Shown here piece by piece: positions 1 through 64,000 of a DNA stretch of 64,000 nucleotides. The stretch is from positions 8,092 through 72,091 of the forward strand of contig CAKSJY010000004.1 of assembly GCA_934464585.1 (NCBI GenBank), given 5' to 3'. Each line of letters starts with the position of its first letter. Position 1 is the stretch's first letter. The DNA is from an uncultured Eubacteriales bacterium. GTDB taxonomy: Bacteria; Bacillota; Clostridia; Oscillospirales; Acutalibacteraceae. The position numbers were made by a program, and so were the translations under genes. The notes beneath the pieces are model-generated. The model had not been told where the DNA came from and made no database searches. It worked only from the letters and a program-made list of their open reading frames with translations.

Positions 1-1
1 A

Positions 2-925
2 ATTTCTTTATTCTGTAATGTAAAGCCTGACTGTGTAATCGAAAACTTAGATGTCCCTGTATTATATCAAGCACCATTAATGCTTGAAAAGAATCATTTT
101 TCTGATATTGTCTGCCGTGAACTTTCTTTAAATACTCCGGCTTGCGACTTAACCGAATGGAAAAATATGCTTAAGAGAATAGACGAAAGAAATAAAAAAG
201 TTAAGATTGCTATTGTAGGAAAATATGTCCAGCTACATGATGCTTACCTATCTGTTGCTGAGGCTCTATATCATGGCGGATTTGAAAATAGTGCTGCTAT
301 TGATATAAAATGGGTTGACTCTGAATTAGTAACAACTTATACTGTCGAAGATCTATTATCTGATTGTGACGGTATCCTTATACCGGGAGGTTTTGGCGAT
401 AGAGGAATCGATGGAAAAATTGAAGCTACAAAATATGCAAGAGAAAATAATATACCTTACCTCGGAATTTGCTTAGGTATGCAGACTGCTGTAATTGAAT
501 TTGCTAAAAATGTATTAGGTCTAAAAGATGCAAACTCAAGAGAATTCTCCGAAGACAGTGAAAATTGTGTAATTGACCTTATGCCAGATCAACAAGGCAA
601 TCTTCCAAAGGGCGGTACAATGAGACTTGGAACATATCCTTGTAAAATTAAGTCGGGCACAATTCTTGAAAGAGCATATGGTTCAACTGAAATAAATGAA
701 CGCCATCGTCACAGATATGAATTTAATAACAGTTTTAGGGAAGAATTAGAAAAAGCCGGACTTTGTGTTTCAGGTACATCACCAAATGGAATGCTTGTTG
801 AGGCTGTTGAAATACCTAAAAATAAATTTTTTGTCGGAGTACAGTATCACCCTGAATTCAAGAGCAGACCAAATCATGCTCATCCACTATTTAAAGAATT
901 CATCAAAGCAGCTATAGGAGATTAA
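2..925 (+). CDS. pyrG: CTP synthase, C-terminal glutamine amidotransferase part (5' end lies outside the window)
   Basis: The frame is open from position 2 ([26 protein letters not shown]...). It contains the GATase motifs GICLGMQ and HRHRYEFN and the tail [15 protein letters not shown] typical of PyrG. Confidence 0.9.
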
Positions 926-927
926 TT

Positions 928-2115
928 ATGAACATAAACTCTAACTATTTAAATTTAAAAGAAAGCTACCTATTTTCTACAATTGCAAAAAAAGTAAATG
1001 AGTTTACCTCATCCAATCCAGATGCTGATATCATTCGCCTTGGAATCGGCGATGTTACAAAGCCACTTTGCCCCGCTGTAATAGATGCAATGCATGCCGC
1101 TGTCTCTGAAATGGGTAAAGCGGAAACCTTCCACGGTTATGGCCCTGAACAAGGCTACGACTTTCTTCGCAATGCTGTGAAAGATTATTATAAAAAGCAC
1201 AATGTTTGTCTTGAACAAAACGAAATATTTATAGGAGACGGAGCTAAAAGTGATGTCGGAAATATACTAGACATCCTTTCTACCGATAATACTGTCCTAA
1301 TTCCTGACCCTGTTTATCCTGTTTATGTAGATACAAATACCATGGCCGGAAGAAAAATAGTTTATATGAATGCAAATGAAAAAAATGGTTTTCTTCCTCT
1401 TCCTGATTATAATATTAAAGCGGATATTATCTACTTGTGTTCCCCAAACAATCCTACCGGAGCTGTATATAGCCGAGAAGATCTAAAAAAGTGGGTTGAT
1501 TACGCTATTGATAACAATGCTATAATTCTATTTGATGCAGCATATGAAGCATTTATAAGCGACCCTACCCTCCCTCATAGTATTTATGAAATTGATGGTG
1601 CAAAACGATGTGCAATAGAATTTTGTTCGCTTTCTAAAACAGCCGGATTTACCGGTACAAGATGTGGCTACACTATCGTACCAATGGACATTGAATCAGA
1701 TAATGTTAAATTAAACAAACTTTGGTTAAGAAGACAAACAACTAAATTTAACGGTGTTTCATATATTGTTCAAAGAGGTGCACTAGCTGTATTCTCTGAA
1801 GATGGTCAAAAACAAATAAAAGGCACTATTGAATACTACAAAGAGAACGCTAGAATTATGGCAGAAGCCTTAAAAGACTTAGGCATTTGGTTTACAGGTG
1901 GAGTTAACTCTCCATATATATGGTTAAAGTGTCCTCTTGGTATGTCATCTTGGGAATTCTTCGATTTTCTACTTAAAGAGGTTAATGTTGTTGGTACTCC
2001 CGGTGAAGGTTTCGGAGAAAATGGTAAAGACTTTTTCAGGCTAACTGCCTTCGGAGACCGTGAAGCTACAAAAGAAGCCGTTTCCAGAATTAAAAATAAA
2101 TTACAAAACAACTAA
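928..2115 (+). CDS. dapL: LL-diaminopimelate aminotransferase (class I aminotransferase)
   Basis: 395 aa. The N-terminus [18 protein letters not shown] and the PLP-lysine context [16 protein letters not shown] match my recollection of DapL-type enzymes. The start lies 3 nt after the pyrG stop. Confidence 0.8.
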
Positions 2116-2198
2116 CTTATTTATATGTTTTTAGAAATATTTCATAGTGAAAATACACTTTCGCTATGAAAATTTCTTTTAATAGGAGGTATATCTCA

Positions 2199-3683
2199 AT
2201 GAAAAAAATGACAAGAGCATTAGCCTTGCTGCTAGTTTTGATAATTCCCCTTTCATTTATATGTTCTTGTTCCAACAACACTTCGCAAAATCACACTTCA
2301 CCAAGCTCAAGTTCAAACGGTGAATATGATATTACACTATACAACTTTAAGCCGGAAATGCAATCATTCTATAGAGAAATTTGCGAATACTATACAAGCG
2401 AAACCGGAGTTAAAATTAGATTTATAGAATCAGACCCTACCAAAACAAACATAGAAAATATTCGTTCTTTAATGGATTCTTTCGATAGACCTAACATCTT
2501 TACTATTCAGGGTTTAAGTGAACTACAAGAACTTAACAAAGATAATATTGTACTAAATTTGAACAACGCACCCGGAGAAAAATTCAAAGATTTTACAAGT
2601 GAAATTCCAGATGATCTTAGGCTTGCAACCGATAACTACAGCAATTATGGAATTCCCTACAATATAGAAGGTTACGGTTATTTAGCGGACAAGCAAATGC
2701 TTTGTGACTTATTCGGACTTGAAGATTGTTCCACATTTTGTTCTGACTTAAAAGCTAGTACTTATAATGAATTTAAAGAACTTGTTTTGTCTGCTGATAG
2801 ATATATTACAAGCGGTGCTGTTAGCACCATTGTATTAAACGGAAATAAATACACCTTCGCTCCAACAAAAACAGACTTATCACAAAATCTTAAATCTGTA
2901 TTCTCTGTTGCAGGTGCCGATGAATGGACATATACTGACCACATGATAAATATTGCTCTTTGCTCACTTTTTGACTCACAATATGATGCAAGCAAGGCCT
3001 CTCAAATAGATAAGCTTAGAGACCCTCTTATTAAATATGCCAAAGCCCTTGACCTTAAAACAACATATGCAAATATTCCACGTGGAAATGATTTTATTGC
3101 GGATTCTAACAATTATCAAAGTGCAATCGCAAACTTTGCTAATGGAAAATCTTTATTTATAAAACAAGGCAACTGGGCATATAACGATATAAGCAAAAAT
3201 AACAGTGAATCTGCAAAAAGGTTAACTATATTCCCTGTTAAACTTCCTTTTGAAAGTACTGATATTGGAAACAAAGACATGAGTGTCGATAAAATTAATA
3301 GTTCTATCGCAATTTATGTTCCTATGTACTATTCTATAAATGCAGATTCATCTGAATTAGAGCTAAAACTTTCAGAGGACTTTTTACTTTGGCTCAACAC
3401 TTCAGAATATGCCAAAAATAAATTAATAGAAGATTTTAATACTATTCCGAGTGATATAAATACTTATTATCACCTTGACAACAACCTCAATAATGAAATA
3501 CTATCATACAAAAAATCTAATAATTATATTTCGGCCCCATATCTTGGTGCACCATACTTATGGAAAGAAAACTTAGGTGGAAAAATAAAAGAAGAATATC
3601 TAACAAAACCTGATTGGAGTTCAGATGATTATCAATCTATTGCTGATCTCGCTATCTCAGAATGGAATTCTCTAAGAAAATAA
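2199..3683 (+). CDS. ABC transporter extracellular solute-binding lipoprotein (sugar-type)
   Basis: ATG at 2199 follows the RBS AGGAGG. The signal peptide carries a lipobox-like SFICSC. The size (about 490 aa) and composition fit family-1 solute-binding proteins. No permease gene is adjacent. Confidence 0.65.
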   Translation: MKKMTRALALLLVLIIPLSFICSCSNNTSQNHTSPSSSSNGEYDITLYNFKPEMQSFYREICEYYTSETGVKIRFIESDPTKTNIENIRSLMDSFDRPNIFTIQGLSELQELNKDNIVLNLNNAPGEKFKDFTSEIPDDLRLATDNYSNYGIPYNIEGYGYLADKQMLCDLFGLEDCSTFCSDLKASTYNEFKELVLSADRYITSGAVSTIVLNGNKYTFAPTKTDLSQNLKSVFSVAGADEWTYTDHMINIALCSLFDSQYDASKASQIDKLRDPLIKYAKALDLKTTYANIPRGNDFIADSNNYQSAIANFANGKSLFIKQGNWAYNDISKNNSESAKRLTIFPVKLPFESTDIGNKDMSVDKINSSIAIYVPMYYSINADSSELELKLSEDFLLWLNTSEYAKNKLIEDFNTIPSDINTYYHLDNNLNNEILSYKKSNNYISAPYLGAPYLWKENLGGKIKEEYLTKPDWSSDDYQSIADLAISEWNSLRK

Positions 3684-3761
3684 TATTTTTCCAATGAATA
3701 TTTAACTTCAAAATTGAAATAATAAAATCCTGCCAAACTAAATTTGGGAGGATTTTATTTT

Positions 3762-3953
3762 ATGAAAAATTATAAAAATGATCTTGATATACCAATGGGA
3801 TTAAATATGGCATTAGCTAAAAACATATCTGCTATGAATTACTTTTCTTCACTTACACCTAGCAAAAAACGGGAAATTATTAATGGAACACACAATATTC
3901 ATTCAAAAGAAGAAATGCACCAATATGTCGATACATTAATGGATAACTTTTAA
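3762..3953 (+). CDS. small hypothetical protein (63 aa)
   Basis: ATG at 3762 lies 8 nt after GGAGG. The longer ORF-track start at 3744 falls inside the upstream hairpin. No family was recognised. Confidence 0.4.
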   Translation: MKNYKNDLDIPMGLNMALAKNISAMNYFSSLTPSKKREIINGTHNIHSKEEMHQYVDTLMDNF

Positions 3954-3985
3954 TAGTTTTTGCAATAAGATCTCAAAACAAAGTC

Positions 3986-4024
3986 AAAAAAGCACTTCTT
4001 ATCAAAATAGTAGAAGTGCTTTTG
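3986..4024. terminator. bidirectional rho-independent terminator
   Basis: 9-bp stem AGCACTTCT/AGAAGTGCT (3991-3999 and 4012-4020) flanked by an A-run and a T-run. It lies between convergent genes. Confidence 0.6.
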
Positions 4025-4040
4025 CAATATTTTATTTTTG

Positions 4041-4307
4041 TTAGCCCTCTTCTTTTGGATCATCATATCCCTCAATCAATGTGTACATGGAAACCTTTAG
4101 TATCTTTGAAAGCATAAAAAGTTCAATATCTGTTGCTATCCTTGTTTGACCTTCCAGTTTAGAAAGTGCTGTTGCATTCATATCGACTCCATTAACCTGT
4201 AGTTGTGCCAATAATTCCTTTTGCTTTATACCCTTAGACTTTCTTATTCTCTCTACATTGGCACCTATCAAGTTGCTTGTTCCAAGTTCCTTTTGTCTTA
4301 ATCTCAT
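4041..4307 (-). CDS. XRE-family helix-turn-helix transcriptional regulator
   Basis: 88 aa with an HTH_3-like core (IGANVERIRKSKGIKQKELLAQL). It is divergent from the pncA-pncB pair. Confidence 0.75.
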   Translation of the reverse strand: MRLRQKELGTSNLIGANVERIRKSKGIKQKELLAQLQVNGVDMNATALSKLEGQTRIATDIELFMLSKILKVSMYTLIEGYDDPKEEG

Positions 4308-4435
4308 TATGTTTTCACCATCCTCAAAATGTCATTATTTTTCTTTATAAGAATAAAAAATTTTCCATTTTCCTGTATACTAATATTTCATGTAGTTTAT
4401 TATTATCACATATTGCTATTAAAAGGAGTATAACT

Positions 4436-5101
4436 ATGAACAAACAAATGTTTCTAGATAAATCTCTTAACTCAATATCTAATATATATGATACTATCTA
4501 TAATCAAAATTCTATTAATCTATCGTCTTATAAACCAAATGAGACTGCTATAATTATTATAGATATGTTAAACGGTTTTGTAAAGTGTGGTAATTTAAAA
4601 AATGGAAGAAATATCGAAATAAACGATAAAATAGCAAATTTTTTAAAAAAAGTAACTGAATTAAAAATTCCAAAGGTATTTCTAGCAGACTCCCACACTG
4701 AATCAAGTACTGAGTTTTCATCTTTTCCAAATCATTGTGTTAAAAATACTTTTGAGGCTCAGGTAACAAAAGAAATCGCTGAAATTAACGACTATCATTT
4801 CATAGAAAAGAATTCTACAAATGGCTTTTTTGCCCCTGGTTTTATAAGTTGGTTAAAAAATAACAAACATATAAATAATTTTATAGTTATAGGCGTTTGT
4901 ACAGATATATGTATACAACAATTTTGCCTTACATTAAAAGCCTATTTTAACCAAATAAACAGTCAGAAAAGTGTCTTTGTACCTATCGATTTAGTCGAAA
5001 CATACACCGATGAATTACGCGATGCAGGACTTGCCAACCTGATGTCACTTTACAATATGTATATAAACGGAATCAAAATCGTCTCTGAAATAGAATATTA
5101 G
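4436..5101 (+). CDS. pncA: isochorismatase-family cysteine hydrolase, probable nicotinamidase
   Basis: ATG at 4436 follows AAAGGAG. Motifs IIIDMLNGF (Asp) and VIGVCTDICIQQ (nucleophilic Cys) are present. It lies directly upstream of pncB. The ORF-track N-terminal extension (4277-4435) looks spurious. Confidence 0.7.
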   Translation: MNKQMFLDKSLNSISNIYDTIYNQNSINLSSYKPNETAIIIIDMLNGFVKCGNLKNGRNIEINDKIANFLKKVTELKIPKVFLADSHTESSTEFSSFPNHCVKNTFEAQVTKEIAEINDYHFIEKNSTNGFFAPGFISWLKNNKHINNFIVIGVCTDICIQQFCLTLKAYFNQINSQKSVFVPIDLVETYTDELRDAGLANLMSLYNMYINGIKIVSEIEY

Positions 5102-5115
5102 GAAGTGTTAATATC

Positions 5116-6570
5116 TTGGATAAATGCTACAATATAAAAAAGAACTATTCAATGTTGATGGATTTTTACGAATTAACTATGGCTAATGGATATTTCGAGA
5201 ACGGCCTTAAAGATAAAATTGTATATTTTGATATGTTTTTTAGGAAAATTCCTGACCAAGGCGGATTTGCTATTATGGCCGGACTTGAGCAGTTAATTGA
5301 ATATCTACAAAATCTTCATTTTGATGAAAATGATATTGAATTTTTACGCTCAAAATCGATATTTAATGAGAAATTTTTAAATTATCTTGAAAATTTTAAT
5401 TTTTCCTGCGATATGTGGGCTGTACCTGAAGGTACCCCAATCTTTCCGGACGAGCCTATTGTTACTGTTAAAGGCCCATTAATCCAAGCCCAACTTATAG
5501 AAACAATGCTTCTTTTATGTATTAACCACCAAAGTCTAGTTGCAACTAAGGCAAATAGAATTGTACGTGCTGCTAAAGGTCGCCTCATTTCTGAATTTGG
5601 TTCAAGAAGGGCTCAGGGAGGAGATGCAGCTATATATGGTGCCCGTGCTGCATATATAGGAGGATGCGACAGCACCGCATGCACCTATTCGGATGAATAT
5701 TTAGGTGTACCATCCGGAGGGACTATGGCTCACAGTTGGGTTCAACTGTTCGATTCTGAAATTGATGCCTTTAGAGCATATGCTAAACTATACCCTAATA
5801 ATTGCGTTTTTCTTGTAGACACATACAACACCTTAAAATCAGGTATACCAAATGCCATTAAAATATTTAACGAAGAAATTATTCCTCATGGTTTCCGGCC
5901 AAAGGCTATTAGAATAGACAGCGGTGATATTACCTATCTATCTATTAAAGCAAGGAAAATGCTTGATGATGCCGGATTTAAAGATTGTAAAATTCTAGCG
6001 TCGAATTCCTTAAATGAAAACCTAATTACAACTATGCTTGATCAAGGCGCACCAATCGATATGTTTGGAGTTGGAGAACAACTTATAACATCTGCTTCCG
6101 AACCTGTTTTTGGCGGTGTATATAAGCTTGTTGCTGTAGAGCAAAATGGTGAAATTATCCCTAAAATCAAGATAAGCGAAAATGTCTCTAAAATAACAAC
6201 ACCATGTGTTAAAGAACTATGGAGATTATTTGATAATGATACCAACAAGGCTATAGCTGATGTTATCACCTTTAACGATGAAGTTATTGATGATTCAAAA
6301 CCTTACAAAATATTTGACCCTAAATTTACCTGGAAACAAAAAACAATAACCAATTTCAAAGCCGTTAAAATTAGAAAGAGGATATTTTCAAACGGTAAGT
6401 TATGTTATAATAAACCAAGTATTTACGAGATTAGGCAATCGTGCAAAGAACAAGTTTCCCTTTTATGGAGCGAAGTAAAGCGGTTCGAAAATCCCCACAA
6501 ATATTATGTAGATTTATCTGAAAAACTATGGACAGAAAAGCAAAAATTAATTAACAAAAATATGATATGA
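5116..6570 (+). CDS. pncB: nicotinate phosphoribosyltransferase
   Basis: LMDFYELTMANGY, GSRRAQG and SGGTMAHSWVQ are characteristic NAPRTase motifs. The start is uncertain (TTG at 5116 or ATG at 5152). Confidence 0.9.
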   Translation: MDKCYNIKKNYSMLMDFYELTMANGYFENGLKDKIVYFDMFFRKIPDQGGFAIMAGLEQLIEYLQNLHFDENDIEFLRSKSIFNEKFLNYLENFNFSCDMWAVPEGTPIFPDEPIVTVKGPLIQAQLIETMLLLCINHQSLVATKANRIVRAAKGRLISEFGSRRAQGGDAAIYGARAAYIGGCDSTACTYSDEYLGVPSGGTMAHSWVQLFDSEIDAFRAYAKLYPNNCVFLVDTYNTLKSGIPNAIKIFNEEIIPHGFRPKAIRIDSGDITYLSIKARKMLDDAGFKDCKILASNSLNENLITTMLDQGAPIDMFGVGEQLITSASEPVFGGVYKLVAVEQNGEIIPKIKISENVSKITTPCVKELWRLFDNDTNKAIADVITFNDEVIDDSKPYKIFDPKFTWKQKTITNFKAVKIRKRIFSNGKLCYNKPSIYEIRQSCKEQVSLLWSEVKRFENPHKYYVDLSEKLWTEKQKLINKNMI

Positions 6571-6589
6571 AACAAACTGGAGGTTGCCT

Positions 6590-7447
6590 ATGTCTGCTAA
6601 AATATTGTTAAGTGCTGACAGCACTTGCGACCTAGGAGAAAATTTAAAAAAGAAATATAACGTAAACTATTACCCTTTTTACGTTATAATAGATAATAAG
6701 CAATATTATGATGGGGTTGATATTACTCCTGAAGAAATATATAAAATTTACGATGAAAAGAATATATTACCAAAAACCGCAGCCAGCGGTGTTGGAGATT
6801 ATATAAATCATTTTAAGCCCTGGATAGATCAAGGATATGAAATTATACACATAAATATTGGTTCCGGACTTTCTTCATCATACCAAAATTGCTGCCTTGC
6901 TGCTAAAGAATTTGGTGGTAAATTATACCCCATCGATTCATGTAATCTTTCTTCCGGAACAGGTCTTTTGGTAATTGAGGCTGCAAAAAGAATTGAACAA
7001 GGCATGTCAGCAAGTCAAATTCAAAAAGAAATATCTGAATTAACAAGTAAGGTTGAGTCAAGTTTTGTTATTGATACATTAAAATTCTTACACGCAGGAG
7101 GAAGATGTTCCTCTGTAGCTGCATTGGGAGCTAATTTACTAAAATTAAGACCATGCATTGAAGTTAACAACCATGACGGAAGCATGAAAGTCGGCAAAAA
7201 ATACCGCGGAGACTACGACAAAGTTCTTTTGCAATATGTAAATGATAGAATCAAAGGAAGAACTGATATACAAAACGATAATATATTTATAACACACTCA
7301 GGAGTTTCTGATAAAAAGCTATCCGCAGTTAAAGAAGAATTGCTAAAACTTCATGACTTTAGAAATATACACATAACTAAAGCGAGCTGTACTATTTCAG
7401 CACACTGTGGTCCTAACACACTTGGATTATTGTTTATAAAAAAATAA
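6590..7447 (+). CDS. DegV family fatty-acid-binding protein
   Basis: The N-terminus ILLSADSTCDL and the motif LHAGGRCS are DegV hallmarks. ATG at 6590 lies 7 nt after GGAGG. Confidence 0.85.
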   Translation: MSAKILLSADSTCDLGENLKKKYNVNYYPFYVIIDNKQYYDGVDITPEEIYKIYDEKNILPKTAASGVGDYINHFKPWIDQGYEIIHINIGSGLSSSYQNCCLAAKEFGGKLYPIDSCNLSSGTGLLVIEAAKRIEQGMSASQIQKEISELTSKVESSFVIDTLKFLHAGGRCSSVAALGANLLKLRPCIEVNNHDGSMKVGKKYRGDYDKVLLQYVNDRIKGRTDIQNDNIFITHSGVSDKKLSAVKEELLKLHDFRNIHITKASCTISAHCGPNTLGLLFIKK

Positions 7448-7542
7448 TCGGCAAATTTAATTTTGCACTTAACTAACGGGCCGATTTGTTGTATTATATA
7501 TGTATGGATTAAATATCCCTTAGAACCTAGGAGTGATTATAT

Positions 7543-8316
7543 TTGGAAAAAAATTTTAACATTGTAATAGACGGCGTGGAAAAAGCACTCGCAAACAGAG
7601 GATTTGAAAAACAATTATCCGATTCTCAAACTGAAGTTTTATTTGTAAATAATGAAATTGCTTATTCTGTAAGTTATGACAGTACTAATAAACAATTTCA
7701 TCTAAAAAGTTGTAGCGTAGCTGATAATACACCTGATAAAAATTGGAAAAACATGTCTTCTTGGCTTTTTGACCCTGAAACCAGTACAAAACGTGATGCT
7801 GAATACATAGCTGATGACTTTTCTAATTCATTGAAAGGTCCTAAAAAGCCAGTAGTTCAGGCTCCAAAAAAGAAGAAAGACAATGATAATAAAGTTGATA
7901 TACTATTTTTAATGAATAGATTTGCAAATATTTTTCCCGATCTTAAAGATGAAATAAAGTATGAAAGAGAAAATTATTCAACTTTCAGAATGGTTACGTT
8001 TACTGAAGACAAGCTTCTACCAAGAATTAATATGTTTTTGCTTCAAAATAGTAGTTTAAAACAACTTAAAAAATTCTGTAATATTCTAAGCGATACCTAT
8101 GCTTCTGGAGACCTAGATGTAAAGTCTGTAATAACTATATTGATATTAAATAACATTAAGGATGAGAAACAGGCTGAAAATGTTAGAAAAGGAATTAGTG
8201 ATGAACTTCAAAGAGCATGGAATGAGGCTATTAAAATCAAAGATAAAAATATAAAGCCCGAAAAGCCTAAAAAATCAAAGAAAAACTTTATGGCTGATAC
8301 TCTTCTAAACAAGTAA
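7543..8316 (+). CDS. hypothetical protein with Lys-rich linkers
   Basis: 257-aa ORF with a TTG start after AGGAG. It has no TM segment and no recognised domain. Confidence 0.45.
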   Translation: MEKNFNIVIDGVEKALANRGFEKQLSDSQTEVLFVNNEIAYSVSYDSTNKQFHLKSCSVADNTPDKNWKNMSSWLFDPETSTKRDAEYIADDFSNSLKGPKKPVVQAPKKKKDNDNKVDILFLMNRFANIFPDLKDEIKYERENYSTFRMVTFTEDKLLPRINMFLLQNSSLKQLKKFCNILSDTYASGDLDVKSVITILILNNIKDEKQAENVRKGISDELQRAWNEAIKIKDKNIKPEKPKKSKKNFMADTLLNK

Positions 8317-8349
8317 CTAGTTTAAAGAATAATCTAAGGAGAGGTTTTT

Positions 8350-8652
8350 ATGGAAATTACTGTTAAGACTAATGATAACTTTATTATAATATCACCTAAA
8401 GGTCGGCTAGATTCAACTACTTCCGGTGATTTTGAAAAGGAATTAGGTAAATATACAAATAAGCTTAAATTCAAGGTTATTGTCGATTGTGCTGACCTAA
8501 CATATATAAGTAGTGCAGGTTTGCGTGTACTTTTAGCTGCTCAAAAGCAGGCTATTGAACTTGTAGGTAACTTTACTATTATAAATGTAACCCCTCAAAT
8601 TATGGAGATATTTAATATGACCGGGTTTTCAGACTTTTTAACTATAAAATAA
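8350..8652 (+). CDS. STAS-domain anti-sigma-factor antagonist
   Basis: 100 aa. The motif DCADLTYISSAGLRVLL matches the SpoIIAA/RsbV phosphoserine loop. RBS is AGGAGAGG. Confidence 0.8.
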   Translation: MEITVKTNDNFIIISPKGRLDSTTSGDFEKELGKYTNKLKFKVIVDCADLTYISSAGLRVLLAAQKQAIELVGNFTIINVTPQIMEIFNMTGFSDFLTIK

Positions 8653-8730
8653 AGCCTTTTATATATCATAAATAACTTGTAAAATTATAGAGGCAATTCC
8701 CTTTAAAGAGCAATTCATAAGAATATAGTA

Positions 8731-8773
8731 AATGCCAGCATTCTAAGAAAGATGCTGGCATTTATTTTTTTTT
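8731..8773 (+). terminator. rho-independent terminator
   Basis: 11-bp stem AATGCCAGCAT/ATGCTGGCATT followed by TATTTTTTTTT. Confidence 0.75.
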
Positions 8774-8811
8774 AATTTATGTATTACAATTACCGTTTAC
8801 ATTTAAGAATG

Positions 8812-9102
8812 TTATAATAAATCCACATAGTTCTTTGCTTCCGCTAAACTCATATGGTAATTTTCTTTTAATAATTTTATCGCTTGAATTTTTTCACCGG
8901 ATATCTTTAAATTAAGCATTTTCGCTTTATCCTCTTTATTAATATTATATATATTATACGCATCATCTCCAGCTTTCAAAGCTAGATCACTTAATTTCTT
9001 TTTTAATTCCATATTCTGTTTGCGCAAGCTATAAATACGCACAGAATATACACAAATCATAATTATAACGCCAATAAAAACCACAAAATTCATATAAACC
9101 AC
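8812..9102 (-). CDS. small membrane-anchored protein with a ribosomal L7/L12 C-terminal-like domain
   Basis: N-terminal TM segment (FVVFIGVIIMICVYSV). The C-terminus GEKIQAIKLLKENYHMSLAEAKNYVDLL resembles the L7/L12 C-terminal domain fold signature. Confidence 0.5.
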   Translation of the reverse strand: MVYMNFVVFIGVIIMICVYSVRIYSLRKQNMELKKKLSDLALKAGDDAYNIYNINKEDKAKMLNLKISGEKIQAIKLLKENYHMSLAEAKNYVDLL

Positions 9103-9202
9103 CTACAAAAATTATATATAGTTATGAAAATGTGATTTAAACATTCATAACCATTTATATTGTACTATAAAATGCTAAATTATGCAACAAAAACCTCATT
9201 GC

Positions 9203-9610
9203 TTATTTATAATCTTTATTAAATATTAAAACATATAAAATAGCATTAACTATCACGATTCCCACCAATAAAAATATAATCCAAGTCGGTGCCTTAAATA
9301 CTGATAAAATCAACATTATAACACACGTTTCATATAAACTTATATTATACATCCTTGAACCCGTTTTATAATGTATAATTTTATTTCTTTCATCATTTAC
9401 TTCTATATCTTTCAACCTCTTTCGCTCTGGATTTTTTCTTTCATACCAGTTCGAAAAGATACCTGCAATACCTGCCCCTAACAATCCTGTACCAAGTCCC
9501 AATATTAATCCAGAATATGTAAAATTATATATAAACCATAAATACACCCCAAATAATGTAACGATAATTCCCACTATTGACATAACATAATTAATAACTT
9601 TTTTTGTCAT
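9203..9610 (-). CDS. multi-pass membrane protein (DUF2178-like), paralog of 9828..10160
   Basis: 135 aa with about 4 hydrophobic segments. It has the conserved loop KNPERKRLKDIEVNDERNKIIHYKTG and sits in an operon-like arrangement behind a small XRE regulator. Confidence 0.55.
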   Translation of the reverse strand: MTKKVINYVMSIVGIIVTLFGVYLWFIYNFTYSGLILGLGTGLLGAGIAGIFSNWYERKNPERKRLKDIEVNDERNKIIHYKTGSRMYNISLYETCVIMLILSVFKAPTWIIFLLVGIVIVNAILYVLIFNKDYK

Positions 9611-9827
9611 AAAATCCCATCCTTATACTGTAATTATTTTTCTAAACTTAAATTTTTTTAATATTTCTCTTAATTGAGAAAATCTTTAACTTAATTCTAA
9701 AAGCTAAGTAAGCCACTAGAAAATTTTAGATTCAAAAGTTAAATTACTGTAATTTATAACTTTTCTTAAATATTAGCTGATATAAAATGCAATCACCCAT
9801 AACTAGAACCCATAATGAAATTTTAAT

Positions 9828-10160
9828 TCAAGCCGGCGCTCCAAGTATTATCGTAGCCAACATTATAACAGATAATATAACCACAGTTATCTTATACATC
9901 TTGAAACCTGTTTTATAATGTATAAGCTTATTCCTTTCATCATTTGATTCTATATCTTTCAACCTCTTATACTCAGGATTTTTTCTTCCATACCAATTCG
10001 AAATAATGCCTATAATACCTAATATGAACAATCCTGTACCCATCCCATAAATTGCCATAGGATAGGTAGACACATCAGCTACTCTAAGCCATAATATTCC
10101 AATCAACGCCATAATCGCTCCCACTACCGCCATAACATAATTAATAATTTTTTTTGACAT
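9828..10160 (-). CDS. truncated paralog of the 9203..9610 membrane protein
   Basis: The N-terminus MSKKIINYVMAVVGAIMALIG matches MTKKVINYVMSIVGIIVTLFG in the paralog. It ends at a TGA exactly where the paralog has Trp (APA* versus APTW). Recognisable remnants of the lost C-terminus continue to about 9743. Confidence 0.5.
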   Translation of the reverse strand: MSKKIINYVMAVVGAIMALIGILWLRVADVSTYPMAIYGMGTGLFILGIIGIISNWYGRKNPEYKRLKDIESNDERNKLIHYKTGFKMYKITVVILSVIMLATIILGAPA

Positions 10161-10166
10161 AAAACT

Positions 10167-10382
10167 TTACTCCTCATAAATAAATATTTCTTCGATTTTT
10201 TTTCCAAATAGATTAGCAATCTTAAATGCTAAAATTATGGACGGTTCATAACGTTCATTTTCAATTGAACTTACTGTTTGACGTGACACTTCTAACTTAT
10301 CTGCAAGTTCACTTTGCGTCATTTTTAATTGCTTCCTCAACTTTTCTACATTGTTTTTCAAACTCCTACACCTTCTGCCCAT
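10167..10382 (-). CDS. small XRE-family HTH regulator
   Basis: The core MTQSELADKLEVSRQTVSSIENERYEPS is a canonical HTH_3 motif. The true start may be the internal TTG (about 10361) behind AAGGTG. Confidence 0.8.
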   Translation of the reverse strand: MGRRCRSLKNNVEKLRKQLKMTQSELADKLEVSRQTVSSIENERYEPSIILAFKIANLFGKKIEEIFIYEE

Positions 10383-10384
10383 TT

Positions 10385-10434
10385 TGTAAAGTTAACTTTA
10401 CAATTATAATACCATCTACAAAACAATATGTCAA
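10385..10434 (-). promoter_or_regulatory. putative sigma-A promoter plus palindromic operator of the XRE operon
   Basis: On the minus strand: TTGACA (10429-10434), 17 nt, TATTAT (10406-10411). This is immediately followed by the perfect 18-bp palindrome TGTAAAGTTAACTTTACA (10385-10402). Confidence 0.5.
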
Positions 10435-10484
10435 GCTTGTTTTACATTTTTAAAAACAAATTTTTCATAATTAAGTATTTATAA

Positions 10485-10525
10485 CAAAAAAGTCTCAAAT
10501 GCAAACTTGTGCATTGAGACTTTTA
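10485..10525 (-). terminator. rho-independent terminator downstream of the S1-domain gene
   Basis: Stem AGTCTCAA(A)TGCA/TGCATTGAGACT with one bulge. It is followed on the minus strand by TTTTTTGTT. Confidence 0.7.
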
Positions 10526-10563
10526 AACAATATGATATATCGTTAAATATATTAAAAGAGTGA

Positions 10564-11508
10564 TTAAACATATTCCTTTTCCGGTTTACCAAATACTTCT
10601 ACTTCATACTTGCTTGAATTTTCAGGGGAATATACAAACTTATCTATATGATTACCTTTATAAAAATAATTTGGTGTACTTGGCATATACTCATAATCAA
10701 ACGTATCTATAATTATAAGCTTTACCTTCATTCTATCTGGTATTATATTTTTTATGTATACACTTGCCTGTTGCCCTGGCTTTACGCCTTCCTTTGGTTC
10801 TGCTAATCCGGCTAAGTTTGGCGCTAACTCAACAAATACTCCATATTCCTCTACAGATCTTACAATTCCGGCAACTGTTTCCCCTATTGAAAACATTTTT
10901 GCATTTTCTTCCCATGTTCCAAGCAATTCTTTATGGGTTAAATTGACCCTTCCACCCTCAATAGATTTTACTACAGCTTTTATATTCATTCCAATAGAAA
11001 ATCGTTCTTTTGGGTGTGATATTCTTGAAATTGATATTGTATCTATTGGCAAAAATGATACTATACCACAACCTATATCTGCAAATGCACCAAAGGACTC
11101 AAGATGAGTTACTTTTGCGTCTATTATATCACCGGCAACCAAATTATTAATATAATTTCGCATACAGATTTCCTGCGCCTTACGTCTGGAAAGAATAGCT
11201 ATGCTGTTTCCGCTGCTATCCTTTGTAAATCCGGTTATTATAAAGCAGACCGGTCGATTCACTCTGGAAATCACTGCAATATCCCTAACTTCACCTTCTC
11301 TTATTCCTATAGCCCCCTCTTCTCGGGGAATAATTCCACGCATCGATCCTAAGTCTACTATTAAATTATGTTCTGAATCGCAAACAGTTGCACGAGCCTC
11401 CAATATTTTTTCGCTGTGACACGCCTCTGTTAAACTTAGCGAAGACATCAAAGTGTTTCTGTTTTCTACTGTATCAATCAGCCATCCTTCCGGATAAAAT
11501 TCTATCAT
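10564..11508 (-). CDS. S1 RNA-binding domain protein (multiple S1 repeats)
   Basis: Repeated S1 signatures are present (GDIIDAKVTHLESFGAFADIGCGIVSFLP; GETVAGIVRSVEEYGVFVELAPNLAGL). Confidence 0.75.
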   Translation of the reverse strand: MIEFYPEGWLIDTVENRNTLMSSLSLTEACHSEKILEARATVCDSEHNLIVDLGSMRGIIPREEGAIGIREGEVRDIAVISRVNRPVCFIITGFTKDSSGNSIAILSRRKAQEICMRNYINNLVAGDIIDAKVTHLESFGAFADIGCGIVSFLPIDTISISRISHPKERFSIGMNIKAVVKSIEGGRVNLTHKELLGTWEENAKMFSIGETVAGIVRSVEEYGVFVELAPNLAGLAEPKEGVKPGQQASVYIKNIIPDRMKVKLIIIDTFDYEYMPSTPNYFYKGNHIDKFVYSPENSSKYEVEVFGKPEKEYV

Positions 11509-11580
11509 TTTAATACCTCCAATTATTGTCTGCTAAAAATTTATATGATAATAAAATCCGGCTTATTCCTGACACAAAGC

Positions 11581-11613
11581 AAAAAGTCACCCCTGAAATC
11601 AGGGATGACTTTT
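11581..11613 (-). terminator. rho-independent terminator after beta-helix paralog P1
   Basis: Stem AGTCA(C)CCCT/AGGG(A)TGACT with a 6-nt loop. It is followed on the minus strand by TTTTTGCTTTG. Confidence 0.7.
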
Positions 11614-11686
11614 CCATTATTACTTATTAAATTTTTTCTATAAAATACTATCTATATTAATATGGTCATTAAGTTAGCCAATAAGT

Positions 11687-13456
11687 CTAACATCCATATC
11701 TATCTTCCGGTGAGTTGCCTGTAATTACTGCACTTACGTCAGTTATTTTAACCTTACCTTTGTTGTTATAAATACCTCCACCAGAACATTCCACTTCGTT
11801 ACTGGAAATATTTCCACCCTTCATCTCAAAAGTACCGTAGCCATTATAAATGCCACCACCATCTAGTGCTCTATTACCCGAGATTGTTCCATTATTCATT
11901 ATAAAAGTAGCACCATTTTTATTATAAACACCACCGCCACTAGTATAGCAAGGGTCTCCGTTTTCTAATACCGTGCCTCCAGTCATATCAAATGTAGCAC
12001 AGTTGTAAATACCACCGCCGTTTAATGCTCCTTTGTTTCCTGAAACTGTTCCTGCGGTCATTTCAAATTTACCGGCATTATAAATCCCACCACCATCTAA
12101 TGATCCCTCATTTTCTAAAATTATTCCTGCAATCATTTTAAATTTACCGGTATTATAAACACCACCACCATCTAATGATCCTTTATTTTTTGAGATTGTC
12201 CCCGCAGTCATTTCAAATTCATCAGAATTATAAACACCACCGCCACACTCTGCTTTATTTTCTGAAATTGTCCCATCAATCATCTTAAATTTACCAAACT
12301 GGCTATACCAATCTTTATGATTAAACACACCCCCACCTTTTGACGATGCTTCATTTTCTGAAATTTTTCCATTAATCATATTAAAAATATTTTCGTTATA
12401 AACGCCACCACCATGTGATGATGCTTTGTTTTCTGAAATTGTCCCATTGATCATATTAAAGGTACCAACACGATTATAAACACCACCTCCATGTGATGAT
12501 GCACTATTTTCCGAGATTGTACCCGCAGTCATTTCAAATTTACCAGAATTATAAACACCACCTCCATATTCAGTCTTATTTTTTAATATTTCCCCATTAG
12601 TCATTTTAAAAGATCTATAATTATATATACCTCCGCCACTCTCCGAAGCCTTGTTCCCAGAGACTTTTCCTCCTGTCATTTCAAGAGTACCATCGTCGTA
12701 AATACCACCGCCACAAGATAATGCCTCATTCTCTAAAATTTCTCCACCAATCATTTCGAAGATTTTACTGGGCTGGTTAAAAACCCCGCCACCACAAGAT
12801 GCCTCATTTTCTGAGATAGTTCCATTAAATAATTCAAAAATATCATCATTATAAACGCCTCCACCATGTGATGCGTTGTTTTTTGAGATTATTCCATTGG
12901 TCATTTTGAAAGTACCACAGTTATAAACACCACCACCATATTTTGCTTTGTTTTCTGAGATTACTCCTCCAGACATCTCAAACCTGCCACGATCATTATA
13001 AATGCCACCACTATTATTGTTTTTAATTGTGCCACTCTTCATTTCAAATCTAGCACCATGTATATAAACTGCTGAATCTGTGCTCATGATATTGATATTG
13101 CCATCTATAGTAATATTCTCCATTGTGACTTTAGAACCACAATCAACATATAACATAGTATGCTGAAAACTATTCCCACGCACAAGAGTCCCGCTACCAG
13201 TTAATGTAACATTCTGGTTTATACGAACAGTTTGGTCTATAGTCACCGTACCATTAATAGATATACTCGATCCGCTACTAGCTTCATCAATTGCTTTCTG
13301 AAGATCTTGGCTTGTACCACCATTGACATTAATACTTGTAGCTGCGAAAGATGTAACTGTCGTTACCATCATTGTAGCTAACAAAGTCATAAGTACTAAA
13401 AATCCACTTAGAATAAACCTGTTTCCAATTTTCATTTTACCCTTTGATATTGACAC
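11687..13456 (-). CDS. secreted beta-helix repeat protein, paralog P1 (589 aa, about 17 GGG[VI]YN repeats)
   Basis: Signal peptide ending TSFAA, then an N-terminal module (...VTLTGSGTL...ITIDGN). This is followed by about 24-aa repeats of the form GxFEMxxGxISxNxAxxxGGGVYN, reminiscent of polymorphic-membrane-protein / right-handed beta-helix repeats. GTG start behind AAGGGG. Confidence 0.75.
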   Translation of the reverse strand: MSISKGKMKIGNRFILSGFLVLMTLLATMMVTTVTSFAATSINVNGGTSQDLQKAIDEASSGSSISINGTVTIDQTVRINQNVTLTGSGTLVRGNSFQHTMLYVDCGSKVTMENITIDGNINIMSTDSAVYIHGARFEMKSGTIKNNNSGGIYNDRGRFEMSGGVISENKAKYGGGVYNCGTFKMTNGIISKNNASHGGGVYNDDIFELFNGTISENEASCGGGVFNQPSKIFEMIGGEILENEALSCGGGIYDDGTLEMTGGKVSGNKASESGGGIYNYRSFKMTNGEILKNKTEYGGGVYNSGKFEMTAGTISENSASSHGGGVYNRVGTFNMINGTISENKASSHGGGVYNENIFNMINGKISENEASSKGGGVFNHKDWYSQFGKFKMIDGTISENKAECGGGVYNSDEFEMTAGTISKNKGSLDGGGVYNTGKFKMIAGIILENEGSLDGGGIYNAGKFEMTAGTVSGNKGALNGGGIYNCATFDMTGGTVLENGDPCYTSGGGVYNKNGATFIMNNGTISGNRALDGGGIYNGYGTFEMKGGNISSNEVECSGGGIYNNKGKVKITDVSAVITGNSPEDRYGC

Positions 13457-13513
13457 ATTATTTCCCCTTTGACTTTTAAAGTTTTTAAAAGTATTTATTA
13501 ATCATTAATATTC

Positions 13514-14452
13514 TTAATCCAAATATCCATCTTCGGGTGCATTGCCTTCAATTACCGCTTTTTCCTCATTTATACGTACAATACCGCTACGTTTATAGTA
13601 ACCTCCACCATCACGATACGCCTTGTTTCCGGTTATTGTTCCTGCATTCATTTCAAATCTAGCAATGTAAATATAATCATCACCATAGTTCCAGTTAAAT
13701 ACGCCACCACCATATTCACTTGCATAGTTTTTTGAAATTATACCGCCATCCATTTTAAATGTACCACAGTTACAAACACCGCCACCATTTATTGACTCGT
13801 TTCCTGATATTGTTCCTCCAGTCATTTTAAAATTACTGTAGGACATATTATATACCCCGCCACCAAAAGATGACCTATTTCCTGATATTAATCCGTTAGT
13901 CATTTCAAAAGTGCCACGGTAGTTATAAACACCACCACCATGCAATGCATTATTTCCTAAAATTGTACCTCCAGTCATTTCAAAAGTACCACATTTATTG
14001 TAAACACCGCCATTTTGGTTGTTTTTAATTGTTCCACTTTTCATTTGAAACTTACCTTTGTATATATAAACCGCTGAGTTATCACTTTTGGTGCCATTAC
14101 CGTCTATAGTAATATCTTCCATTATGAGCTCAGAATTACTACCAACATACACCATGGCACCCTTAAATCCATCTTCATGGATAAGTGTTCCACTACCTGT
14201 TAATGTGATATTTTTGTTTACCTCGACTGTTTTGTCTACAGTGATTGTATCACTAATAAATATTCTATCTCCATTTTCAGCTTTATTAATTAATTCCTGA
14301 AGATCCTTGCTTGTCCCGCCATCGACATTACTTTCAGCCGCGAAAGATGTAACTGTTGTTACCATCATAGTAGCTAACAAGGTCATAAGTACTAAAATTC
14401 CACTCAAAATAAATCTGTTTCCAATTTTCATTTTACCTTTTGATACTGACAT
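13514..14452 (-). CDS. secreted beta-helix repeat protein, paralog P2 (312 aa, about 6 repeats)
   Basis: Same signal peptide and N-terminal module as P1 and P4. ATG start behind AAGGAG. Only 57 nt separate it from P1, so the two are probably co-transcribed. Confidence 0.75.
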   Translation of the reverse strand: MSVSKGKMKIGNRFILSGILVLMTLLATMMVTTVTSFAAESNVDGGTSKDLQELINKAENGDRIFISDTITVDKTVEVNKNITLTGSGTLIHEDGFKGAMVYVGSNSELIMEDITIDGNGTKSDNSAVYIYKGKFQMKSGTIKNNQNGGVYNKCGTFEMTGGTILGNNALHGGGVYNYRGTFEMTNGLISGNRSSFGGGVYNMSYSNFKMTGGTISGNESINGGGVCNCGTFKMDGGIISKNYASEYGGGVFNWNYGDDYIYIARFEMNAGTITGNKAYRDGGGYYKRSGIVRINEEKAVIEGNAPEDGYLD

Positions 14453-14512
14453 ATCATTTCTCCTTTAATTTTAAAAACTAAATCAAAAGCATTTGTGAAT
14501 CTCACTATCATT

Positions 14513-14541
14513 ATTATATGTTACCAAATAAAATATTTCAA
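14513..14541 (-). promoter_or_regulatory. sigma-A type promoter of P2(-P1)
   Basis: Minus strand: TTGAAA (14536-14541), 17 nt, TATAAT (14513-14518). The same architecture is present upstream of P3 and P4. Confidence 0.6.
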
Positions 14542-14680
14542 TATACATTTCGCACAAACATAACATATTCATTTAGTGCAACTTGTACAAAAATAAGGCA
14601 AATATATTAATTACCACTTATTAATGTTCTTATCTCAAATACTATTCACACTAGCAAGATAATTAACTTAAACAATACAA

Positions 14681-15598
14681 TTAAAACCCATACTTGTCCT
14701 CCGGTGAATTATATGTAAGTACTGCTCCTCTTTCACTTATCTTGACCTTACCACCACAATTATAGATACCTCCACCATAACATATCGCTTTGTTTTCTGA
14801 AATCGTTCCCCCTGCCATTTCAAAAACCCCACGATCGTTATAAACACCTCCACCTTCTAATGAGACTTTATTATCTAAGATTGTTCCTCCATTCATCCTG
14901 AAAGTACCACGATTATAAACACCACCTCCATGGCATGACCTTTTATTTTCTGAGATTGTACCTTTAATCATTTTAAATGTAGCACTTGTGTTATTATAAA
15001 CACCGCAGCCACGTGATAATGCTCTGTTTCCTGAGATTGTCCCTCCCCTCATTTCAAAAGTGCCATAATCGTTATAAACTCCACCGCCATCGAGATCCCC
15101 GTTTTTTGAAATTGTTCCCCCATACATCTTGAAAGTACCATGATTAAAAACACCACTATCATAATTGTTTTTAATCGTACCACTTTTCATTTGAAATTTG
15201 CCACTATCTATGTAAACCGCCGGTTTAGCGAAACTAACGTCATTACCATCTATAGTAATTCCTTTCATTATAGCTTCACTATGACGATCAACTTTTATAA
15301 TGCTTCCTCTAAATCCATTTTTACGCATAAGAGTTCCACTGCCAATTAATGTAATATTTCTATTTATTGTAACTGTTTCATCTATAGTAACCGTACCACT
15401 AATAGATATACTAGTTCCTTTTTTAGCCTCATCAATTGCCTTTTGAAGGTCCTTGCTTGTCCCACCATTAATATTACTTACAGCTGCAAATGATGTAACC
15501 GTTGTTATCATCATTATCACAAATAAAGTCAAAAGTACTAAAATTCCGTTTAGAGTACACTTGTCTCTAATATTTATTTTACACCTTGATGTTGACAT
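14681..15598 (-). CDS. secreted beta-helix repeat protein, paralog P3 (305 aa, about 6 repeats)
   Basis: Most divergent member (MSTSRCKINIRDK...) but it has the same organisation and the C-terminal NSPEDKYGF tail. Confidence 0.75.
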   Translation of the reverse strand: MSTSRCKINIRDKCTLNGILVLLTLFVIMMITTVTSFAAVSNINGGTSKDLQKAIDEAKKGTSISISGTVTIDETVTINRNITLIGSGTLMRKNGFRGSIIKVDRHSEAIMKGITIDGNDVSFAKPAVYIDSGKFQMKSGTIKNNYDSGVFNHGTFKMYGGTISKNGDLDGGGVYNDYGTFEMRGGTISGNRALSRGCGVYNNTSATFKMIKGTISENKRSCHGGGVYNRGTFRMNGGTILDNKVSLEGGGVYNDRGVFEMAGGTISENKAICYGGGIYNCGGKVKISERGAVLTYNSPEDKYGF

Positions 15599-15659
15599 AT
15601 TATCCTCCCTTAGCTTTTGAGAATTTCGCTAAAAATACTTGTTATTTTTAACTATTTTT

Positions 15660-15688
15660 ATTATATTCTCTTAAATAAAGTATTTCAA
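15660..15688 (-). promoter_or_regulatory. sigma-A type promoter of P3
   Basis: Minus strand: TTGAAA (15683-15688), 17 nt, TATAAT (15660-15665). Confidence 0.6.
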
Positions 15689-15732
15689 GGTGTATTTATA
15701 TAAACACAACATATTTTTATATAGTAATCTTC

Positions 15733-15767
15733 ACAAAATAAAAATCACCGTGTATTATACACAGTGA
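15733..15767 (-). terminator. terminator after P4 (duplicate copy of the rubrerythrin terminator)
   Basis: ATCACCGTGTATTATACACAGTGA hairpin plus a T-run on the minus strand. It is sequence-identical to 17283-17317. Confidence 0.65.
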
Positions 15768-15843
15768 CTTTTATTTTAATAATTTTTAATTTTAACCTAA
15801 AATACTATTTATATTAATATGGTCATTAAGTTAGCCAATAAGC

Positions 15844-17145
15844 CTAACATCCATATTTATCTTCCGGTGAGTTACCTGTAATTACCGCAATCTCCTCGGT
15901 TATCTTGACGTTACCACAGTTGTTATAGATGCCTCCACCATTATAAGCCTCATTTCCTGAGATGGTTCCACCAGTCATTCTAAAAGTGCTATAGTCGTTG
16001 TACACGCCTCCACCATGAGATAATGCACTGTTTCCTAAGATTGATCCGCCGGTCATATTAAACTTACCTGCACAGTCAGTATTATAAACTCCGCCGCCAT
16101 CTATACTTGCTTCATTCTTTGATACTGTTCCATCCAGCATTTTAAAAGTGGCAAAATCATTATAAACGCCACCACCATATCGTGCTTTATTTCCTGAAAT
16201 CGTCCCACATATCATTTCAAAATTACCAAAATGATTATAAATACCGCCACCATATCCGGCTTTATTTTCTGAGATCATTCCTCCACGCATTTCAGACAAA
16301 CCATCTAGCATACCGCATTCGCTATAAACACCGCCACCTCCTTTACTTGCCTTGTTTTTGGAAATTGTTCCTCCAATAATTTTAAATATGCCACAATCAT
16401 TATAAACACCGCCGCCATACGCCACTTCATTTTCCGAGATTGTTCCGTTAGTCATCGTAAAACTACCATTGCAGTTATAGACGCCTCCACCACAGCTTAT
16501 TGCTGCATTTGCCGAAATCATTTTATTTGTAATTCCAAAGGTAGTACAATCATTTGTGATTGCTCTATTTCCTGAAATGATGCCACCTTTCATCTCAAAT
16601 GTACCACGGTAGTTATAAACACCTGCACCATTTTGATCCTCATTATCTGAGATTGTTCCTCCTGTCATCTCGAAAGTGCCGTAGTAATTATTAATACCAC
16701 CGCTTTTGTTATTTTTAATCGTACCACTTCTCATTTGAAACTTACCTTTGTATATGTAAACCGCCGAGTTATTACTTTGGGTTTCATTACCGTCTATAGT
16801 AATATCCTCCATTATTAACTCAGAATTAGTGCCAACATACACCATAGCACCCTTAAATCCATCTTCACGGATAAGCGTTCCACTACCTGTTAATGTGATA
16901 TTTTTGTCTATATTAACTGTTTCGTCTATAGTAACTGTATCACTTATAAATATACTCGATCCGCTACTAGCCTTATTAATTGCTTTCTGAAGATCTTGGC
17001 TTGTACCACCATCGACATTAATGCTTGTAGCTGCAAAGGATGTAACTGTCGTTAGCGTCATAGTAGCTAACAAAGTCATAAGTACTAAAAATCCACTTAG
17101 AATAAACCTGTTTCCAATTTTCATTTTACCTTTTGATATTGACAC
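15844..17145 (-). CDS. secreted beta-helix repeat protein, paralog P4 (433 aa, about 10 repeats)
   Basis: The signal peptide and the 3' flank are nearly identical to P1. The N-terminal module is nearly identical to P2. The C-terminal tail is GNSPEDKYGC. Confidence 0.75.
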   Translation of the reverse strand: MSISKGKMKIGNRFILSGFLVLMTLLATMTLTTVTSFAATSINVDGGTSQDLQKAINKASSGSSIFISDTVTIDETVNIDKNITLTGSGTLIREDGFKGAMVYVGTNSELIMEDITIDGNETQSNNSAVYIYKGKFQMRSGTIKNNKSGGINNYYGTFEMTGGTISDNEDQNGAGVYNYRGTFEMKGGIISGNRAITNDCTTFGITNKMISANAAISCGGGVYNCNGSFTMTNGTISENEVAYGGGVYNDCGIFKIIGGTISKNKASKGGGGVYSECGMLDGLSEMRGGMISENKAGYGGGIYNHFGNFEMICGTISGNKARYGGGVYNDFATFKMLDGTVSKNEASIDGGGVYNTDCAGKFNMTGGSILGNSALSHGGGVYNDYSTFRMTGGTISGNEAYNGGGIYNNCGNVKITEEIAVITGNSPEDKYGC

Positions 17146-17207
17146 ATTATTTCCCCTTTAACTTCTAAAATTTTCTTTAAAAACATTTATTAATTACCAC
17201 TGTTTTT

Positions 17208-17236
17208 ATTATATTCTGTTAAATAAAATATTTCAA
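17208..17236 (-). promoter_or_regulatory. sigma-A type promoter of P4
   Basis: Minus strand: TTGAAA (17231-17236), 17 nt, TATAAT (17208-17213). Confidence 0.6.
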
Positions 17237-17282
17237 TATGCAATTTACACAAATATAAAATATTTTTATTGTATGATTTTTA

Positions 17283-17317
17283 CAAAAATAAAAATCACCG
17301 TGTATTATACACAGTGA
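17283..17317 (-). terminator. rho-independent terminator of rubrerythrin
   Basis: Hairpin TCAC(C)GTGTA-TTA-TACAC(A)GTGA followed on the minus strand by TTTTTATTTTTG. Confidence 0.7.
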
Positions 17318-17325
17318 CTTTTATT

Positions 17326-17865
17326 TTAATAATTTTCAGCTTTAACTTCAAAATATGATTTTTCATGTTTACATACAGGGCAAATATCCGGTGCCTTTTT
17401 ACCCCTATGAATACGTCCGCAGTTTCTGCATAACCATTCTGTTTCTTCTTCTTTTTCAAATACTTTTTCTGTTTTAATATTTTCAGCAAGCTTTAAAAAT
17501 CTTTCTTCGTGGGATTTTTCAATATCTGCCACCATGCTCATAGTTGCAGATATCTCATCAAAGCCTTCCTCCTTTGCGGTTTCTGCAAATTCTTTATACA
17601 TTTCAAACCATTCATAGTGCTCGCCTCTTGCAGCATCAAGCAAACATTCAGTCGTAGACGAAAATATATCACCCTTTAAATATTTAAACCAAATCTTCGC
17701 ATGTGCTTTTTCATTTGATGCGGTTTCTTCAAATATATCTGCAATTTGCTGATACCCATTTTTTCTTGCTACATCTGCATAAAATGTATACTTATTTCTT
17801 GCCTGTGATTCACCGCCAAATGCTGCCATCAAATTTTTCTCTGTTTTGCTTCCACTTAACTCCAT
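17326..17865 (-). CDS. rbr: rubrerythrin
   Basis: Ferritin-like diiron helices (ESQARNKY, EKAHAKIW, EHYEW, EKSHEERF) and a C-terminal rubredoxin-like CRNCG...CPVC. ATG (MELSGSK) lies 8 nt after GGAGG. Confidence 0.9.
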   Translation of the reverse strand: MELSGSKTEKNLMAAFGGESQARNKYTFYADVARKNGYQQIADIFEETASNEKAHAKIWFKYLKGDIFSSTTECLLDAARGEHYEWFEMYKEFAETAKEEGFDEISATMSMVADIEKSHEERFLKLAENIKTEKVFEKEEETEWLCRNCGRIHRGKKAPDICPVCKHEKSYFEVKAENY

Positions 17866-17919
17866 AAAAAAGACCTCCTTTTCCAATATTATTGGAAAAA
17901 TAAAGAACTTTTATGCAAA

Positions 17920-18747
17920 TTAATTCTCAACTAAGCTTTTATATATCTCTCCCTTTTTAATACCTGTTATTGCAGCCGCTTTTTTAGATGATTCTGAAAG
18001 TGAAAAACCTTTTTCTATTAAATCTTCTGCAATTTTCTGTGCATCCTCTAGACCATATGACTCCTTTTCCTCAGGTTCCTTACCTTCTATAATTAAGACA
18101 AACTCACCTTTTGGTTTTTCATCATTCATTCTTATTAGAGCCTGTTTAAATGTTGTTTTTATTACTTCCTCATGAATCTTAGTAAGTTCTCTAACTAATG
18201 TTATCCTTCTATCACCAAGTATGTTATACATATCCTCTAGGGTAGACTTCAACTTATGAGGTGCCTCATAGAATATCATCGTACGTTTTTCATCAATAAG
18301 CTCGATAAGGTGTTCCTTACGCCTTTTTTTATTAACACTCAAAAACCCCTCAAATGTAAATCGGCCTGTTTTCATACCTGAAATTGCAAGAGCTGATATC
18401 AATGCACTTGGTCCTGGCACAACTGTTACCTCAATACCTCTTTCAATACATTGGCATACAAGTTCTTCGCCCGGGTCTGATATAGCCGGCATTCCAGCAT
18501 CAGATACCAAAACACAGTTTTCACCATTTTGTATTCTATCGCAAATTATCTCACCTTTTTGAAATTTGTTATGCTCAAAATAACTAATCATAGGTTTTTT
18601 TATACCAAAATGATTCAAAAGTTTAATCGTTACACGTGTATCTTCTGCTGCTATAAAATCACAGTCTTTAAGTGTGTTTATTGCTCTTTCAGAAAAATCT
18701 CCTAAGTTTCCTATAGGTGTACCTACCACAAAAAGTTTTCCGCTCAT
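17920..18747 (-). CDS. rsmI: 16S rRNA (cytidine1402-2'-O)-methyltransferase
   Basis: The N-terminus KLFVVGTPIGNLGDFSERAINTLKDCDFIAAEDTR is the canonical RsmI N-terminus. Confidence 0.9.
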   Translation of the reverse strand: MSGKLFVVGTPIGNLGDFSERAINTLKDCDFIAAEDTRVTIKLLNHFGIKKPMISYFEHNKFQKGEIICDRIQNGENCVLVSDAGMPAISDPGEELVCQCIERGIEVTVVPGPSALISALAISGMKTGRFTFEGFLSVNKKRRKEHLIELIDEKRTMIFYEAPHKLKSTLEDMYNILGDRRITLVRELTKIHEEVIKTTFKQALIRMNDEKPKGEFVLIIEGKEPEEKESYGLEDAQKIAEDLIEKGFSLSESSKKAAAITGIKKGEIYKSLVEN

Positions 18748-19499
18748 CTATTATTTTCCCCGTATTCTCCATAAATTTTTTTCATTTCATCTGAAAAGTT
18801 TCCATTATCATCCTCAATAAAAAGTGGAGGTTGTACCCGTAACCCGGGTCTTCCACCCCTTATTCCTTCGATTAGAAAAAGTTTTGGTTCTTTATTTTTT
18901 CTTTGATGCACAAAGCGTAATCTTTTAGGTTCTAAATCAGCCTTACGCATAGCATGAATTACATCACATAAGCGTTCCGGACGTAAACAAAGGCAGAATC
19001 TTCCTCTAAACTGTAAAAGTTTCGAGGCAACTGCTGTAATATCCGAAATCGTGCATTCCTTTTCGTGTCTTGCAATAATCTCCGAATGATGTGCACTTTG
19101 GACTCCGGAACCTATTTGTTTATATGGCGGATTACACGATACAACATTGAAACTACCAAATTCAAGTTTACCCTTTAAATCTTTCAAATCTGAATTTATT
19201 ACATTAATTTTATCGCAAAAGCCATTAATCTTTATTGATTTTTCAATAAGTTCTGAAGCATCACTTTGTATTTCCACTGCATTTATAACTGCACCCTTAT
19301 TATCCCTCGCCCATAAAAAAGGAATTGTTCCACAACCTGAACCTAAATCAACACATTTATCCCTTGAAAGTGGTGAAGAAAAGTCTGCTAATAAAATCGT
19401 ATCTGTTGTAAAGTGGTGTATATCTGAAACTATTATCTTAACATTCTTCCCCAATTGCTCTATACGTTCATTATCTTTTATATTATACAAATATTTCAC
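18744..19499 (-). CDS. SAM-dependent N6-adenine methyltransferase (tRNA m6A37 TrmN6/YfiC-like)
   Basis: SAM motif DLGSGCG and catalytic NPPY (VVSCNPPYKQ). It overlaps rsmI by 4 nt. Confidence 0.7.
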   Translation of the reverse strand: MKYLYNIKDNERIEQLGKNVKIIVSDIHHFTTDTILLADFSSPLSRDKCVDLGSGCGTIPFLWARDNKGAVINAVEIQSDASELIEKSIKINGFCDKINVINSDLKDLKGKLEFGSFNVVSCNPPYKQIGSGVQSAHHSEIIARHEKECTISDITAVASKLLQFRGRFCLCLRPERLCDVIHAMRKADLEPKRLRFVHQRKNKEPKLFLIEGIRGGRPGLRVQPPLFIEDDNGNFSDEMKKIYGEYGENNR

Positions 19500-19727
19500 C
19501 TACCAAAGATATTATAATCATATTTAATATATAGGTCAAACAATATATACATAAAGTTTAATATAAAGATTCAATAACCAACCGTTAATTATGTATTAGA
19601 TATATTTTTTACATAAAGCCTAAAAATAGGACAACCCCTTTATGACAAACACCGACCTATATAAAGAAGTATAATTATCTTATCAACTACAAGAAAAACT
19701 AATAAATTATAACGGTGGTGTGTAAAC

Positions 19728-22055
19728 TTGAAAAATGACAATCTAACGTTGCAAAGAAGGCTGACTGGGTTATTACCCAACGGCCTAATTAAATCTATTA
19801 TCATACAAATAGTATATTTTGTACTCGGCATATTAGTCTCAAGATCGGTTGTGCTGGGTAACTACTCTCCATTTGGTGCAGCATTTCTTGCTGCAGTACC
19901 ATATTCTAATATATGGTGTGCTCTGGCAGGTTCTATATTGGGATATATGCTCCCGTCATCTATTATGAGTAGCTTAAAATATATAGCATCCATACTCGCA
20001 ATAGCTGCTATACGCTGGACATTGAATGATTTAAAAAGGGTTACTATGCATCCTCTCTATGCTCCCGCAGTAGCCTTCATACCAACAATTTCTACCGGAC
20101 TTGCCATGGCCTTAATTCAAGGAATTGACGCCACTGCAGTTGTGACCATAATAACCGAGTCTCTTCTTTCTGCGAGTGGCGCCTACTTTTTTGAAAGGAG
20201 TATATCGGCCACATCCGGAAAATTAGGAATCTGTACTATGGATCAGCAGGAATTCGCCTGCGTATCAATGTCCATATTTATTATGATACTCTCGCTTTCA
20301 TCTATAAATATTTCAGGGATATCAATAGGAAGAATTCTCGCCATCTTGATTATACTTATATGTTCAAAATATGCCGGTGTTGCCGGCGGAAGTGTCGCGG
20401 GTATAGCCTCCGGAGTAGTCTTCAGTATCTCATCAACAAATTTTTTATATTTATCAGGTACATATGCCTTTTCCGGAATGATGTCCGGATTGTTTTCTCC
20501 ACTCGGTAAAATCGGAATAGCCGGTGCATTTATACTTTCAAATGCTGTCGTTTCGCTTGAATCCGGAGATGTTACACTAATTATAACCGGAATGTATGAA
20601 GTGATGGCAGCAACACTTATTTTTATGGTAATTCCACAAAAATCACTAGACAAGTTTTCGGGATTATTCGAAAAAAAGACTGGATTTATTAAAGTTGATT
20701 CACTTAGGAACTCTGTAATTATGCGAATAAATCATGTTTCACGTGCACTCGAAGCTGTGTCAAATTCTGTAGATTCTGTTTCTAAAAAACTTTCAAAGCT
20801 AAGTCATGATGACTTTAAATGGGTTTTAACGCGCGCAATTGATAGTAATTGTCACAGATGTGGTTTAAAAGTCTTTTGCTGGGAACGTGAATATGACAGA
20901 ACCAAAAATGTTTTTGACAGTATAAAGAATCCCCTTATTAAAAATGGTTACATCTCTCAAGATGATATTGATGAAAAGTTTTCAGAAAGATGCTGCAAGT
21001 CACCTGAAATAGTACGGTCTATAAACAAAAACTATGATGAATACTTAGCCAAAGAAGCAGCAAGCAGACGTATGGATGAGCTTAGAAGCGTTATTGGTGA
21101 ACAGTTTTCAGGAGTAGGAGAGTTACTCAAAGATATATCCGATGAATTTAAAGAGTATGAAGTCTTTGATAATAATACAGCAGAAAAGATAGTAAGCTTC
21201 TTCAAAAGCATAGATATGTGTCCGGCAGATATAAGTTGCAGACTAGATAAATTTGGCAGAATGTTTATTGAAATAAATCTTATTAACTTAGACCAAAGAA
21301 GAATAAAAAAGCTACAAATTACCAATGAACTTTCAAAAATATGTTCACGAAAACTCGATGCCCCCTGCATAAGCTATACACCACAACAATGCAAAATCCA
21401 AATTAGTGAACGTCCTGAATTCGATGTTGAAATCGCTGTCGCTCAGCACATCTATAAAAATGGAAATCTTTGTGGCGATAACTACTGTTACTTTAACGAT
21501 GGTATGGGAAGAACTATCGCAATAATAAGTGACGGTATGGGTACAGGCGGAAGAGCCGCTGTCGATGGTGCTATGACAACAGGTATACTCTCTCAACTTA
21601 CCAAAGCAGGGCTTGGATTTGATTCTGCACTTAAAATAGTAAATTCTGCCTTAATAGTAAAATCAGGTGACGAATCACTTTCTACAATCGATATCTCATG
21701 TATCGACCTTTTTACCGGAAATGTTGAGTTTATGAAAGCAGGTGCACCTATTACATTCGTAAAAAAGAACAATTCTGTTGTATGTATCGAGTCCCCATCA
21801 CTTCCAGTTGGGATATTGACAAGTGTAGAATTTTCAAAATCTTCTATTAAAATTGAAGAAGACGATTTAATTTTAATGGTATCCGATGGTGCTTTAGCAA
21901 CAGGTGAAAAATGGATTGAAAACGAACTTAAAAATTGGAATAATAATGATATCGACAGCTTTGCAAATTATTTAATCGATGAGGCAGTTAAGCGACGCAC
22001 CGATGGATATGACGATGATATAACTGTGATGGTGGCAAGGTTAAAGGAGTATTAA
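19728..22055 (+). CDS. spoIIE: stage II sporulation protein E (membrane PP2C phosphatase)
   Basis: About 10 N-terminal TM segments, a central regulatory region and a C-terminal PP2C domain (GDNYCYF...IISDGMGTGGRAA...LMVSDG...DDDITVMV). Confidence 0.9.
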   Translation: MKNDNLTLQRRLTGLLPNGLIKSIIIQIVYFVLGILVSRSVVLGNYSPFGAAFLAAVPYSNIWCALAGSILGYMLPSSIMSSLKYIASILAIAAIRWTLNDLKRVTMHPLYAPAVAFIPTISTGLAMALIQGIDATAVVTIITESLLSASGAYFFERSISATSGKLGICTMDQQEFACVSMSIFIMILSLSSINISGISIGRILAILIILICSKYAGVAGGSVAGIASGVVFSISSTNFLYLSGTYAFSGMMSGLFSPLGKIGIAGAFILSNAVVSLESGDVTLIITGMYEVMAATLIFMVIPQKSLDKFSGLFEKKTGFIKVDSLRNSVIMRINHVSRALEAVSNSVDSVSKKLSKLSHDDFKWVLTRAIDSNCHRCGLKVFCWEREYDRTKNVFDSIKNPLIKNGYISQDDIDEKFSERCCKSPEIVRSINKNYDEYLAKEAASRRMDELRSVIGEQFSGVGELLKDISDEFKEYEVFDNNTAEKIVSFFKSIDMCPADISCRLDKFGRMFIEINLINLDQRRIKKLQITNELSKICSRKLDAPCISYTPQQCKIQISERPEFDVEIAVAQHIYKNGNLCGDNYCYFNDGMGRTIAIISDGMGTGGRAAVDGAMTTGILSQLTKAGLGFDSALKIVNSALIVKSGDESLSTIDISCIDLFTGNVEFMKAGAPITFVKKNNSVVCIESPSLPVGILTSVEFSKSSIKIEEDDLILMVSDGALATGEKWIENELKNWNNNDIDSFANYLIDEAVKRRTDGYDDDITVMVARLKEY

Positions 22056-22139
22056 GGTTTACTTTTGTTAGGCTTTTCTATTATTTACTCAGTAATTCGA
22101 TCCTTCAATACAAATAAATATACGGATTTATATATAAGA

Positions 22140-22185
22140 ATGATCCCCGGCAAACAAAATCTGTTGCCAGGGATCATTTATATTT
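22140..22185. terminator. bidirectional terminator between the convergent spoIIE and DUF4157-like genes
   Basis: 13-bp stem ATGATCCC(C)GGCAA/TTGCC(A)GGGATCAT with T-rich flanks on both strands. Confidence 0.7.
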
Positions 22186-22263
22186 TATGTTTTAGCATTT
22201 TAATTATGGAGGCCTAGTTTCAGCTATTTGTATAATGTTTATGAACATTAATGCCTTTATAAA

Positions 22264-25200
22264 TTATACAGGTAACATATGTAATCTTTGTAGTTCTTTA
22301 AATTTATCAACTAAAGTTTCACATCCGTCCTCTAGCAAATTAAATAACATAAATGAAGCTTCATCTGCCCTTATACCTCTGAAACAGTTTGTCTCGGGTA
22401 ATAATCTATTTATAAATAGACTCACAAATATATCCATCATGTACTTACCACCTTCAGATTTAATATACCTATTATATACTTCACATAAAATTTCCTCACA
22501 TTTCCCTACGGATATCTTTGTGAATGACTCCGTTACTTCTAATAGCTTGCCTAAATCTTTTGGCATGTTCTCCTTACTTAAAGCCTCGTCCTCTCCCAAT
22601 CCAAAGTACTTATCAGTACAATAAGACGTTATCCCAGCCCAGCATGACTTAATAGCATCGGCATCTGTCGGTTGGCTCTTATTAATAAACATGTCATTAG
22701 GACTTTTTTTATCCCTCTTATTAGCCATTTCATTGCATTTCTTAATTAACCTATCAAGACCTTTCATTGAAATCCTACCAAATGGTTCCTTGCTGTAAAA
22801 CTCTGTAATTAACTTCTTAATAGAGCCCTTTTCCCATTGACCTGATGCTTTCATCCTCTTTTCAGCGTCAGATCTTTCTTCAATAAATTGATTAAAGTTA
22901 ATAATCATTCTAAGTCCACCCGCTCCATTAAAAACATTCTTAAACCAATCAACAGGCAAATCTGTAAGACAAAGACCTAACTCTAAGTATAAATCTGTAT
23001 TTAATGCTTTAATAAATAATTTCTTAATTGCGTTAAATTCATCTATTTGAATTCCACTTTCCTTAAAATAGTTTAACTTATCTTTTATTTCAAGTAAATC
23101 AACATATGATATGTCACCAGCAATAGCCATACAAGCTTGAGAAATATCTCGACATGTAAGCTTCGAGAACTTATCCCATCTATCATAAAGCTCAATGTAA
23201 GCATTTATTTCATAGAGTTCGCAACAATATAAATCCCCCAACATTAGATCCATTAAATCTTCATTAATCCTATCAATAGATCTATCCTTAAATTTATTAG
23301 TTATAATATACAACTTAAAATATCCTTCAACACTCTTATATCCTGCTTTTAAGAATTTAATATACGCATCTATTACTTCATCGCTATTATTAGCAAAAAT
23401 CTCTTTATTTAAATAAATATATTCTAAAAATGTACTATCCATCCTTAAGATATCTAACTTTATACCCTTACTATTTACGACATTGTACAAATTTTTAAAA
23501 ATATCTTTTCCTTTACTGTTACCATTGCTTGTATTTTGACTCCATGCAAATATATCAAATATAATCATCTCAGGGGATGTTATACTACTTGCTGTTTTTG
23601 GGGATTCTGCGGCTACTTCATTGATTACCGGATTTACCTTTGGTTTAACATCTGGTTTTGTCGATATTAATCTTTCCTCTGATTCTTCACTAAATACAGG
23701 TTTTGGAACCTGCTCCTCCATAATACTGGCTCTTGATGGCTTAACTTTAGCTTTTGAAGCAATAATTTGCCCCTCTAAAGGCGCTTTATTTGTTGATTTT
23801 TGCACTGACTTAATACCTAATGTTCTAGTATTTACCGATTGAGTAGATGGCGTTTTCATAGATCTGTTAAAAGTTACCGGCATAGGTTTTAAATAAGTAA
23901 ATCCCTCTACCGCATTATTTATCAGTTCTTGTGTGCGTTTTGATTCTTCCTCTTGTCTTTCACCGATTATCAACTTTTTAGTCGTATTTTTCATAATATT
24001 TGTCAGTGGTTTATCAGTAATTACTTGTTTTGACTTTGAACTAGCATCTAGTTTTTCAGCCTGAGTAGCCTTATTTACTGGTTCTGCCTTTTCAGACGAT
24101 TTCCTTTTTCGGGCTACGCCAATGCATATGTCATTAACGACGTCTTCATCATCTGTACATTCCTTCAATCTACCGGCATCTATTAATTCACTTGCGTCTT
24201 TTATAAACTCATCTAATTGTATAGCTGTAAATGCTAGTTCTTTGTCATTTGCTTCTTTAAATGGTGGAACAACTGTTAACATTAAATTATTTAAATATAC
24301 TTCATAATCAGAATAAATTTTTAAGTGAAATAATTCAGCTAATTTCTCTCTTTTATGTATAAACTCCTCTATCCCTATACTCTTGAAAAAGGATGTCTTA
24401 AATAACAAATTTCTATATAAACAGTAGAATTCTATGGAATTCTTTCCTTCTCCTAATATTTTTTTCTTATAATCTTCTAAAATTTCTGGAGTTAGTTCAG
24501 AAAATCCCTCGCTTCTATATAATTTACAATACTCCTCCATTTCCTCAGAGGAAATATTAGCTAAACTCTTTCCAAACAGAATTTCCATATCCTTTTCTAT
24601 TAAACCAAACGATCTGTTTTTAAAGTCATTAGTTAAGTTCTTTAATTTATTATCACTACCAATACTCTCTGTCCTGCTACTTTCTGAGTTAACAGTCTCT
24701 GCTATACTACTCTCTGCCGTGCTATATTCTGAATTAGAAGCCTCTGACATACTAATATTATTACCAGTATTAATAGGATCAAATTTGCTATACAAATAGT
24801 CAAAATATGAACTTATAAGCCTAGAAGCACTCATGCCCGGTTTTCCAAATTTTTCTTTGTATCTTTCACTGTCCTCTCTAAATTGTATAAGTGATATATT
24901 ATATTTTTTCTTAAAAGAACACAAATCTTCAACATCTTCCAGATAGTCCTCTTCATCCTCAGCCCAACTAAATATATCATATATTTCCTTAACAGTTTTC
25001 ACATCTTGTATACCTGTATTCTTAGCAATCTTTTTATATCCTATTTGCTTAGCAATCCAAATACCTAATGGAAGAATTCCTAAAGTTAAAATTCCTCCTA
25101 CTACTAATCCCGCAATAGCAAGTGCACTCATCTTATACTGTACTAAATTCGTCTTTTCTCTAGGAAGTATGTATCTATCACTTTGAGTTTGATTTTTAGC

Positions 25201-25593
25201 AAGCGAAAATTTTTTCTTCTCTGAAACCCTTACCGCTTCATCCTCCAAGGAAGTGTCACCTGCGTTACTTTCAGTTGCTGTACCGATAGCCTGCTGATAT
25301 ATATGTGTTAGTTCATGCTTAATTACTGTTTCATCATTTCTTTGGTCTGAGGTCACAAAAATACTATTTCCGCTAGCTGCAGCGTAAGGCTCATCGGCCT
25401 CCTGCTCGTCCATTACATAAAATTTAACATTTTGAGCGTCCATATTAAATCTGTCTCTTGCCCAATCTACCGCCCATTGTGGTAAGCTTTCTTTTTGCAG
25501 TTTAAAATCGGAAGAGATATTTCCTCCACCTGCAAAATTCCCTTTTTTATTTTTCTCTGATAATTGCCCATCGTCTTTTTTATAATCATACAT
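22264..25593 (-). CDS. large DUF4157-like (HExxH) domain protein with one TM segment and an uncharacterised ~920-aa C-terminal region
   Basis: ATG at 25593 lies 6 nt after GAGGTG. The N-terminal block SLPQWAVDWARDRFNMDAQNVKFYV...GNSIFVTSD...IKHELTHIYQQ matches the DUF4157 signature (HELTHxxQQ). The hydrophobic segment is SALAIAGLVVGGILTLGILPLGIWIA. Ser/Thr/Lys/Pro-rich linkers are present. Confidence 0.7.
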   Translation of the reverse strand: MYDYKKDDGQLSEKNKKGNFAGGGNISSDFKLQKESLPQWAVDWARDRFNMDAQNVKFYVMDEQEADEPYAAASGNSIFVTSDQRNDETVIKHELTHIYQQAIGTATESNAGDTSLEDEAVRVSEKKKFSLAKNQTQSDRYILPREKTNLVQYKMSALAIAGLVVGGILTLGILPLGIWIAKQIGYKKIAKNTGIQDVKTVKEIYDIFSWAEDEEDYLEDVEDLCSFKKKYNISLIQFREDSERYKEKFGKPGMSASRLISSYFDYLYSKFDPINTGNNISMSEASNSEYSTAESSIAETVNSESSRTESIGSDNKLKNLTNDFKNRSFGLIEKDMEILFGKSLANISSEEMEEYCKLYRSEGFSELTPEILEDYKKKILGEGKNSIEFYCLYRNLLFKTSFFKSIGIEEFIHKREKLAELFHLKIYSDYEVYLNNLMLTVVPPFKEANDKELAFTAIQLDEFIKDASELIDAGRLKECTDDEDVVNDICIGVARKRKSSEKAEPVNKATQAEKLDASSKSKQVITDKPLTNIMKNTTKKLIIGERQEEESKRTQELINNAVEGFTYLKPMPVTFNRSMKTPSTQSVNTRTLGIKSVQKSTNKAPLEGQIIASKAKVKPSRASIMEEQVPKPVFSEESEERLISTKPDVKPKVNPVINEVAAESPKTASSITSPEMIIFDIFAWSQNTSNGNSKGKDIFKNLYNVVNSKGIKLDILRMDSTFLEYIYLNKEIFANNSDEVIDAYIKFLKAGYKSVEGYFKLYIITNKFKDRSIDRINEDLMDLMLGDLYCCELYEINAYIELYDRWDKFSKLTCRDISQACMAIAGDISYVDLLEIKDKLNYFKESGIQIDEFNAIKKLFIKALNTDLYLELGLCLTDLPVDWFKNVFNGAGGLRMIINFNQFIEERSDAEKRMKASGQWEKGSIKKLITEFYSKEPFGRISMKGLDRLIKKCNEMANKRDKKSPNDMFINKSQPTDADAIKSCWAGITSYCTDKYFGLGEDEALSKENMPKDLGKLLEVTESFTKISVGKCEEILCEVYNRYIKSEGGKYMMDIFVSLFINRLLPETNCFRGIRADEASFMLFNLLEDGCETLVDKFKELQRLHMLPV

Positions 25594-25760
25594 AAACAGC
25601 ACCTCATACTATAATAAAAATATTGATTTGCCTGATTGATTAGTATATTTCCTTCAACAATATATCTTAAAAAATTCCTCTAATGTAATTATACCTTATT
25701 TATATATAAAAAGTCAAAATTCATTTCATTTAACCCACCCCCGCAAAAATTCACTATATA

Positions 25761-25804
25761 CACAACAAAATCCCCTTTACCGGATTTTGTCCGACAAAGG
25801 GGAT
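25761..25804 (-). terminator. rho-independent terminator of the pdxK-degV pair
   Basis: Stem ATCCCCTTT..CGGA/TCCG..AAAGGGGAT followed on the minus strand by TTTGTTGTG. Confidence 0.6.
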
Positions 25805-25875
25805 ACATATAAAACCAAATGTATACTACTTTTTAATAATTATAAACTAGTTTTATTATATAAATTAAAAATATT

Positions 25876-26748
25876 TTATCTCTCAGATCCTAAGAAAAAC
25901 AATGCCATTGTACCTGGACCTGAATGTGCACCGATAACCGGTCCTATTGTATTTATCTTAATATCTTTTACCTTTAGCTTACTTTTAATCTGTTTTGCAA
26001 GATACTCTGCATCTTCAAGACAATCACCATGACTTATAAATACAACTTGCTCCTTAGGGTTTATAGCAGATTCCTCCATCTTGGCAACCAGTGCATCTAA
26101 GGATTTTCTTCTTCCTCTTACCTTGCTTATAGGAATAAGATGTCCTTCATTATCTACATGCATAACAGGCTTAATTCCTAAGGCAGTACCCATTAAAGCT
26201 GCTGCTGAAGAAACCCTTCCACCACGTTTTAAGAAAAGCAAATCATCTACTGTAAACCAATGGCAAAGATTTAGTTTATTATCCTCTACCCACTTGGCAA
26301 CTTCGTCAATACTAGCTCCATTTTTAGCCTTTTGAGCTGCTAAATATACGAGCAATCCTTCACCCATAGATGCAGAAAGTGAATCTACCACAACAATCTT
26401 TCTTTCAGGATACTTTTCAGAAAGCTCTGATGCCGCTATCGTTGCTGAATTATATGTTCCACTTAAGCCCGACGAAAATGCGATATATAATATATCAAGC
26501 CCATTTTTAAGGTATTTTTCAAACACATCCAAAAAGTTCTTAACATTAACCTGACCGGTTGTTACAACTTTTCCACCTCTTAAAAGACTATAGAACTCCT
26601 TTATTGACATCTCTCTTTCATCGAGATAATTTAAATAAGATTTTCCGTCTACCATAAAAGTTAGCGGTAAAATCTCAATATTACTCTCTTTCATGAGTTC
26701 CGGAGTCAAGTCTGTGCTGGAATCAGAAATCAATATATAATCATTCAT
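25876..26748 (-). CDS. DegV family fatty-acid-binding protein
   Basis: ILISDSSTDL, SSGLSGTYNSA and FLKRGGRVS are DegV motifs. Confidence 0.85.
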   Translation of the reverse strand: MNDYILISDSSTDLTPELMKESNIEILPLTFMVDGKSYLNYLDEREMSIKEFYSLLRGGKVVTTGQVNVKNFLDVFEKYLKNGLDILYIAFSSGLSGTYNSATIAASELSEKYPERKIVVVDSLSASMGEGLLVYLAAQKAKNGASIDEVAKWVEDNKLNLCHWFTVDDLLFLKRGGRVSSAAALMGTALGIKPVMHVDNEGHLIPISKVRGRRKSLDALVAKMEESAINPKEQVVFISHGDCLEDAEYLAKQIKSKLKVKDIKINTIGPVIGAHSGPGTMALFFLGSER

Positions 26749-26796
26749 AAAAATGCTCCTTTAAAATAATTTTTAGTTATATTATCGATTATTATT

Positions 26797-27645
26797 TTAA
26801 ATTAAACCTAGATCTTTCAAAAATGCCGGTAAGCTTTGTTCGAAATTTACACCAAAACGCCTATCTGTACCTGCCATATAGGTTTTTAATATAGCGTTGT
26901 ATGTAAAATCTACTGCTATCTGTATAGACTTCGAAATAGAGAAGTTATTTAAGATTGCAGAAAGCAACGCACTTGCAAATACATCTCCTGTCCCATGATA
27001 AAGCCCGTCTACCCTTTTATTAAAGGCATATGATATTTCACCTGTCTTTTTATCATAGCTGGCAGCTCCAAGTTTGTCATCCTCAAACCATACTCCGGTT
27101 AATACAACAACATCAGGTCCCAAATCAGCAAGTTCTTTCAAGAGTCCCTCTATATATTCTTTGCTATATGGTCCCTCAATATATTCTTTATTTAACATCA
27201 TTGTAGCTTCTGTTATATTCGGAACAATAATATCAGCCTTTGCACAAAGGTCCTTCATTCCCAAAGCCATTTTTTCATTATAAATCTTATAAAGCTCACC
27301 ATTATCAGCCATACAAGGATCTACTACTATTAAAGTATCATCATTTTTTATCATGTCAAAAATTTTAGATACTATGTCTATTTGCTCAAAAGATCCTAAA
27401 AATCCGGTATATATAGCATCAAAATTGATATTTAAAGACTTCCAGTGTTCTGCAAAAGGAAGCATATCGTCTGTTAGATCTCTATAAGTAAAGCCTTCTA
27501 TTCCTCCGGTATGAGTCGACAATACAGCTGTTGGTATTACCGAAGTTTCAATACCGGCAGCTGATATAATTGGAAGCGCTACTGTAAGTGAGCATTTCCC
27601 AAATCCTGATATATCGTGAATAGCTGCAATTCTTTTTTGTTTCAT
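26797..27645 (-). CDS. pdxK: pyridoxal/pyridoxamine kinase
   Basis: The IAAIHDISGFGKCS N-terminus, VVDPCMADNG and GTGDVFASALL are ribokinase-fold PdxK motifs. Confidence 0.8.
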   Translation of the reverse strand: MKQKRIAAIHDISGFGKCSLTVALPIISAAGIETSVIPTAVLSTHTGGIEGFTYRDLTDDMLPFAEHWKSLNINFDAIYTGFLGSFEQIDIVSKIFDMIKNDDTLIVVDPCMADNGELYKIYNEKMALGMKDLCAKADIIVPNITEATMMLNKEYIEGPYSKEYIEGLLKELADLGPDVVVLTGVWFEDDKLGAASYDKKTGEISYAFNKRVDGLYHGTGDVFASALLSAILNNFSISKSIQIAVDFTYNAILKTYMAGTDRRFGVNFEQSLPAFLKDLGLI

Positions 27646-27996
27646 AAGTAATCATCCTCATAGTTTTAATAGTTTAATCTTTTTAATTATATCATATAAC
27701 ACCTCATTCTTAAAGTCGTATACTGTTTTATTTAAAAACAAAATATAAACTCACCTCATCAAACAACTACAAAAACTCCCTTATTCACTAATATTTATAA
27801 TACTTCCGACTTCCTCAGACTAATATAAACAGCATAACCTTCACTATATAAAAAACACTTGTGTTTACCATCAAATTATGATAAAATACTAATGTTAATC
27901 AAAAACACACGTTTTGGATTTTTCAGAATCGGTGCATCAATTTAGATGTCTTTCTGTTTCAAACCAGAACGGAGGTAAAACCAAGGAGGACTTTTT

Positions 27997-28746
27997 ATGT
28001 CAGTAATTTCTATGAAACAACTTTTAGAATCCGGTGTACACTTTGGTCACCAAACAAGAAGATGGAATCCTAAAATGGCAGAATACATCTTCACAGAACG
28101 TAGCGGTATTTATATTATCGACCTACAAAAAACAGTTAAAAACCTTGAAAAAGCTTATAACTTTATAAAAGAATTATCAAGCGAAGGTAAGTCTGTATTG
28201 TTTGTTGGTACAAAGAAGCAAGCACAAGATTCTGTTAAAGAAGAAGCTTTAAGATCAGGTTCTTACTTTGTTAATGCACGTTGGTTAGGCGGTATGCTTA
28301 CAAACTTTACAACTATACGTTGCAGAATTAAACGTTTAAATCAATTAAGAAGTATGGAAGCAGACGGTACTTTTGAATTATTACCTAAGAAGGAAGTTGG
28401 AAAGCTAAATCTAGAAATAGAAAAGCTTGAGAAGTTCCTAGGCGGAATAAAAGATATGCAAGAATTACCTGGTGCTCTATTTATAGTTGATCCTCGTAAA
28501 GAGAAAATTGCAGTAGCTGAAGCTAAAAAGCTAGGTATCCCGATAGTTGCTATTGTAGATACAAACTGTGATCCTGATGATGTTGATTATGTAATTCCTG
28601 GAAATGATGATGCTATCCGTGCTGTTAAATTAATATCTTCAGCAATAGCAGATGCTATCATAGAAGGAAGAGAAGGCCAAATGGGTGCTGCAGCTGAAGA
28701 AGAAAATGCTGAATCTGAAGAAGAAGTAGTAGTAGCTGCTGAATAA
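27997..28746 (+). CDS. rpsB: 30S ribosomal protein S2
   Basis: [22 protein letters not shown] is the canonical S2 N-terminus. Confidence 0.95.
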
Positions 28747-28838
28747 TTACACAACTTAAACGGGATAAAAAATACCTGAGTTAATTCACGGGTATTTTTT
28801 TCTGAATCTAACTTATATAATAAACGGAGGAATAAATA

Positions 28839-29753
28839 ATGAACTTTACTGCACAAGATGTTAAGGCACTAAGAGAAAAAACCGGTTGCGGTATGATGGA
28901 CTGCAAAAAGGCATTAAATGAAGCTAACGGAAATATGGATGCTGCTATAGACTTTTTAAGAGAAAAAGGTCTTGCTGCTGCAACTAAAAAATCAGGACGT
29001 ATCGCAGCTGAAGGTATTGCTTTTGCTTGCGTAAATGAAGAGGGAACTGTTGGTGTTGTTGTTGAAGTTAACGCTGAGACAGACTTCGTTGCAAAGAATG
29101 CAGATTTCCAAAACTTTGTTAAAACATGTGCTAACACAATTATCGAAACAAATCCAAAAGACGTTGAAGATTTGCTTGAAACAAAAATTCCAGGTTCTGA
29201 CCTAACTGTTGGTGAACTTGTTAGAGAAAAAATCCTAACTATCGGTGAAAACATTAAGATTAGACGTTTCGAACGTTTCGAAGGTATAGTTACTTCTTAT
29301 ATCCATGCCGCAGGTAGAATTGGTGTTTTAGTTAAATTCGATACAACTGCTGAAATCGCAGCAAAGGATGAATTTAAGACATTTGCAAAGGATATTGCTA
29401 TGCAAGTTGCAGCTGTTAACCCAGCTTACCTAAATGAAGCTAGCGTTCCTGCTGAAATCCTAGAGCACGAAAAGAAAATCTTAACAGAACAAGTTATGAA
29501 CCAAGGTAAACCTGCTCAAATAGCTGAAAAGATTGTTATGGGTAAAATCGGAAAATACTATAAAGAAAATTGCCTAGTAGATCAAATCTTTGTTAAAGAT
29601 TCAGACTTAACTATTAAATCTTACACAGAAAAAGTAGCAAAAGAATTAGGTGGCAACATTGAAATTACCGCTTTTGCTCGTTTCGAAAAAGGTGAGGGTT
29701 TAGAAAAACGTGAAGATAACTTCGCAGACGAAGTTGCAAGCATGATTAAGTAA
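28839..29753 (+). CDS. tsf: translation elongation factor Ts
   Basis: [23 protein letters not shown] is the UBA-like N-terminus. The gene sits directly after rpsB. Confidence 0.95.
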
Positions 29754-29783
29754 TCTTTGTTATATAAAAGCTATGAATTTTAG

Positions 29784-29817
29784 ATATGCACCTCTAAATG
29801 AGGTGCATATTTTTTTA
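29784..29817 (+). terminator. rho-independent terminator of rpsB-tsf
   Basis: Stem ATATGCACCTC/GAGGTGCATAT with a 5-nt loop, followed by TTTTTTT. Confidence 0.8.
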
Positions 29818-29946
29818 TATAAAAATAAATCCACCATACATGGCTCAGTGGATTTACTATTATATATAAATATACATAAAGATAGCTCTTATAGAAAACT
29901 ATAAGGGCCATCTTTTTAAAAACAATAAAATTAATATTTTAAATTC

Positions 29947-31281
29947 TTATTCAGCCTGCTCAGCTTGAGATGCTTCCTGATTCATTTCAGCTAAAGCTGC
30001 TTCTGCTGCTGCTTGTTCTTCTCTTGCAATTTCCTGCATTTCTAAGAACTTTGTCCATGTTACTCCGCCAAACAATTCTATTGCAGATTGAACCTGATCA
30101 TCATCATTTATAGAAAGATTATTTCTATCAAGTAGAGCTCTTTTTTCTGAAGATAATTCTACTTCTTTAGTTGGTGTAACCCCAACATTTGTAATAATAT
30201 TTCCGCTTTTAGTCGTGTAGTGTGCAATATCTATAATAATAGCCGAACCATCCGACAAAGGATAATCCTTTTTAAGTGTTGTATTACCTGCAGTAGTTTG
30301 GCCTATAATCTCACCTTTTTGATAATCCTTAATTGCAGATGCCACTAGCTCACCTGCTCCGCTTGTTCCGCTATTTACTAAAACAGCTATAGGATATTGA
30401 AACTCCATTGCATTTGATGTATATAGTACATTGCTTTCTCCATTTTTATCAACAGTACTTATTAAGGCCCCATCCGGCAAAATTTTATCTAATATTTGAG
30501 CGGCATATGTAATCTCGTTTCCCTTACAATTTCTCAAATCCAATATAAAGCTTTGAGCTGAATTATTTTTAAGTTCAGAAACAGCATGATCAAATGCTGA
30601 CACACTTTCGGACGAGAACTCAGAGATAGTTATTTTACCTATAGTATTATTTTCAAGCATAGTATATGTTACAGGATTTTTCTGATAACTTTCATGTGTA
30701 ACTTCTACTGTTTTGTTTTCTTCTGAATTCCTTATAAAGTCAATTTGTGTTTTGCTGCCAATTGCCTTAGAAAGCAATAATATAGATTTATCATATCCAA
30801 TATCTTTCACACTTTTGGAATCTATAGCGGTAATAATATCACCTTTTTGTATATCGGCCTTTTGCGCCGGTGATGAATCCACTACAGCGACAACCTCTAT
30901 ATTACCGTTAGTATTAATCGACTGTATACCAATGTCTGAATACTTGCTCGATTTCAAATCGGAATAACTTTTATACTCCTCTGCATCTAAATATTCAGCA
31001 TAATACTGATCAATTCCGGAAATATATCCAGAGCACATACTTTCTCTTAATTTTTCTTCATCAATTTGTCCTAAATAATTTTGTCTTACTACTTGGTCAA
31101 CTTCGCTAAGTTTAGCATACATAATTTGCCTTTCGTTAACCTCAGACAAGACTTTATTAAATCGGTTCATGGCTGCATTATATCCTACTGCATACGTTAT
31201 AGCTATAACTACCGCAATCAAGGTAACAGACATACATATTATAAACTTTTTACTCTTAAATAGTTCTGCGTTTACTTTCAT
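29947..31281 (-). CDS. S41 family carboxyl-terminal processing protease with PDZ domain
   Basis: N-terminal TM anchor, a PDZ-like segment (SPAQKADIQKGDIITAID) and the S41 serine context VNSGTSGAGELVASA. Confidence 0.8.
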   Translation of the reverse strand: MKVNAELFKSKKFIICMSVTLIAVVIAITYAVGYNAAMNRFNKVLSEVNERQIMYAKLSEVDQVVRQNYLGQIDEEKLRESMCSGYISGIDQYYAEYLDAEEYKSYSDLKSSKYSDIGIQSINTNGNIEVVAVVDSSPAQKADIQKGDIITAIDSKSVKDIGYDKSILLLSKAIGSKTQIDFIRNSEENKTVEVTHESYQKNPVTYTMLENNTIGKITISEFSSESVSAFDHAVSELKNNSAQSFILDLRNCKGNEITYAAQILDKILPDGALISTVDKNGESNVLYTSNAMEFQYPIAVLVNSGTSGAGELVASAIKDYQKGEIIGQTTAGNTTLKKDYPLSDGSAIIIDIAHYTTKSGNIITNVGVTPTKEVELSSEKRALLDRNNLSINDDDQVQSAIELFGGVTWTKFLEMQEIAREEQAAAEAALAEMNQEASQAEQAE

Positions 31282-31326
31282 ATTCTACAAGCTTTCGCTC
31301 CATCACCTCTTTTGTATAGCCTAATA

Positions 31327-32604
31327 TTATAGCCACGGATATTCGTCCATAGGATTATATCTATAACCATTTCTTCTTGTTTCAAAATGCAAATGTGGGC
31401 CTGTTGAAAATCCTGTATTTCCAACATAACCAATGGTCTGACCCTTCGATACATATTGACCAAGTGAAGTAGCAACCGAACTCATATGCGCATATAGTGT
31501 TGATTTGCCATTACCATGGTCTATAACAACATAGTTTCCGTATCCTCCACCATAGCCATCACTACAGCATAAGATTACCTTTCCAGATTCAGCCGCAACC
31601 ACATTAGCTCCATATATACCACCTCCGGCAATATCTATAGCACCATGCATTCCTGATCTGCCATCTGTATCATAATAATCTGAAGATATGTAGAAAAATC
31701 CCGGTACCGGCCAAGCATATCCATCCGAAGTTGGTTGATCTATTACGTTATCTGTTACATCATTTGTTGTATTATCTACATATTGATTAGATTCCTGTTG
31801 TCTATCTCTTTCTTGTTGTGCTAACCTTTCCTGTTCCAACCTTGCTTGCTCTTGATAATATGCCTCTATTTGTGCATCAATCTTTTGAATTTCTGCATCA
31901 TTTACATCTATTTTATTTTTAACATCGGTTTGCTCTGTTTCAAGTTGAGCTATAACCTCTTCCATTTCATTAGATAATGCTTGAAAATCTTGTTTCTTTT
32001 GGTCAGCAACGGCTTTTTCTTCCTCTACACTTTTCTTGTAGTCTTCCAATTCCTTTTTATCTTTTTCCAAGCTTTCCAAATTATTATTTAGATTATCGAT
32101 AAGTTTATTGTCGTGGTCTGCTACATTTTTTACGATTTCTGCCTTATCAAGAAAATCAGAAAAATCTTTTGCACCCAATATTATTTCAATATTTGAAGCC
32201 TCGCCTGCTGTGTATATAGCCTTTAAACGTTTTTTAAGAGCCTTACGGTTTTCTTCTATATCAGAATTTGTTTTTTCTATAGATTCCTCTTTTTCGGCAA
32301 TTTGGGCATCAAGAGCCGCTATTTTTTCATTGCTAAGTTCTATTTCACTTCTAACAACTGCTATTTGTTCATCAAGAGTATTTTTATATTCTTGTTTTTC
32401 TTCAACATTATTTTTTAATTCTGAAAGTCTCGACTGAAGTTCTTCGCTTTGATTAGCAAGATCCTGCTTTTTGCTTTGATTTTCATCTAATGTTCCTGCA
32501 AAAGCCGTCGATGACATAAACATAATTCCAAGTATCATACACCAGGAAACAATTATTTTTGTTATTTTCCTTATTCTATTAAATTCCAATAATATCTCCT
32601 CCAC
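31327..32604 (-). CDS. coiled-coil M23 family metallopeptidase (EnvC/PcsB-like partner of FtsEX)
   Basis: A long coiled coil followed by the M23 motifs HGAIDI and GNTGFSTGPHLHFE. The start is uncertain because the ORF overlaps the ftsX 3' end by 26 nt. Confidence 0.8.
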   Translation of the reverse strand: MEEILLEFNRIRKITKIIVSWCMILGIMFMSSTAFAGTLDENQSKKQDLANQSEELQSRLSELKNNVEEKQEYKNTLDEQIAVVRSEIELSNEKIAALDAQIAEKEESIEKTNSDIEENRKALKKRLKAIYTAGEASNIEIILGAKDFSDFLDKAEIVKNVADHDNKLIDNLNNNLESLEKDKKELEDYKKSVEEEKAVADQKKQDFQALSNEMEEVIAQLETEQTDVKNKIDVNDAEIQKIDAQIEAYYQEQARLEQERLAQQERDRQQESNQYVDNTTNDVTDNVIDQPTSDGYAWPVPGFFYISSDYYDTDGRSGMHGAIDIAGGGIYGANVVAAESGKVILCCSDGYGGGYGNYVVIDHGNGKSTLYAHMSSVATSLGQYVSKGQTIGYVGNTGFSTGPHLHFETRRNGYRYNPMDEYPWL

Positions 32605-33481
32605 CTTTTTTTAGATATTTTCTTATTGAAATAAATCCACCAATAATTCCAAACACTATTCCAGCCAATAAAAATGATATTAATACCGGAAGCAGTACAG
32701 TTTTAAAAGGAATAGCTGTAAACGGTACTATTTGGTTTATGGAAGACATTATTACTTTATATAATAATCCCAATAGTCCTGTTGCACATAATGCAGAAAC
32801 CACACCTATAGTCATTCCTTCTACAACAAACGGTATCTTTATAAATGCGTCTGTTGCACCAACTGATTTCATTATGCTTATTTCTAAACGTCTACTATAC
32901 ATAGTAATACTTATAGTATTAGAAATTATAAATAGCGAAACTGCACTTAATATAACAAGTATCCATACACCTGCAGTTGCAACAAGATAGTTAAGGTTCG
33001 TTAGTTTCTGAGCTATTTCTCGTCTATTACTTACTGACTCTACGCCATCTATATTTGATATTTGTCTAACTGTATCATCATACTGAGACAAATCTAACAT
33101 AGAAACACGGTAAGCATTCGGTAATGGATTATCTTCATCCTGAAAATCATTGAAAGATTCACCTAATACCTCTTCATATCTTTGTATTGCTTCATCTTTC
33201 GAGTAGAAATCACATGAATTAACATTTGGAATTTTCCTAATTTCATCGCCAATATTTTTTGAATCTACATCAGAAATATCTGTTTTCAAATAAACAGTAA
33301 CATTATTCTGTTTTTCTATCGATTCAAGTGCTGATGAGATATTAAAGGAAAAAAGCATTGCTCCTCCTGTTAAAAGTAAACAGAAAAGCAACACACACAC
33401 CGAAGCAAACGACATTAATCTATTGCTCCAAATATTCTTAAATCCTTCTTTTAAGAGATACTTAAATGAATTAGCACTCAT
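32579..33481 (-). CDS. ftsX: cell division permease FtsX
   Basis: 4-TM FtsX topology with a large first extracellular loop. It overlaps ftsE by 4 nt. Confidence 0.85.
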   Translation of the reverse strand: MSANSFKYLLKEGFKNIWSNRLMSFASVCVLLFCLLLTGGAMLFSFNISSALESIEKQNNVTVYLKTDISDVDSKNIGDEIRKIPNVNSCDFYSKDEAIQRYEEVLGESFNDFQDEDNPLPNAYRVSMLDLSQYDDTVRQISNIDGVESVSNRREIAQKLTNLNYLVATAGVWILVILSAVSLFIISNTISITMYSRRLEISIMKSVGATDAFIKIPFVVEGMTIGVVSALCATGLLGLLYKVIMSSINQIVPFTAIPFKTVLLPVLISFLLAGIVFGIIGGFISIRKYLKKGGGDIIGI

Positions 33482-34158
33482 TTTTGCACCCCCAATGCAC
33501 CTGTGTCTTTTACAATTTTACCATTTGAAATTTCTATTACTCTTTTCGAGAATTTTTCTACCAATTCATGCTCATGAGTAACCATTAAAATTGTAGTACC
33601 ACATTTATTTATTTGTTCTAAAAGGTCTACTATCTCATAAGAAAGTTCCGGATCGACATTTCCTGTAGGTTCATCCGCAATAATCATTGCCGGGTTATTT
33701 ACAAGTGCTCTCGCAAGTCCTACTCTTTGTTGTTCTCCTCCGGAAAGTTCAGACGGATATGACCTCGCCTTATTTTCTAAATTTACAAGATTCAATATGT
33801 ATGGAACTCGTCTTCTTATTTCACCATTTCTCGCTCCAACAGCTCTCATCGCAAAAGCTACATTGTCATATACTGTCATCTTTTCTATTAATCTAAAGTC
33901 TTGAAACACTATACCCATTGTACGCCTTAAGTATGGTATTTCTCTATATTTTAAAGCAGAAAGCTTTCGACCATTTACGGTTATTTCGCCCTCAGTTGCT
34001 GATTCTTCTTTAATTATTAATTTTAAAAGAGTACTCTTTCCTGCTCCTGAAGAACCCACGATGAATACAAATTCACCTTTTTCTATTTTTAAATTTATAT
34101 TCTCAAGGGCATTAGTACCATTTTCATATTTTTTGTACACATTTTTAAATTCTATCAT
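33478..34158 (-). CDS. ftsE: cell division ATP-binding protein FtsE
   Basis: Walker A GSSGAGKST, signature LSGGEQQRV, Walker B IIADEPTGN and H-loop VTHE are all intact. Confidence 0.9.
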   Translation of the reverse strand: MIEFKNVYKKYENGTNALENINLKIEKGEFVFIVGSSGAGKSTLLKLIIKEESATEGEITVNGRKLSALKYREIPYLRRTMGIVFQDFRLIEKMTVYDNVAFAMRAVGARNGEIRRRVPYILNLVNLENKARSYPSELSGGEQQRVGLARALVNNPAMIIADEPTGNVDPELSYEIVDLLEQINKCGTTILMVTHEHELVEKFSKRVIEISNGKIVKDTGALGVQK

Positions 34159-34250
34159 AATAATTCTTTACCCTTCCTATGTAATAAATTTACTCTCCCC
34201 TCTCTGCTCTTTTAGGCTATTAAAATAAATTTTAATAGCCTAGTTTTATA

Positions 34251-35336
34251 CTAATATTTTACTGGATTTGCCGACAAATATTTTCTAACCATCAATGCTA
34301 CTTTAAATACAATAGCATCTTCAAACTCTCTTAAATCAAGACCTGTAAGTTTTTTAATCTTTTCCAGTCTATATACAAGGGTATTTCTATGAACAAACAA
34401 TTTTCTTGCTGTTTCTGATACATTCAAGTTGTTTTCAAAGAATTTTAATATTGTAAGTAATGTTTCCTGATCCAAAACCTCAATAGCACCATCTCTGAAA
34501 ACTTCTTTTAAGAACATATCGCAAAGAGTAGTTGGTAGCTGATATATAAGTCTTGCAATACCTAAGTTGGTGTATGTAATAATATTTTTATCAGAATCAA
34601 ATACCTTACCAACTTCAATAGCAACCTGGGCTTCTTTAAAGGATTTAGCTAAATCTTTAACTGCAGTAACGACTGTTCCTATTCCTACAACACTCTTTAT
34701 ATAGAACTCACCGGATAGTGTATCTATTATCGATGCTGCCAAGTTCTCTATATCCTTTTGAGTAATACCTTCTTTTATATCCTTAACAAGTGCTATATCG
34801 TTATCATTTATATTAATAACAAAATCTTTGTCTTTTTCTGGGAAAAGCCTTTGAATTATTTCATATGCTGAGATATCCTCCTGAGGACTTACTTTTATAA
34901 GGAGACACACCTTTGATATGTTTGCATCAAATTTTAACTCCCTTGATTTTAAATATATGTCCCCGGGCAAAATATTATCAAGCAATACATTCTTCATAAA
35001 GTTTGTACGGTCATATTTTTCATCGTGATATTGTTTTACTCCATTTAACGCAACTGCTAATATCGTTGCATATTTCTGGGCTATTTCATCATTTCCGGAA
35101 ACAAAAACAACATATTCAGGTCTTGGTCTATTACCAAAAGATTTATATGTATATCCATCAATAATAAATGTTGCCGGAGTTAACAAAGTATCTGGTGTGA
35201 TATTTTTGTCTTTTTCTCCTATTTTACCCAAATCACTACATGCTATTATTGACGAACTTTCATCAACAATGCCTATTGTGCGGTCAATATCAGCTGTCAT
35301 CTGATGTATTAAACCTTGAAATAACCTATTAGACAT
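34251..35336 (-). CDS. PucR/CdaR-family transcriptional regulator
   Basis: C-terminal PucR-type HTH (NVSETARKLFVHRNTLVYRLEKIKKLTGLDLREFEDA). Confidence 0.75.
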   Translation of the reverse strand: MSNRLFQGLIHQMTADIDRTIGIVDESSSIIACSDLGKIGEKDKNITPDTLLTPATFIIDGYTYKSFGNRPRPEYVVFVSGNDEIAQKYATILAVALNGVKQYHDEKYDRTNFMKNVLLDNILPGDIYLKSRELKFDANISKVCLLIKVSPQEDISAYEIIQRLFPEKDKDFVININDNDIALVKDIKEGITQKDIENLAASIIDTLSGEFYIKSVVGIGTVVTAVKDLAKSFKEAQVAIEVGKVFDSDKNIITYTNLGIARLIYQLPTTLCDMFLKEVFRDGAIEVLDQETLLTILKFFENNLNVSETARKLFVHRNTLVYRLEKIKKLTGLDLREFEDAIVFKVALMVRKYLSANPVKY

Positions 35337-35640
35337 ATAATTACCTCTCTTTTATATCGTGAATAAAAAAACAGACCATAGAACACAAGCCAAAAGTTGA
35401 AAATTTTAGGTTCACATTCATATTCTTAGTATATCATACATAATTTTTTCAAAAATTGCAACCTTATAATCTTTAAAAATCACTTTTTTCTTTTATAATT
35501 CTCTTTTTTCGAATTAAGAAGCGGAAAGTGGATAATCATGCGAAAAATTTTTATATAATTATTAAAAACAATAATTTTCAATAAAGTTTCGACAAAAAAT
35601 GCACTCCAAGGCCAAAATTTCTCTATTAATTTTCAGTAAT

Positions 35641-36750
35641 TTACATAAATAGGTTTTTTTCACTTTGTTTATTAAACAAAAATACCTTGTCCATATCGAA
35701 ACAGATATCTATTTCATCTTTATTTTTAAACATTGCACCAACTTTGGGTTTAAAATTAAATTTAGAAAAATTTAGTTCAAATTGATAATACTTATGAACT
35801 ACATTTTCATCTTTCACTTTAATCCTAGTATGTATAATCGCAGGTGATTTTACCTTTTCCGGTTTTTCATTGCAATAAATATCTCTAACATCTATCGCCA
35901 TCCACACGGATTTTCCTACATATTTTTGCAAGATTGCATGATCAAACTTTTTGGAAAGCCTTAAGGTCGTATTCAAAAAAGATAACATATACCCTTCATC
36001 GTCCTTTTTTAATACTGCTTTCCCTATATTCATTTTTTCTCCATATAGCATTCTTAAAACAAAACAATTAGCCGGATGTGATAGAAGTTGTTCCTTAAAT
36101 CCTATTTGCTGAATTTTTCCCTTATTAATCACAGCAATTCTCTTGTTGAATTTAAGCGCTTTTTGGGGACTTTCTGTTGAATAGATGAACGTTTTCTTTA
36201 TTTTATCATGTATGTTCAAAAGTGAATCTTTTGTATGGTTAAATGTTTCCAAATCGGTTCCATTGAATGCGTCATCTATTAACATAACCTTTGGATCAGT
36301 TACCAATGCTCTTAGAAAAATAATGCTGTTTTTTTCACTCTGTGTTAAATCCTTAGGCTCTTTATCAAGCAAATGCTCTATTCCTAATATCTTAGCAAAT
36401 TTTACTATCATTCCATCTATAATTTCTCTTTTATAGCCTTTTAATACAAGACTATACTCAACATTCTTCTTTACTGTCATATTTGGATATAAAACATAAT
36501 TTTTTAGTATTATCGATACTCCTCTATCTACCGGGTTAAGCTGATTAATAGACTTTCTATCTATATATATGTCGCCACTTGTTTCTTTTTCTATACCCGC
36601 TATTGTTTTCAATAATACTGACTTACCGCTACCTTCCGGACCAAGCAAAACCAAAAATCCGTTATCTTCCATATTAATACTTACACTATCTAGCGCAATC
36701 ATTTTGCCGGAATATACTTTACACAAATTCTTAATTGACAAAATTGACAT
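35641..36750 (-). CDS. MalK/MsmX-like ABC ATPase paralog with degenerate catalytic motifs
   Basis: Walker A GPEGSGKS is retained. By-eye alignment to MalK gives signature LTQSE (not LSGGQ), Walker B LIDDA (not LLDEP), Q-loop LKNY and H-loop STES. The C-terminal regulatory-domain length is retained. Confidence 0.65.
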   Translation of the reverse strand: MSILSIKNLCKVYSGKMIALDSVSINMEDNGFLVLLGPEGSGKSVLLKTIAGIEKETSGDIYIDRKSINQLNPVDRGVSIILKNYVLYPNMTVKKNVEYSLVLKGYKREIIDGMIVKFAKILGIEHLLDKEPKDLTQSEKNSIIFLRALVTDPKVMLIDDAFNGTDLETFNHTKDSLLNIHDKIKKTFIYSTESPQKALKFNKRIAVINKGKIQQIGFKEQLLSHPANCFVLRMLYGEKMNIGKAVLKKDDEGYMLSFLNTTLRLSKKFDHAILQKYVGKSVWMAIDVRDIYCNEKPEKVKSPAIIHTRIKVKDENVVHKYYQFELNFSKFNFKPKVGAMFKNKDEIDICFDMDKVFLFNKQSEKNLFM

Positions 36751-36792
36751 AAAGTTGCCCCTTTCAAAACAGCGATCAGGTTAGATTTGCAA

Positions 36793-37512
36793 TTATTTAA
36801 ATATAAGATCAATTTCAGCCGGTGTCATTTCTCGGCAATCACCAAGTCCTAATTTGTCATCTAGCTTTAAGCCTCCAATTTGCTTTCGCTTTAAATGTAA
36901 TACCTTTAGTCCAACAGCCAAAAACATTCTTTTAACTTGATGAAACTTACCCTGACAAATTTTCACTTCTACCACGCTGTTCTTATCATCATTTTTTATT
37001 ATCTTAAGCTCTGCAGGCAAGTATACCTCTCCATTTTCTAAGGTTATACCTTTCTTAAAATCGGCTATTTCCTTAGAAGTAACTATACCGCTAACAAGAG
37101 CCTCATATATTTTATATACCTTTTTTACAGGAGATAACATCTTATGTGAAAAATTTCCATCATTAGTTATTATTAATAATCCCTCTGTATCTATATCAAG
37201 CCTACCTGCCGGAAATAAATTTCTTCTATATAATTCCTTCGGAACAAGGTCTAAAACAGTCTTCTTTTTAGAGTCTCGACTTGCAGAAATAACCCCTCCG
37301 GGTTTATTCATCATAATATACATATAGTGGTGAAACACTAGTGTTTCACCACTTATTTTTATATTACTAATTTCAGGGTCTATTTTTTTACTATAATCTT
37401 TCTCCACAATGTTATTAACAGTAACTTCGCCCTTTTTTATTAATTTTTGAACTTCTTTTCTTGTTCCAATATTCTGTGATACTAATATTTTATCTATTCT
37501 ACTTAACGGCAA
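36793..37512 (-). CDS. S4-domain pseudouridine synthase (RsuA/RluB family)
   Basis: S4 N-terminus (RIDKILVSQNIGTRKEVQKLIKKGEV) and the catalytic motif AGRLDIDTEGLLI. TTG start after AAGGAA. Confidence 0.85.
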   Translation of the reverse strand: MPLSRIDKILVSQNIGTRKEVQKLIKKGEVTVNNIVEKDYSKKIDPEISNIKISGETLVFHHYMYIMMNKPGGVISASRDSKKKTVLDLVPKELYRRNLFPAGRLDIDTEGLLIITNDGNFSHKMLSPVKKVYKIYEALVSGIVTSKEIADFKKGITLENGEVYLPAELKIIKNDDKNSVVEVKICQGKFHQVKRMFLAVGLKVLHLKRKQIGGLKLDDKLGLGDCREMTPAEIDLIFK

Positions 37513-37532
37513 ATTTAAATTCCTTTCTTGAC

Positions 37533-38135
37533 TTAATCTGTAGGTGCTTGGGGCATATTAGGGTCTGGGGCTAAAGTTTCTCGTTCAGTAGTCCTTTCCA
37601 TTGCTTCTCTTATTGTGCTAGATGACGTATCCTTTTTCGCATTCGTTTGGGCTGAAAGCTTCGAATTGTCAAAACTTTCTACAAAGCCATTCATTTCAGA
37701 TGAGCTTATATCTCCAGCTATAACTTTACCTTTACAAACTATAAGTGAAGCCCTTATCCCCTTTGATCTTCCAGGATAATTTAGAACCTCGTAAACATAT
37801 TTTTTGCAACTTTTACCCTTATATTTTTGTAAATCAAGGCCTTGCCTTTTTTGAATTTCATTGTAATTTTCATATACATCATTAAATTCTTCCGGTATTG
37901 TTATATCTGAAACTTCTAATGGTTCCTCGTTTATTTTCCAGCCAAATTGCGACAGAAATGAAACTCTACTTTCATTACTATCAGCTATTAAGCTATACTT
38001 TCCCGATTGTGAATTAGCATTATTTAAAGAGCCAACATTTGCAAATACAACTATTATCACTCCCAAAATTAATAATGCCAAAGCGATAATTGCTATTAAT
38101 TTTTTCTTAGATGCTTTTACCGATAAAATAAACAT
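37533..38135 (-). CDS. membrane-anchored DUF4830-like protein
   Basis: N-terminal TM segment. FLSQFGWKINEEPLEVSDITIPEEFNDVYENYNEIQKRQGLDL resembles the DUF4830 signature. Confidence 0.55.
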   Translation of the reverse strand: MFILSVKASKKKLIAIIALALLILGVIIVVFANVGSLNNANSQSGKYSLIADSNESRVSFLSQFGWKINEEPLEVSDITIPEEFNDVYENYNEIQKRQGLDLQKYKGKSCKKYVYEVLNYPGRSKGIRASLIVCKGKVIAGDISSSEMNGFVESFDNSKLSAQTNAKKDTSSSTIREAMERTTERETLAPDPNMPQAPTD

Positions 38136-38196
38136 TAATGTTCCCCCTTTAAAAACACTTATATTAAAGAGGTGTACAAATTATGACAAACTTATT

Positions 38197-39567
38197 TTAT
38201 CCAAGCGATATGTAGCCCTGTATAAATACAGCCAAAACCAATATTGGCAATACAAATGTAACATACGGCCTAATTGCTTTCGGAAATTTAATTCCCTCTC
38301 CACAATTAGCTTCCTCTATAAAATTATCATAGCCCCAGCCATATTTAGTCGTGCAGAATGTTACATATACAAGAGCACCTATAGGAAGCAAATTGTTGTT
38401 TAAAATAAAGTTTTCTAGGTCCAATATTGTCGTACCCTGCCCTAACGGTTCAATAAACGAAAATACATTAAAGCCAAGTGCACATGGAAGCGATAAAATT
38501 ATCATCAAGAACACATTAATAATAACACTTTTTTTCCTGCTCCAATTAAACAACTCCATTCCAAATGCTATTATATTCTCAAACACAGCTATTATAGATG
38601 ACATCGCAGCAAAGCACATAAACAAAAAGAATAGTGATCCCCAAAATCTTCCTGCAACCATTTTATTAAATATATTAGGTAACGTTATAAAAACAAGATT
38701 TGGACCACTGGTAACATCCACTCCAAATGCTGAACAAGCCGGAAATATTATAAGACCAGCTATAAGTGCTACAACTGTATCTAATGCAGTTATGTATATA
38801 GCTTCCCCTGTAAGACTCCTATCCTTTCCAATATAGCTTCCAAAAATAGCCATGCTTCCTACCCCAAGTCCTAAGGTAAAGAATGCCTGACCCATAGCCT
38901 CGCTTACTACTGTGCCAATTCCTCTTTCCTTTAAATTTGATAAGTTAGGCTTTAGATAAAATTCTATTCCTTTTAATCCTCCCTCAAGAGTTAATGAGTT
39001 AAACATAAGTATAAGCATAATTACAAATAGCCCTGACATGATTACCTTTGTAACCTTTTCTACCCCGTTTTTCACTCCAAACCAACAAACTGCAAACCCT
39101 ATGACAACTACAACCACCATCCAAAATATAGACTGATATGGGTTTAAGCTAACTAAATTAAACATATCCTCAATTTCAACAGAACTCTTTTGGTCAAAAC
39201 GGCCGGCTACCGTAAGACAGAAATAATCTAAAACCCATCCGGCAATGACTGTATAAAACATCATCAAAAGATAATTTGCAATCATTGCAAAATAGCCAAA
39301 AACATGCCATTTGCTACCTTTCGCCTCTAATACTTCAAATGATTTTGCAACACTTTTTTGGCTTGATCTTCCAACCGCGAATTCCATAATAACAATCGGT
39401 AATCCTAGTGTCACAAGAAAACAAAGATATATAAGGACAAATATTGCTCCACCATTTCTTCCAACTACATATGGGAAACGCCAAACATTACCAAGCCCCA
39501 CTGCACAACCAACTGCCACTAATATAAACCCTAATCTTGACGAAAGTCTTTCTCTTTCTCCATTCAT
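38197..39567 (-). CDS. sodium-dependent transporter, NSS/SNF family
   Basis: GFILVAVGCAVGLGNVWRFPY is the canonical SNF N-terminal motif. About 11-12 TM segments. Confidence 0.85.
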   Translation of the reverse strand: MNGERERLSSRLGFILVAVGCAVGLGNVWRFPYVVGRNGGAIFVLIYLCFLVTLGLPIVIMEFAVGRSSQKSVAKSFEVLEAKGSKWHVFGYFAMIANYLLMMFYTVIAGWVLDYFCLTVAGRFDQKSSVEIEDMFNLVSLNPYQSIFWMVVVVVIGFAVCWFGVKNGVEKVTKVIMSGLFVIMLILMFNSLTLEGGLKGIEFYLKPNLSNLKERGIGTVVSEAMGQAFFTLGLGVGSMAIFGSYIGKDRSLTGEAIYITALDTVVALIAGLIIFPACSAFGVDVTSGPNLVFITLPNIFNKMVAGRFWGSLFFLFMCFAAMSSIIAVFENIIAFGMELFNWSRKKSVIINVFLMIILSLPCALGFNVFSFIEPLGQGTTILDLENFILNNNLLPIGALVYVTFCTTKYGWGYDNFIEEANCGEGIKFPKAIRPYVTFVLPILVLAVFIQGYISLG

Positions 39568-39599
39568 TTTTACAGTACACCACCCTTATTATAAAATTT

Positions 39600-39640
39600 A
39601 ATAAAAAAATAATCGTTCGATAATCTAGGGAACGATTATT
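39600..39640 (-). terminator. rho-independent terminator of the coiled-coil gene
   Basis: 11-bp stem AATAATCGTTC/GAACGATTATT followed on the minus strand by TTTTTTTAT. Confidence 0.75.
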
Positions 39641-39662
39641 TTAATTTACATTAGTATATATG

Positions 39663-40142
39663 TTATTTTACACGGTTCAAACGTCTTATTTCTCGAACAT
39701 TTCTTTGTGATATTGTATATAATACTGATATTTTCTCTTTCATATCGGCTACATCATCACTAATCTGATCCATCTTTCTAGTGTTGCTCATGTGCCCATC
39801 TGCTAATACATTAACTTGCCTATTTATATCATTTTCTAAAACTATCTCAACACGTATAATCCTATTATTAAGAACCCTAACATCTTCTCTCAATTCTGAC
39901 ATATCATATTTCATGCATATAACATCATCTTTTGATCTCTCAACATCTTCTCTTAAGATCATTATATCCTCTTTCAAACCTGAAACGTCCTCTTTTAGGA
40001 CCGTTACATCTTCTTTTAAAACCGATACATTTCCCTTTAATTCAGATATATAAGCCTTCATTTCATTTATTTCTTTATGTATATGCTCTAGCTTTTGATC
40101 CATTAAATTGCCTATAGCACTTAGAAGTTGCTCATCAACCAT
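39663..40142 (-). CDS. coiled-coil protein with about 9 consecutive [VIL]L[KR]EDV heptads
   Basis: The repeat run reads ELKGNVS VLKEDVT VLKEDVS GLKEDIM ILREDVE RSKDDVI CMKYDMS ELREDVR VLNNRII. No known family was recognised. Confidence 0.5.
   Translation of the reverse strand: MVDEQLLSAIGNLMDQKLEHIHKEINEMKAYISELKGNVSVLKEDVTVLKEDVSGLKEDIMILREDVERSKDDVICMKYDMSELREDVRVLNNRIIRVEIVLENDINRQVNVLADGHMSNTRKMDQISDDVADMKEKISVLYTISQRNVREIRRLNRVK
39858..40046 (-). repeat. imperfect 21-nt coding tandem repeat (heptad array)
   Basis: This is the DNA that encodes the heptads listed for 39663..40142. Confidence 0.6.
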
Positions 40143-40389
40143 TTTATTACCCCTAAAATTAGAATTATTTTTCTATATTTTATTATTATATAGTATAGAA
40201 AGAATGATTACAAGCAAAAAAACACTTTCAAAACATAAAATTTAGTACTATAAATCCAGACAAAAACGTTACATTTATATAAAAATAAACATATATAAGA
40301 ACTACCTTTTAATACAAAAATTATTTGCAAAATATTCTTATGATGATACAATAAACATATAATAAAAACATCAAGGTGAGAATAAAAAC

Positions 40390-41592
40390 ATGAATAAATT
40401 TTTAAAAAGAACTTGGGCTGAAATAGACTTAGATGCTATCGAGTATAATTTCAGACAAATAAAAAGTAATATAAAAGCTGACTGCAAAATAATGTGTGTA
40501 ATAAAGGCAGATGCCTATGGACACGGTGCAGAATTTTTAGCAAACGAATATCAAGCCCTAGGTGCAGATTGGTTTGCCGTTTCCAATTTAGAAGAAGCAC
40601 TTCAACTTAGAGAAAGTGGTATATCAAAACCTATATTAATTTTAGGATATACCCCCGTCTCTGAAGTTAATACCTTAATAGACTTAAATATCTCCCAAGC
40701 GATCTTATCACTTGACTATGCAAAGAAGCTTTCGGAAAATGCACATAGCATTGGAAAAATCCTAAATGTACATATTAAGCTCGATACCGGCATGAGCAGG
40801 ATAGGACTTAGCTGCCAAAACCAAAAATCCTGCGATGATTCTATTGAAGATATAAAAAATATATCATGCATGAATGGATTACACATTCAGGGTATGTTTA
40901 CACACTTTGCCGTCGCTGATGAGGGAGATTCCGGTAAAGAATACACATTAAAACAATATAACAATTTTTCATATGTAAGAGAACAACTAAAAAATCTCGG
41001 TATAGACATTGGCATTTGCCATTGCAGTAATAGTGCAGGCATAATCGATTACCCGGAAATGAACTTTGATATGGTCAGGGCCGGAATAATATTATACGGA
41101 CTTTATCCATCAGACAGTCTCCACAAAAAAATCGACTTAAAACCTGCCATGTCACTTAAAAGTGTTATCTCTCAACTTAAAACAGTTGAAGAAGATACCC
41201 GTATAAGTTACGGCGGCACATTTATCACGGACAAAAAAACAAAAATTGCAACTGTCCCAATAGGTTATGCCGACGGATATTTGCGTGAATTTTCTAATCG
41301 TGCAAAAATGATTGTTTCATCAAAAAAGGTACCTGTTATCGGCAGAGTATGTATGGACCAATTAATGTTGGATGTAAGCTCTATAGAAGATGTACACGAA
41401 GGTGATATTGTTACAGTCTTCGGCAAATGTGGCGACACAGAAATAAGTGTTGAAGATTTAGCAAGCCTTGCAAATACAATAAATTATGAAATAGTTTGTA
41501 TGGTAAGCAAACGTGTACCTAGACTATACTATAAAAATGGAAAATGCATTGGACAGTTAGATTACATATGCAACTATTTACATAATAAATAA
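40390..41592 (+). CDS. alr: alanine racemase
   Basis: RTWAEIDLDAI and the PLP-lysine motif VIKADAYGHG are present. C-terminal beta domain. Confidence 0.9.
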   Translation: MNKFLKRTWAEIDLDAIEYNFRQIKSNIKADCKIMCVIKADAYGHGAEFLANEYQALGADWFAVSNLEEALQLRESGISKPILILGYTPVSEVNTLIDLNISQAILSLDYAKKLSENAHSIGKILNVHIKLDTGMSRIGLSCQNQKSCDDSIEDIKNISCMNGLHIQGMFTHFAVADEGDSGKEYTLKQYNNFSYVREQLKNLGIDIGICHCSNSAGIIDYPEMNFDMVRAGIILYGLYPSDSLHKKIDLKPAMSLKSVISQLKTVEEDTRISYGGTFITDKKTKIATVPIGYADGYLREFSNRAKMIVSSKKVPVIGRVCMDQLMLDVSSIEDVHEGDIVTVFGKCGDTEISVEDLASLANTINYEIVCMVSKRVPRLYYKNGKCIGQLDYICNYLHNK

Positions 41593-41810
41593 CCATTATT
41601 CTTACGAATTTATTTTTTAATTATGTCAAAATTCCATATTTTTTACGCGATATCTTTGCTTGCAAAATGGACGATCAAAATTTAAATACATTATCCTCGA
41701 TAAACCTATAGAATTATAAATATAGATTTAGTATAATATGAATATACAAGGAAAATACTAATTCAATATTAAATCACCTTACTTTTATTATTTTTAGGAG
41801 GCAGATTATT

Positions 41811-44504
41811 ATGAACCATAAGTATGTATATCTTTTTTCTGAGGGCAATGGAGACATGAGAGAACTCCTTGGTGGCAAGGGTGCCAATCTTGCGGAAATG
41901 ACACTATTAGGTATGCCAGTCCCGCAAGGATTTACTGTATCTACAGAGGCCTGCACCCAATATTATAAAGATGGCAAAAAGATTTCTGATGAAATCAAAG
42001 TCCAGATTTATGACAATTTAAAAAGGATAGAGGCAATAGAAAACAAGAAATTTGGCGATCCTAAAAATCCATTACTTATATCTGTACGTTCGGGTGCAAG
42101 AGCATCTATGCCTGGTATGATGGACACAATCCTAAATCTAGGCTTAAACGACCAAGTTGTTGAAGGACTTGCAGAAATAACAAATAATAAACGTTTTGCA
42201 TATGATTCATACCGTCGATTTATTCAAATGTTTTCTGATGTTGTTATGGAACTACCAAAGTCAGAGTTTGAAAAAATTATTGATGAAGTAAAAGCCAAAA
42301 AAGGTATTAAGCTCGATACAGAACTTGACATAGACGATTTAAAAGATCTTATCGCAAGATTTAAAGACTTTTATAGACAAACTAAAGGTGAAGATTTTCC
42401 ATCAGATCCTTATGAGCAACTTATCAAAGCTGTAAGCGCTGTATTCCGTTCATGGGATAATCCTCGTGCCAACGTATATCGTAGAATGAATGAAATTCCA
42501 TACAGTTGGGGAACTGCTGTTAATATTCAAGCAATGGTATTTGGTAATTTCGGAAAGAATTCCGGTACAGGTGTTGCATTTACAAGAAACCCAGCTACAG
42601 GTGAAAAAAGATTATTTGGTGAGTACTTAATTAATGCACAGGGCGAAGATGTTGTTGCAGGTATTAGAACACCATCCCCAATTGATCACTTAAAAGAGGC
42701 AATGCCTAATATATACAATGAATTTTCAAATATAGCTCAAAGGCTAGAGGAACATTATGCTGATATGCAGGATATGGAATTTACAATTGAAAATGGTAAA
42801 TTGTATATGCTTCAAACCAGAAACGGAAAAAGGACTGCATCTGCTGCATTAAAAATAGCTGTTGATCTAGTAAATGAGGGTAAAATTACTAAAGAAGAGG
42901 CAATATTAAGAGTAGATCCAAAACAACTCGATTCCCTTTTACATCCTGGATTTGACATAGAATCTCTTAAAAATTCAGAACCGATTGGAAAAGGTCTTGC
43001 TGCATCTCCGGGAGCTGCTTGTGGAAAAGTAGTTTTCTCTGCAGAAGATGCCAAAAAGTGGGCAGACAATGGCGAAAAAGTTATACTAGCTCGTCTTGAA
43101 ACATCACCAGAAGATATCGAAGGTATGAATGCTGCCGAAGGTATCCTTACTGTTAGAGGTGGAATGACATCTCATGCTGCAGTTGTCGCAAGAGGTATGG
43201 GTACTTGTTGCGTTTCAGGTTGTGGTGATATAGTCATAAATGAAGAAGAAAAGAGCTTTACCCTTTCTGGAAAGACCATACACGAGGGTGACTACATCTC
43301 CCTAGATGGTTCCACAGGATTTATTTATGGTGAAAAAGTTAAAACCGCTGAACCTACAATTGCCAATGATTTCCAAACCCTCATGGATTGGGCTGACAGC
43401 GTAAGAACTCTAAAAGTAAGAGCTAATGCAGATACCCCAAAAGATACGCTACAAGCTGTCAACTTTGGTGCAGAAGGTATCGGTCTTTGCCGTACAGAGC
43501 ATATGTTCTTCCATGAAGACAGAATCAAGGCTATTCGTGAAATGATAGTTTCCGATAGCGCTGAACTAAGAAAAAAAGCTCTTGCAAAAATCCTTCCATA
43601 TCAACAAAAAGATTTCGAAGAGATGTATAGAGTACTTGAAAGTAAACCTATGACAATCAGATTTTTAGATCCACCTCTACATGAGTTCTTACCAACCAAA
43701 TCTGAAGATATCTCAGAACTTGCAAAAGAATTAGGTATTACCGACGAACATTTAAGAAATGTAATTAATAATCTACACGAATTCAACCCAATGATGGGGC
43801 ACCGTGGATGCAGACTTGATGTTTCATATCCGGAAATTGCAGAAATGCAAACCACTGCTGTTATAAGTGCTGCTATAGCTGTTATGAAAGAACATCCTGA
43901 ATACAATATCGTCCCTGAAATAATGATTCCACTAGTTGGTGAAGTAAAAGAATTCAGATTTGTGAAAAATATCGTAAAAAATACAGCTGACAACATTATC
44001 AAAAACTCCGGAATAGATCTACAATATAAAATTGGTACCATGATCGAAGTTCCAAGAGCTGCTATTACTGCAGATGAAATTGCAAAAGAAGCTGATTTCT
44101 TTAGTTTCGGTACAAACGATCTTACTCAAATGATGTTCGGCTTTAGTCGCGATGACGCTGCAAAATTCTTAGATGCATATTACGAGAACAAAATATATGA
44201 ATCAGATCCATTTGAAAGACTAGACCAAAATGGTGTTGGAAAATTGATGCGTGTAGCTGTTAAGCTAGGTATGTCTACAAATCCAGATATAAAAATGGGT
44301 ATTTGCGGTGAGCACGGCGGTGACCCATCATCAATTGAGTTCTGTTATAAGGCAGGATTAAACTACGTTTCATGTTCTCCTTTCCGTGTGCCTATCGCAA
44401 GACTTTCAGCGGCTCAAGCGGTTATAAAACGTAAACGACGCAATCATAAACATGTTGAAAACAACAATGTTCAAAATAAATCTTTCGCTTTCTCAAAAGC
44501 GTAA
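41811..44504 (+). CDS. ppdK: pyruvate, phosphate dikinase
   Basis: LLGGKGANLAEM, the phosphohistidine loop GGMTSHAAVVARG and the PEP-utilizer TIM barrel (FFSFGTNDLTQ). A basic tail of about 25 aa follows the usual C-terminus. Confidence 0.95.
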   Translation: MNHKYVYLFSEGNGDMRELLGGKGANLAEMTLLGMPVPQGFTVSTEACTQYYKDGKKISDEIKVQIYDNLKRIEAIENKKFGDPKNPLLISVRSGARASMPGMMDTILNLGLNDQVVEGLAEITNNKRFAYDSYRRFIQMFSDVVMELPKSEFEKIIDEVKAKKGIKLDTELDIDDLKDLIARFKDFYRQTKGEDFPSDPYEQLIKAVSAVFRSWDNPRANVYRRMNEIPYSWGTAVNIQAMVFGNFGKNSGTGVAFTRNPATGEKRLFGEYLINAQGEDVVAGIRTPSPIDHLKEAMPNIYNEFSNIAQRLEEHYADMQDMEFTIENGKLYMLQTRNGKRTASAALKIAVDLVNEGKITKEEAILRVDPKQLDSLLHPGFDIESLKNSEPIGKGLAASPGAACGKVVFSAEDAKKWADNGEKVILARLETSPEDIEGMNAAEGILTVRGGMTSHAAVVARGMGTCCVSGCGDIVINEEEKSFTLSGKTIHEGDYISLDGSTGFIYGEKVKTAEPTIANDFQTLMDWADSVRTLKVRANADTPKDTLQAVNFGAEGIGLCRTEHMFFHEDRIKAIREMIVSDSAELRKKALAKILPYQQKDFEEMYRVLESKPMTIRFLDPPLHEFLPTKSEDISELAKELGITDEHLRNVINNLHEFNPMMGHRGCRLDVSYPEIAEMQTTAVISAAIAVMKEHPEYNIVPEIMIPLVGEVKEFRFVKNIVKNTADNIIKNSGIDLQYKIGTMIEVPRAAITADEIAKEADFFSFGTNDLTQMMFGFSRDDAAKFLDAYYENKIYESDPFERLDQNGVGKLMRVAVKLGMSTNPDIKMGICGEHGGDPSSIEFCYKAGLNYVSCSPFRVPIARLSAAQAVIKRKRRNHKHVENNNVQNKSFAFSKA

Positions 44505-44525
44505 TTAAACTTAAGTTCTTAATCG

Positions 44526-44560
44526 GCGACTCGTCCTTTCTTAGGCGGGTCGCTTTTGTT
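44526..44560 (+). terminator. rho-independent terminator of ppdK
   Basis: Stem GCGACTCG/CGGGTCGC (one G-U pair) followed by TTTTGTT. Confidence 0.75.
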
Positions 44561-44592
44561 ATATATAAAATGATAATTTTTATGATTCCATT

Positions 44593-44635
44593 AAAAAATC
44601 CGACGCTCGATAACACAATATCAAAACGTCGGATT
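44593..44635 (-). terminator. possible terminator closing the phage-like operon
   Basis: 8-bp stem ATCCGACG/CGTCGGAT with a long (21-nt) loop. It is followed on the minus strand by TTTTT. Confidence 0.45.
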
Positions 44636-44675
44636 CAACTAAAGGTTTTATCTAAAATGAAAGTTGTTGGTTAAT

Positions 44676-45152
44676 TTATTTAATCTCTATACAAACATAT
44701 TGTTTTCCTTGCTTATTTAGGTTTAAAAATGGACCTGAAGTAGGTACATCTTGGCTTTGAGATAAAATCAATGTAGTACCAGCAAGTTCCATCCCGCTTG
44801 TTGATCCATTCACCTGGTTACCTATTCCACCATTACATATAACACAGTTATTAGTAAAATCAAAGTCAGTAAATGGTTCTGTTGCTAAAAGCACAATAAC
44901 CATACTCGGTGCAAAGCTTAGTGTATGAGACTTAATAGATTTACCATCTCCTTGGAGTAGTTCAGCTGTAATCTGACTACCGGCTAATATTTGCCTGTCT
45001 GCCTCTGTTAGATGAATATTTGTATTTGTAGTATGCGAGTGTATAATACTGTCTAATATTGTATTATCACTTACAAAGTCTTCTCTTTTCGGCTTGTCAG
45101 TCCCAAGCCAACTATTTAAATTTAGGTTAGCCGTTTTATTTTGTGTAGGCAT
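44676..45152 (-). CDS. short tail-fibre/receptor-binding candidate (158 aa)
   Basis: It is the last gene of the tail module. The N-terminus ANLNLNSWLGTDKPKREDFVSDNTILD resembles conserved fibre N-termini of Firmicute myophages. Confidence 0.4.
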   Translation of the reverse strand: MPTQNKTANLNLNSWLGTDKPKREDFVSDNTILDSIIHSHTTNTNIHLTEADRQILAGSQITAELLQGDGKSIKSHTLSFAPSMVIVLLATEPFTDFDFTNNCVICNGGIGNQVNGSTSGMELAGTTLILSQSQDVPTSGPFLNLNKQGKQYVCIEIK

Positions 45153-45166
45153 CTTATTTTCCCCCT

Positions 45167-45727
45167 TTAAGTATCTATCTTATTCCAAGTTAAATCTTCA
45201 GCATCCATTTGGTTAAATGTATAGTCATTTTCATCTATCCTATCCCAGCTTAGATCCCTAAAATCAAAGTCACATCTTAAATGTGCCGGTAAAAATTGCT
45301 TTGCTTCATTAATTGCACTTTGTCTTTCTTCGGCACTCGAAAATGTGTCATTGCAGTTGAAATCAAACTTGGTACCGCCCCTATTTTCTATTATGTATCC
45401 CTCTATACCACAGGACTTCGCTGCTTCCTCAATTTTAACTTTTGTATAATCGTTTGATGTGATTTTATTTCTATATAAAAGCCTCTCCTGCCGTTCTGAG
45501 TTACCCAAATCACTTTTTAAATATCCAAAAAGTTTTTCTCTCAAATCCAATCCGAAAGACTGTGAAGTTGAAATAAAGCACTCTCTTTCAAGTTCATTAA
45601 ACCTTTCGTTTAAAAGCTCAAATCCTACCGCATATGCCGAAAGTTCAGCATTTACAATGCTTTCTGGCGATAGATTGTACAAACCAAGAGGTTTTAACTT
45701 TGATTTTAATAATGTCAATACACTCAA
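45167..45727 (-). CDS. baseplate/tail protein, XkdU (DUF2313, gpI)-like
   Basis: It follows Baseplate J. LGLYNLSPESIVNAELSAYAVGFELLNERFNELERECFISTSQSFGL fits the DUF2313 pattern. Confidence 0.7.
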   Translation of the reverse strand: MSVLTLLKSKLKPLGLYNLSPESIVNAELSAYAVGFELLNERFNELERECFISTSQSFGLDLREKLFGYLKSDLGNSERQERLLYRNKITSNDYTKVKIEEAAKSCGIEGYIIENRGGTKFDFNCNDTFSSAEERQSAINEAKQFLPAHLRCDFDFRDLSWDRIDENDYTFNQMDAEDLTWNKIDT

Positions 45728-45729
45728 GC

Positions 45730-46800
45730 TTAACTTCCTCCTTCAGTTATCGTGACTGTTTCCATGCAAACAAGCTCATTAGCACTTGTAGTGTAATCTG
45801 AGGAATTGCCTGAACCGAATCTATAATTTTTAACGCCTTCTATATTGAATATAGCATTCCCTAAACCAGCTAAAAGATATGGCTCCCCAATTTTAAGAGA
45901 TGAAAAGTACTCACCTATAACTGCCTCACATTCGTCCTTTATATCACTGAATATATAACCCTCTTGCGGATATATAATTATATCAACACTTCTTTTTACT
46001 TCTTTTGGTTTTTTTACGGTAACATCAACATTGATTTCCCTAAGAGCATTAATATCATCTTGTATACTTTTCATATCGTTATCACTTAAAGCGCCACCCC
46101 TTTCGGCAACATAAACGTATACTGTACCATCACCGCCGGCTCTTGAAACAGCGCTTGCAGAATATACATTGTCATATTGCAAAGCACATTCTTTATAGAA
46201 AGCCGCATTGGTTCCATTTGGAATATTTCTATAACTCTCTATTAATCTCTTTCTTAAATCACTGTCTGATTCACTATCGGTTCCGCCTGAAAATGCTAAG
46301 GCGTTACTAACCGCTGTAATTGCAGCGGGTGGAGTAACCATAATGGTTATTGTCTCTGCCAACGTATTTGAAGCTGTACCCGGCAGTTCGGCCTCTGCAT
46401 TGGCCTGTACTGAAAGTGAGCCTGCAGGTAAAACTACTGTTTCGGTAGTCTTATATCTAAATCCATCTGACCCCGAAGTTGCACATACTGTTCCTTCAGG
46501 AATTGTAACATCATATAAAATTGATCTTTGTCTGGAAAAAGTAAGCTTTCCTCTTGCCTTTGTTGCAGGTTTTCGAGTTAAACCTCGTTGCTCGGCGTGT
46601 AAATCCAATTGTGTACCTGTAGCTGTTTGAGGAAACATTTGATTTTTTAACCAATCCATACTTGCCATTGTTGAAAAAATTTCGCCTGCTAACACTTTTA
46701 ACCTTATTCCTATATCCGACGCTTCATCTGCGTCAAACCCAGCCAAATTTTTAAACTCATTTTGCATACTCTCCAGTATTTCAGAATATGTACTGCTCAT
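45730..46800 (-). CDS. baseplate J-like protein (XkdT-like)
   Basis: The Baseplate_J signature region is DIGIRLKVLAGEIFSTMASMDWLKNQMFPQTATGTQLDLHAEQRGLTRKPATKARG. Confidence 0.85.
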   Translation of the reverse strand: MSSTYSEILESMQNEFKNLAGFDADEASDIGIRLKVLAGEIFSTMASMDWLKNQMFPQTATGTQLDLHAEQRGLTRKPATKARGKLTFSRQRSILYDVTIPEGTVCATSGSDGFRYKTTETVVLPAGSLSVQANAEAELPGTASNTLAETITIMVTPPAAITAVSNALAFSGGTDSESDSDLRKRLIESYRNIPNGTNAAFYKECALQYDNVYSASAVSRAGGDGTVYVYVAERGGALSDNDMKSIQDDINALREINVDVTVKKPKEVKRSVDIIIYPQEGYIFSDIKDECEAVIGEYFSSLKIGEPYLLAGLGNAIFNIEGVKNYRFGSGNSSDYTTSANELVCMETVTITEGGS

Positions 46801-47144
46801 ACTATAACCTCCAATTCCTCTTTATTCTTATCTATTGAAAGGTTCACGCTAATCCTTAAATTTTCTGCACTATCTGCAAAACTTACATCAACACTATCCA
46901 CTTTTACCTCTTTCATATCTGCAAGAGCTTCATTAACTAAAATAGATGCCGTATTTTTTAGGTTACCTGTGCTACTTTTTAGAGTATATAGCCTACTGCC
47001 CAGATTTTTATCATATATAAAGCTTCCTTTTTTTACCGTAAGACGTATTAACGCACGTTGCAAAATCTCTTTTGCACCTGAAATCAAAAAAGGCTTTCCA
47101 GTAGTACCCAAACAGAAATCGCCGTTTTTTAGTGCTGTATCCAT
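46797..47144 (-). CDS. gp25/W-like baseplate wedge protein (XkdS, DUF2634-like)
   Basis: 115 aa. GAKEILQRALIRLTVKKGSFIYDKNLGSRLY fits the gp25-like pattern. It sits just before Baseplate J. Confidence 0.7.
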   Translation of the reverse strand: MDTALKNGDFCLGTTGKPFLISGAKEILQRALIRLTVKKGSFIYDKNLGSRLYTLKSSTGNLKNTASILVNEALADMKEVKVDSVDVSFADSAENLRISVNLSIDKNKEELEVIV

Positions 47145-47147
47145 ATA

Positions 47148-47492
47148 TTAGTCCTCTCCTTGTTTAAACTCTACACCATTTATCAATACCTTGCCATCAT
47201 TATTTAAAACCAAACTTGCTCCACCATTTGAATAAAGCATAATTTCTCCGGGTTTAAGATTTTTGTCTTCCGCTATAACGCCTGCACAAATGTATTTATC
47301 ACCTACCGGAATTATAACTGTCTTATCCCCATCAAGTGGTGAGTAGGCTATCCCTTTCGGAACTACAAAAGATATATTTCTATATTCACTACTATTTTGA
47401 ACATTTACGGTATTTGAACTTGAATATGTAACCTCACCATCAAGATTTTCATGGCTTATATTTGATACTGCAATCTTTTTGGAAATCCACAT
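47148..47492 (-). CDS. baseplate spike/plug protein (XkdR, DUF2577-like)
   Basis: Call rests on size and position between the hub and gp25-like genes, and on composition that looks beta-rich. Confidence 0.5.
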   Translation of the reverse strand: MWISKKIAVSNISHENLDGEVTYSSSNTVNVQNSSEYRNISFVVPKGIAYSPLDGDKTVIIPVGDKYICAGVIAEDKNLKPGEIMLYSNGGASLVLNNDGKVLINGVEFKQGED

Positions 47493-48433
47493 TAATTTTC
47501 CTCCTTAAACATAACAGCCTCTGTTTTTTCAATATTCGGAGATAAAATATATTTAATCTTTGATATATGCAAATCACTAATATTACCCAAAATCTTGTCC
47601 GAAATATTTACCTGCTGATTAACTTCGAGCGCTTGCAGACTTGGAAGCTCAACTGTAAACTGACAAAATTTTTCTTCACCAGATTTTATAATTTCCTCTC
47701 CGCATGATACCGGAGTCCTGCTGTCATTGGTATAATTCAAGTATCTTTTCCTTTTTATCCCTGTACCTAAAGCATTAGTATTACTTACTTTTATATTATA
47801 AGCAGCATCTTTTCCCGCTCTTACAAAAACCTCGGAAATTCTATTATATCTACATATATTTTCCTTAATCTCGAAATAACATATTCCATCCTTTGAGTTT
47901 TCTATAAATACTTTATCCTTTTCACAATCTTTCCCTGTTGCATCAACAACAAATTCATCTATTACACGAGGGGTTGTATTTAAATATGTTTTACAAAACT
48001 TTTCTAAAACACCCCACTCGCTCATACCCTTTGTGACTGTAAACTCACCTGTAAATACACTTTTATCACCAATTATTTTCTTAAACCCATATGGTTTTAT
48101 ATGTCGATCAAAAATAATCTCAAGTGAAGGCGAATAATACACCTGTGGCATAGCTTCATTATCTAAAAGCCACGCAGCATAACTTCTTGCATAAATTTCT
48201 AAAAAGCAACCATCAGCATTTATTTTTGTTATCTGTTCGTCAACAATGCCGGAAAAAATACTTTCATCGCTAATAAATACTTCTACACTCTTAAACTCCG
48301 GTACTTTTTCTAAAATGGGGAAGGTAGCACTTAGGTTGTCTGCCGGTGTATCAATTTCCTTTGTTATATTTACTAAATACGGGTTTTCAAATATAACTTC
48401 TCTATCATCTATAGTTTTAAACTTAAATTTCAC
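47492..48433 (-). CDS. baseplate hub protein (XkdQ / gpD-like)
   Basis: 313 aa, placed directly after the LysM protein as in PBSX. Confidence 0.55.
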   Translation of the reverse strand: MKFKFKTIDDREVIFENPYLVNITKEIDTPADNLSATFPILEKVPEFKSVEVFISDESIFSGIVDEQITKINADGCFLEIYARSYAAWLLDNEAMPQVYYSPSLEIIFDRHIKPYGFKKIIGDKSVFTGEFTVTKGMSEWGVLEKFCKTYLNTTPRVIDEFVVDATGKDCEKDKVFIENSKDGICYFEIKENICRYNRISEVFVRAGKDAAYNIKVSNTNALGTGIKRKRYLNYTNDSRTPVSCGEEIIKSGEEKFCQFTVELPSLQALEVNQQVNISDKILGNISDLHISKIKYILSPNIEKTEAVMFKEEN

Positions 48434-48957
48434 CTAAGCACCACCCTCTGCCCCTCTTCAAGTGAATCGGGTCTTTTAATTTCCGGATTAATTTTCATAA
48501 GGTCTGAAACTGTTGTGTTATATTTATAGGCTATGTTCCAAAGGTTTTCTCCCTTACTTGCCGTATAATAGCTTTCACTCAAACTTGTAACTTCTATACC
48601 AGATTTTTCTATACTTTCCCAAAACTCAAAGCTGTAGCTTAATGAATCCTCTGCCTTATTCCCTAACATTTTCAATGATTTGAAACTTGCTAAAAACGGC
48701 TCCTCACCGGGTAGTTTTAGATATCCTGTTTCATCGCTTAAATAAACCTCTCTAAGCTTATTAAACTTTTCTAAAAAATTTTCTCCAAAAAATTCTCCGG
48801 ATCCTTTTACAACTCTTTTAGCTCTTCCAAAATTTTGCAAAACATTTTTATAATAAGGACACTTAATATCTTTTATATTTTTTTCTTCATCAACCGATAT
48901 TTGACTTGGATTGTACTCCCAAACATAATCTTTATAACTCATTTTTTCTAAACTCAT
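48430..48957 (-). CDS. LysM-domain tail protein (XkdP-like)
   Basis: C-terminal LysM motif YTASKGENLWNIAYKYNTTVSDLMKINPEIKRPDSLEEGQRVVL. Confidence 0.8.
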   Translation of the reverse strand: MSLEKMSYKDYVWEYNPSQISVDEEKNIKDIKCPYYKNVLQNFGRAKRVVKGSGEFFGENFLEKFNKLREVYLSDETGYLKLPGEEPFLASFKSLKMLGNKAEDSLSYSFEFWESIEKSGIEVTSLSESYYTASKGENLWNIAYKYNTTVSDLMKINPEIKRPDSLEEGQRVVLR

Positions 48958-49250
48958 ATTTTAGTTCCCCCCAAGTCTGCTTCAAACATACATGGATATC
49001 TTCTGAAATCCCTTTCAAATATATCCGATACAATCTGCGCATCAAACAATTCATCTTTAGAAATTTGTGGCGTATCATCTTCCGATAACGGTTGTCTAAC
49101 ATCTTCCGACACATCTATTTCTATATTTTTTGTTTCTAATTTATTTAATTTTAAAGTTGGCAGCCATAAGCTTTCTTTTGATCTATTTTTTAAAGCGGCC
49201 TGTCTATTCTTTTTAAATATATCGTTAAATATCATCAACTGAATCACCAC
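48954..49250 (-). CDS. 98-aa ORF occupying the tape-measure-protein position
   Basis: It lies between the chaperone pair and the LysM gene, where xkdO-type tape-measure genes (usually many hundreds of codons) sit. It overlaps the LysM start by 4 nt and the upstream ORF by 26 nt. Confidence 0.5.
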   Translation of the reverse strand: MVIQLMIFNDIFKKNRQAALKNRSKESLWLPTLKLNKLETKNIEIDVSEDVRQPLSEDDTPQISKDELFDAQIVSDIFERDFRRYPCMFEADLGGTKI

Positions 49251-49440
49251 TCATTTCTATAAATTTATTCTCGTCAAAATTTTCGTTTATACCTTCTTCA
49301 ATTCCTTCCGGTTCCTCATCCAAAAGCATATGAATATAACAATATATATAATCACCCTCACACATGTTTCTGGCGTCATAGGATGTTGGAAGTGATCCAA
49401 ACCTTTTTAAAACTTCATAGCATATCCTTTGTTTTGGCAA
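49225..49440 (-). CDS. tail assembly chaperone, -1 frameshift extension (GT-like)
   Basis: The acidic 71-aa ORF is in the -1 frame relative to 49443..49835. It is reachable by slippage on the A9 run at the end of that gene. Confidence 0.6.
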   Translation of the reverse strand: MPKQRICYEVLKRFGSLPTSYDARNMCEGDYIYCYIHMLLDEEPEGIEEGINENFDENKFIEMSGDSVDDI

Positions 49441-49442
49441 AC

Positions 49443-49457
49443 TTAGTTTTTTTTTAA
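49443..49457 (-). other. programmed -1 ribosomal frameshift site (slippery TTA AAA AAA AAC TAA)
   Basis: Nine consecutive A residues on the minus strand (49447-49455) lie immediately before the stop codon. The -1 frame is open from there into 49225..49440. Confidence 0.6.
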
Positions 49458-49835
49458 GTTTCGCACTACACTTGGTGTAAGCTTATCAAATGTTAAAAAA
49501 TTCTTCTGTAGTTCAGCATATTTATTAGCTACCTTTAAAAGCTCTTCTGGAGTTAAAATAGAAAGTGCATTAAATCCATCCTTAAATACAAGTTTATCCT
49601 TTTCGTCATACAAACAAAGCGATGTAAGCACCGCATTTTCTGCCACAGATTTAGAAATCCTTTGGTCTGCACCATCAGCAATAAGTCTTTCCAAAAGTTT
49701 TCTTGATTCTTTTTCGCATAAAATTGCTTCATATACTGATAAAAGACTTATATAAAACACTCCGGACAAAAGCTCTATAGGTTCTCTTGTAAACTTTCCA
49801 CCAAGAAGTTGTCTTCCTACTCTCTTTTTCATCAT
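49443..49835 (-). CDS. tail assembly chaperone (XkdN-like)
   Basis: 130 aa, placed directly after the tube gene and ending in the slippery A-run. Confidence 0.65.
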   Translation of the reverse strand: MMKKRVGRQLLGGKFTREPIELLSGVFYISLLSVYEAILCEKESRKLLERLIADGADQRISKSVAENAVLTSLCLYDEKDKLVFKDGFNALSILTPEELLKVANKYAELQKNFLTFDKLTPSVVRNLKKN

Positions 49836-50221
49836 AATATTTCCATCCTTTTTGCAGCAATAATTTGTACATCTTCAAGTATGGTATCATTAAGCGATGC
49901 TGACTCTTTTATATCAAACCACTCACATCCGGAATAAACTATTCTTCTGTCAGGTTTTACTATAACCAAATTAAAATTATGTAAATCAAAAAAATTTACT
50001 GCGGTATCTGATTGGCCGTCAAAATACATATAAACCCTAGATAAACTTATAACATGCTTTATTCTACCGGATACTGTACCAACAGGTTCTTTTTCTCCAA
50101 AAGCTTCAATATATCTGCTGTTTTGACTTGATTGAGCCTTATAGCTTTCAACAACCGCAAGCTTTTTTCCGTTTACCTCTATATAGATATCCTGACTTGT
50201 TGGAAATACAGCCTTTAACAT
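49832..50221 (-). CDS. contractile tail tube protein (XkdM-like)
   Basis: 129 aa, immediately downstream of the sheath gene. Confidence 0.7.
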   Translation of the reverse strand: MLKAVFPTSQDIYIEVNGKKLAVVESYKAQSSQNSRYIEAFGEKEPVGTVSGRIKHVISLSRVYMYFDGQSDTAVNFFDLHNFNLVIVKPDRRIVYSGCEWFDIKESASLNDTILEDVQIIAAKRMEIL

Positions 50222-50233
50222 ATAGTCTCACCC

Positions 50234-51289
50234 CTAAACTTTTATATTTGCTGAAATAATAATTTGATTTAATCCATGTGAAACTGTAAAAGATACTTCC
50301 ACAATACACACAGTCGCATCTTGGTCCGACACACTTATATTAGGTTGCTGGTAATCTACAATTATTCCGCTGTCTTTATATTCCTGAAGTTTTATAACTG
50401 TCTGAGTCGCAATCGCAGAACGTGTTGTAACATTATTTTTCCCACCTAAAAGATTGTTTTTAAGCATATCTCTAAGGCCTGGAATTACTTCATCTATTAT
50501 TAAAACTGTATTTATGTCTTTAAATGTTGTATCAAAAACACCGTCTGTCGTTGTTTTGGATGTAACAAGCCTGATTATTTCGGCCTCATCTAAAACACAT
50601 TCCAATGGTGTAATACCGTTTGTTATATATGTATCTATATCATCCTCATCAAGTGTAGGAGAAATTCCCTTTATGCCACTTAAAGTCTTTGTATTAAATG
50701 ACGAAGACGGATCTACATTTCCGGAAATCACACCGGCTAAAGCCGCAGCCAACAAATTTCCGGAAAGTTCTTTTAAGCTTTCATCAAGTGGAATTTGTGA
50801 AAGCAATATCATCCTTTCGCAATTTAGGCCTTGTGCCCAACTCTTCACGCTATCTATATTTTCATATTTACCGAAAGAAACTATCCCCAGTCGTTCCTTT
50901 TGATTCTTTGAGCAATTAAGTATACTTGTTTTTAAAAGGTTATGTACCGTAGGACTTGTACTGTCACAAACAACAGTATAAATACCATTTTGTGTTTCTA
51001 ATGTACTAAAAGCTGCCTCGTAATCACAGCTTGTACTTGTACCAGCCGAAACTGCCATGACTTCCGAAGCGCCGTTTTTCAGTGCCATACAGCAAAGAGA
51101 GTACATCTCGCCCTCGACACCAAAAATAGTTTCAGCATCTACTGCCTTGGTTATTTTGTGAACTACATTAGCTTCAGCACTATTTAGTGCTACTATACCA
51201 ACTGCCTTACCTTTGCCATTCGACCATATTACTCCGGAGGTATTATAATCTGAATAAACTCCCGGCCTTTGATGTGCAATTACCGACAT
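50234..51289 (-). CDS. contractile tail sheath protein (XkdK-like)
   Basis: The N-terminus HQRPGVYSDYNTSG...GKAVGIVA is typical of sheath proteins. 351 aa. Confidence 0.8.
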   Translation of the reverse strand: MSVIAHQRPGVYSDYNTSGVIWSNGKGKAVGIVALNSAEANVVHKITKAVDAETIFGVEGEMYSLCCMALKNGASEVMAVSAGTSTSCDYEAAFSTLETQNGIYTVVCDSTSPTVHNLLKTSILNCSKNQKERLGIVSFGKYENIDSVKSWAQGLNCERMILLSQIPLDESLKELSGNLLAAALAGVISGNVDPSSSFNTKTLSGIKGISPTLDEDDIDTYITNGITPLECVLDEAEIIRLVTSKTTTDGVFDTTFKDINTVLIIDEVIPGLRDMLKNNLLGGKNNVTTRSAIATQTVIKLQEYKDSGIIVDYQQPNISVSDQDATVCIVEVSFTVSHGLNQIIISANIKV

Positions 51290-51783
51290 TATATTTCTCC
51301 CTTCACTTGAATATCACTTATTTCTATTTCTTCATTTGACTTACCTATAAATATTCTCATTTTCAACAAACAATCTAAAAAGTACACCTCTGAACTTTTA
51401 TCAAATCCTACCTCTTTGCAATTTATTTTATAAATTTGTTTCAAATCCGGATCTAAAAATAGGCAATCAAATATTTTAGAAAAAATATCTGAACAATTGT
51501 TGCTACCTAAAAATTTAGGTGAATTTATTCTCAGCAGAACAGTCATGGAACAATTTTTACCAAACACATCTTTTCCGCATGATTGACCAAAGTAGTTTCC
51601 AAACGCTCGATCAGACGAATCCACTTCTGAAATTCCGATAGTCACATAACTACTTCTAATTGGATTAGGTCGCTTTACCGCTCTATATGAGTTTATAAAA
51701 CCTACTTCTGAAAGTTCTTCATCTGCTGATAATTTGTTTTTTATATCCTCTGCAATCTCATCAAATATTCCCATCATATCCAC
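51289..51783 (-). CDS. neck/tail-completion protein
   Basis: The call rests on its position between the head-closure and sheath genes only. Confidence 0.4.
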   Translation of the reverse strand: MDMMGIFDEIAEDIKNKLSADEELSEVGFINSYRAVKRPNPIRSSYVTIGISEVDSSDRAFGNYFGQSCGKDVFGKNCSMTVLLRINSPKFLGSNNCSDIFSKIFDCLFLDPDLKQIYKINCKEVGFDKSSEVYFLDCLLKMRIFIGKSNEEIEISDIQVKGEI

Positions 51784-51792
51784 CCTTTACAT

Positions 51793-52152
51793 TTAAGTTA
51801 TATTGTCGTCAGGCACATATTTCTGCAATATAGCCCAAATATACAAAACTTCATCCGCTAAGCATATTTTCTCTGCTCTTTTTATTGTATATAAATCACC
51901 ATTACACCTTAAAGTAGTGTCAATTGGGAATGTATCTATCCTAACATCCGGCATACCGGTATATATAAATGTATTTATATCTGCAATACCCAATTTTAGG
52001 TATTGATAACCAAATGTATTTTTATCTACATATCTGCTGGGTTGAATCATCGCTTTTGTAGTCGCTTTTAGGTTATTTAAGCCGTCTAATACCTCAACAG
52101 TACTCCCGTGTTGTTTGATTAGAGACCTTACTGTTGTATCACGTCCCATCAT
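51793..52152 (-). CDS. head-tail adaptor / head-closure protein
   Basis: The call rests on position only. It overlaps the connector gene by 4 nt. Confidence 0.4.
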   Translation of the reverse strand: MMGRDTTVRSLIKQHGSTVEVLDGLNNLKATTKAMIQPSRYVDKNTFGYQYLKLGIADINTFIYTGMPDVRIDTFPIDTTLRCNGDLYTIKRAEKICLADEVLYIWAILQKYVPDDNIT

Positions 52153-52529
52153 ACGATGCTCACCCTTTCTGCCAAAAACTCATTATCATTTATTAAATCC
52201 AATATAAGTGCTTTGGCATCTAGCCATACTCTATATGCTAAATCAACCATTGTTTTTTTATCGATGGTAACCTTTATGTCTCCCGCTGCAAAATCGTTCA
52301 TGCCTTCTCCTGAAGCCCTATACACCGTATATCTATAATAAACCAAGGCGGCGGCAGCGGCATTAAGCCGCATGCCATTTTGTTCTTCTGTCAATGGGTC
52401 CTTAAGCATTCTTCTTATATCTTCTTCCGCCTCGCTACAAATAGGTAACCACGGTGATACTTCTTCGTCACTTAGAGATGCTATTAATGCGAACCTTTTT
52501 AATATCTCCTGTATATCCAAGTAGCTCAC
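52149..52529 (-). CDS. gp6-like head-tail connector protein
   Basis: The N-terminus SYLDIQEILKRFALIASLSDEEVSPWLPICSEAEEDIRRML resembles the phage gp6-like connector family. It follows the capsid gene. Confidence 0.6.
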   Translation of the reverse strand: MSYLDIQEILKRFALIASLSDEEVSPWLPICSEAEEDIRRMLKDPLTEEQNGMRLNAAAAALVYYRYTVYRASGEGMNDFAAGDIKVTIDKKTMVDLAYRVWLDAKALILDLINDNEFLAERVSIV

Positions 52530-52542
52530 CTCTTATACAAAA

Positions 52543-53544
52543 TTACCAAGTTAATTTTTTAGTAGCATCTGCAAAAATCTTTGCAAAACCTGTAATACTA
52601 CTTACAGATGCTCTTTCAAGCTGTCTGTCGATTAACTTATCGTAATCAACTATAACATCGCCTGCTTGAACCATTTCAAGTGCACAATTTCTATCGATAC
52701 CTATAATTGTTTCGGCTGTTACTGATGGTACATGAACTAAAGTAGCCCCAAGTGGTGTAACAAGTTTACCAGTACCTTGGAAATTAAGTCCTGCTTGAGC
52801 ATCCTTCATATCTTCAAGATTTAAAATAGTTTGCATTGTTGCAGTTGAAGCCAACATTGTATTTAGTTCATATGGTGATAAACTTGCCCAAAGTTTTACA
52901 AGATCTGAATATGTAAGAGTATCAGCGGTTGCTGAAGATACTTGGCCTGCTGCATTGTTGTTTCCATCACCATTTAGTAATACATCAACAGCATCGTCTA
53001 GCTGCGCTCTTGCAATACAAGCACCAATTCTTTTTAGGCTTACTGTAAACAAGTCAAGGTGTTGGAATCTTAATGCTTCATAGGAAGCTACAAGCATTCT
53101 ACCTCTTTTATTTAACCTAATTAAGTTATCTTGTGTACGGATATTAGTTTTAGGTAATTCAGCACCCTCTGCAATATTTGTTGCATCAGTTTCATCTTCT
53201 GAAACAATCCCTCTATAGTCAAGGCCTTCTATTTTTGTAGTTGTTGCAACAATCGAAGGTAGCATATTATTTTCTTCGATACCTTGTCTTACTGCTCTTA
53301 CAATGTATTCAGGAAATAGCACTGCTGAATCTGATGTTTGGAAGAATTTATCGATAACATCTGAATTTGTGCCGCAAACCTTAATATTAAAACGTTTTAG
53401 CTGACGTTCAAAAGCATCTAAACCTGCTAGCTCTGTATTTTCATAATTTTCTGATGGGTCTAAAACCTCCAAATTTTGAGTAAAACTGTTTTTACCTGTA
53501 TTGTACATACCTTTTTCAAGTTTTATTGAATCATAAAATGCCAT
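52543..53544 (-). CDS. major capsid protein
   Basis: 333 aa, in the XkdG position after the protease/scaffold and the small DUF2190-like gene. It has a strong RBS. Confidence 0.7.
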   Translation of the reverse strand: MAFYDSIKLEKGMYNTGKNSFTQNLEVLDPSENYENTELAGLDAFERQLKRFNIKVCGTNSDVIDKFFQTSDSAVLFPEYIVRAVRQGIEENNMLPSIVATTTKIEGLDYRGIVSEDETDATNIAEGAELPKTNIRTQDNLIRLNKRGRMLVASYEALRFQHLDLFTVSLKRIGACIARAQLDDAVDVLLNGDGNNNAAGQVSSATADTLTYSDLVKLWASLSPYELNTMLASTATMQTILNLEDMKDAQAGLNFQGTGKLVTPLGATLVHVPSVTAETIIGIDRNCALEMVQAGDVIVDYDKLIDRQLERASVSSITGFAKIFADATKKLTW

Positions 53545-53567
53545 AATTTTTTCCTCCTAAATTTTAT

Positions 53568-53912
53568 TTATAAAATAATGCCTGTTGTTGCGCTTGTTGA
53601 ATCGATATCCATAACTAAGATTTGTCTTCCCTTTTCACTATCGGCTTTTACCTTATTAGAACCATCTGAAGACAATGATTGATAACCCAATGCTGTAAAT
53701 GTACCACTATATGGTAATGTTACATATCCACCAACTTTTACTGCAGCATATCCATTGTTTACAGATAAAACTACGCCACAAAATGTGTTAGTATTTGCAC
53801 ATTTTTCTACTGTCTTATTTGCACTTATTTTTACTAAATCTCCCTTTTTAACCCCAGACGCTGCGATTAAAGTTACTACCTTATCTTCATATCCACTTAA
53901 AGAAACACTCAT
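53568..53912 (-). CDS. small head-associated protein (DUF2190-like)
   Basis: 114 aa, beta-rich, placed between the scaffold/protease and capsid genes. Confidence 0.45.
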   Translation of the reverse strand: MSVSLSGYEDKVVTLIAASGVKKGDLVKISANKTVEKCANTNTFCGVVLSVNNGYAAVKVGGYVTLPYSGTFTALGYQSLSSDGSNKVKADSEKGRQILVMDIDSTSATTGIIL

Positions 53913-53926
53913 TACAATCTCTCCTT

Positions 53927-54928
53927 TTAAATTTTAAATTCAGTATTTGTATTTTTCTTTTTTTCTGTTTTTTTAGGTAACAATTGTGGTTTAAATACGT
54001 TATATTCCAAAGACTTCTTCTCAAAAGCATTTTTAAAACTTTTCAATTCAGATATGTCCATTTTATCGGCAACACTTTTCATTGTTTCAATGCATATACC
54101 ACTTTCTGAACCAGCACAAAGCCTTATAACTTCTCTTTTTAAATCCTCTTTATATTGTTTGCCATCTTCTGCTTCTTGTTTTAGCGATTTAATTAATTCA
54201 TATAGATTTTCTGAATCGCTGCTACTAAGTGTAATTTCCTCTTTATTCTGTAAGCTTTTTAAGATATTTTCCATTCCTATATCACTCCTTTCTACACCAT
54301 TAAACTTTTTAATAACCCCTGCCCCTTTTTGTGCCGGAACCGCCACAAATGACCATTCATAGGCATCATATGGTTCAGATAACACATGGTAGCAAAACTT
54401 CTCCTCATTACCCACCTTATAGACATTCCCTTTTTGGTGGTTGCATCGGGACTTTCGTAAATTCTTAGAACATATTGAACAAAACTTTTCCTTAACTGCA
54501 CAACTAACACTTACTTCTTTCTTTATTCCTGAATCTATATCGGTAATAAAGTCTTTATTCTTGTCAGTTCTTGGCGTATATGCCCTTGCTGCAAGCCTGA
54601 AATAAGGTTGTCCTAAAGAGTTAACGACCCCTGGTACTTCCTCTACCTTACATGAAATAATCCTTGCTTTTTGGTTTTCAGCTTTCATGTTATGGTCCAA
54701 TATACCTGTTTTCCCAACAAACAGCTCAGATAACTTCACCAAGGCTTCCTTTGTAAACATCTCACCATCTCTGTCGACTTCATTGTCGCAAAGCACAACC
54801 GAAAAAATATATACATCTGATTCTTCAAATTTTCTTCTTGTATACTTATTAACAAGCTCCATTTCATTTGATATATTCTCGGTATTCTCTTCGCTTTTTA
54901 ATATGTAACCGCTTTTCACCTTTATCAC
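53927..54928 (-). CDS. prohead protease/scaffold fusion (XkdF-like)
   Basis: It sits after the portal gene. The N-terminal domain carries VYIFSVVLCDNEVDRDGEMFTKEAL and the C-terminal tail is a charged coiled-coil scaffold-like region. An internal Cys cluster reads C-x6-C-x2-C-x8-C. Confidence 0.55.
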   Translation of the reverse strand: MIKVKSGYILKSEENTENISNEMELVNKYTRRKFEESDVYIFSVVLCDNEVDRDGEMFTKEALVKLSELFVGKTGILDHNMKAENQKARIISCKVEEVPGVVNSLGQPYFRLAARAYTPRTDKNKDFITDIDSGIKKEVSVSCAVKEKFCSICSKNLRKSRCNHQKGNVYKVGNEEKFCYHVLSEPYDAYEWSFVAVPAQKGAGVIKKFNGVERSDIGMENILKSLQNKEEITLSSSDSENLYELIKSLKQEAEDGKQYKEDLKREVIRLCAGSESGICIETMKSVADKMDISELKSFKNAFEKKSLEYNVFKPQLLPKKTEKKKNTNTEFKI

Positions 54929-54980
54929 CTCACCGTTTTAAACGTTAAATATATAAATAACACACTATAATGTGTGATAT

Positions 54981-56126
54981 TTATTCACTAAGTCTTTTTT
55001 CTATTTCCATAGCCCTTGCCTCTAAAAGTCTCGCATTTGCTACTTGGACTCTATCTTGTAGATTTATATCACTCCACTTTATCTCATACTCAGTAAATAA
55101 ACCTTTTGAAACAAGCCACATATTGCAGATTTTTCTTATAACAGGATTTAATATTCTTCTGTATGCATTAAGTTCACTTGTAAGTAAATCAGCTTGTTGA
55201 GTAGACATTCTTTCCGACGTTGACCAGGAAAGTCCTAAAAAACACGGTGGTATTGATAATTTTGCTACTATCTGCTCTAACATCTGCTTTACCGGTACAA
55301 GACTATCTAATATCTGATTATCAGCACCTATCACCTTAATATCTACATCGCCAACTGCAACAAAATCATTTATTCCTCCGTCACTTCTCATGGTTTTGCT
55401 CCATTCGGTAGCTATTTGCATCGCTCTCTCTTTTGCATAGGCTCTTTCTGCAGCATCATTTCCAGGTTTGTATGTAACAGCAAAACGTATATTTCCAACT
55501 CTCTCCCAGTTCACACCAATGCTATGATAAATTTTTAAGAGTATATTGCTAACAAACGGTAACCCTTTTAAAATCGATGTACCATATATTTCACCCGGAA
55601 GCGGATTTAATGTTGAAACCAAAACGAGTTCTTTATTTCTAATAGGAAATGCCTTATCTCCATCTTTTTTACAAATAATTAAATCCATTGGATTATTGTC
55701 TACTCTAAGTTCTACATCTCTTAGATCTGCGTTATATAATGCCATGTCCTGACTTCCACATTCATATGGAATAATTTCACCAATTGCCGTACCATATGTT
55801 AAAAGTTGATCCATATAAGTGCTTATAAAGCTCTGTATTCCCTGGCCACTTGCACCAACCTTTACATATTGAAAAAAATCTTTTAATTGCTTCTCAATTT
55901 TTTTGTTCTCACATTCAATATCAAAATACCCCATAAGCCTAATCGTTTTGCAGATAGCCGAATCTATTATCGGAACTGCTTCTCTTAGCGATTCATACAA
56001 TCTTACCTCTGTGTCTGAAAGCGGAACATATCGGTTAAGAGCCGAAAACGGATGTACCGTTTCAGATTTCGACGGTGCCGTTTGTACAATATTTTGAGAC
56101 TTTTTTACTTTCTTAAATAAATTCAT
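54981..56126 (-). CDS. portal protein
   Basis: 381 aa, immediately downstream of TerL. The size and position are typical of a portal. Confidence 0.7.
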   Translation of the reverse strand: MNLFKKVKKSQNIVQTAPSKSETVHPFSALNRYVPLSDTEVRLYESLREAVPIIDSAICKTIRLMGYFDIECENKKIEKQLKDFFQYVKVGASGQGIQSFISTYMDQLLTYGTAIGEIIPYECGSQDMALYNADLRDVELRVDNNPMDLIICKKDGDKAFPIRNKELVLVSTLNPLPGEIYGTSILKGLPFVSNILLKIYHSIGVNWERVGNIRFAVTYKPGNDAAERAYAKERAMQIATEWSKTMRSDGGINDFVAVGDVDIKVIGADNQILDSLVPVKQMLEQIVAKLSIPPCFLGLSWSTSERMSTQQADLLTSELNAYRRILNPVIRKICNMWLVSKGLFTEYEIKWSDINLQDRVQVANARLLEARAMEIEKRLSE

Positions 56127-56137
56127 ATTTTCCTCCC

Positions 56138-57394
56138 TTATCTTCTTGATGCCACAACAAAAAAGCCACTACTTTCACTTGATAATATTGTTGTGACAAA
56201 ATATCTTATATCATCCATTGCATGGTCATTTTCTTTTATTGGTACGTCTTTACCGACTGTATTTTCCCAACGATACAGACCGAATTCCCTTATGCTGTCT
56301 GAACAGGTATTGCAAATCTTTATTTTCCCTTGTTTTAATACTGTAGATACTTCCCTTATTCCATCGACTACATTGTTTTTAGCCGGTATAACTCTAAATT
56401 TATTTTTCTTGTTAATAAGCGTAATAAAACTTGCAGCTGATGGATCAACTGTAACAACATCTATATCCAAACCATCGGAAAGTTCTAAAAGTGCATTATA
56501 ATGTTCCTCATCTGTACGTTGTATACCAATTTTTCTTGAATCGTAATAATATTCTTTTATTCTGTACCAAACTCCGTCATAGTTTCCCCATAGTCCAAAT
56601 GACGCCGGGTTTACGGTACCGTAATCACATGAAATTGCATACTTTGAACATATGCCCTTTGGCACATCACAAAACATATTACTGTTTGACATAAACGGAT
56701 ATACAGCCCCTTCTGCGGCAACCCATCTACCTTTTATAAACCTGTCATAAAACGTCCCTGTATATAAATTTTCATAACGATTTATCATTTCTTTAGAAAG
56801 TGACGGGTTGTCATCCATAGTAAAATGCAGATATAAAACTTTCTTTTCCTTTGCCTTTAATATCCATTCTCTATAGAACCAATGCCCCGGGTACTCCGGG
56901 TTACAGTTAAACCAAAATTTTGAACCTTCCACCGAGCACCTTGCTATTGCCTGTTTTACAAATGACTGTGGCATCAGTGCCACCTCATCAAACAAAACCC
57001 CGGAAAGTGTAATACCCTGGACAAGTGCCGCTGAGGATTCATCTTTACCACCAAAAATATAGAAACTATTTTTACGACCATTTTTCGTAATTTCCAATAA
57101 ATTTTGAGAGATTCTTTCTCTACAACTAAATCCCATCTCTTCCAAAATCGGTATAAGCGGTGCTATCAGGTTTCTTCTAAGTGAACGAATAGTTTTTCCA
57201 CATATAGCAAAGCTTCCTCCCTCGAACCTATAAAAAGCCCAGGCAATAAATGAAATCGACATACATAACGTCTTACCGCTTCTAACTGAGCCATCACAGA
57301 TTACCGCATCATAGTCCTTATATTTGCTGTTTTCACACCACCAAGATAGAACTTTTAACTGTTTTTCAGAAAAATTTTTAAATTTCACAATCAT
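56138..57394 (-). CDS. terminase large subunit (PBSX/XtmB-type)
   Basis: Walker A DGSVRSGKT and Walker B VLFDEV. The C-terminal nuclease segment carries TVDPSAASF and ENDHAMDDIRYF. Confidence 0.85.
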   Translation of the reverse strand: MIVKFKNFSEKQLKVLSWWCENSKYKDYDAVICDGSVRSGKTLCMSISFIAWAFYRFEGGSFAICGKTIRSLRRNLIAPLIPILEEMGFSCRERISQNLLEITKNGRKNSFYIFGGKDESSAALVQGITLSGVLFDEVALMPQSFVKQAIARCSVEGSKFWFNCNPEYPGHWFYREWILKAKEKKVLYLHFTMDDNPSLSKEMINRYENLYTGTFYDRFIKGRWVAAEGAVYPFMSNSNMFCDVPKGICSKYAISCDYGTVNPASFGLWGNYDGVWYRIKEYYYDSRKIGIQRTDEEHYNALLELSDGLDIDVVTVDPSAASFITLINKKNKFRVIPAKNNVVDGIREVSTVLKQGKIKICNTCSDSIREFGLYRWENTVGKDVPIKENDHAMDDIRYFVTTILSSESSGFFVVASRR

Positions 57395-57900
57395 TCCTCC
57401 GACTCTTTCTCTTTCGAGCTCAATGCCTTAGCACCGTTTTCCAGAGCCTTATAAAACGGAGTAACATCGTCTGCATTGTTATGACCCGAATCTCGCAATT
57501 TTTCGATTGCTGTTAATCTATCAAAAAACTTTATCTCAAGTCCCCCATCTTTATTTTTCTTTATTTCGGATATATTAAATAAATCCATATTTTCAAGCAT
57601 TTGCAATGTTGGCGTATCAGAAAACAAAAGGCTAATAGGATCTGAAATATTCCCGAATGCCAAACGCTCATAACCACTGTTGGCTTTGTTTTTAAGGTGC
57701 AGATTTTTAAGTTTATAAAGCCTTGAAATTTCATGATTTATTTCTTTTCTTGCAAGTAGCCTTATCCCAGCCCTCTCAGGTTCTCTACGATATCCTGATC
57801 TAAGCGCAGACTCTTTAACATTTCCATTATTTACATAGTTGTAACAAAAAAGCCTTTCTTTAGTACTTAAAGTTGTCGATGCCTTCTTCCTCAAATTCAT
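57391..57900 (-). CDS. terminase small subunit
   Basis: KERLFCYNYVNNGNVKESALRSGYRREPERAGIRLLARKEI is a Terminase_2-like HTH N-terminus. It overlaps TerL by 4 nt. Confidence 0.75.
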   Translation of the reverse strand: MNLRKKASTTLSTKERLFCYNYVNNGNVKESALRSGYRREPERAGIRLLARKEINHEISRLYKLKNLHLKNKANSGYERLAFGNISDPISLLFSDTPTLQMLENMDLFNISEIKKNKDGGLEIKFFDRLTAIEKLRDSGHNNADDVTPFYKALENGAKALSSKEKESEE

Positions 57901-58199
57901 CTCACTCCTTTTGTTCTCTCAATATACAGAAAAAAAGACCTGTTTTTTCCCCTCTTGAGGGCAAAAAAACAAATCTTTTTTATTTTTATCTTAAAATTAG
58001 CTCTTTTTAGCCTTTATTATCCTAAATTTATTTCTATTTTTTAACAGTAATAACTCTCTGCTCCACTCCGGTCTTGAAAACACTTTCAAAATAATATAAA
58101 ATGTATAGTCAAAATATCAAAAGAAAATGTAACATTTATCTACCTAGTAATATCAATATAAATTAATTAAATTTTCAATGCTTTTTGCTTTTAATCGCG

Positions 58200-58553
58200 T
58201 TATTTTCTTTTTTTCTTTCCAGAAACATAAAGACCTATTAATATAATTACAAGCAAAGAAGCAACCACTGAAATTCCTATATATAAATATACCTTGGCCT
58301 TTCTGCTGGGCTTTATATCTCTATCATTATTCGAAATATTTCCTTCTTTAACATATTCACTTTGTTCATCAACAACATTTGTTTCTGCTGTTGCAGTCAA
58401 AGATTTTTCCGAAAAATCAACCTTATATGCTAGGTTATCACAGTAAAAGCATATAAGAAACGCTGAAAACATTAATATAAAAAATAAAATATTTTTCTTG
58501 TATCCCACATTACTCCTTCTTTCTTTGTAAAACCATGTTATTATAGTTCTCAC
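58200..58553 (-). CDS. small two-TM membrane protein with a basic C-terminus
   Basis: The hydrophobic segments are ILFFILMFSAFLICFYC and VYLYIGISVVASLLVIILIGLYV. It ends in GKKKRK. Confidence 0.4.
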   Translation of the reverse strand: MRTIITWFYKERRSNVGYKKNILFFILMFSAFLICFYCDNLAYKVDFSEKSLTATAETNVVDEQSEYVKEGNISNNDRDIKPSRKAKVYLYIGISVVASLLVIILIGLYVSGKKKRK

Positions 58554-58643
58554 ATTATTGTAAAGAAATTCATAATATATTTAATTCATTAATCAGATGC
58601 TATAGACCAATAAGTCTAAAAAATATAATCGGAGAGTGATATT

Positions 58644-59912
58644 ATGGCTACAATTAAAGCTTTTAAAGCTTTACGGTATAACCCTAAACTTGTCACTAAT
58701 ATGGAAAATGTAATATGCCCACCATATGATATAGTCGACAATGAAGAATATAATAAACTAATTAAAAAAAGCCTCTATAATCTCATAAGACTTGAACTCC
58801 CAAAAGAATCCGAAACTCCATACAAACATGCAAAAAAGCTTCTTGACAGCTGGGAAAAACAAGGTATTTTAACATATGATAAAAAAAATTCTCTCTATGT
58901 ATATGAAGAGGAATTTATGTTAAAAAATGAGGTAAAAAAAATAAAGGGCCTTATATGCCGTGTAAAACTAGAGGAATTTTCAAAAAGAATAATCCTTCCA
59001 CATGAGGAGACCTTATCTAAAGCTAAAGAAGATCGTCTTAATCTTATGGAAAACACTGCATGTAACTTTAGCCCGATTTACTCTTTATATATAGATGACG
59101 ATAACAAAACTTACACCGATATCAACAATCTTACAAATTCTAAACCTACTATCGAGGTAACAGATGAAAATAAGATTATACACAGGCTTTGGATAATTGA
59201 TAATCAAAATATAACTGAAAAAATATGTTCTGATTTTAAAACAAGAAAACTTTATATCGCCGATGGTCATCACCGCTATGAAACCGCCTTAAAATACAAT
59301 AAACTGCATCCAAGCAATTCAAGCAAATATGTAATGATGATGCTTGTAGACATGCAAAACGATGGATTAGTGGTATTTCCAACTCACCGACTTGTTAAAA
59401 ATATTAATGATTTTGACCCGCAACAGTTAATTAAAAGTGTTAAAACACACTTCGACATTTTAGAAATAGAAGATACAAAGTCAATTGAGTCAAAACTTAA
59501 TATATACTACAAAAACGGCAAAAACGCATTCGCTTTCTACTATGGCAAAGACAAAGCTGTAATCATGGTTTTAAGGGACAATAGTGTCCTTGATAATCTT
59601 ATCCCCCAAAAAAGCAAGGCGTTCAAATCTCTTGATGTTACTGTACTTCATAGTTTAATCCTAGAAAAACTTTTGGGAATCAACGACGATAATATGGCAA
59701 ACCAATTAAATTTATCATACACACGTAATTTTAACAAAGCATTCCAAGAAGTAGATTCCGGCAATGCAAACTGCGCATTTATATTAAACCCAACAAAGGT
59801 TTCTCAAATTAAAGATGTCGCCTTGGCAGGCGAAAAAATGCCCCAAAAGTCAACTTATTTTTTCCCTAAGCTCATTTCAGGATTAGTTATTAATGATATT
59901 CTAATCGATTAA
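58644..59912 (+). CDS. DUF1015 family protein
   Basis: The N-terminus ATIKAFKALRYNP and the motif YIADGHHRYETAL fit DUF1015. Confidence 0.75.
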   Translation: MATIKAFKALRYNPKLVTNMENVICPPYDIVDNEEYNKLIKKSLYNLIRLELPKESETPYKHAKKLLDSWEKQGILTYDKKNSLYVYEEEFMLKNEVKKIKGLICRVKLEEFSKRIILPHEETLSKAKEDRLNLMENTACNFSPIYSLYIDDDNKTYTDINNLTNSKPTIEVTDENKIIHRLWIIDNQNITEKICSDFKTRKLYIADGHHRYETALKYNKLHPSNSSKYVMMMLVDMQNDGLVVFPTHRLVKNINDFDPQQLIKSVKTHFDILEIEDTKSIESKLNIYYKNGKNAFAFYYGKDKAVIMVLRDNSVLDNLIPQKSKAFKSLDVTVLHSLILEKLLGINDDNMANQLNLSYTRNFNKAFQEVDSGNANCAFILNPTKVSQIKDVALAGEKMPQKSTYFFPKLISGLVINDILID

Positions 59913-60055
59913 TTAAATTAACATTAGATTTTATACCACAACATATGAATTCAAATTGAATTATCTTCTCAATTGGTGTATAATCAAACACAATACAATT
60001 TAATACTATAATGTAAAATCTTTTATCTATAAAAAATCATTATGGAGGATTGAAA

Positions 60056-62458
60056 ATGAGTAATAAATTATCTAGCAATGAAATCCGCAGACTTATAATA
60101 GGAAAGCTATCGCACAACTTTGGGATAAGCCCTGCAGAGGCTAACGATGAACAATTTTATAAAGCTATTGTCCTTATCTTAAATGATATTTTAACAGCAA
60201 AGAGATCTAAATTTTGCAAGGAAGCTGCTAAACAAGGGACAAAACAAATTTATTATCTATGTATGGAATTTTTAATGGGACGCTCATTAAAAAATAATCT
60301 TTTCAATCTTGGTATGGAAGAAGCTGTATCTAATGCACTTTCCAGTTTTGATATTGACATTAACGACATATACGAACAAGAACCCGATGCAGGTTTAGGT
60401 AACGGTGGTTTAGGAAGACTTGCTGCTTGTTTCTTAGATGGTTTAGCAACAACTAATCATTCTGCAATGGGATATTCTCTTAAGTATGAGTTTGGTATGT
60501 TTAGTCAAAAACTTATAGATGGTTGGCAAACCGAACTCCCTGATTTCTGGCTTCCAGGCGGGGAAGTATGGCTTCAGGCACGTCCTGAAAAAACTGTTGA
60601 AGTCCTTTTTGGCGGGGATATCGAAGAATCATGGGATGGTGCATATCACGAAGTAAAACATGTAAACGCCAATAAAGTTATGGCAGTACCTTATGATTTA
60701 ATGGTTTCCGGTATGGGAGGAAAAGGTATAAGTAAACTTCGCCTTTGGTCAGCAAAATCTACTGCATTTGACATGAAACTTTTCAATAGCGGAAATTATG
60801 TTAGTGCTATGGAAAAAAATGCTAAGGAAGAAGTTATAACAAAAGTACTATATCCTGAAGACAATCATTATGAAGGAAAGAGCCTAAGGCTTGCACAACA
60901 ATATTTCCTAGTTTCAGCAACTATCCAGGATATAATCCATCGTCATCTAAGAAAAAATGACTCTTTGGATAATTTACCTGAATTAGTAGCAATCCATCTA
61001 AATGATACACACCCTGTATTAGCTATACCTGAACTTATGCGTATTATGCTTGATGAATGTGGCTATACTTGGGATAAAGCATGGGATATCGTTACAAGGA
61101 CCGTTGCCTATACAAACCACACTGTAATGAAAGAAGCCCTTGAATGCTGGGATAGAGAGATGTTTAAACGCAGACTCCCCAGAATATATCAAATACTCGA
61201 AGAAATCAATAATCGTTTCTGCAACGATATGCATAATCTAGGCGTAGATCCTCAAAAGATAGGCCAAATGGCTATTATCAATAATGGAATAATCAGAATG
61301 GCAAACCTTGCTGTTATTGCTTGTCATAGTGTAAACGGCGTTTCAAGGCTTCACAGTGAAATATTAAAAAATACTGTTTTCAAAGATTTTTATGCTATTA
61401 CTCCAGATAAATTCAAAAATGTAACCAACGGTATAGCCCACCGCAGATGGCTTAACCAGGCAAATCCGGAGCTTGCAAAACTAATTACAGAGCTTATAGG
61501 AGATAAATATATATACGAAGCTTCTGAACTTCAGAATTTACTAAAATATAAAGATGATATCAGTGTTTTAAATCGCCTTGCAGAAATAAAACATCAAAAT
61601 AAGATAAATATGTCAAACTATATAAAGAAACACAACGGTATCAGTATCGACCCTGACTCTATCTTTGATGTGCAGGTCAAAAGGCTACATGAATATAAGC
61701 GTCAACACATGAACGCTCTTCATATATTGTCTTTATATCAATGGTTAAAGGCTCACCCAAATGCACCATTCACACCAAAAACTTATATATTTGGTGCTAA
61801 GGCAGCTTCAGGATACTACTTTGCAAAACAAATTATCAGATTTATTGTCATGATGGCAGACACTATCAACAATGACCCTGATGTAAACCAAAAATTAAAG
61901 GTAATTTTCTTAGAGGACTACAAAGTCACTGTTGCAGAAAAACTTATGCCTGCATCCGAAATCAGTGAACAAATTTCCTTGGCAGGTACCGAAGCCAGCG
62001 GAACCGGCAACATGAAATTCATGATAAACGGTGCAATAACTTTAGGTACACTCGATGGTGCAAATGTTGAAATAAGTGAGGCTGTAGGCAACGATAATAT
62101 AATAATTTTTGGTATGACTACACCTGAAGTTGAAGATTTAAAACTTCACTATAATCCACAAATATACTATCAAAATAATCCTGTTATAAAGGGTGCTCTC
62201 GACACCCTAAATACCGGATTTAAAGGCATAAGATTTAATGATATTTATGATTCATTATTAACAATAGACCAATACATGGTTTTAGCAGATTTTGAAGACT
62301 ACTCAAGAGCACAGACCAAGGCTTCAGAGTTATATGCAAACAAAGAAAACTGGAACCGTATGTCACTAATAAATATAGCTAATGCAGGCCGTTTTGCCGC
62401 AGACAGAGCTATACAGGAATATGCAGATAATATTTGGGGCGCACGTCCACTAAAATAA
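60056..62458 (+). CDS. glgP: glycogen/maltodextrin phosphorylase
   Basis: DAGLGNGGLGRLAACFLD and the PLP-lysine motif EASGTGNMKFMINGA are present. ATG at 60056 lies 7 nt after GGAGG. Confidence 0.95.
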   Translation: MSNKLSSNEIRRLIIGKLSHNFGISPAEANDEQFYKAIVLILNDILTAKRSKFCKEAAKQGTKQIYYLCMEFLMGRSLKNNLFNLGMEEAVSNALSSFDIDINDIYEQEPDAGLGNGGLGRLAACFLDGLATTNHSAMGYSLKYEFGMFSQKLIDGWQTELPDFWLPGGEVWLQARPEKTVEVLFGGDIEESWDGAYHEVKHVNANKVMAVPYDLMVSGMGGKGISKLRLWSAKSTAFDMKLFNSGNYVSAMEKNAKEEVITKVLYPEDNHYEGKSLRLAQQYFLVSATIQDIIHRHLRKNDSLDNLPELVAIHLNDTHPVLAIPELMRIMLDECGYTWDKAWDIVTRTVAYTNHTVMKEALECWDREMFKRRLPRIYQILEEINNRFCNDMHNLGVDPQKIGQMAIINNGIIRMANLAVIACHSVNGVSRLHSEILKNTVFKDFYAITPDKFKNVTNGIAHRRWLNQANPELAKLITELIGDKYIYEASELQNLLKYKDDISVLNRLAEIKHQNKINMSNYIKKHNGISIDPDSIFDVQVKRLHEYKRQHMNALHILSLYQWLKAHPNAPFTPKTYIFGAKAASGYYFAKQIIRFIVMMADTINNDPDVNQKLKVIFLEDYKVTVAEKLMPASEISEQISLAGTEASGTGNMKFMINGAITLGTLDGANVEISEAVGNDNIIIFGMTTPEVEDLKLHYNPQIYYQNNPVIKGALDTLNTGFKGIRFNDIYDSLLTIDQYMVLADFEDYSRAQTKASELYANKENWNRMSLINIANAGRFAADRAIQEYADNIWGARPLK

Positions 62459-62490
62459 TATACACGACTTAGAACAGGAGAAAAATAAAC

Positions 62491-64000
62491 ATGAATACTA
62501 TTTTTAATTCGCGTGATACTTTTTATCGCAATCCTAAATATGCAGTTAGCGAAAGCACACGAGTACATTTTAAAATAGTTTTACCAAGAAGTTTAAATTG
62601 TTCAAACGCAGTATTGAAAATCATTTCAGATTCCGACAATCAGTCGTTTTGTAACTCTATGTTTTGGTGTGGAATGAAAGACGACAACCATGAAATGTGG
62701 GAATGTCATTTTACACCTGAAAACTATGGACTTTACTGGTATCATTTTGAAATAGAAACAATAAACGGAACAGAAAAGATAACTCGCGACACAAACACAA
62801 ACAAAGCTTTAATTAATCAAGACGGAGCCTCTTGGCAGTTAACTGTTACTGCCAAGGACTTTAAAACTCCAGATTGGCTTTGTGGAGGAATAATGTATCA
62901 AATATTCCCCGATAGATTCTTTAATTCCGGTAAAAAGAAAACCCTCGTACCAAAAGACCGTAAGATTAGAAAAGATTGGGATGGAATTCCTGAATTTAGA
63001 CCTGATGAAAATAACCAAATTACCAATTCAGATTATTTCGGTGGAGACTTAAAAGGAATATTAGATAAACTTGATTATATTGAAAGTTTGGGAGTAAATT
63101 GCATTTATCTTAATCCAATTTTTGAATCCCATTCTAATCATAGATATGATGTTGCTGATTACAATAAAATAGATCCACTTTTGGGTAGTATGGCAGACTT
63201 CAACCGTCTATGCAAAGAATTAAAAAAGAGAGATATGCACTTAATCATAGACGGTGTATTCAGTCATACCGGAAGTGATAGCATATACTTCAATAAAAAT
63301 AATAGATACGATACTGTAGGGGCATACAATTCCAAAGATTCACAATATTATAAGTGGTATAAGTTCTCAAATTGGCCTGAAGACTATAGTTCTTGGTGGG
63401 GATTTAAAAATTTACCTGAATTAGAGGAAACTAATCCTGAATATAATAAATTCATTAATGGTGAAGATGGAATAATAAGAAAGTGGATTAAGGAAGGTGC
63501 TTCAGGTTGGAGACTAGATGTTGCTGATGAACTTCCGGATTCCTTTATCGAGAATTTAAGAGAGGCTGCAAAATATGAAAATCCAGACGCTCTAATATTA
63601 GGAGAAGTGTGGGAAGATGCTTCTAACAAAGAAAGTTATTCTCACCGCAGAAAGTTCCTGCTTGGTAAGCAACTAGACAGTGTAATGAATTATCCATTTA
63701 AAAATGCTATTTTAGGCTTCTTACGCGGAGAAGACGGTGGCTTAAAAATGGAAGAAATTCTAACAATCGTAGAGAATTATCCGAAAGAAGTAACAAGAAA
63801 CCTTATGAATCCTTTGGGTACTCACGATACTCCACGTGCACTCACCGCTTTAGTTGGGGAACGCATAAATGGCCGTGGCCGAGACTGGCAAGCTTCACAG
63901 AAACTAGATGAAAATGAAAAGGCTCATGGAATAAAACTTCTTAAAACAGCCGCTGCTATGCAATATACGCTTCCAGGTGTACCATGTATATATTATGGTG
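62491..64000 (+). CDS. GH13 alpha-amylase family enzyme (neopullulanase/cyclomaltodextrinase-like), 3' end outside the window
   Basis: It is absent from the ORF track because no stop codon falls in the window. My translation from ATG 62491 is open to the end and contains GH13 regions I-IV: DGVFSH, GWRLDVADE, LGEVWED and LGTHDTPR. Confidence 0.85.
   Translation, partial: MNTIFNSRDTFYRNPKYAVSESTRVHFKIVLPRSLNCSNAVLKIISDSDNQSFCNSMFWCGMKDDNHEMWECHFTPENYGLYWYHFEIETINGTEKITRDTNTNKALINQDGASWQLTVTAKDFKTPDWLCGGIMYQIFPDRFFNSGKKKTLVPKDRKIRKDWDGIPEFRPDENNQITNSDYFGGDLKGILDKLDYIESLGVNCIYLNPIFESHSNHRYDVADYNKIDPLLGSMADFNRLCKELKKRDMHLIIDGVFSHTGSDSIYFNKNNRYDTVGAYNSKDSQYYKWYKFSNWPEDYSSWWGFKNLPELEETNPEYNKFINGEDGIIRKWIKEGASGWRLDVADELPDSFIENLREAAKYENPDALILGEVWEDASNKESYSHRRKFLLGKQLDSVMNYPFKNAILGFLRGEDGGLKMEEILTIVENYPKEVTRNLMNPLGTHDTPRALTALVGERINGRGRDWQASQKLDENEKAHGIKLLKTAAAMQYTLPGVPCIYYG

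Follow-up and report, generated by a model that had tools for sequence, protein, structure and literature searches.

A conserved head and contractile-tail operon of gut Oscillospirales, a strong candidate for a new GTA-like particle family

Organization of the locus

The window, the whole 64-kb stretch of DNA analysed here, belongs to an uncultured member of the Oscillospirales that forms spores and has a low GC content. Positions 44676–57900 hold 21 co-oriented ORFs on the minus strand, all of them intact, which form a 13.2-kb operon located where a preliminary description had placed it. The tight packing noted there is borne out, with intergenic gaps of −26 to +52 nt and a coding share of 99% of the operon span. 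Family matches also support the flanking genes that had been named (ppdK, DUF1015 and glgP) and likewise identify alr. The remaining ORFs of the window are housekeeping genes, and beyond glgP the host contig carries genes for alpha-amylase, QueG and a CBS protein. The terminator expected between the operon and the convergent ppdK corresponds to a terminator-like hairpin (44525–44554, plus strand; 11-bp stem with 7 GC pairs, T-run), which marks the distal boundary. Upstream of the operon, a small two-TM membrane protein (58200–58553, minus strand) matches no family; among the relatives it is kept in L001 alone (48% identity), and its membership of the operon is uncertain.

Searches of the window gave no match to integrase, repressor, replication, holin or endolysin families, in agreement with the earlier claim that life-cycle genes are missing from the 64 kb, and the modules are absent from a further 10 kb of host contig as well. 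The window has no tRNA genes, and no att-like direct repeats bracketing the operon were found.

Packaging and head genes

All genes of the operon described below are on the minus strand. The small terminase TerS (57391–57900, 169 aa; PF03592, 1.3e-12; phrog_2606/51) retains the N-terminal part of the Terminase_2 model and may therefore initiate packaging in a sequence-specific (pac-type) manner. The large terminase TerL (56138–57394, 418 aa; TIGR01547, PF03237, phrog_2) matches the 'PBSX family' model TIGR01547 with 204 bits (5e-60), above the model cut-off. It is followed by the portal protein (54981–56126, 381 aa; phrog_30703, 1e-129) and by a 333-aa protein in the protease/scaffold slot (53927–54928; phrog_16951, unannotated, 2e-92). 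The latter gave no match in Pfam, NCBIfam and PDB searches, and its AF2 single-sequence model is unusable (pLDDT 34); its position and coiled-coil C-terminus suggest a prohead protease/scaffold, and it is kept in 80/80 genome loci. A small head or virion structural protein (53568–53912, 114 aa; phrog_4588 'virion structural protein', 1e-24) precedes the HK97-type major capsid protein (52543–53544, 333 aa; PF25209, PF05065, TIGR01554; phrog_3922, 1.6e-97). Three proteins of 126, 119 and 164 aa (51289–52529) are assigned by position as head-tail connector or neck proteins, the 164-aa one also matching phrog_25177; in most relatives their homologues come after the capsid gene, also at loci that have no tail module. 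The head assignments first proposed are thus upheld by profile for TerS, TerL, portal and capsid, and those of the XkdF-like protein and the 126- and 119-aa neck proteins rest on position or on PHROGs of unknown function.

Tail and baseplate genes

The tail module begins with a contractile sheath (50234–51289, 351 aa; PF17482, 9e-11; PF04984; phrog_279, 2e-34). The next gene probably encodes the tail tube (49832–50221, 129 aa), given its place after the sheath and a match to the unannotated phrog_27038 (1e-41); it is 84% identical to its L001 counterpart. Beyond the chaperone and tape-measure slots lie a LysM-domain baseplate protein in the XkdP position (48430–48957, 175 aa; PF01476, 2.6e-11), a baseplate hub (47492–48433, 313 aa; phrog_177 'baseplate hub', 1.5e-17), whose homologue in Flavonifractor plautii weakly matches PF22255 (Gp44-like), and a putative spike or small baseplate protein placed by position (47148–47492, 114 aa; phrog_25991, unannotated). 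A gp25/Mu gp46-like sheath initiator follows (46797–47144, 115 aa; PF07409, 5e-4), for which a PF10934 Sheath_initiator match is precomputed for an identical protein. The Baseplate J wedge protein (45730–46800, 356 aa; PF04865, 6e-50; phrog_6, 3e-67) and a Mu gp48/DUF2313-like baseplate protein (45167–45727, 186 aa; phrog_521 'tail protein', 4e-14), with a weak PF10076 match in its F. plautii homologue, lead to a 158-aa terminal protein (44676–45152). This candidate fibre or receptor-binding protein is named by position; Pfam and NCBIfam searches gave no match, and homologues of 26–49% identity close the cluster in relatives. Profiles confirm the earlier assignments of sheath, LysM protein, hub, gp25-like, Baseplate J and DUF2313-like proteins, and the tube, spike and 158-aa fibre depend on position or on unknown-function PHROGs.

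The chaperone pair that had been described is present, but not as two independent genes: it is of the G/GT type, joined by a −1 frameshift. The gpG-like tail assembly chaperone (49443–49835, 130 aa) has an A9 slippery run at 49447–49455, just before its stop, and reading in the −1 frame runs through the slippery site without a stop into a gpGT-like extension of ~70 aa (49225–49458, 71-aa ORF). In the window and six relatives the chaperone is 130 aa long and ends ...TAAAAAAAAA(C/T)TAA, and F. plautii, at 61–66% GC, retains TTAAAAAAAG at the equivalent site. The extension motif KKKLNxPxER..WEVLK.F..LP...A..M...DY.YCY is encoded in 7/7 loci and in F. plautii. Slippery A-run and −1 extension are kept across hosts of 31% to 66% GC, and with them the programmed −1 frameshift of the chaperone.

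A miniature protein of 93–98 aa (48954–49250) occupies the tape-measure slot. In the eight aligned loci (window, six relatives and F. plautii) the slot ORFs are 93–125 aa long, 186 aa in F. plautii, with both ends conserved and the middle variable, and in the nine sheath-bearing relatives that were measured, tube end and LysM start lie 200–1174 nt apart. A tape measure sets about 1.5 Å of tail length per residue. With only ~95 residues the predicted product is therefore a stub contractile tail, its sheath and tube roughly 15 nm long and made of three to four rings.

Upstream control region

A conserved block at 57914–57962 (minus strand) comprises a short hairpin (GCCCTC..GAGGGG), an A-run, a T-run and the box TGTATATTGAGAGAA, which ends 14 nt ahead of the TerS start codon. 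It is kept in the window, L001, L002 and L011 despite silent-site saturation and is probably a promoter or operator. In many relatives TerS is preceded by a related box (consensus CTATGGGTGAGAGGA) that itself follows a hairpin and T-run; 30/94 loci reach a box score of 12 bits or more, a ~54-fold enrichment versus the rest of the loci with a PWM trained on the same regions as those counted. The best sigma-70-like match (58091–58120, minus strand; TTGATA, 16–18 nt spacer, TATATT/TATTAT; 10/12 matches) is weak evidence of a promoter, and promoter-like matches are no commoner in the region than in shuffled sequence.

Distribution, inheritance and selection

Relatives of the portal span at least 578 species-representative genomes, the majority from Acutalibacteraceae, Oscillospiraceae and Ruminococcaceae, and nearly all relatives are MAG contigs. 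The cluster is accordingly not strain-specific, and its host contexts are conserved within sublineages. The portal is unusually conserved, since thousands of clusters at 90% (>6,700) collapse to 217 at 50% identity (E≤1e-30). The order TerS–TerL–portal–scaffold slot–capsid is the same, within contig reach, in all 80 of the loci fetched. Some relatives have no sheath, some no tube, and most have no tail module at all; tail genes are not adjacent in 41/70 loci, a 'head only' class that depends partly on tblastn sensitivity and whose checked flanks are host operons. Flanking housekeeping genes keep their identity within each sublineage (15 loci with MgtE, 7 with Mfd, 6 with YunB; DUF1015 in the window's own clade; PrkC and NrnA on the downstream side), and TerS lies within about 400 nt of host genes such as MgtE. 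As to the same location in related species, the cluster adjoins DUF1015 in L001, L002 and L011.

The identity of head proteins follows that of the adjacent MgtE (Spearman 0.83, 15 genomes) and Mfd (Pearson 0.90, 7 genomes), with similar mean divergence for head proteins and host gene; the reference genes are adjacent and would move together with the cluster in any recombination, and the genome pairs are non-independent. Cluster GC also tracks flank GC (r=0.97 over 29–58%). These patterns indicate vertical inheritance of the locus across hundreds of species of gut Oscillospirales. Silent sites are saturated (pS 0.54–0.90), and the selection estimate gave pN far below pS for every compared gene: pN against L001 is 0.09–0.37 (TerL 0.10, capsid 0.09) and reaches 0.48 in comparisons with L002 and L011, which are more distant. 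Purifying selection thus acts on all genes, and the DUF1015 gene next to the cluster evolves faster than TerL, capsid and tube.

Phages carrying these genes were sought in 50,697 phage genomes. The only records with portal or sheath are unannotated faecal-virome scaffolds and, for the portal, one distant match (Microcystis phage MACPNOA1, 28% identity); sheath matches are virome scaffolds only. The module is present in no cultured phage, and no near-identical complete prophage was found in the collection. The faecal VLP-fraction scaffold that was examined ('Bacteriophage sp.') is host chromosome with the head module. IMG/VR classes 315 portal-bearing contigs as viral, many of which are just the 11–13 kb cluster. 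Integrase, recombinase, lysin, primase and Rep families are not recurrent among 243 flanking ORFs of relatives. One locus, L148, adjoins what by eye resembles a tail-fibre, holin and endolysin cassette. F. plautii YL31 has two excising, inducible prophages, whose coordinates differ from those of the locus (PMC8008629).

Comparison with known systems

PBSX of Bacillus subtilis shares with the window locus a PBSX-family TerL (TIGR01547) and the gene order TerS, TerL, portal, scaffold slot, capsid, connectors, sheath, tube, chaperone, tape measure, LysM, hub, baseplate and fibre, and each is a non-replicating element in the chromosome of a Gram-positive host. However, the window locus has neither linked xre/xpf-type regulators nor an xhlAB/xlyA lysis cassette, its slot protein of 93–98 aa contrasts with the long XkdO (about 1,300 aa), and the XkdF, XkdM and XkdN Pfam families have no match in it. 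Only a few Bacillus species carry PBSX, as against at least 578 species for the window family. The comparison with PBSX made at the outset therefore applies to TerL family and gene order, but not to regulatory genes, lysis genes or a long tape measure.

RcGTA-type elements of Alphaproteobacteria belong to another phylum and are unrelated in sequence. Like the window locus, they are inherited vertically over a large clade under purifying selection and combine a head-tail cluster devoid of life-cycle genes, in which the HK97-type head module is small, with accessory loci elsewhere, which for the window locus are a prediction. The tail of RcGTA is non-contractile, and the RcGTA TerS has no DNA-binding domain. 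The initial GTA-type label suits the window locus in architecture and evolutionary mode; host-DNA packaging and transfer are demonstrated for RcGTA and are putative for the window locus.

FpGTA of Faecalibacterium prausnitzii is the only characterised gut GTA and is reported only in Faecalibacterium (Borodovich et al. 2026, PMC12946183). Both elements are domesticated packaging and head operons of gut Oscillospirales that lack genes for replication and integration, and both have very short or invisible tails, as predicted for the window. A second FpGTA locus holds further structural and lysis genes, an arrangement that matches the many head-only relatives. In contrast, annotation places the FpGTA capsid in the N4-gp56 family and the window capsid is of HK97 type (TIGR01554); FpGTA is reported as podovirus-like, whereas the window locus has sheath, tube and G/GT chaperone; and the FpGTA TerS has no DNA-binding domain, whereas that of the window keeps part of Terminase_2.

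Interpretation and alternatives

The block is best explained, with a probability of about 0.7, as a domesticated phage-derived particle locus (a 'viriform') that is GTA-like in architecture and evolutionary mode. Domestication is argued by purifying selection, co-divergence with host genes, the conserved frameshift site and the conserved upstream box. The locus could instead encode a domesticated killer particle, a bacteriocin or tailocin directed against related strains in which packaged DNA is incidental and undelivered. The PBSX-family TerL, the xtmA–xkdV order, the contractile sheath and the LysM baseplate protein fit this reading, for which PBSX is to our knowledge the only well-studied Gram-positive precedent. 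A killing tail, however, needs no strongly conserved packaging and head genes, yet here the head module is invariant and the tail is the part that is lost; a ~15-nm sheath would offer little stroke for puncturing a Gram-positive wall, and the PBSX regulatory and lysis genes are unlinked. We consider a killer particle unlikely, while the FpGTA authors raise the same alternative for their own element (PMC12946183).

Rather less probable is a helper-dependent element, such as a capsid-forming PICI or other satellite, or a minimal temperate phage, with the other genes elsewhere or supplied by a helper. Capsid-forming PICIs were reportedly described by Alqurainy et al. in 2023, and the head-only relatives, with their TerS, TerL, portal, protease/scaffold, capsid and connectors, look like them; the IMG/VR classification and the cassette seen by eye beside L148 also point this way. 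But the defining PICI modules (integrase, regulatory, replication) are absent, none of the integrase, recombinase, primase and Rep families recurs in the 243 flanking ORFs, att-like repeats and tRNA are lacking in the window, and TerS directly adjoins host genes. Co-divergence with host neighbours indicates vertical inheritance, the window element encodes a complete tail of its own, and many of the IMG/VR contigs hold nothing beyond the cluster. A decaying prophage, in which a recent deletion left a structural module of no use to the host, would account for the presence of structural genes only and for the deleted look of the tape-measure slot. This is very improbable and contradicted by the comparative data: 21/21 ORFs are intact with pN far below pS, organisation, short tape measure and frameshift site persist despite silent-site saturation, the place beside DUF1015 is conserved in three relatives, and the element is found in hundreds of species.

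Proposed mechanism and significance

As a GTA-like viriform, the operon would be transcribed as one unit from the conserved upstream control region. Portal, protease/scaffold-slot protein and HK97-type capsid protein would build a procapsid, which TerS and the PBSX-family TerL would fill by headful, and the head would be joined to the tail through the three neck proteins. A Mu/PBSX-type baseplate (LysM, hub, spike, sheath initiator, Baseplate J, gp48-like and fibre proteins) would be the platform for tail assembly, which would use the frameshifted G/GT chaperone pair and the tape measure of about 95 residues. Lysis functions and any dedicated regulator would be encoded elsewhere in the genome.

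In Ruminococcaceae and Oscillospiraceae, host fragments of 4.6–8.9 kb are commonly packaged in a GTA-like manner, and for most producers no locus has been assigned (PMC12946183). The locus described here is a strong candidate to represent a new GTA-like particle family. At 13.2 kb it may be small enough for self-packaging. Its genes suggest that particles with tails of the predicted length are produced and carry mainly host DNA, and the benefit to these bacteria would presumably lie in gene transfer or killing.

Gene Content and Chromosomal Setting

The 21 co-oriented ORFs on the minus strand at 44676-57900 of the window are read here, with a probability of roughly 0.7, as a vertically inherited locus for a gene transfer agent (GTA) or viriform particle that is maintained by its host. 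In the proposed mechanism a PBSX-family terminase would fill a small HK97-type head, an ultrashort contractile tail would be joined to this head module, and the lysis genes and regulators would be encoded elsewhere.

The number, strand and boundaries of the ORFs are as given in the preliminary description, and so is their tight packing, with junctions of -26 to +52 nt and a coding fraction of 99% for the span. Most of the gene labels are supported by profiles. The small terminase subunit (TerS) matches PF03592 and the large subunit (TerL) matches PF03237, PF04466 and TIGR01547, the 'PBSX family' model (204 bits with a cut-off of 105). The portal matches phrog_30703 (1e-129), the HK97-type capsid PF25209, PF05065 and TIGR01554, the sheath PF17482 and PF04984, and the hub phrog_177, while the LysM protein, the Mu gp46/gp25-like sheath initiator, Baseplate J (6e-50) and the Mu gp48/DUF2313-like protein each have a profile match. 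The labels of the 'XkdF-like' protease/scaffold, the tube, the spike, two of the neck proteins and the 158-aa fibre come from position or from unannotated PHROGs only. Sequence searches of solved structures with the capsid, the sheath and the 333-aa protein in the scaffold slot gave no match, and an AlphaFold model of the scaffold-slot protein, built without an alignment, is unusable (pLDDT 34).

The flanks are also those first described, with ppdK and alr on one side and DUF1015 and glgP on the other. The remaining ~40 kb of the window is housekeeping (the pyrG C-terminus, an aminotransferase, NAPRT, DegV, SpoIIE, rpsB, tsf, CtpA, an M23 peptidase with FtsEX, and others), and the identical host contig carries on with alpha-amylase, QueG and a CBS protein. 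The GC content of the cluster (0.33-0.36) is the same as that of its surroundings. The earlier claim that the 64 kb contain no integrase, repressor, replication or lysis genes stands: no integration, replication or lysogeny-control gene was found in the window, no lysis gene or regulator in the locus, and no match to linked xre/xpf or xhlA/xhlB/xlyA families anywhere in the 64 kb. Integration scars are likewise absent, with no tRNA gene in the window and no direct repeats bracketing the cluster. A phage-like structural cluster lying in the host chromosome without genes for integration, replication or lysogeny control is found in the window and in 80 related loci.

Directly upstream of the cluster and on the same strand, a gene at 58200-58553 (minus strand) encodes a 117-aa protein with two transmembrane segments and a KKKRK tail. 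It has no family match and is conserved only in L001, the locus of one relative; its candidacy as a holin was dropped on these two grounds, with nothing in its favour. Elsewhere in the window, four tandem paralogues of 589, 312, 305 and 433 aa (11687-17145, minus strand) encode secreted proteins with repeated GGGVYN-containing units and near-identical N-terminal signal regions; the three scanned, including the 589-aa protein, have no Pfam match, and the others were read by eye. A 1112-aa ORF at 22264-25602 (minus strand) has an HExxH-like motif (HELTHIYQQ) near its N-terminus, one transmembrane segment, a long low-complexity middle and no Pfam family.

Vertical Inheritance and Selection

The neighbours of the element are housekeeping genes that differ between sublineages and are stable within each. 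Upstream they are MgtE (15 loci), Mfd (7), an HTH_3-lipase-like protein (7) or YunB (6), with DUF1015 in the window and in the loci of three relatives (L001, L002 and L011); downstream they include PrkC (a PASTA kinase), NrnA, phosphoglucomutase and tRNA synthetases. Integrases, recombinases, lysins and holins are absent among the 25 families listed per flank for 243 flanking ORFs of 150-650 aa, lists that extend down to two-member families.

Host genes and element have diverged together. In the MgtE-linked clade, MgtE and the head proteins (TerL, portal and capsid) rise and fall together in pairwise identity (Spearman 0.83, 105 pairs) with equal means (74% vs 75%), and in the Mfd-linked clade neighbour and head-protein identities give a Pearson r of 0.90; in both comparisons the genes are physically linked to the element and the genome pairs are non-independent. 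The GC content of the cluster tracks that of its flanks over a range of 29-58% (r=0.97). Between the window and L001, L002 and L011 the silent sites are saturated (pS 0.54-0.90), while pN is 0.09-0.37 against L001 for each gene compared and reaches 0.48 against L002 and L011, which are more distant. The adjacent DUF1015 gene has a higher pN (0.24) than TerL (0.10), capsid (0.09) or tube (0.11). These data, mostly from contigs of metagenome-assembled genomes (MAGs), show long-term vertical inheritance across the host clade together with purifying selection.

Tail Module and Its Reduction

The window and six relatives (39-73% identity) share a chaperone of exactly 130 aa, the gene for which always ends in TAAAAAAAAA(C/T)TAA. 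Across the A9 run of this end (49443-49458 in the window, minus strand; TTAAAAAAAAAC) the -1 frame stays open and encodes a conserved extension of ~70 aa, the 71-aa ORF of the preliminary description. In Flavonifractor plautii (61-66% GC), TTAAAAAAAG is kept at the equivalent point (17437-17444 of its locus in CP096970.1) and is followed by the same -1 frame motif, so that the A-run slippery site is conserved across hosts of 31% to 66% GC. This arrangement is that of a programmed frameshift of the classic gpG/gpGT kind, and the fact that it has outlasted such divergence is an argument for continued tail assembly.

The product of the tape-measure slot, encoded at 48954-49250 in the window, is 93-125 aa long in seven loci and 186 aa in F. 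plautii, with conserved N- and C-terminal motifs and a variable middle. Nine sheath-bearing relatives offer enough sequence to measure the distance from the end of the tube gene to the LysM gene, which is 200-1174 nt, and a tape measure of normal length was seen in no family member read. Tape measures act as rulers at ~1.5 Å per residue, and a slot protein of ~95 aa predicts a tube of ~15 nm. A homologue search with the miniature protein returned its own cluster only. A 'long-tailed' subclass (L013 and L017, with an apparent tape measure of 772-788 aa) has been withdrawn, since the genes are those of the host rimP-nusA-infB-rbfA-nrnA operon and the apparent 772-aa tape measure is host InfB.

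Among the 70 loci with at least 7.5 kb of sequence after the capsid gene, sheath, tube and baseplate genes are present together in 9, tube and baseplate without a sheath in 8, and baseplate alone in 12, while 41 end after the neck genes and continue into host operons. The invariant core of the family is therefore its head module; tails have been reduced, lost or perhaps relocated in the relatives. A graded series from stub contractile tail to tube-only to a tail-less or split locus is proposed tentatively, at slightly worse than even odds.

Putative Control Region

The window, L001, L002 and L011 share a conserved block immediately before TerS (57914-57962 in the window, minus strand). The arrangement in the family is a terminator-like hairpin with a T-run followed by a box of consensus CTATGGGTGAGAGGA, 15-70 nt before TerS. 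The box scores at least 12 bits in 30 of 94 loci and is ~54-fold denser there than elsewhere in the loci, as judged by a position weight matrix trained on the same regions; it may serve the host as a promoter or operator for control of the element. The best sigma-70-like match lies at 58091-58120, where the frequency of such matches is not above chance, and an Rfam scan of the locus gave no match.

Distribution in Genomes and Viromes

Relatives of the portal number more than 6,700 at 90% clustering. Since these fall into only 217 clusters at 50% clustering (E<=1e-30), the portal is unusually conserved for a phage protein. At least 578 genomes encode a portal relative in a scan of one genome per species, most of them MAGs labelled Acutalibacteraceae, Oscillospiraceae, Ruminococcaceae, Eubacteriales or Clostridia. 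As far as the contigs reach, each of the 80 loci fetched has its genes in the order TerS-TerL-portal-scaffold slot-capsid. Cultured carriers are Pseudoflavonifractor capillosus ATCC 29799, F. plautii (including YL31, with a genome of 3.82 Mb), Massiliimalia massiliensis and Acetanaerobacterium elongatum.

In F. plautii the locus is built like that of the window and is flanked by an SLH-domain protein, MatE and FeoAB to one side and by chromosome to the other. Strain YL31 carries two excising, inducible prophages at 1.01-1.05 Mb and 2.98-3.03 Mb (PMC8008629). In the genome of another F. plautii strain, of near-identical length, the element lies at 0.95-0.97 Mb, which suggests, from positions compared across two strains, that it is not part of an excising prophage. 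The CP096970.1 locus (L166) also contains a 220-bp tandem array at 11083-12094 (4.6 copies, 96% matches), which begins within the portal gene, at its 3' end, and repeats the final codons of that gene; L167 and L161 also have the array and L168 lacks it, which makes it strain-variable. In the Flavonifractor/Pseudoflavonifractor branch (8437-8724 of L166; L152-L161) a gene for just 95 aa occupies the TerS position and escapes detection with the 169-aa TerS of the window; the small terminase may have been truncated or replaced there.

NCBI and UniRef name the portal family 'serine/threonine protein phosphatase' (P0049, P0086, P0149, P0240-P0258), as does PGAP, and this looks like a propagated misannotation. 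A gene for a PASTA Ser/Thr kinase lies downstream of the cluster in seven loci and may be the source of the name.

Among 50,697 phage records, no cultured or annotated phage has a close relative of the portal or sheath; the matches are unannotated faecal-virome scaffolds and a portal of 28% identity in a Microcystis phage. The largest matching scaffold, MT835508.1 ('Bacteriophage sp.'; L083), is bacterial chromosome around a head module, with host genes for NrdD, RnfC, ABC transporters, RpoA and SecY. The scaffold derives from a VLP fraction and, with the GTA-like packaging reported for these families, is circumstantial support for particles that would package essentially random host DNA in pieces smaller than the locus. 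IMG/VR has 315 contigs with the portal, many of them consisting of the 11-13 kb cluster alone (L086-L165). One IMG/VR contig (L148, 766-6582) has, as read by eye only, a cassette of tail-fibre, CHAP-LysM endolysin and holin-like genes just upstream of the element, with a cyclophilin gene in between; the cassette could be the end of an adjacent prophage or an accessory locus comparable to FpGTA II.

Comparison with Known Systems

The domestication proposed in the preliminary description is supported by the breadth of the species distribution, by synteny within sublineages, by co-divergence with host genes and by pN values far below saturated pS. The same comparative data contradict a recent remnant, in which the cluster would be what is left of a newly decayed prophage, and make this reading barely credible. 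They also contradict a satellite or helper-dependent element, which is very improbable. Capsid-forming phage-inducible chromosomal islands (PICIs) and satellites have an integrase and regulatory and replication modules beside their packaging genes and have no tail, whereas the window element lacks these modules and has a complete tail, and no integrase, regulatory or replication gene recurs in the flanks of its relatives. Tailocins and extracellular contractile injection systems are without capsid, portal and terminase, whereas the window element has all three, and no part of its locus is more conserved than the genes for them.

The main functional rival, a killing particle like that of PBSX, is unlikely, though less so than the readings just described. 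Resemblance to PBSX holds for the PBSX-family large terminase and for the xtmA-to-xkdV gene order. It fails for the tail, which in PBSX is long, contractile and built on a full-length tape measure (XkdO) where the window slot has 93-98 aa, and for the regulators and lysis cassette, since xre, xpf, xhlA, xhlB and xlyA are linked in PBSX and missing from the window element; the earlier label 'PBSX-like' is kept to that extent only. A killing function also fits poorly with a family that keeps its heads and loses its tails, and the host-maintained GTA or viriform particle is preferred.

FpGTA, the GTA of Faecalibacterium prausnitzii, was characterised in Faecalibacterium by Borodovich et al. (PMC12946183). 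Membership of the element in this family was considered and rejected from the paper, its proteomics supplement and NCBIfam: the FpGTA capsid (RCH50849.1) is annotated N4-gp56 and the window capsid matches, in NCBIfam, only TIGR01554 (HK97), so that the two are set apart by annotation and, because the capsid types differ, assigned to different lineages. F. prausnitzii is absent from the best 120 matches to the portal of a high-GC locus. In contrast to the small terminases of RcGTA and FpGTA, that of the window retains the N-terminal part of the Terminase_2 model, and packaging may therefore start at preferred sites. No prior description of the present family was found in the literature searched, the coverage of which is incomplete.

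Significance

Recent work has shown that, in the human gut, capsids mobilise DNA most commonly through GTA-like packaging of host DNA; this is concentrated in Ruminococcaceae and Oscillospiraceae, in which the packaging of 4.6-8.9 kb host fragments is widespread (Borodovich et al., PMC12946183). Only FpGTA has been tied to it so far. What is new here is a putative order-wide GTA-like family with a stub contractile tail, which may explain this newly recognised and largely unassigned phenomenon. It is conceivable, with the balance leaning somewhat against it, that the family is an undescribed, order-wide GTA family of gut Oscillospirales distinct from FpGTA, that its conserved small-head packaging module is the genetic basis of much of the unassigned GTA-like packaging of short pieces of host DNA in the gut viromes of humans and animals, and that its tail is in graded reduction. 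If real, a second family, unrelated to FpGTA and much more widely distributed, would provide candidate loci for many unexplained producers.

As the carriers include cultured and widely used strains, such as F. plautii YL31 of the Oligo-MM12 model community and P. capillosus ATCC 29799, the hypothesis is directly testable. Databases would also need correction, since the name of the portal looks wrong and fragments of host chromosome with the module have been deposited or catalogued as viral. The miniature tape measure and the stepwise loss of sheath, tube and baseplate offer a rare comparative handle on tail length and on what a particle needs. If the order-wide GTA reading is true, these loci would form a natural series in which the host strips a phage down to a device for DNA export.

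Follow-up and report, generated by a model that had tools for sequence, protein, structure and literature searches.

Tape-measure proteins are textbook molecular rulers that control the length of phage tails, and tail length scales with the size of the ruler at 0.15 nm per residue. In the classical arrangement, found for example in lambda and P2, the tape-measure gene is preceded by genes for a chaperone pair of the G/G-T type. The tape measures of Clostridial myophages are large proteins, with 944 amino acids for gp17 of phiCD119 and 762 amino acids for p20 of phiC2. In gene transfer agents (GTAs), short rulers occur together with short tails, since the 216 residues of the RcGTA tape measure g11 (Rcc01694) go with a tail of five tube hexamers (PMC7296036). 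GTA-like packaging of host fragments of 4.6-8.9 kb has been described for gut Ruminococcaceae and Oscillospiraceae, candidate clusters of 12.7-14 kb are reported for Butyricicoccaceae and Coprocola, and on particles of FpGTA from Faecalibacterium prausnitzii the tail is very short or cannot be seen; in most gut taxa, the virome studies left the gene clusters for such packaging unassigned (PMC12946183; bioRxiv 10.64898/2026.07.08.737213). In the literature searched, contractile-tail clusters whose ruler has about 100 residues or fewer are not described, and neither is a graded series of rulers like the one reported below.

The stretch of DNA analysed here (64,000 nucleotides, referred to as the window) harbors on its minus strand a head and tail cluster (44676-57900, 13.3 kb) of 21 tightly packed ORFs in one operon. 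These are arranged in the following order, with the supporting profile matches or other grounds for assignment given in brackets:

57391-57900, minus strand: TerS (PF03592)
56138-57394, minus strand: TerL of the PBSX family (TIGR01547, E=5e-60, 203.9 bits against a cut-off of 105)
54981-56126, minus strand: portal protein (phrog_30703, E=1e-129)
within 52543-57900, minus strand: a 333-aa protein in the protease/scaffold position, followed by a small virion protein of 114 aa
52543-53544, minus strand: HK97-type major capsid protein (TIGR01554, PF05065, PF25209)
51289-52529, minus strand: three small neck/tail-completion proteins of 126, 119 and 164 aa (position and conservation across loci)
50234-51289, minus strand: tail sheath, 351 aa (PF17482, E=9e-11; phrog_279, E=2e-34)
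49832-50221, minus strand: tail tube, 129 aa (phrog_27038, E=1e-41; family profile A4 against the phage 812 tail tube, PDB 8q01_A, E=4.6e-5)
49443-49835, minus strand: G-like tail assembly chaperone, 130 aa, with C-terminus LKKN* (position; family alignment A5)
49447-49455, minus strand: A9 slippery run (A AAA AAA) for a programmed -1 frameshift
49225-49440, minus strand: T-like chaperone extension, a 71-aa ORF in the -1 frame (...KKKLSLPKQRICYEVLKRF...DYIYCYIHMLLD...)
48954-49250, minus strand: slot ORF, proposed miniature tape-measure protein, 98 aa from GTG at 49250 or, likelier, 93 aa from ATG at 49235
48430-48957, minus strand: LysM-domain baseplate protein, XkdP-like in position, 175 aa (PF01476, E=2.6e-11)
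47492-48433, minus strand: baseplate central hub, 313 aa (phrog_177, E=1.5e-17)
47148-47492, minus strand: baseplate/spike-region protein, 114 aa (phrog_25991, E=1e-9; present in all loci)
46797-47144, minus strand: gp25-like sheath initiator/baseplate wedge, 115 aa (PF10934 Sheath_initiator on a near-identical homologue; PHROG baseplate wedge matches)
45730-46800, minus strand: Baseplate J-like protein, 356 aa (PF04865, E=6e-50)
44676-45727, minus strand: two distal tail/fibre proteins of 186 and 158 aa (phrog_521 tail protein, E=4e-14; collinear in all loci)

The order from sheath and tube through chaperone, slot ORF, LysM protein, hub, small protein and gp25-like protein to Baseplate_J matches that of XkdK-M-N-O-P-Q-R-S-T in PBSX. 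Foldseek comparison of an AlphaFold model of the hub (AF2, pLDDT 81) gave matches to Mu gp44, 3d37, gp27 and the pyocin and diffocin hubs, with E-values down to 1e-13. Among the three small neck proteins, the one of 164 aa has the sole profile match (phrog_25177, a family of unknown function), and the G-like chaperone matches nothing in Pfam or PHROG. Homology of the tube and chaperone to XkdM and XkdN of phiCD119 was sought by HHalign of the family alignments and gave no significant match; the tube was confirmed instead by the phage 812 tube in the PDB. An apparent homology between p119 and the tube came from iterated HMMs, was unconfirmed by HHalign and was dropped. An Rfam scan of the whole window detected no riboswitch or other RNA family, and promoter and terminator scans revealed no enrichment as compared to shuffled sequence.

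The earlier note on this DNA, made from the letters alone, had pointed out that the place of the tape measure holds only a 98-aa ORF. The assignment of this place is confirmed by the neighbouring genes. The LKKN* end of the 130-aa ORF falls on the A9 run, and reading shifted by -1 at this site proceeds through the 71-aa ORF. Loci L003, L004, L009, L012, L015-L019 and L024 retain both the KKN* end and the A-run, and in locus L014 the G-T reading frame is fused to a polypeptide of 208 aa. The slot ORF therefore sits in the tape-measure position, with the G/G-T chaperone arrangement directly before it and the LysM and hub genes behind it. The chaperone was detected by profile in 35 of the 76 sheath-bearing loci, a proportion that may reflect divergence.

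The coordinates given previously for the slot ORF proved exact for the GTG start: its stop overlaps the start of the LysM gene as ATGA (48954-48957) and its first codons share 26 nt with the upstream ORF, whose end is at 49225. With both overlaps confirmed, its description as a properly embedded and coupled gene stands. The actual start is more likely the ATG at 49235 than the GTG at 49250. The ATG has a GGTGA sequence 7 nt upstream and leaves an overlap of 11 nt with the preceding ORF, and the resulting 93-aa form is used by six database members and by the gene calls on six other contigs. The ORF could in principle be a chance open frame in an intergenic spacer, as its lack of family matches might suggest, but we attach a negligible probability to this explanation. 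The window has 33% GC and a stop frequency of about 0.075 per codon, so that 98 open codons at one given place have a chance probability of about 5e-4 (computed from composition). Moreover, the ORF possesses an RBS-like GGTGA and ATGA coupling to the next gene, its motif is conserved at the protein level at 41% identity in L003 and beyond, and synonymous changes within it are in excess.

In the slot protein, a coil linker connects the N-terminal helix (ca. residues 2-16) to the C-terminal one, which contains FERDFRRY. Comparison with Pfam, PHROG, NCBIfam and PDB chains revealed no match to any tape-measure family. A low-confidence AlphaFold model (AF2, single-sequence, pLDDT 62) places helices at residues 2-16 and 60-79 with coil between them; the linker is thus predicted as coil, not as the helix that is typical of rulers. 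When a profile of the C-terminal motif was compared with all PDB chains, only chance matches (importin, FADD) and no tape-measure chain were obtained.

A long tape measure encoded elsewhere for this cluster, a further possibility raised at the outset, was not encountered in the 64-kb window, where the long ORFs are those for pyruvate phosphate dikinase, SpoIIE, glycogen phosphorylase and a 1112-aa protein. The latter (22264-25602) was examined as a displaced tape measure and rejected: it contains HExxH and a transmembrane segment, matches no phage family and is located about 19 kb away among housekeeping genes.

Related loci were collected in three ways. The hub protein family led to 35 loci from species-representative genomes, 31 from IMG/VR and 31 from metagenomes; tblastn against phage records added four unannotated faecal 'Bacteriophage sp.' contigs; and an exact back-translated pattern for RDARRYDGGF, with an estimated chance expectation below 0.1, retrieved 67 loci from IMG/VR. 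All 67 pattern loci carry the same cluster, and in each of them the motif is C-terminal in the slot ORF. When compared with family HMMs made from the proteins of the window, essentially all related loci (about 110 non-identical ones) turned out to contain the same collinear cluster of 10-14 kb. None of these has a long slot gene, the distance from tube stop to LysM start being at most 1474 nt, and even relatives with a hub identity of about 30% have the short slot, as do all others found. The automated procedure returned a slot ORF of zero length for 11 sheath-bearing loci and wrongly flagged L065 as sheath-less; these values were treated as detection failures, since most of the slot ORFs were recovered otherwise and a sheath ORF is seen in L065. 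Among 50,697 phage records, tblastn with the proteins of tube, hub and LysM gene found no cultured phage; only the four 'Bacteriophage sp.' contigs with the same short-slot cluster appeared. A phmmer search with the 93-aa protein against 1.84 billion representative proteins retrieved six proteins, all of 69-96 aa. At E<=1e-10, the family of the capsid protein alone numbers at least 8000 database clusters. The cluster in the window belongs to a large family found in Oscillospirales-type Clostridia of gut and rumen, and the short slot is the normal conserved state of this family and not a deletion scar.

Substitution patterns between pairs of loci are in agreement with this. Nei-Gojobori dN/dS values are 0.03-0.2 for the sheath, tube, chaperone, LysM, hub, capsid and Baseplate_J genes, with dS often saturated, and 0.16-0.47 for the slot ORF, for which one pair gave 0.95 on very few substitutions. 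The slot gene is the fastest-evolving gene of the tail module. As compared to a relative with 97.5% identity, it differs by 8 synonymous and 3 non-synonymous codon changes, the latter all in the linker. The low dN/dS values and the excess of synonymous changes suggest that the tail module including the slot gene has long been maintained by selection, which is hard to square with a tail-defective relic.

This bears on one of the options of the earlier note, according to which a recent, clean in-frame deletion of a full-length tape measure produced a tail-defective element, now decaying or head-only. The roughly tenfold difference in length between the slot protein and the tape measures of PBSX-type elements and Clostridial myophages (944 aa in phiCD119, 762 aa in phiC2) speaks for such an event. 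Close relatives would then be expected to carry the full-length gene, but all of the approximately 110 loci surveyed have short slots, including those most distant in hub sequence, the close homologues retrieved by phmmer all have 93-96 aa, and the tail genes are under purifying selection (dN/dS 0.05-0.2) across saturated dS. We therefore reject the deletion as a recent event and consider it very improbable. The related idea that the protein is a fusion of the N- and C-terminal parts of a longer one is supported family-wide, in that conserved N- and C-terminal helices surround a variable linker, but not as a lesion of this genome. A long ancestor sharing these ends did not turn up.

A true long tape measure might also be located at a second locus, as in multi-locus gene transfer agents, with the slot ORF as a remnant or accessory gene. 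RcGTA and FpGTA are indeed multi-locus systems (PMC12946183), and the search for a second locus covered 64 kb of the genome. Nevertheless, no candidate is present in this window, the same arrangement recurs in more than 100 loci, no long protein sharing the ends of the slot protein was found among the 1.84 billion representatives, and the slot ORF itself is under purifying selection and keeps its hub-proximal and chaperone-proximal motifs. We regard a second locus as improbable.

Alignment of the slot proteins showed which parts are retained. All slot ORFs possess the C-terminal helix motif [FLM]E.D.RRY a few residues before the stop, for example FERDFRRY in the window and FERDSRRY, MEFDARRYNRNF, MERDYRRYPHPL and QRDARRYDGGF in relatives. 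Versions that are accompanied by the chaperone also have a short amphipathic N-terminal helix, which reads MIFNDIFKKNRQAALKN in the window and MDYIxEELxRQxxAL in high-GC relatives; the N-terminal consensus across the family is weak. The two helices are joined by a low-complexity linker of highly variable length. In loci with a sheath gene the slot protein has 73-298 aa (median about 150), and the window version of 93-98 aa is near the low end of this range. Where the sheath and chaperone genes are absent, it has about 0-83 aa (median 38) and is often reduced to a motif peptide of 25-30 aa. The family thus has the conserved termini and length-variable centre of a tape measure, whereas its lengths (0-298 aa overall) stay below the several hundred residues or more that are usual for such proteins. 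A ruler protein would be expected to have just these features: conserved ends, an elastic middle and a length in step with tail complexity. As the same protein spans 25-30 to about 300 aa across the family, with versions of 25, 57, 93, 157 and 298 aa among its members, the short version in the window is not damaged but is one of the selected states along a graded series.

The same series admits a different function, which is the main alternative to the ruler. The slot protein could be a hub plug or baseplate-nucleation factor whose C-terminal helix seals or nucleates the complex of hub and LysM proteins, with tube and sheath length set otherwise, by a terminator, by subunit supply or by a factor encoded elsewhere. 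The C-terminal helix is the only universally conserved part and is what remains, as a peptide of 25-30 aa, in clusters that lack the sheath, the linker is predicted coil and evolves quickly, and the protein lacks similarity to tape-measure families. However, the slot protein never falls below 73 aa in loci with a sheath gene and does not exceed about 83 aa in those lacking one, so its length tracks tail complexity; the adjoining frameshifted chaperone pair, which serves the tape measure in known systems, is retained; and a variable-length middle between conserved ends is ruler-like. We consider this explanation unlikely for the window protein, although hub plugging or nucleation, rather than measuring, may be the core function of the family, because versions of 25-30 aa cannot measure anything.

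With regard to the type of element, neither the cluster nor its surroundings revealed genes for an integrase, a repressor, replication or lysis, and its flanks in the window are housekeeping genes. The flanks in 23 related genomes contain the recurrent families HflX, ABC transporters, GerA, NusA/RimP, aldolase and Mfd; integrases, holins and amidases are not among them. Six sheath-less loci have HflX directly after the cluster, and both the window and several distant genomes encode a pseudouridine synthase and a DUF4830 protein close to it; between most loci the flanks differ. The cluster is a chromosomal set of head and tail structural genes without genes for replication, integration or lysogeny, as in gene transfer agents. 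Its structural-genes-only content and housekeeping flanks are characteristic of domesticated elements resembling a GTA, and the cluster is possibly such a domesticated, contractile-tailed, GTA-like element, judging by its gene content. The Clostridial-myophage context assumed in the earlier note does not apply: the cluster consists of chromosomal structural genes with a PBSX-type terminase, resembles a GTA and is not an ordinary prophage either. GTA particles contain random host DNA in pieces too small to hold the GTA cluster itself. Members of the family may carry out such packaging, with indirect support from the fragments of 4.6-8.9 kb reported for related host families (PMC12946183).

Taken together, the slot ORF probably encodes a miniature tape-measure (tail-lumen) protein of a chromosomally fixed, structural-genes-only head and contractile-tail cluster with a PBSX-type terminase. 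Of the three options that the earlier note had listed, which were an extremely short tube and sheath, length control by another mechanism, and the deletion discussed above, the first is the best-supported. With 0.15 nm for each residue, a protein of 93 residues would span about 14 nm, or a few tube rings of 4 nm (computed); both the ruler function and the actual tail length of the window element are inferred. By analogy to the long-tail assembly pathways of lambda (gpG/GT-gpH) and P2 (E/E'-T), assembly could start with binding of the small slot protein by the chaperone and its -1 frameshift product generated at the A9 run. The C-terminal helix (SDIFERDFRRY...) would subsequently dock in the complex of hub and LysM proteins and nucleate or plug the centre of the baseplate. 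Tube subunits would stack around the short linker up to the N-terminal helix, after which the tube would be capped and the sheath would polymerise from the gp25-like initiator. With about 93 residues, some 45 of which form the linker, tube and sheath would comprise a few rings, with a length of about 10-15 nm as compared to 100-200 nm.

A more general proposal, which we put forward tentatively and to which we give somewhat less than an even chance, is that the contractile tail has been progressively miniaturised across a widespread domesticated family. The ruler would have shrunk from about 300 to 25 residues, with loss of sheath and chaperone below about 70 residues; window-type members would have the shortest contractile tails known, with a few sheath rings, and the family would supply the gene clusters responsible for the GTA-like packaging of host DNA in gut Oscillospirales viromes. 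A natural series of 25-300 residues in collinear clusters under selection would put the lower limit of the ruler model to the test, and would likewise show what a minimal contractile injection machine is, in terms of the fewest working sheath rings and the point at which the sheath becomes dispensable. The sheath-less members look like a myovirus-type tail that is evolving into a podovirus-like stub. The cluster family is a candidate locus for GTA-like packaging of host DNA in the gut, and its cultured carriers include Caproiciproducens galactitolivorans, whose strain BS-1 (L020) has the sheath-less type with a slot protein of 25 aa. What is new is a proposed miniature tape measure in a GTA-like element with a PBSX-type terminase, for which there is no covering family in Pfam, PHROG, NCBIfam or the PDB.

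Similar to the slot gene, the genes of canonical tape measures (lambda gpH, P2 gpT and T4 gp29 and, by gene order, PBSX XkdO, phiCD119 gp17 and phiC2 p20) are located between the frameshifted chaperone pair and the LysM/hub genes and evolve faster than the rest of the tail module, and their products have conserved ends and a middle of variable length. Tape measures are largely alpha-helical and form a trimer inside the tube. Unlike the slot protein of 93-98 aa and its relatives of 25-30 aa, the canonical proteins comprise several hundred to more than 1000 aa, the Clostridial examples being about ten times longer than the window protein. There is no detectable sequence or profile similarity between the two groups, and the middle of the slot protein is predicted coil instead of a long helix. 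The RRY motif is absent from the C-terminus of the phiC2 tape measure, and the phiCD119 record is fragmented in the corresponding region. The PBSX/skin-type defective prophage of Bacillus subtilis shares the large terminase family (TIGR01547) but differs in its size of about 28 kb, against 13.3 kb here, and in a tape measure of more than 1000 aa, against about 93 aa. No repressor, sigma factor or lysis genes are found beside the window cluster, which thus lacks both a tape measure of XkdO size and the adjacent regulatory and lysis genes of PBSX.

FpGTA, the one characterised element from these gut bacteria, occurs in the same host group, the gut Oscillospirales-type Clostridia. Like the cluster described here, it is made up of structural genes only, in about 10-14 kb and with housekeeping genes around it. 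Its baseplate genes are in a second operon, whereas here everything is in one operon. A link between the two was rejected, as the FpGTA capsid protein belongs to the N4-gp56 family and the one here is HK97-type; FpGTA, with this capsid protein and its two operons, represents a different family. The RcGTA tail is non-contractile and its host is an alphaproteobacterium, whereas the cluster in the window encodes a sheath, a gp25-like initiator and a hub of the Mu gp44 type. The slot protein is less than half as long as the RcGTA ruler and no homology between them was detected, but in both cases a short lumen protein is encoded in a domesticated head-tail cluster, of about 14 kb in RcGTA.

Among the related loci that carry collinear versions of the cluster (handles beginning with L), many have lost both the sheath gene and the tail chaperone, namely L006, L008, L010, L020-L029, L031, L033 and L040-L059. 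A tube-like gene, LysM, hub and baseplate genes are retained in these sheath-less relatives, and the slot, the tape-measure position, holds a peptide of 0-64 amino acids that bears only the C-terminal RRY motif ([FLM]E.D.RRY). The tail regions of these loci look like stubs derived by reduction of a contractile tail. Examples are:

L008:8571-10930, sheath-less tail region
L020:8300-10900, sheath-less tail region

In sheath-less loci of the Caproiciproducens type, a single ORF of ca. 224-250 amino acids fills the positions of both the 119-aa neck protein (p119) and the tube protein:

L020:8600-9340, single ORF at the p119 and tube positions; equivalents in L022, L023, L025, L026, L031 and L033

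This ORF may be a p119-tube fusion; similarity between p119 and the tube protein was suggested by iterated HMMs and was not confirmed by HHalign. In L014 the G and T chaperone frames are fused into one ORF of 208 amino acids (L014:8502-9128). The length of the A-run sets L014 apart from neighbouring loci, and the fused frame is either a homopolymer error of the assembly or a natural variant in which G-T is always made.

The surroundings of the cluster are partly syntenic, a hint of old vertical inheritance. In the window, and also in several genomes that are only distantly related, genes for a pseudouridine synthase and a DUF4830 protein are located a few kb or less from the cluster, and in six sheath-less loci the cluster is followed immediately by HflX. 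The regions concerned include:

36793-38135, minus strand, pseudouridine synthase/DUF4830 neighbourhood in the window
L005:13907-14587, flanking region
L037:16379-17074 and 18873-19181, flanking regions
L010:16109-16702, flanking region

In the phage record collection, the sole matches to the cluster were four scaffolds named 'Bacteriophage sp.', unannotated and derived from human faeces sampled in Mexico: MT835769.1 (L001), MT837832.1 (L002), MT836604.1 and MT835952.1. Cluster DNA therefore occurs in material deposited as viral, which would be consistent with packaging of host DNA into particles or with contamination.

Two features lie upstream of the small terminase gene (TerS):

58200-58553, minus strand, 117-aa protein shortly before TerS, predicted to have two membrane segments
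58093-58120, minus strand, candidate sigma-70-like promoter, TTGATA-16-TATATT

The 117-aa protein is conserved in L003 and L004 (47% identity), where it occupies the corresponding position, and could be an accessory gene product, for example holin-like. The promoter match is the best of the region, from a scan that overall showed no enrichment as compared to shuffled sequence. It precedes TerS by ca. 190 nt, where the cluster has its one intergenic gap of appreciable size.

At a position unconnected to the cluster, the window encodes a further large protein:

22264-25602, minus strand, 1112-aa protein; HExxH motif (HELTHIYQQ) at the N-terminus, then a transmembrane segment

This protein has no match in Pfam, NCBIfam or PHROG; the N-terminus is reminiscent of the metallopeptidase-like domains of polymorphic toxins.
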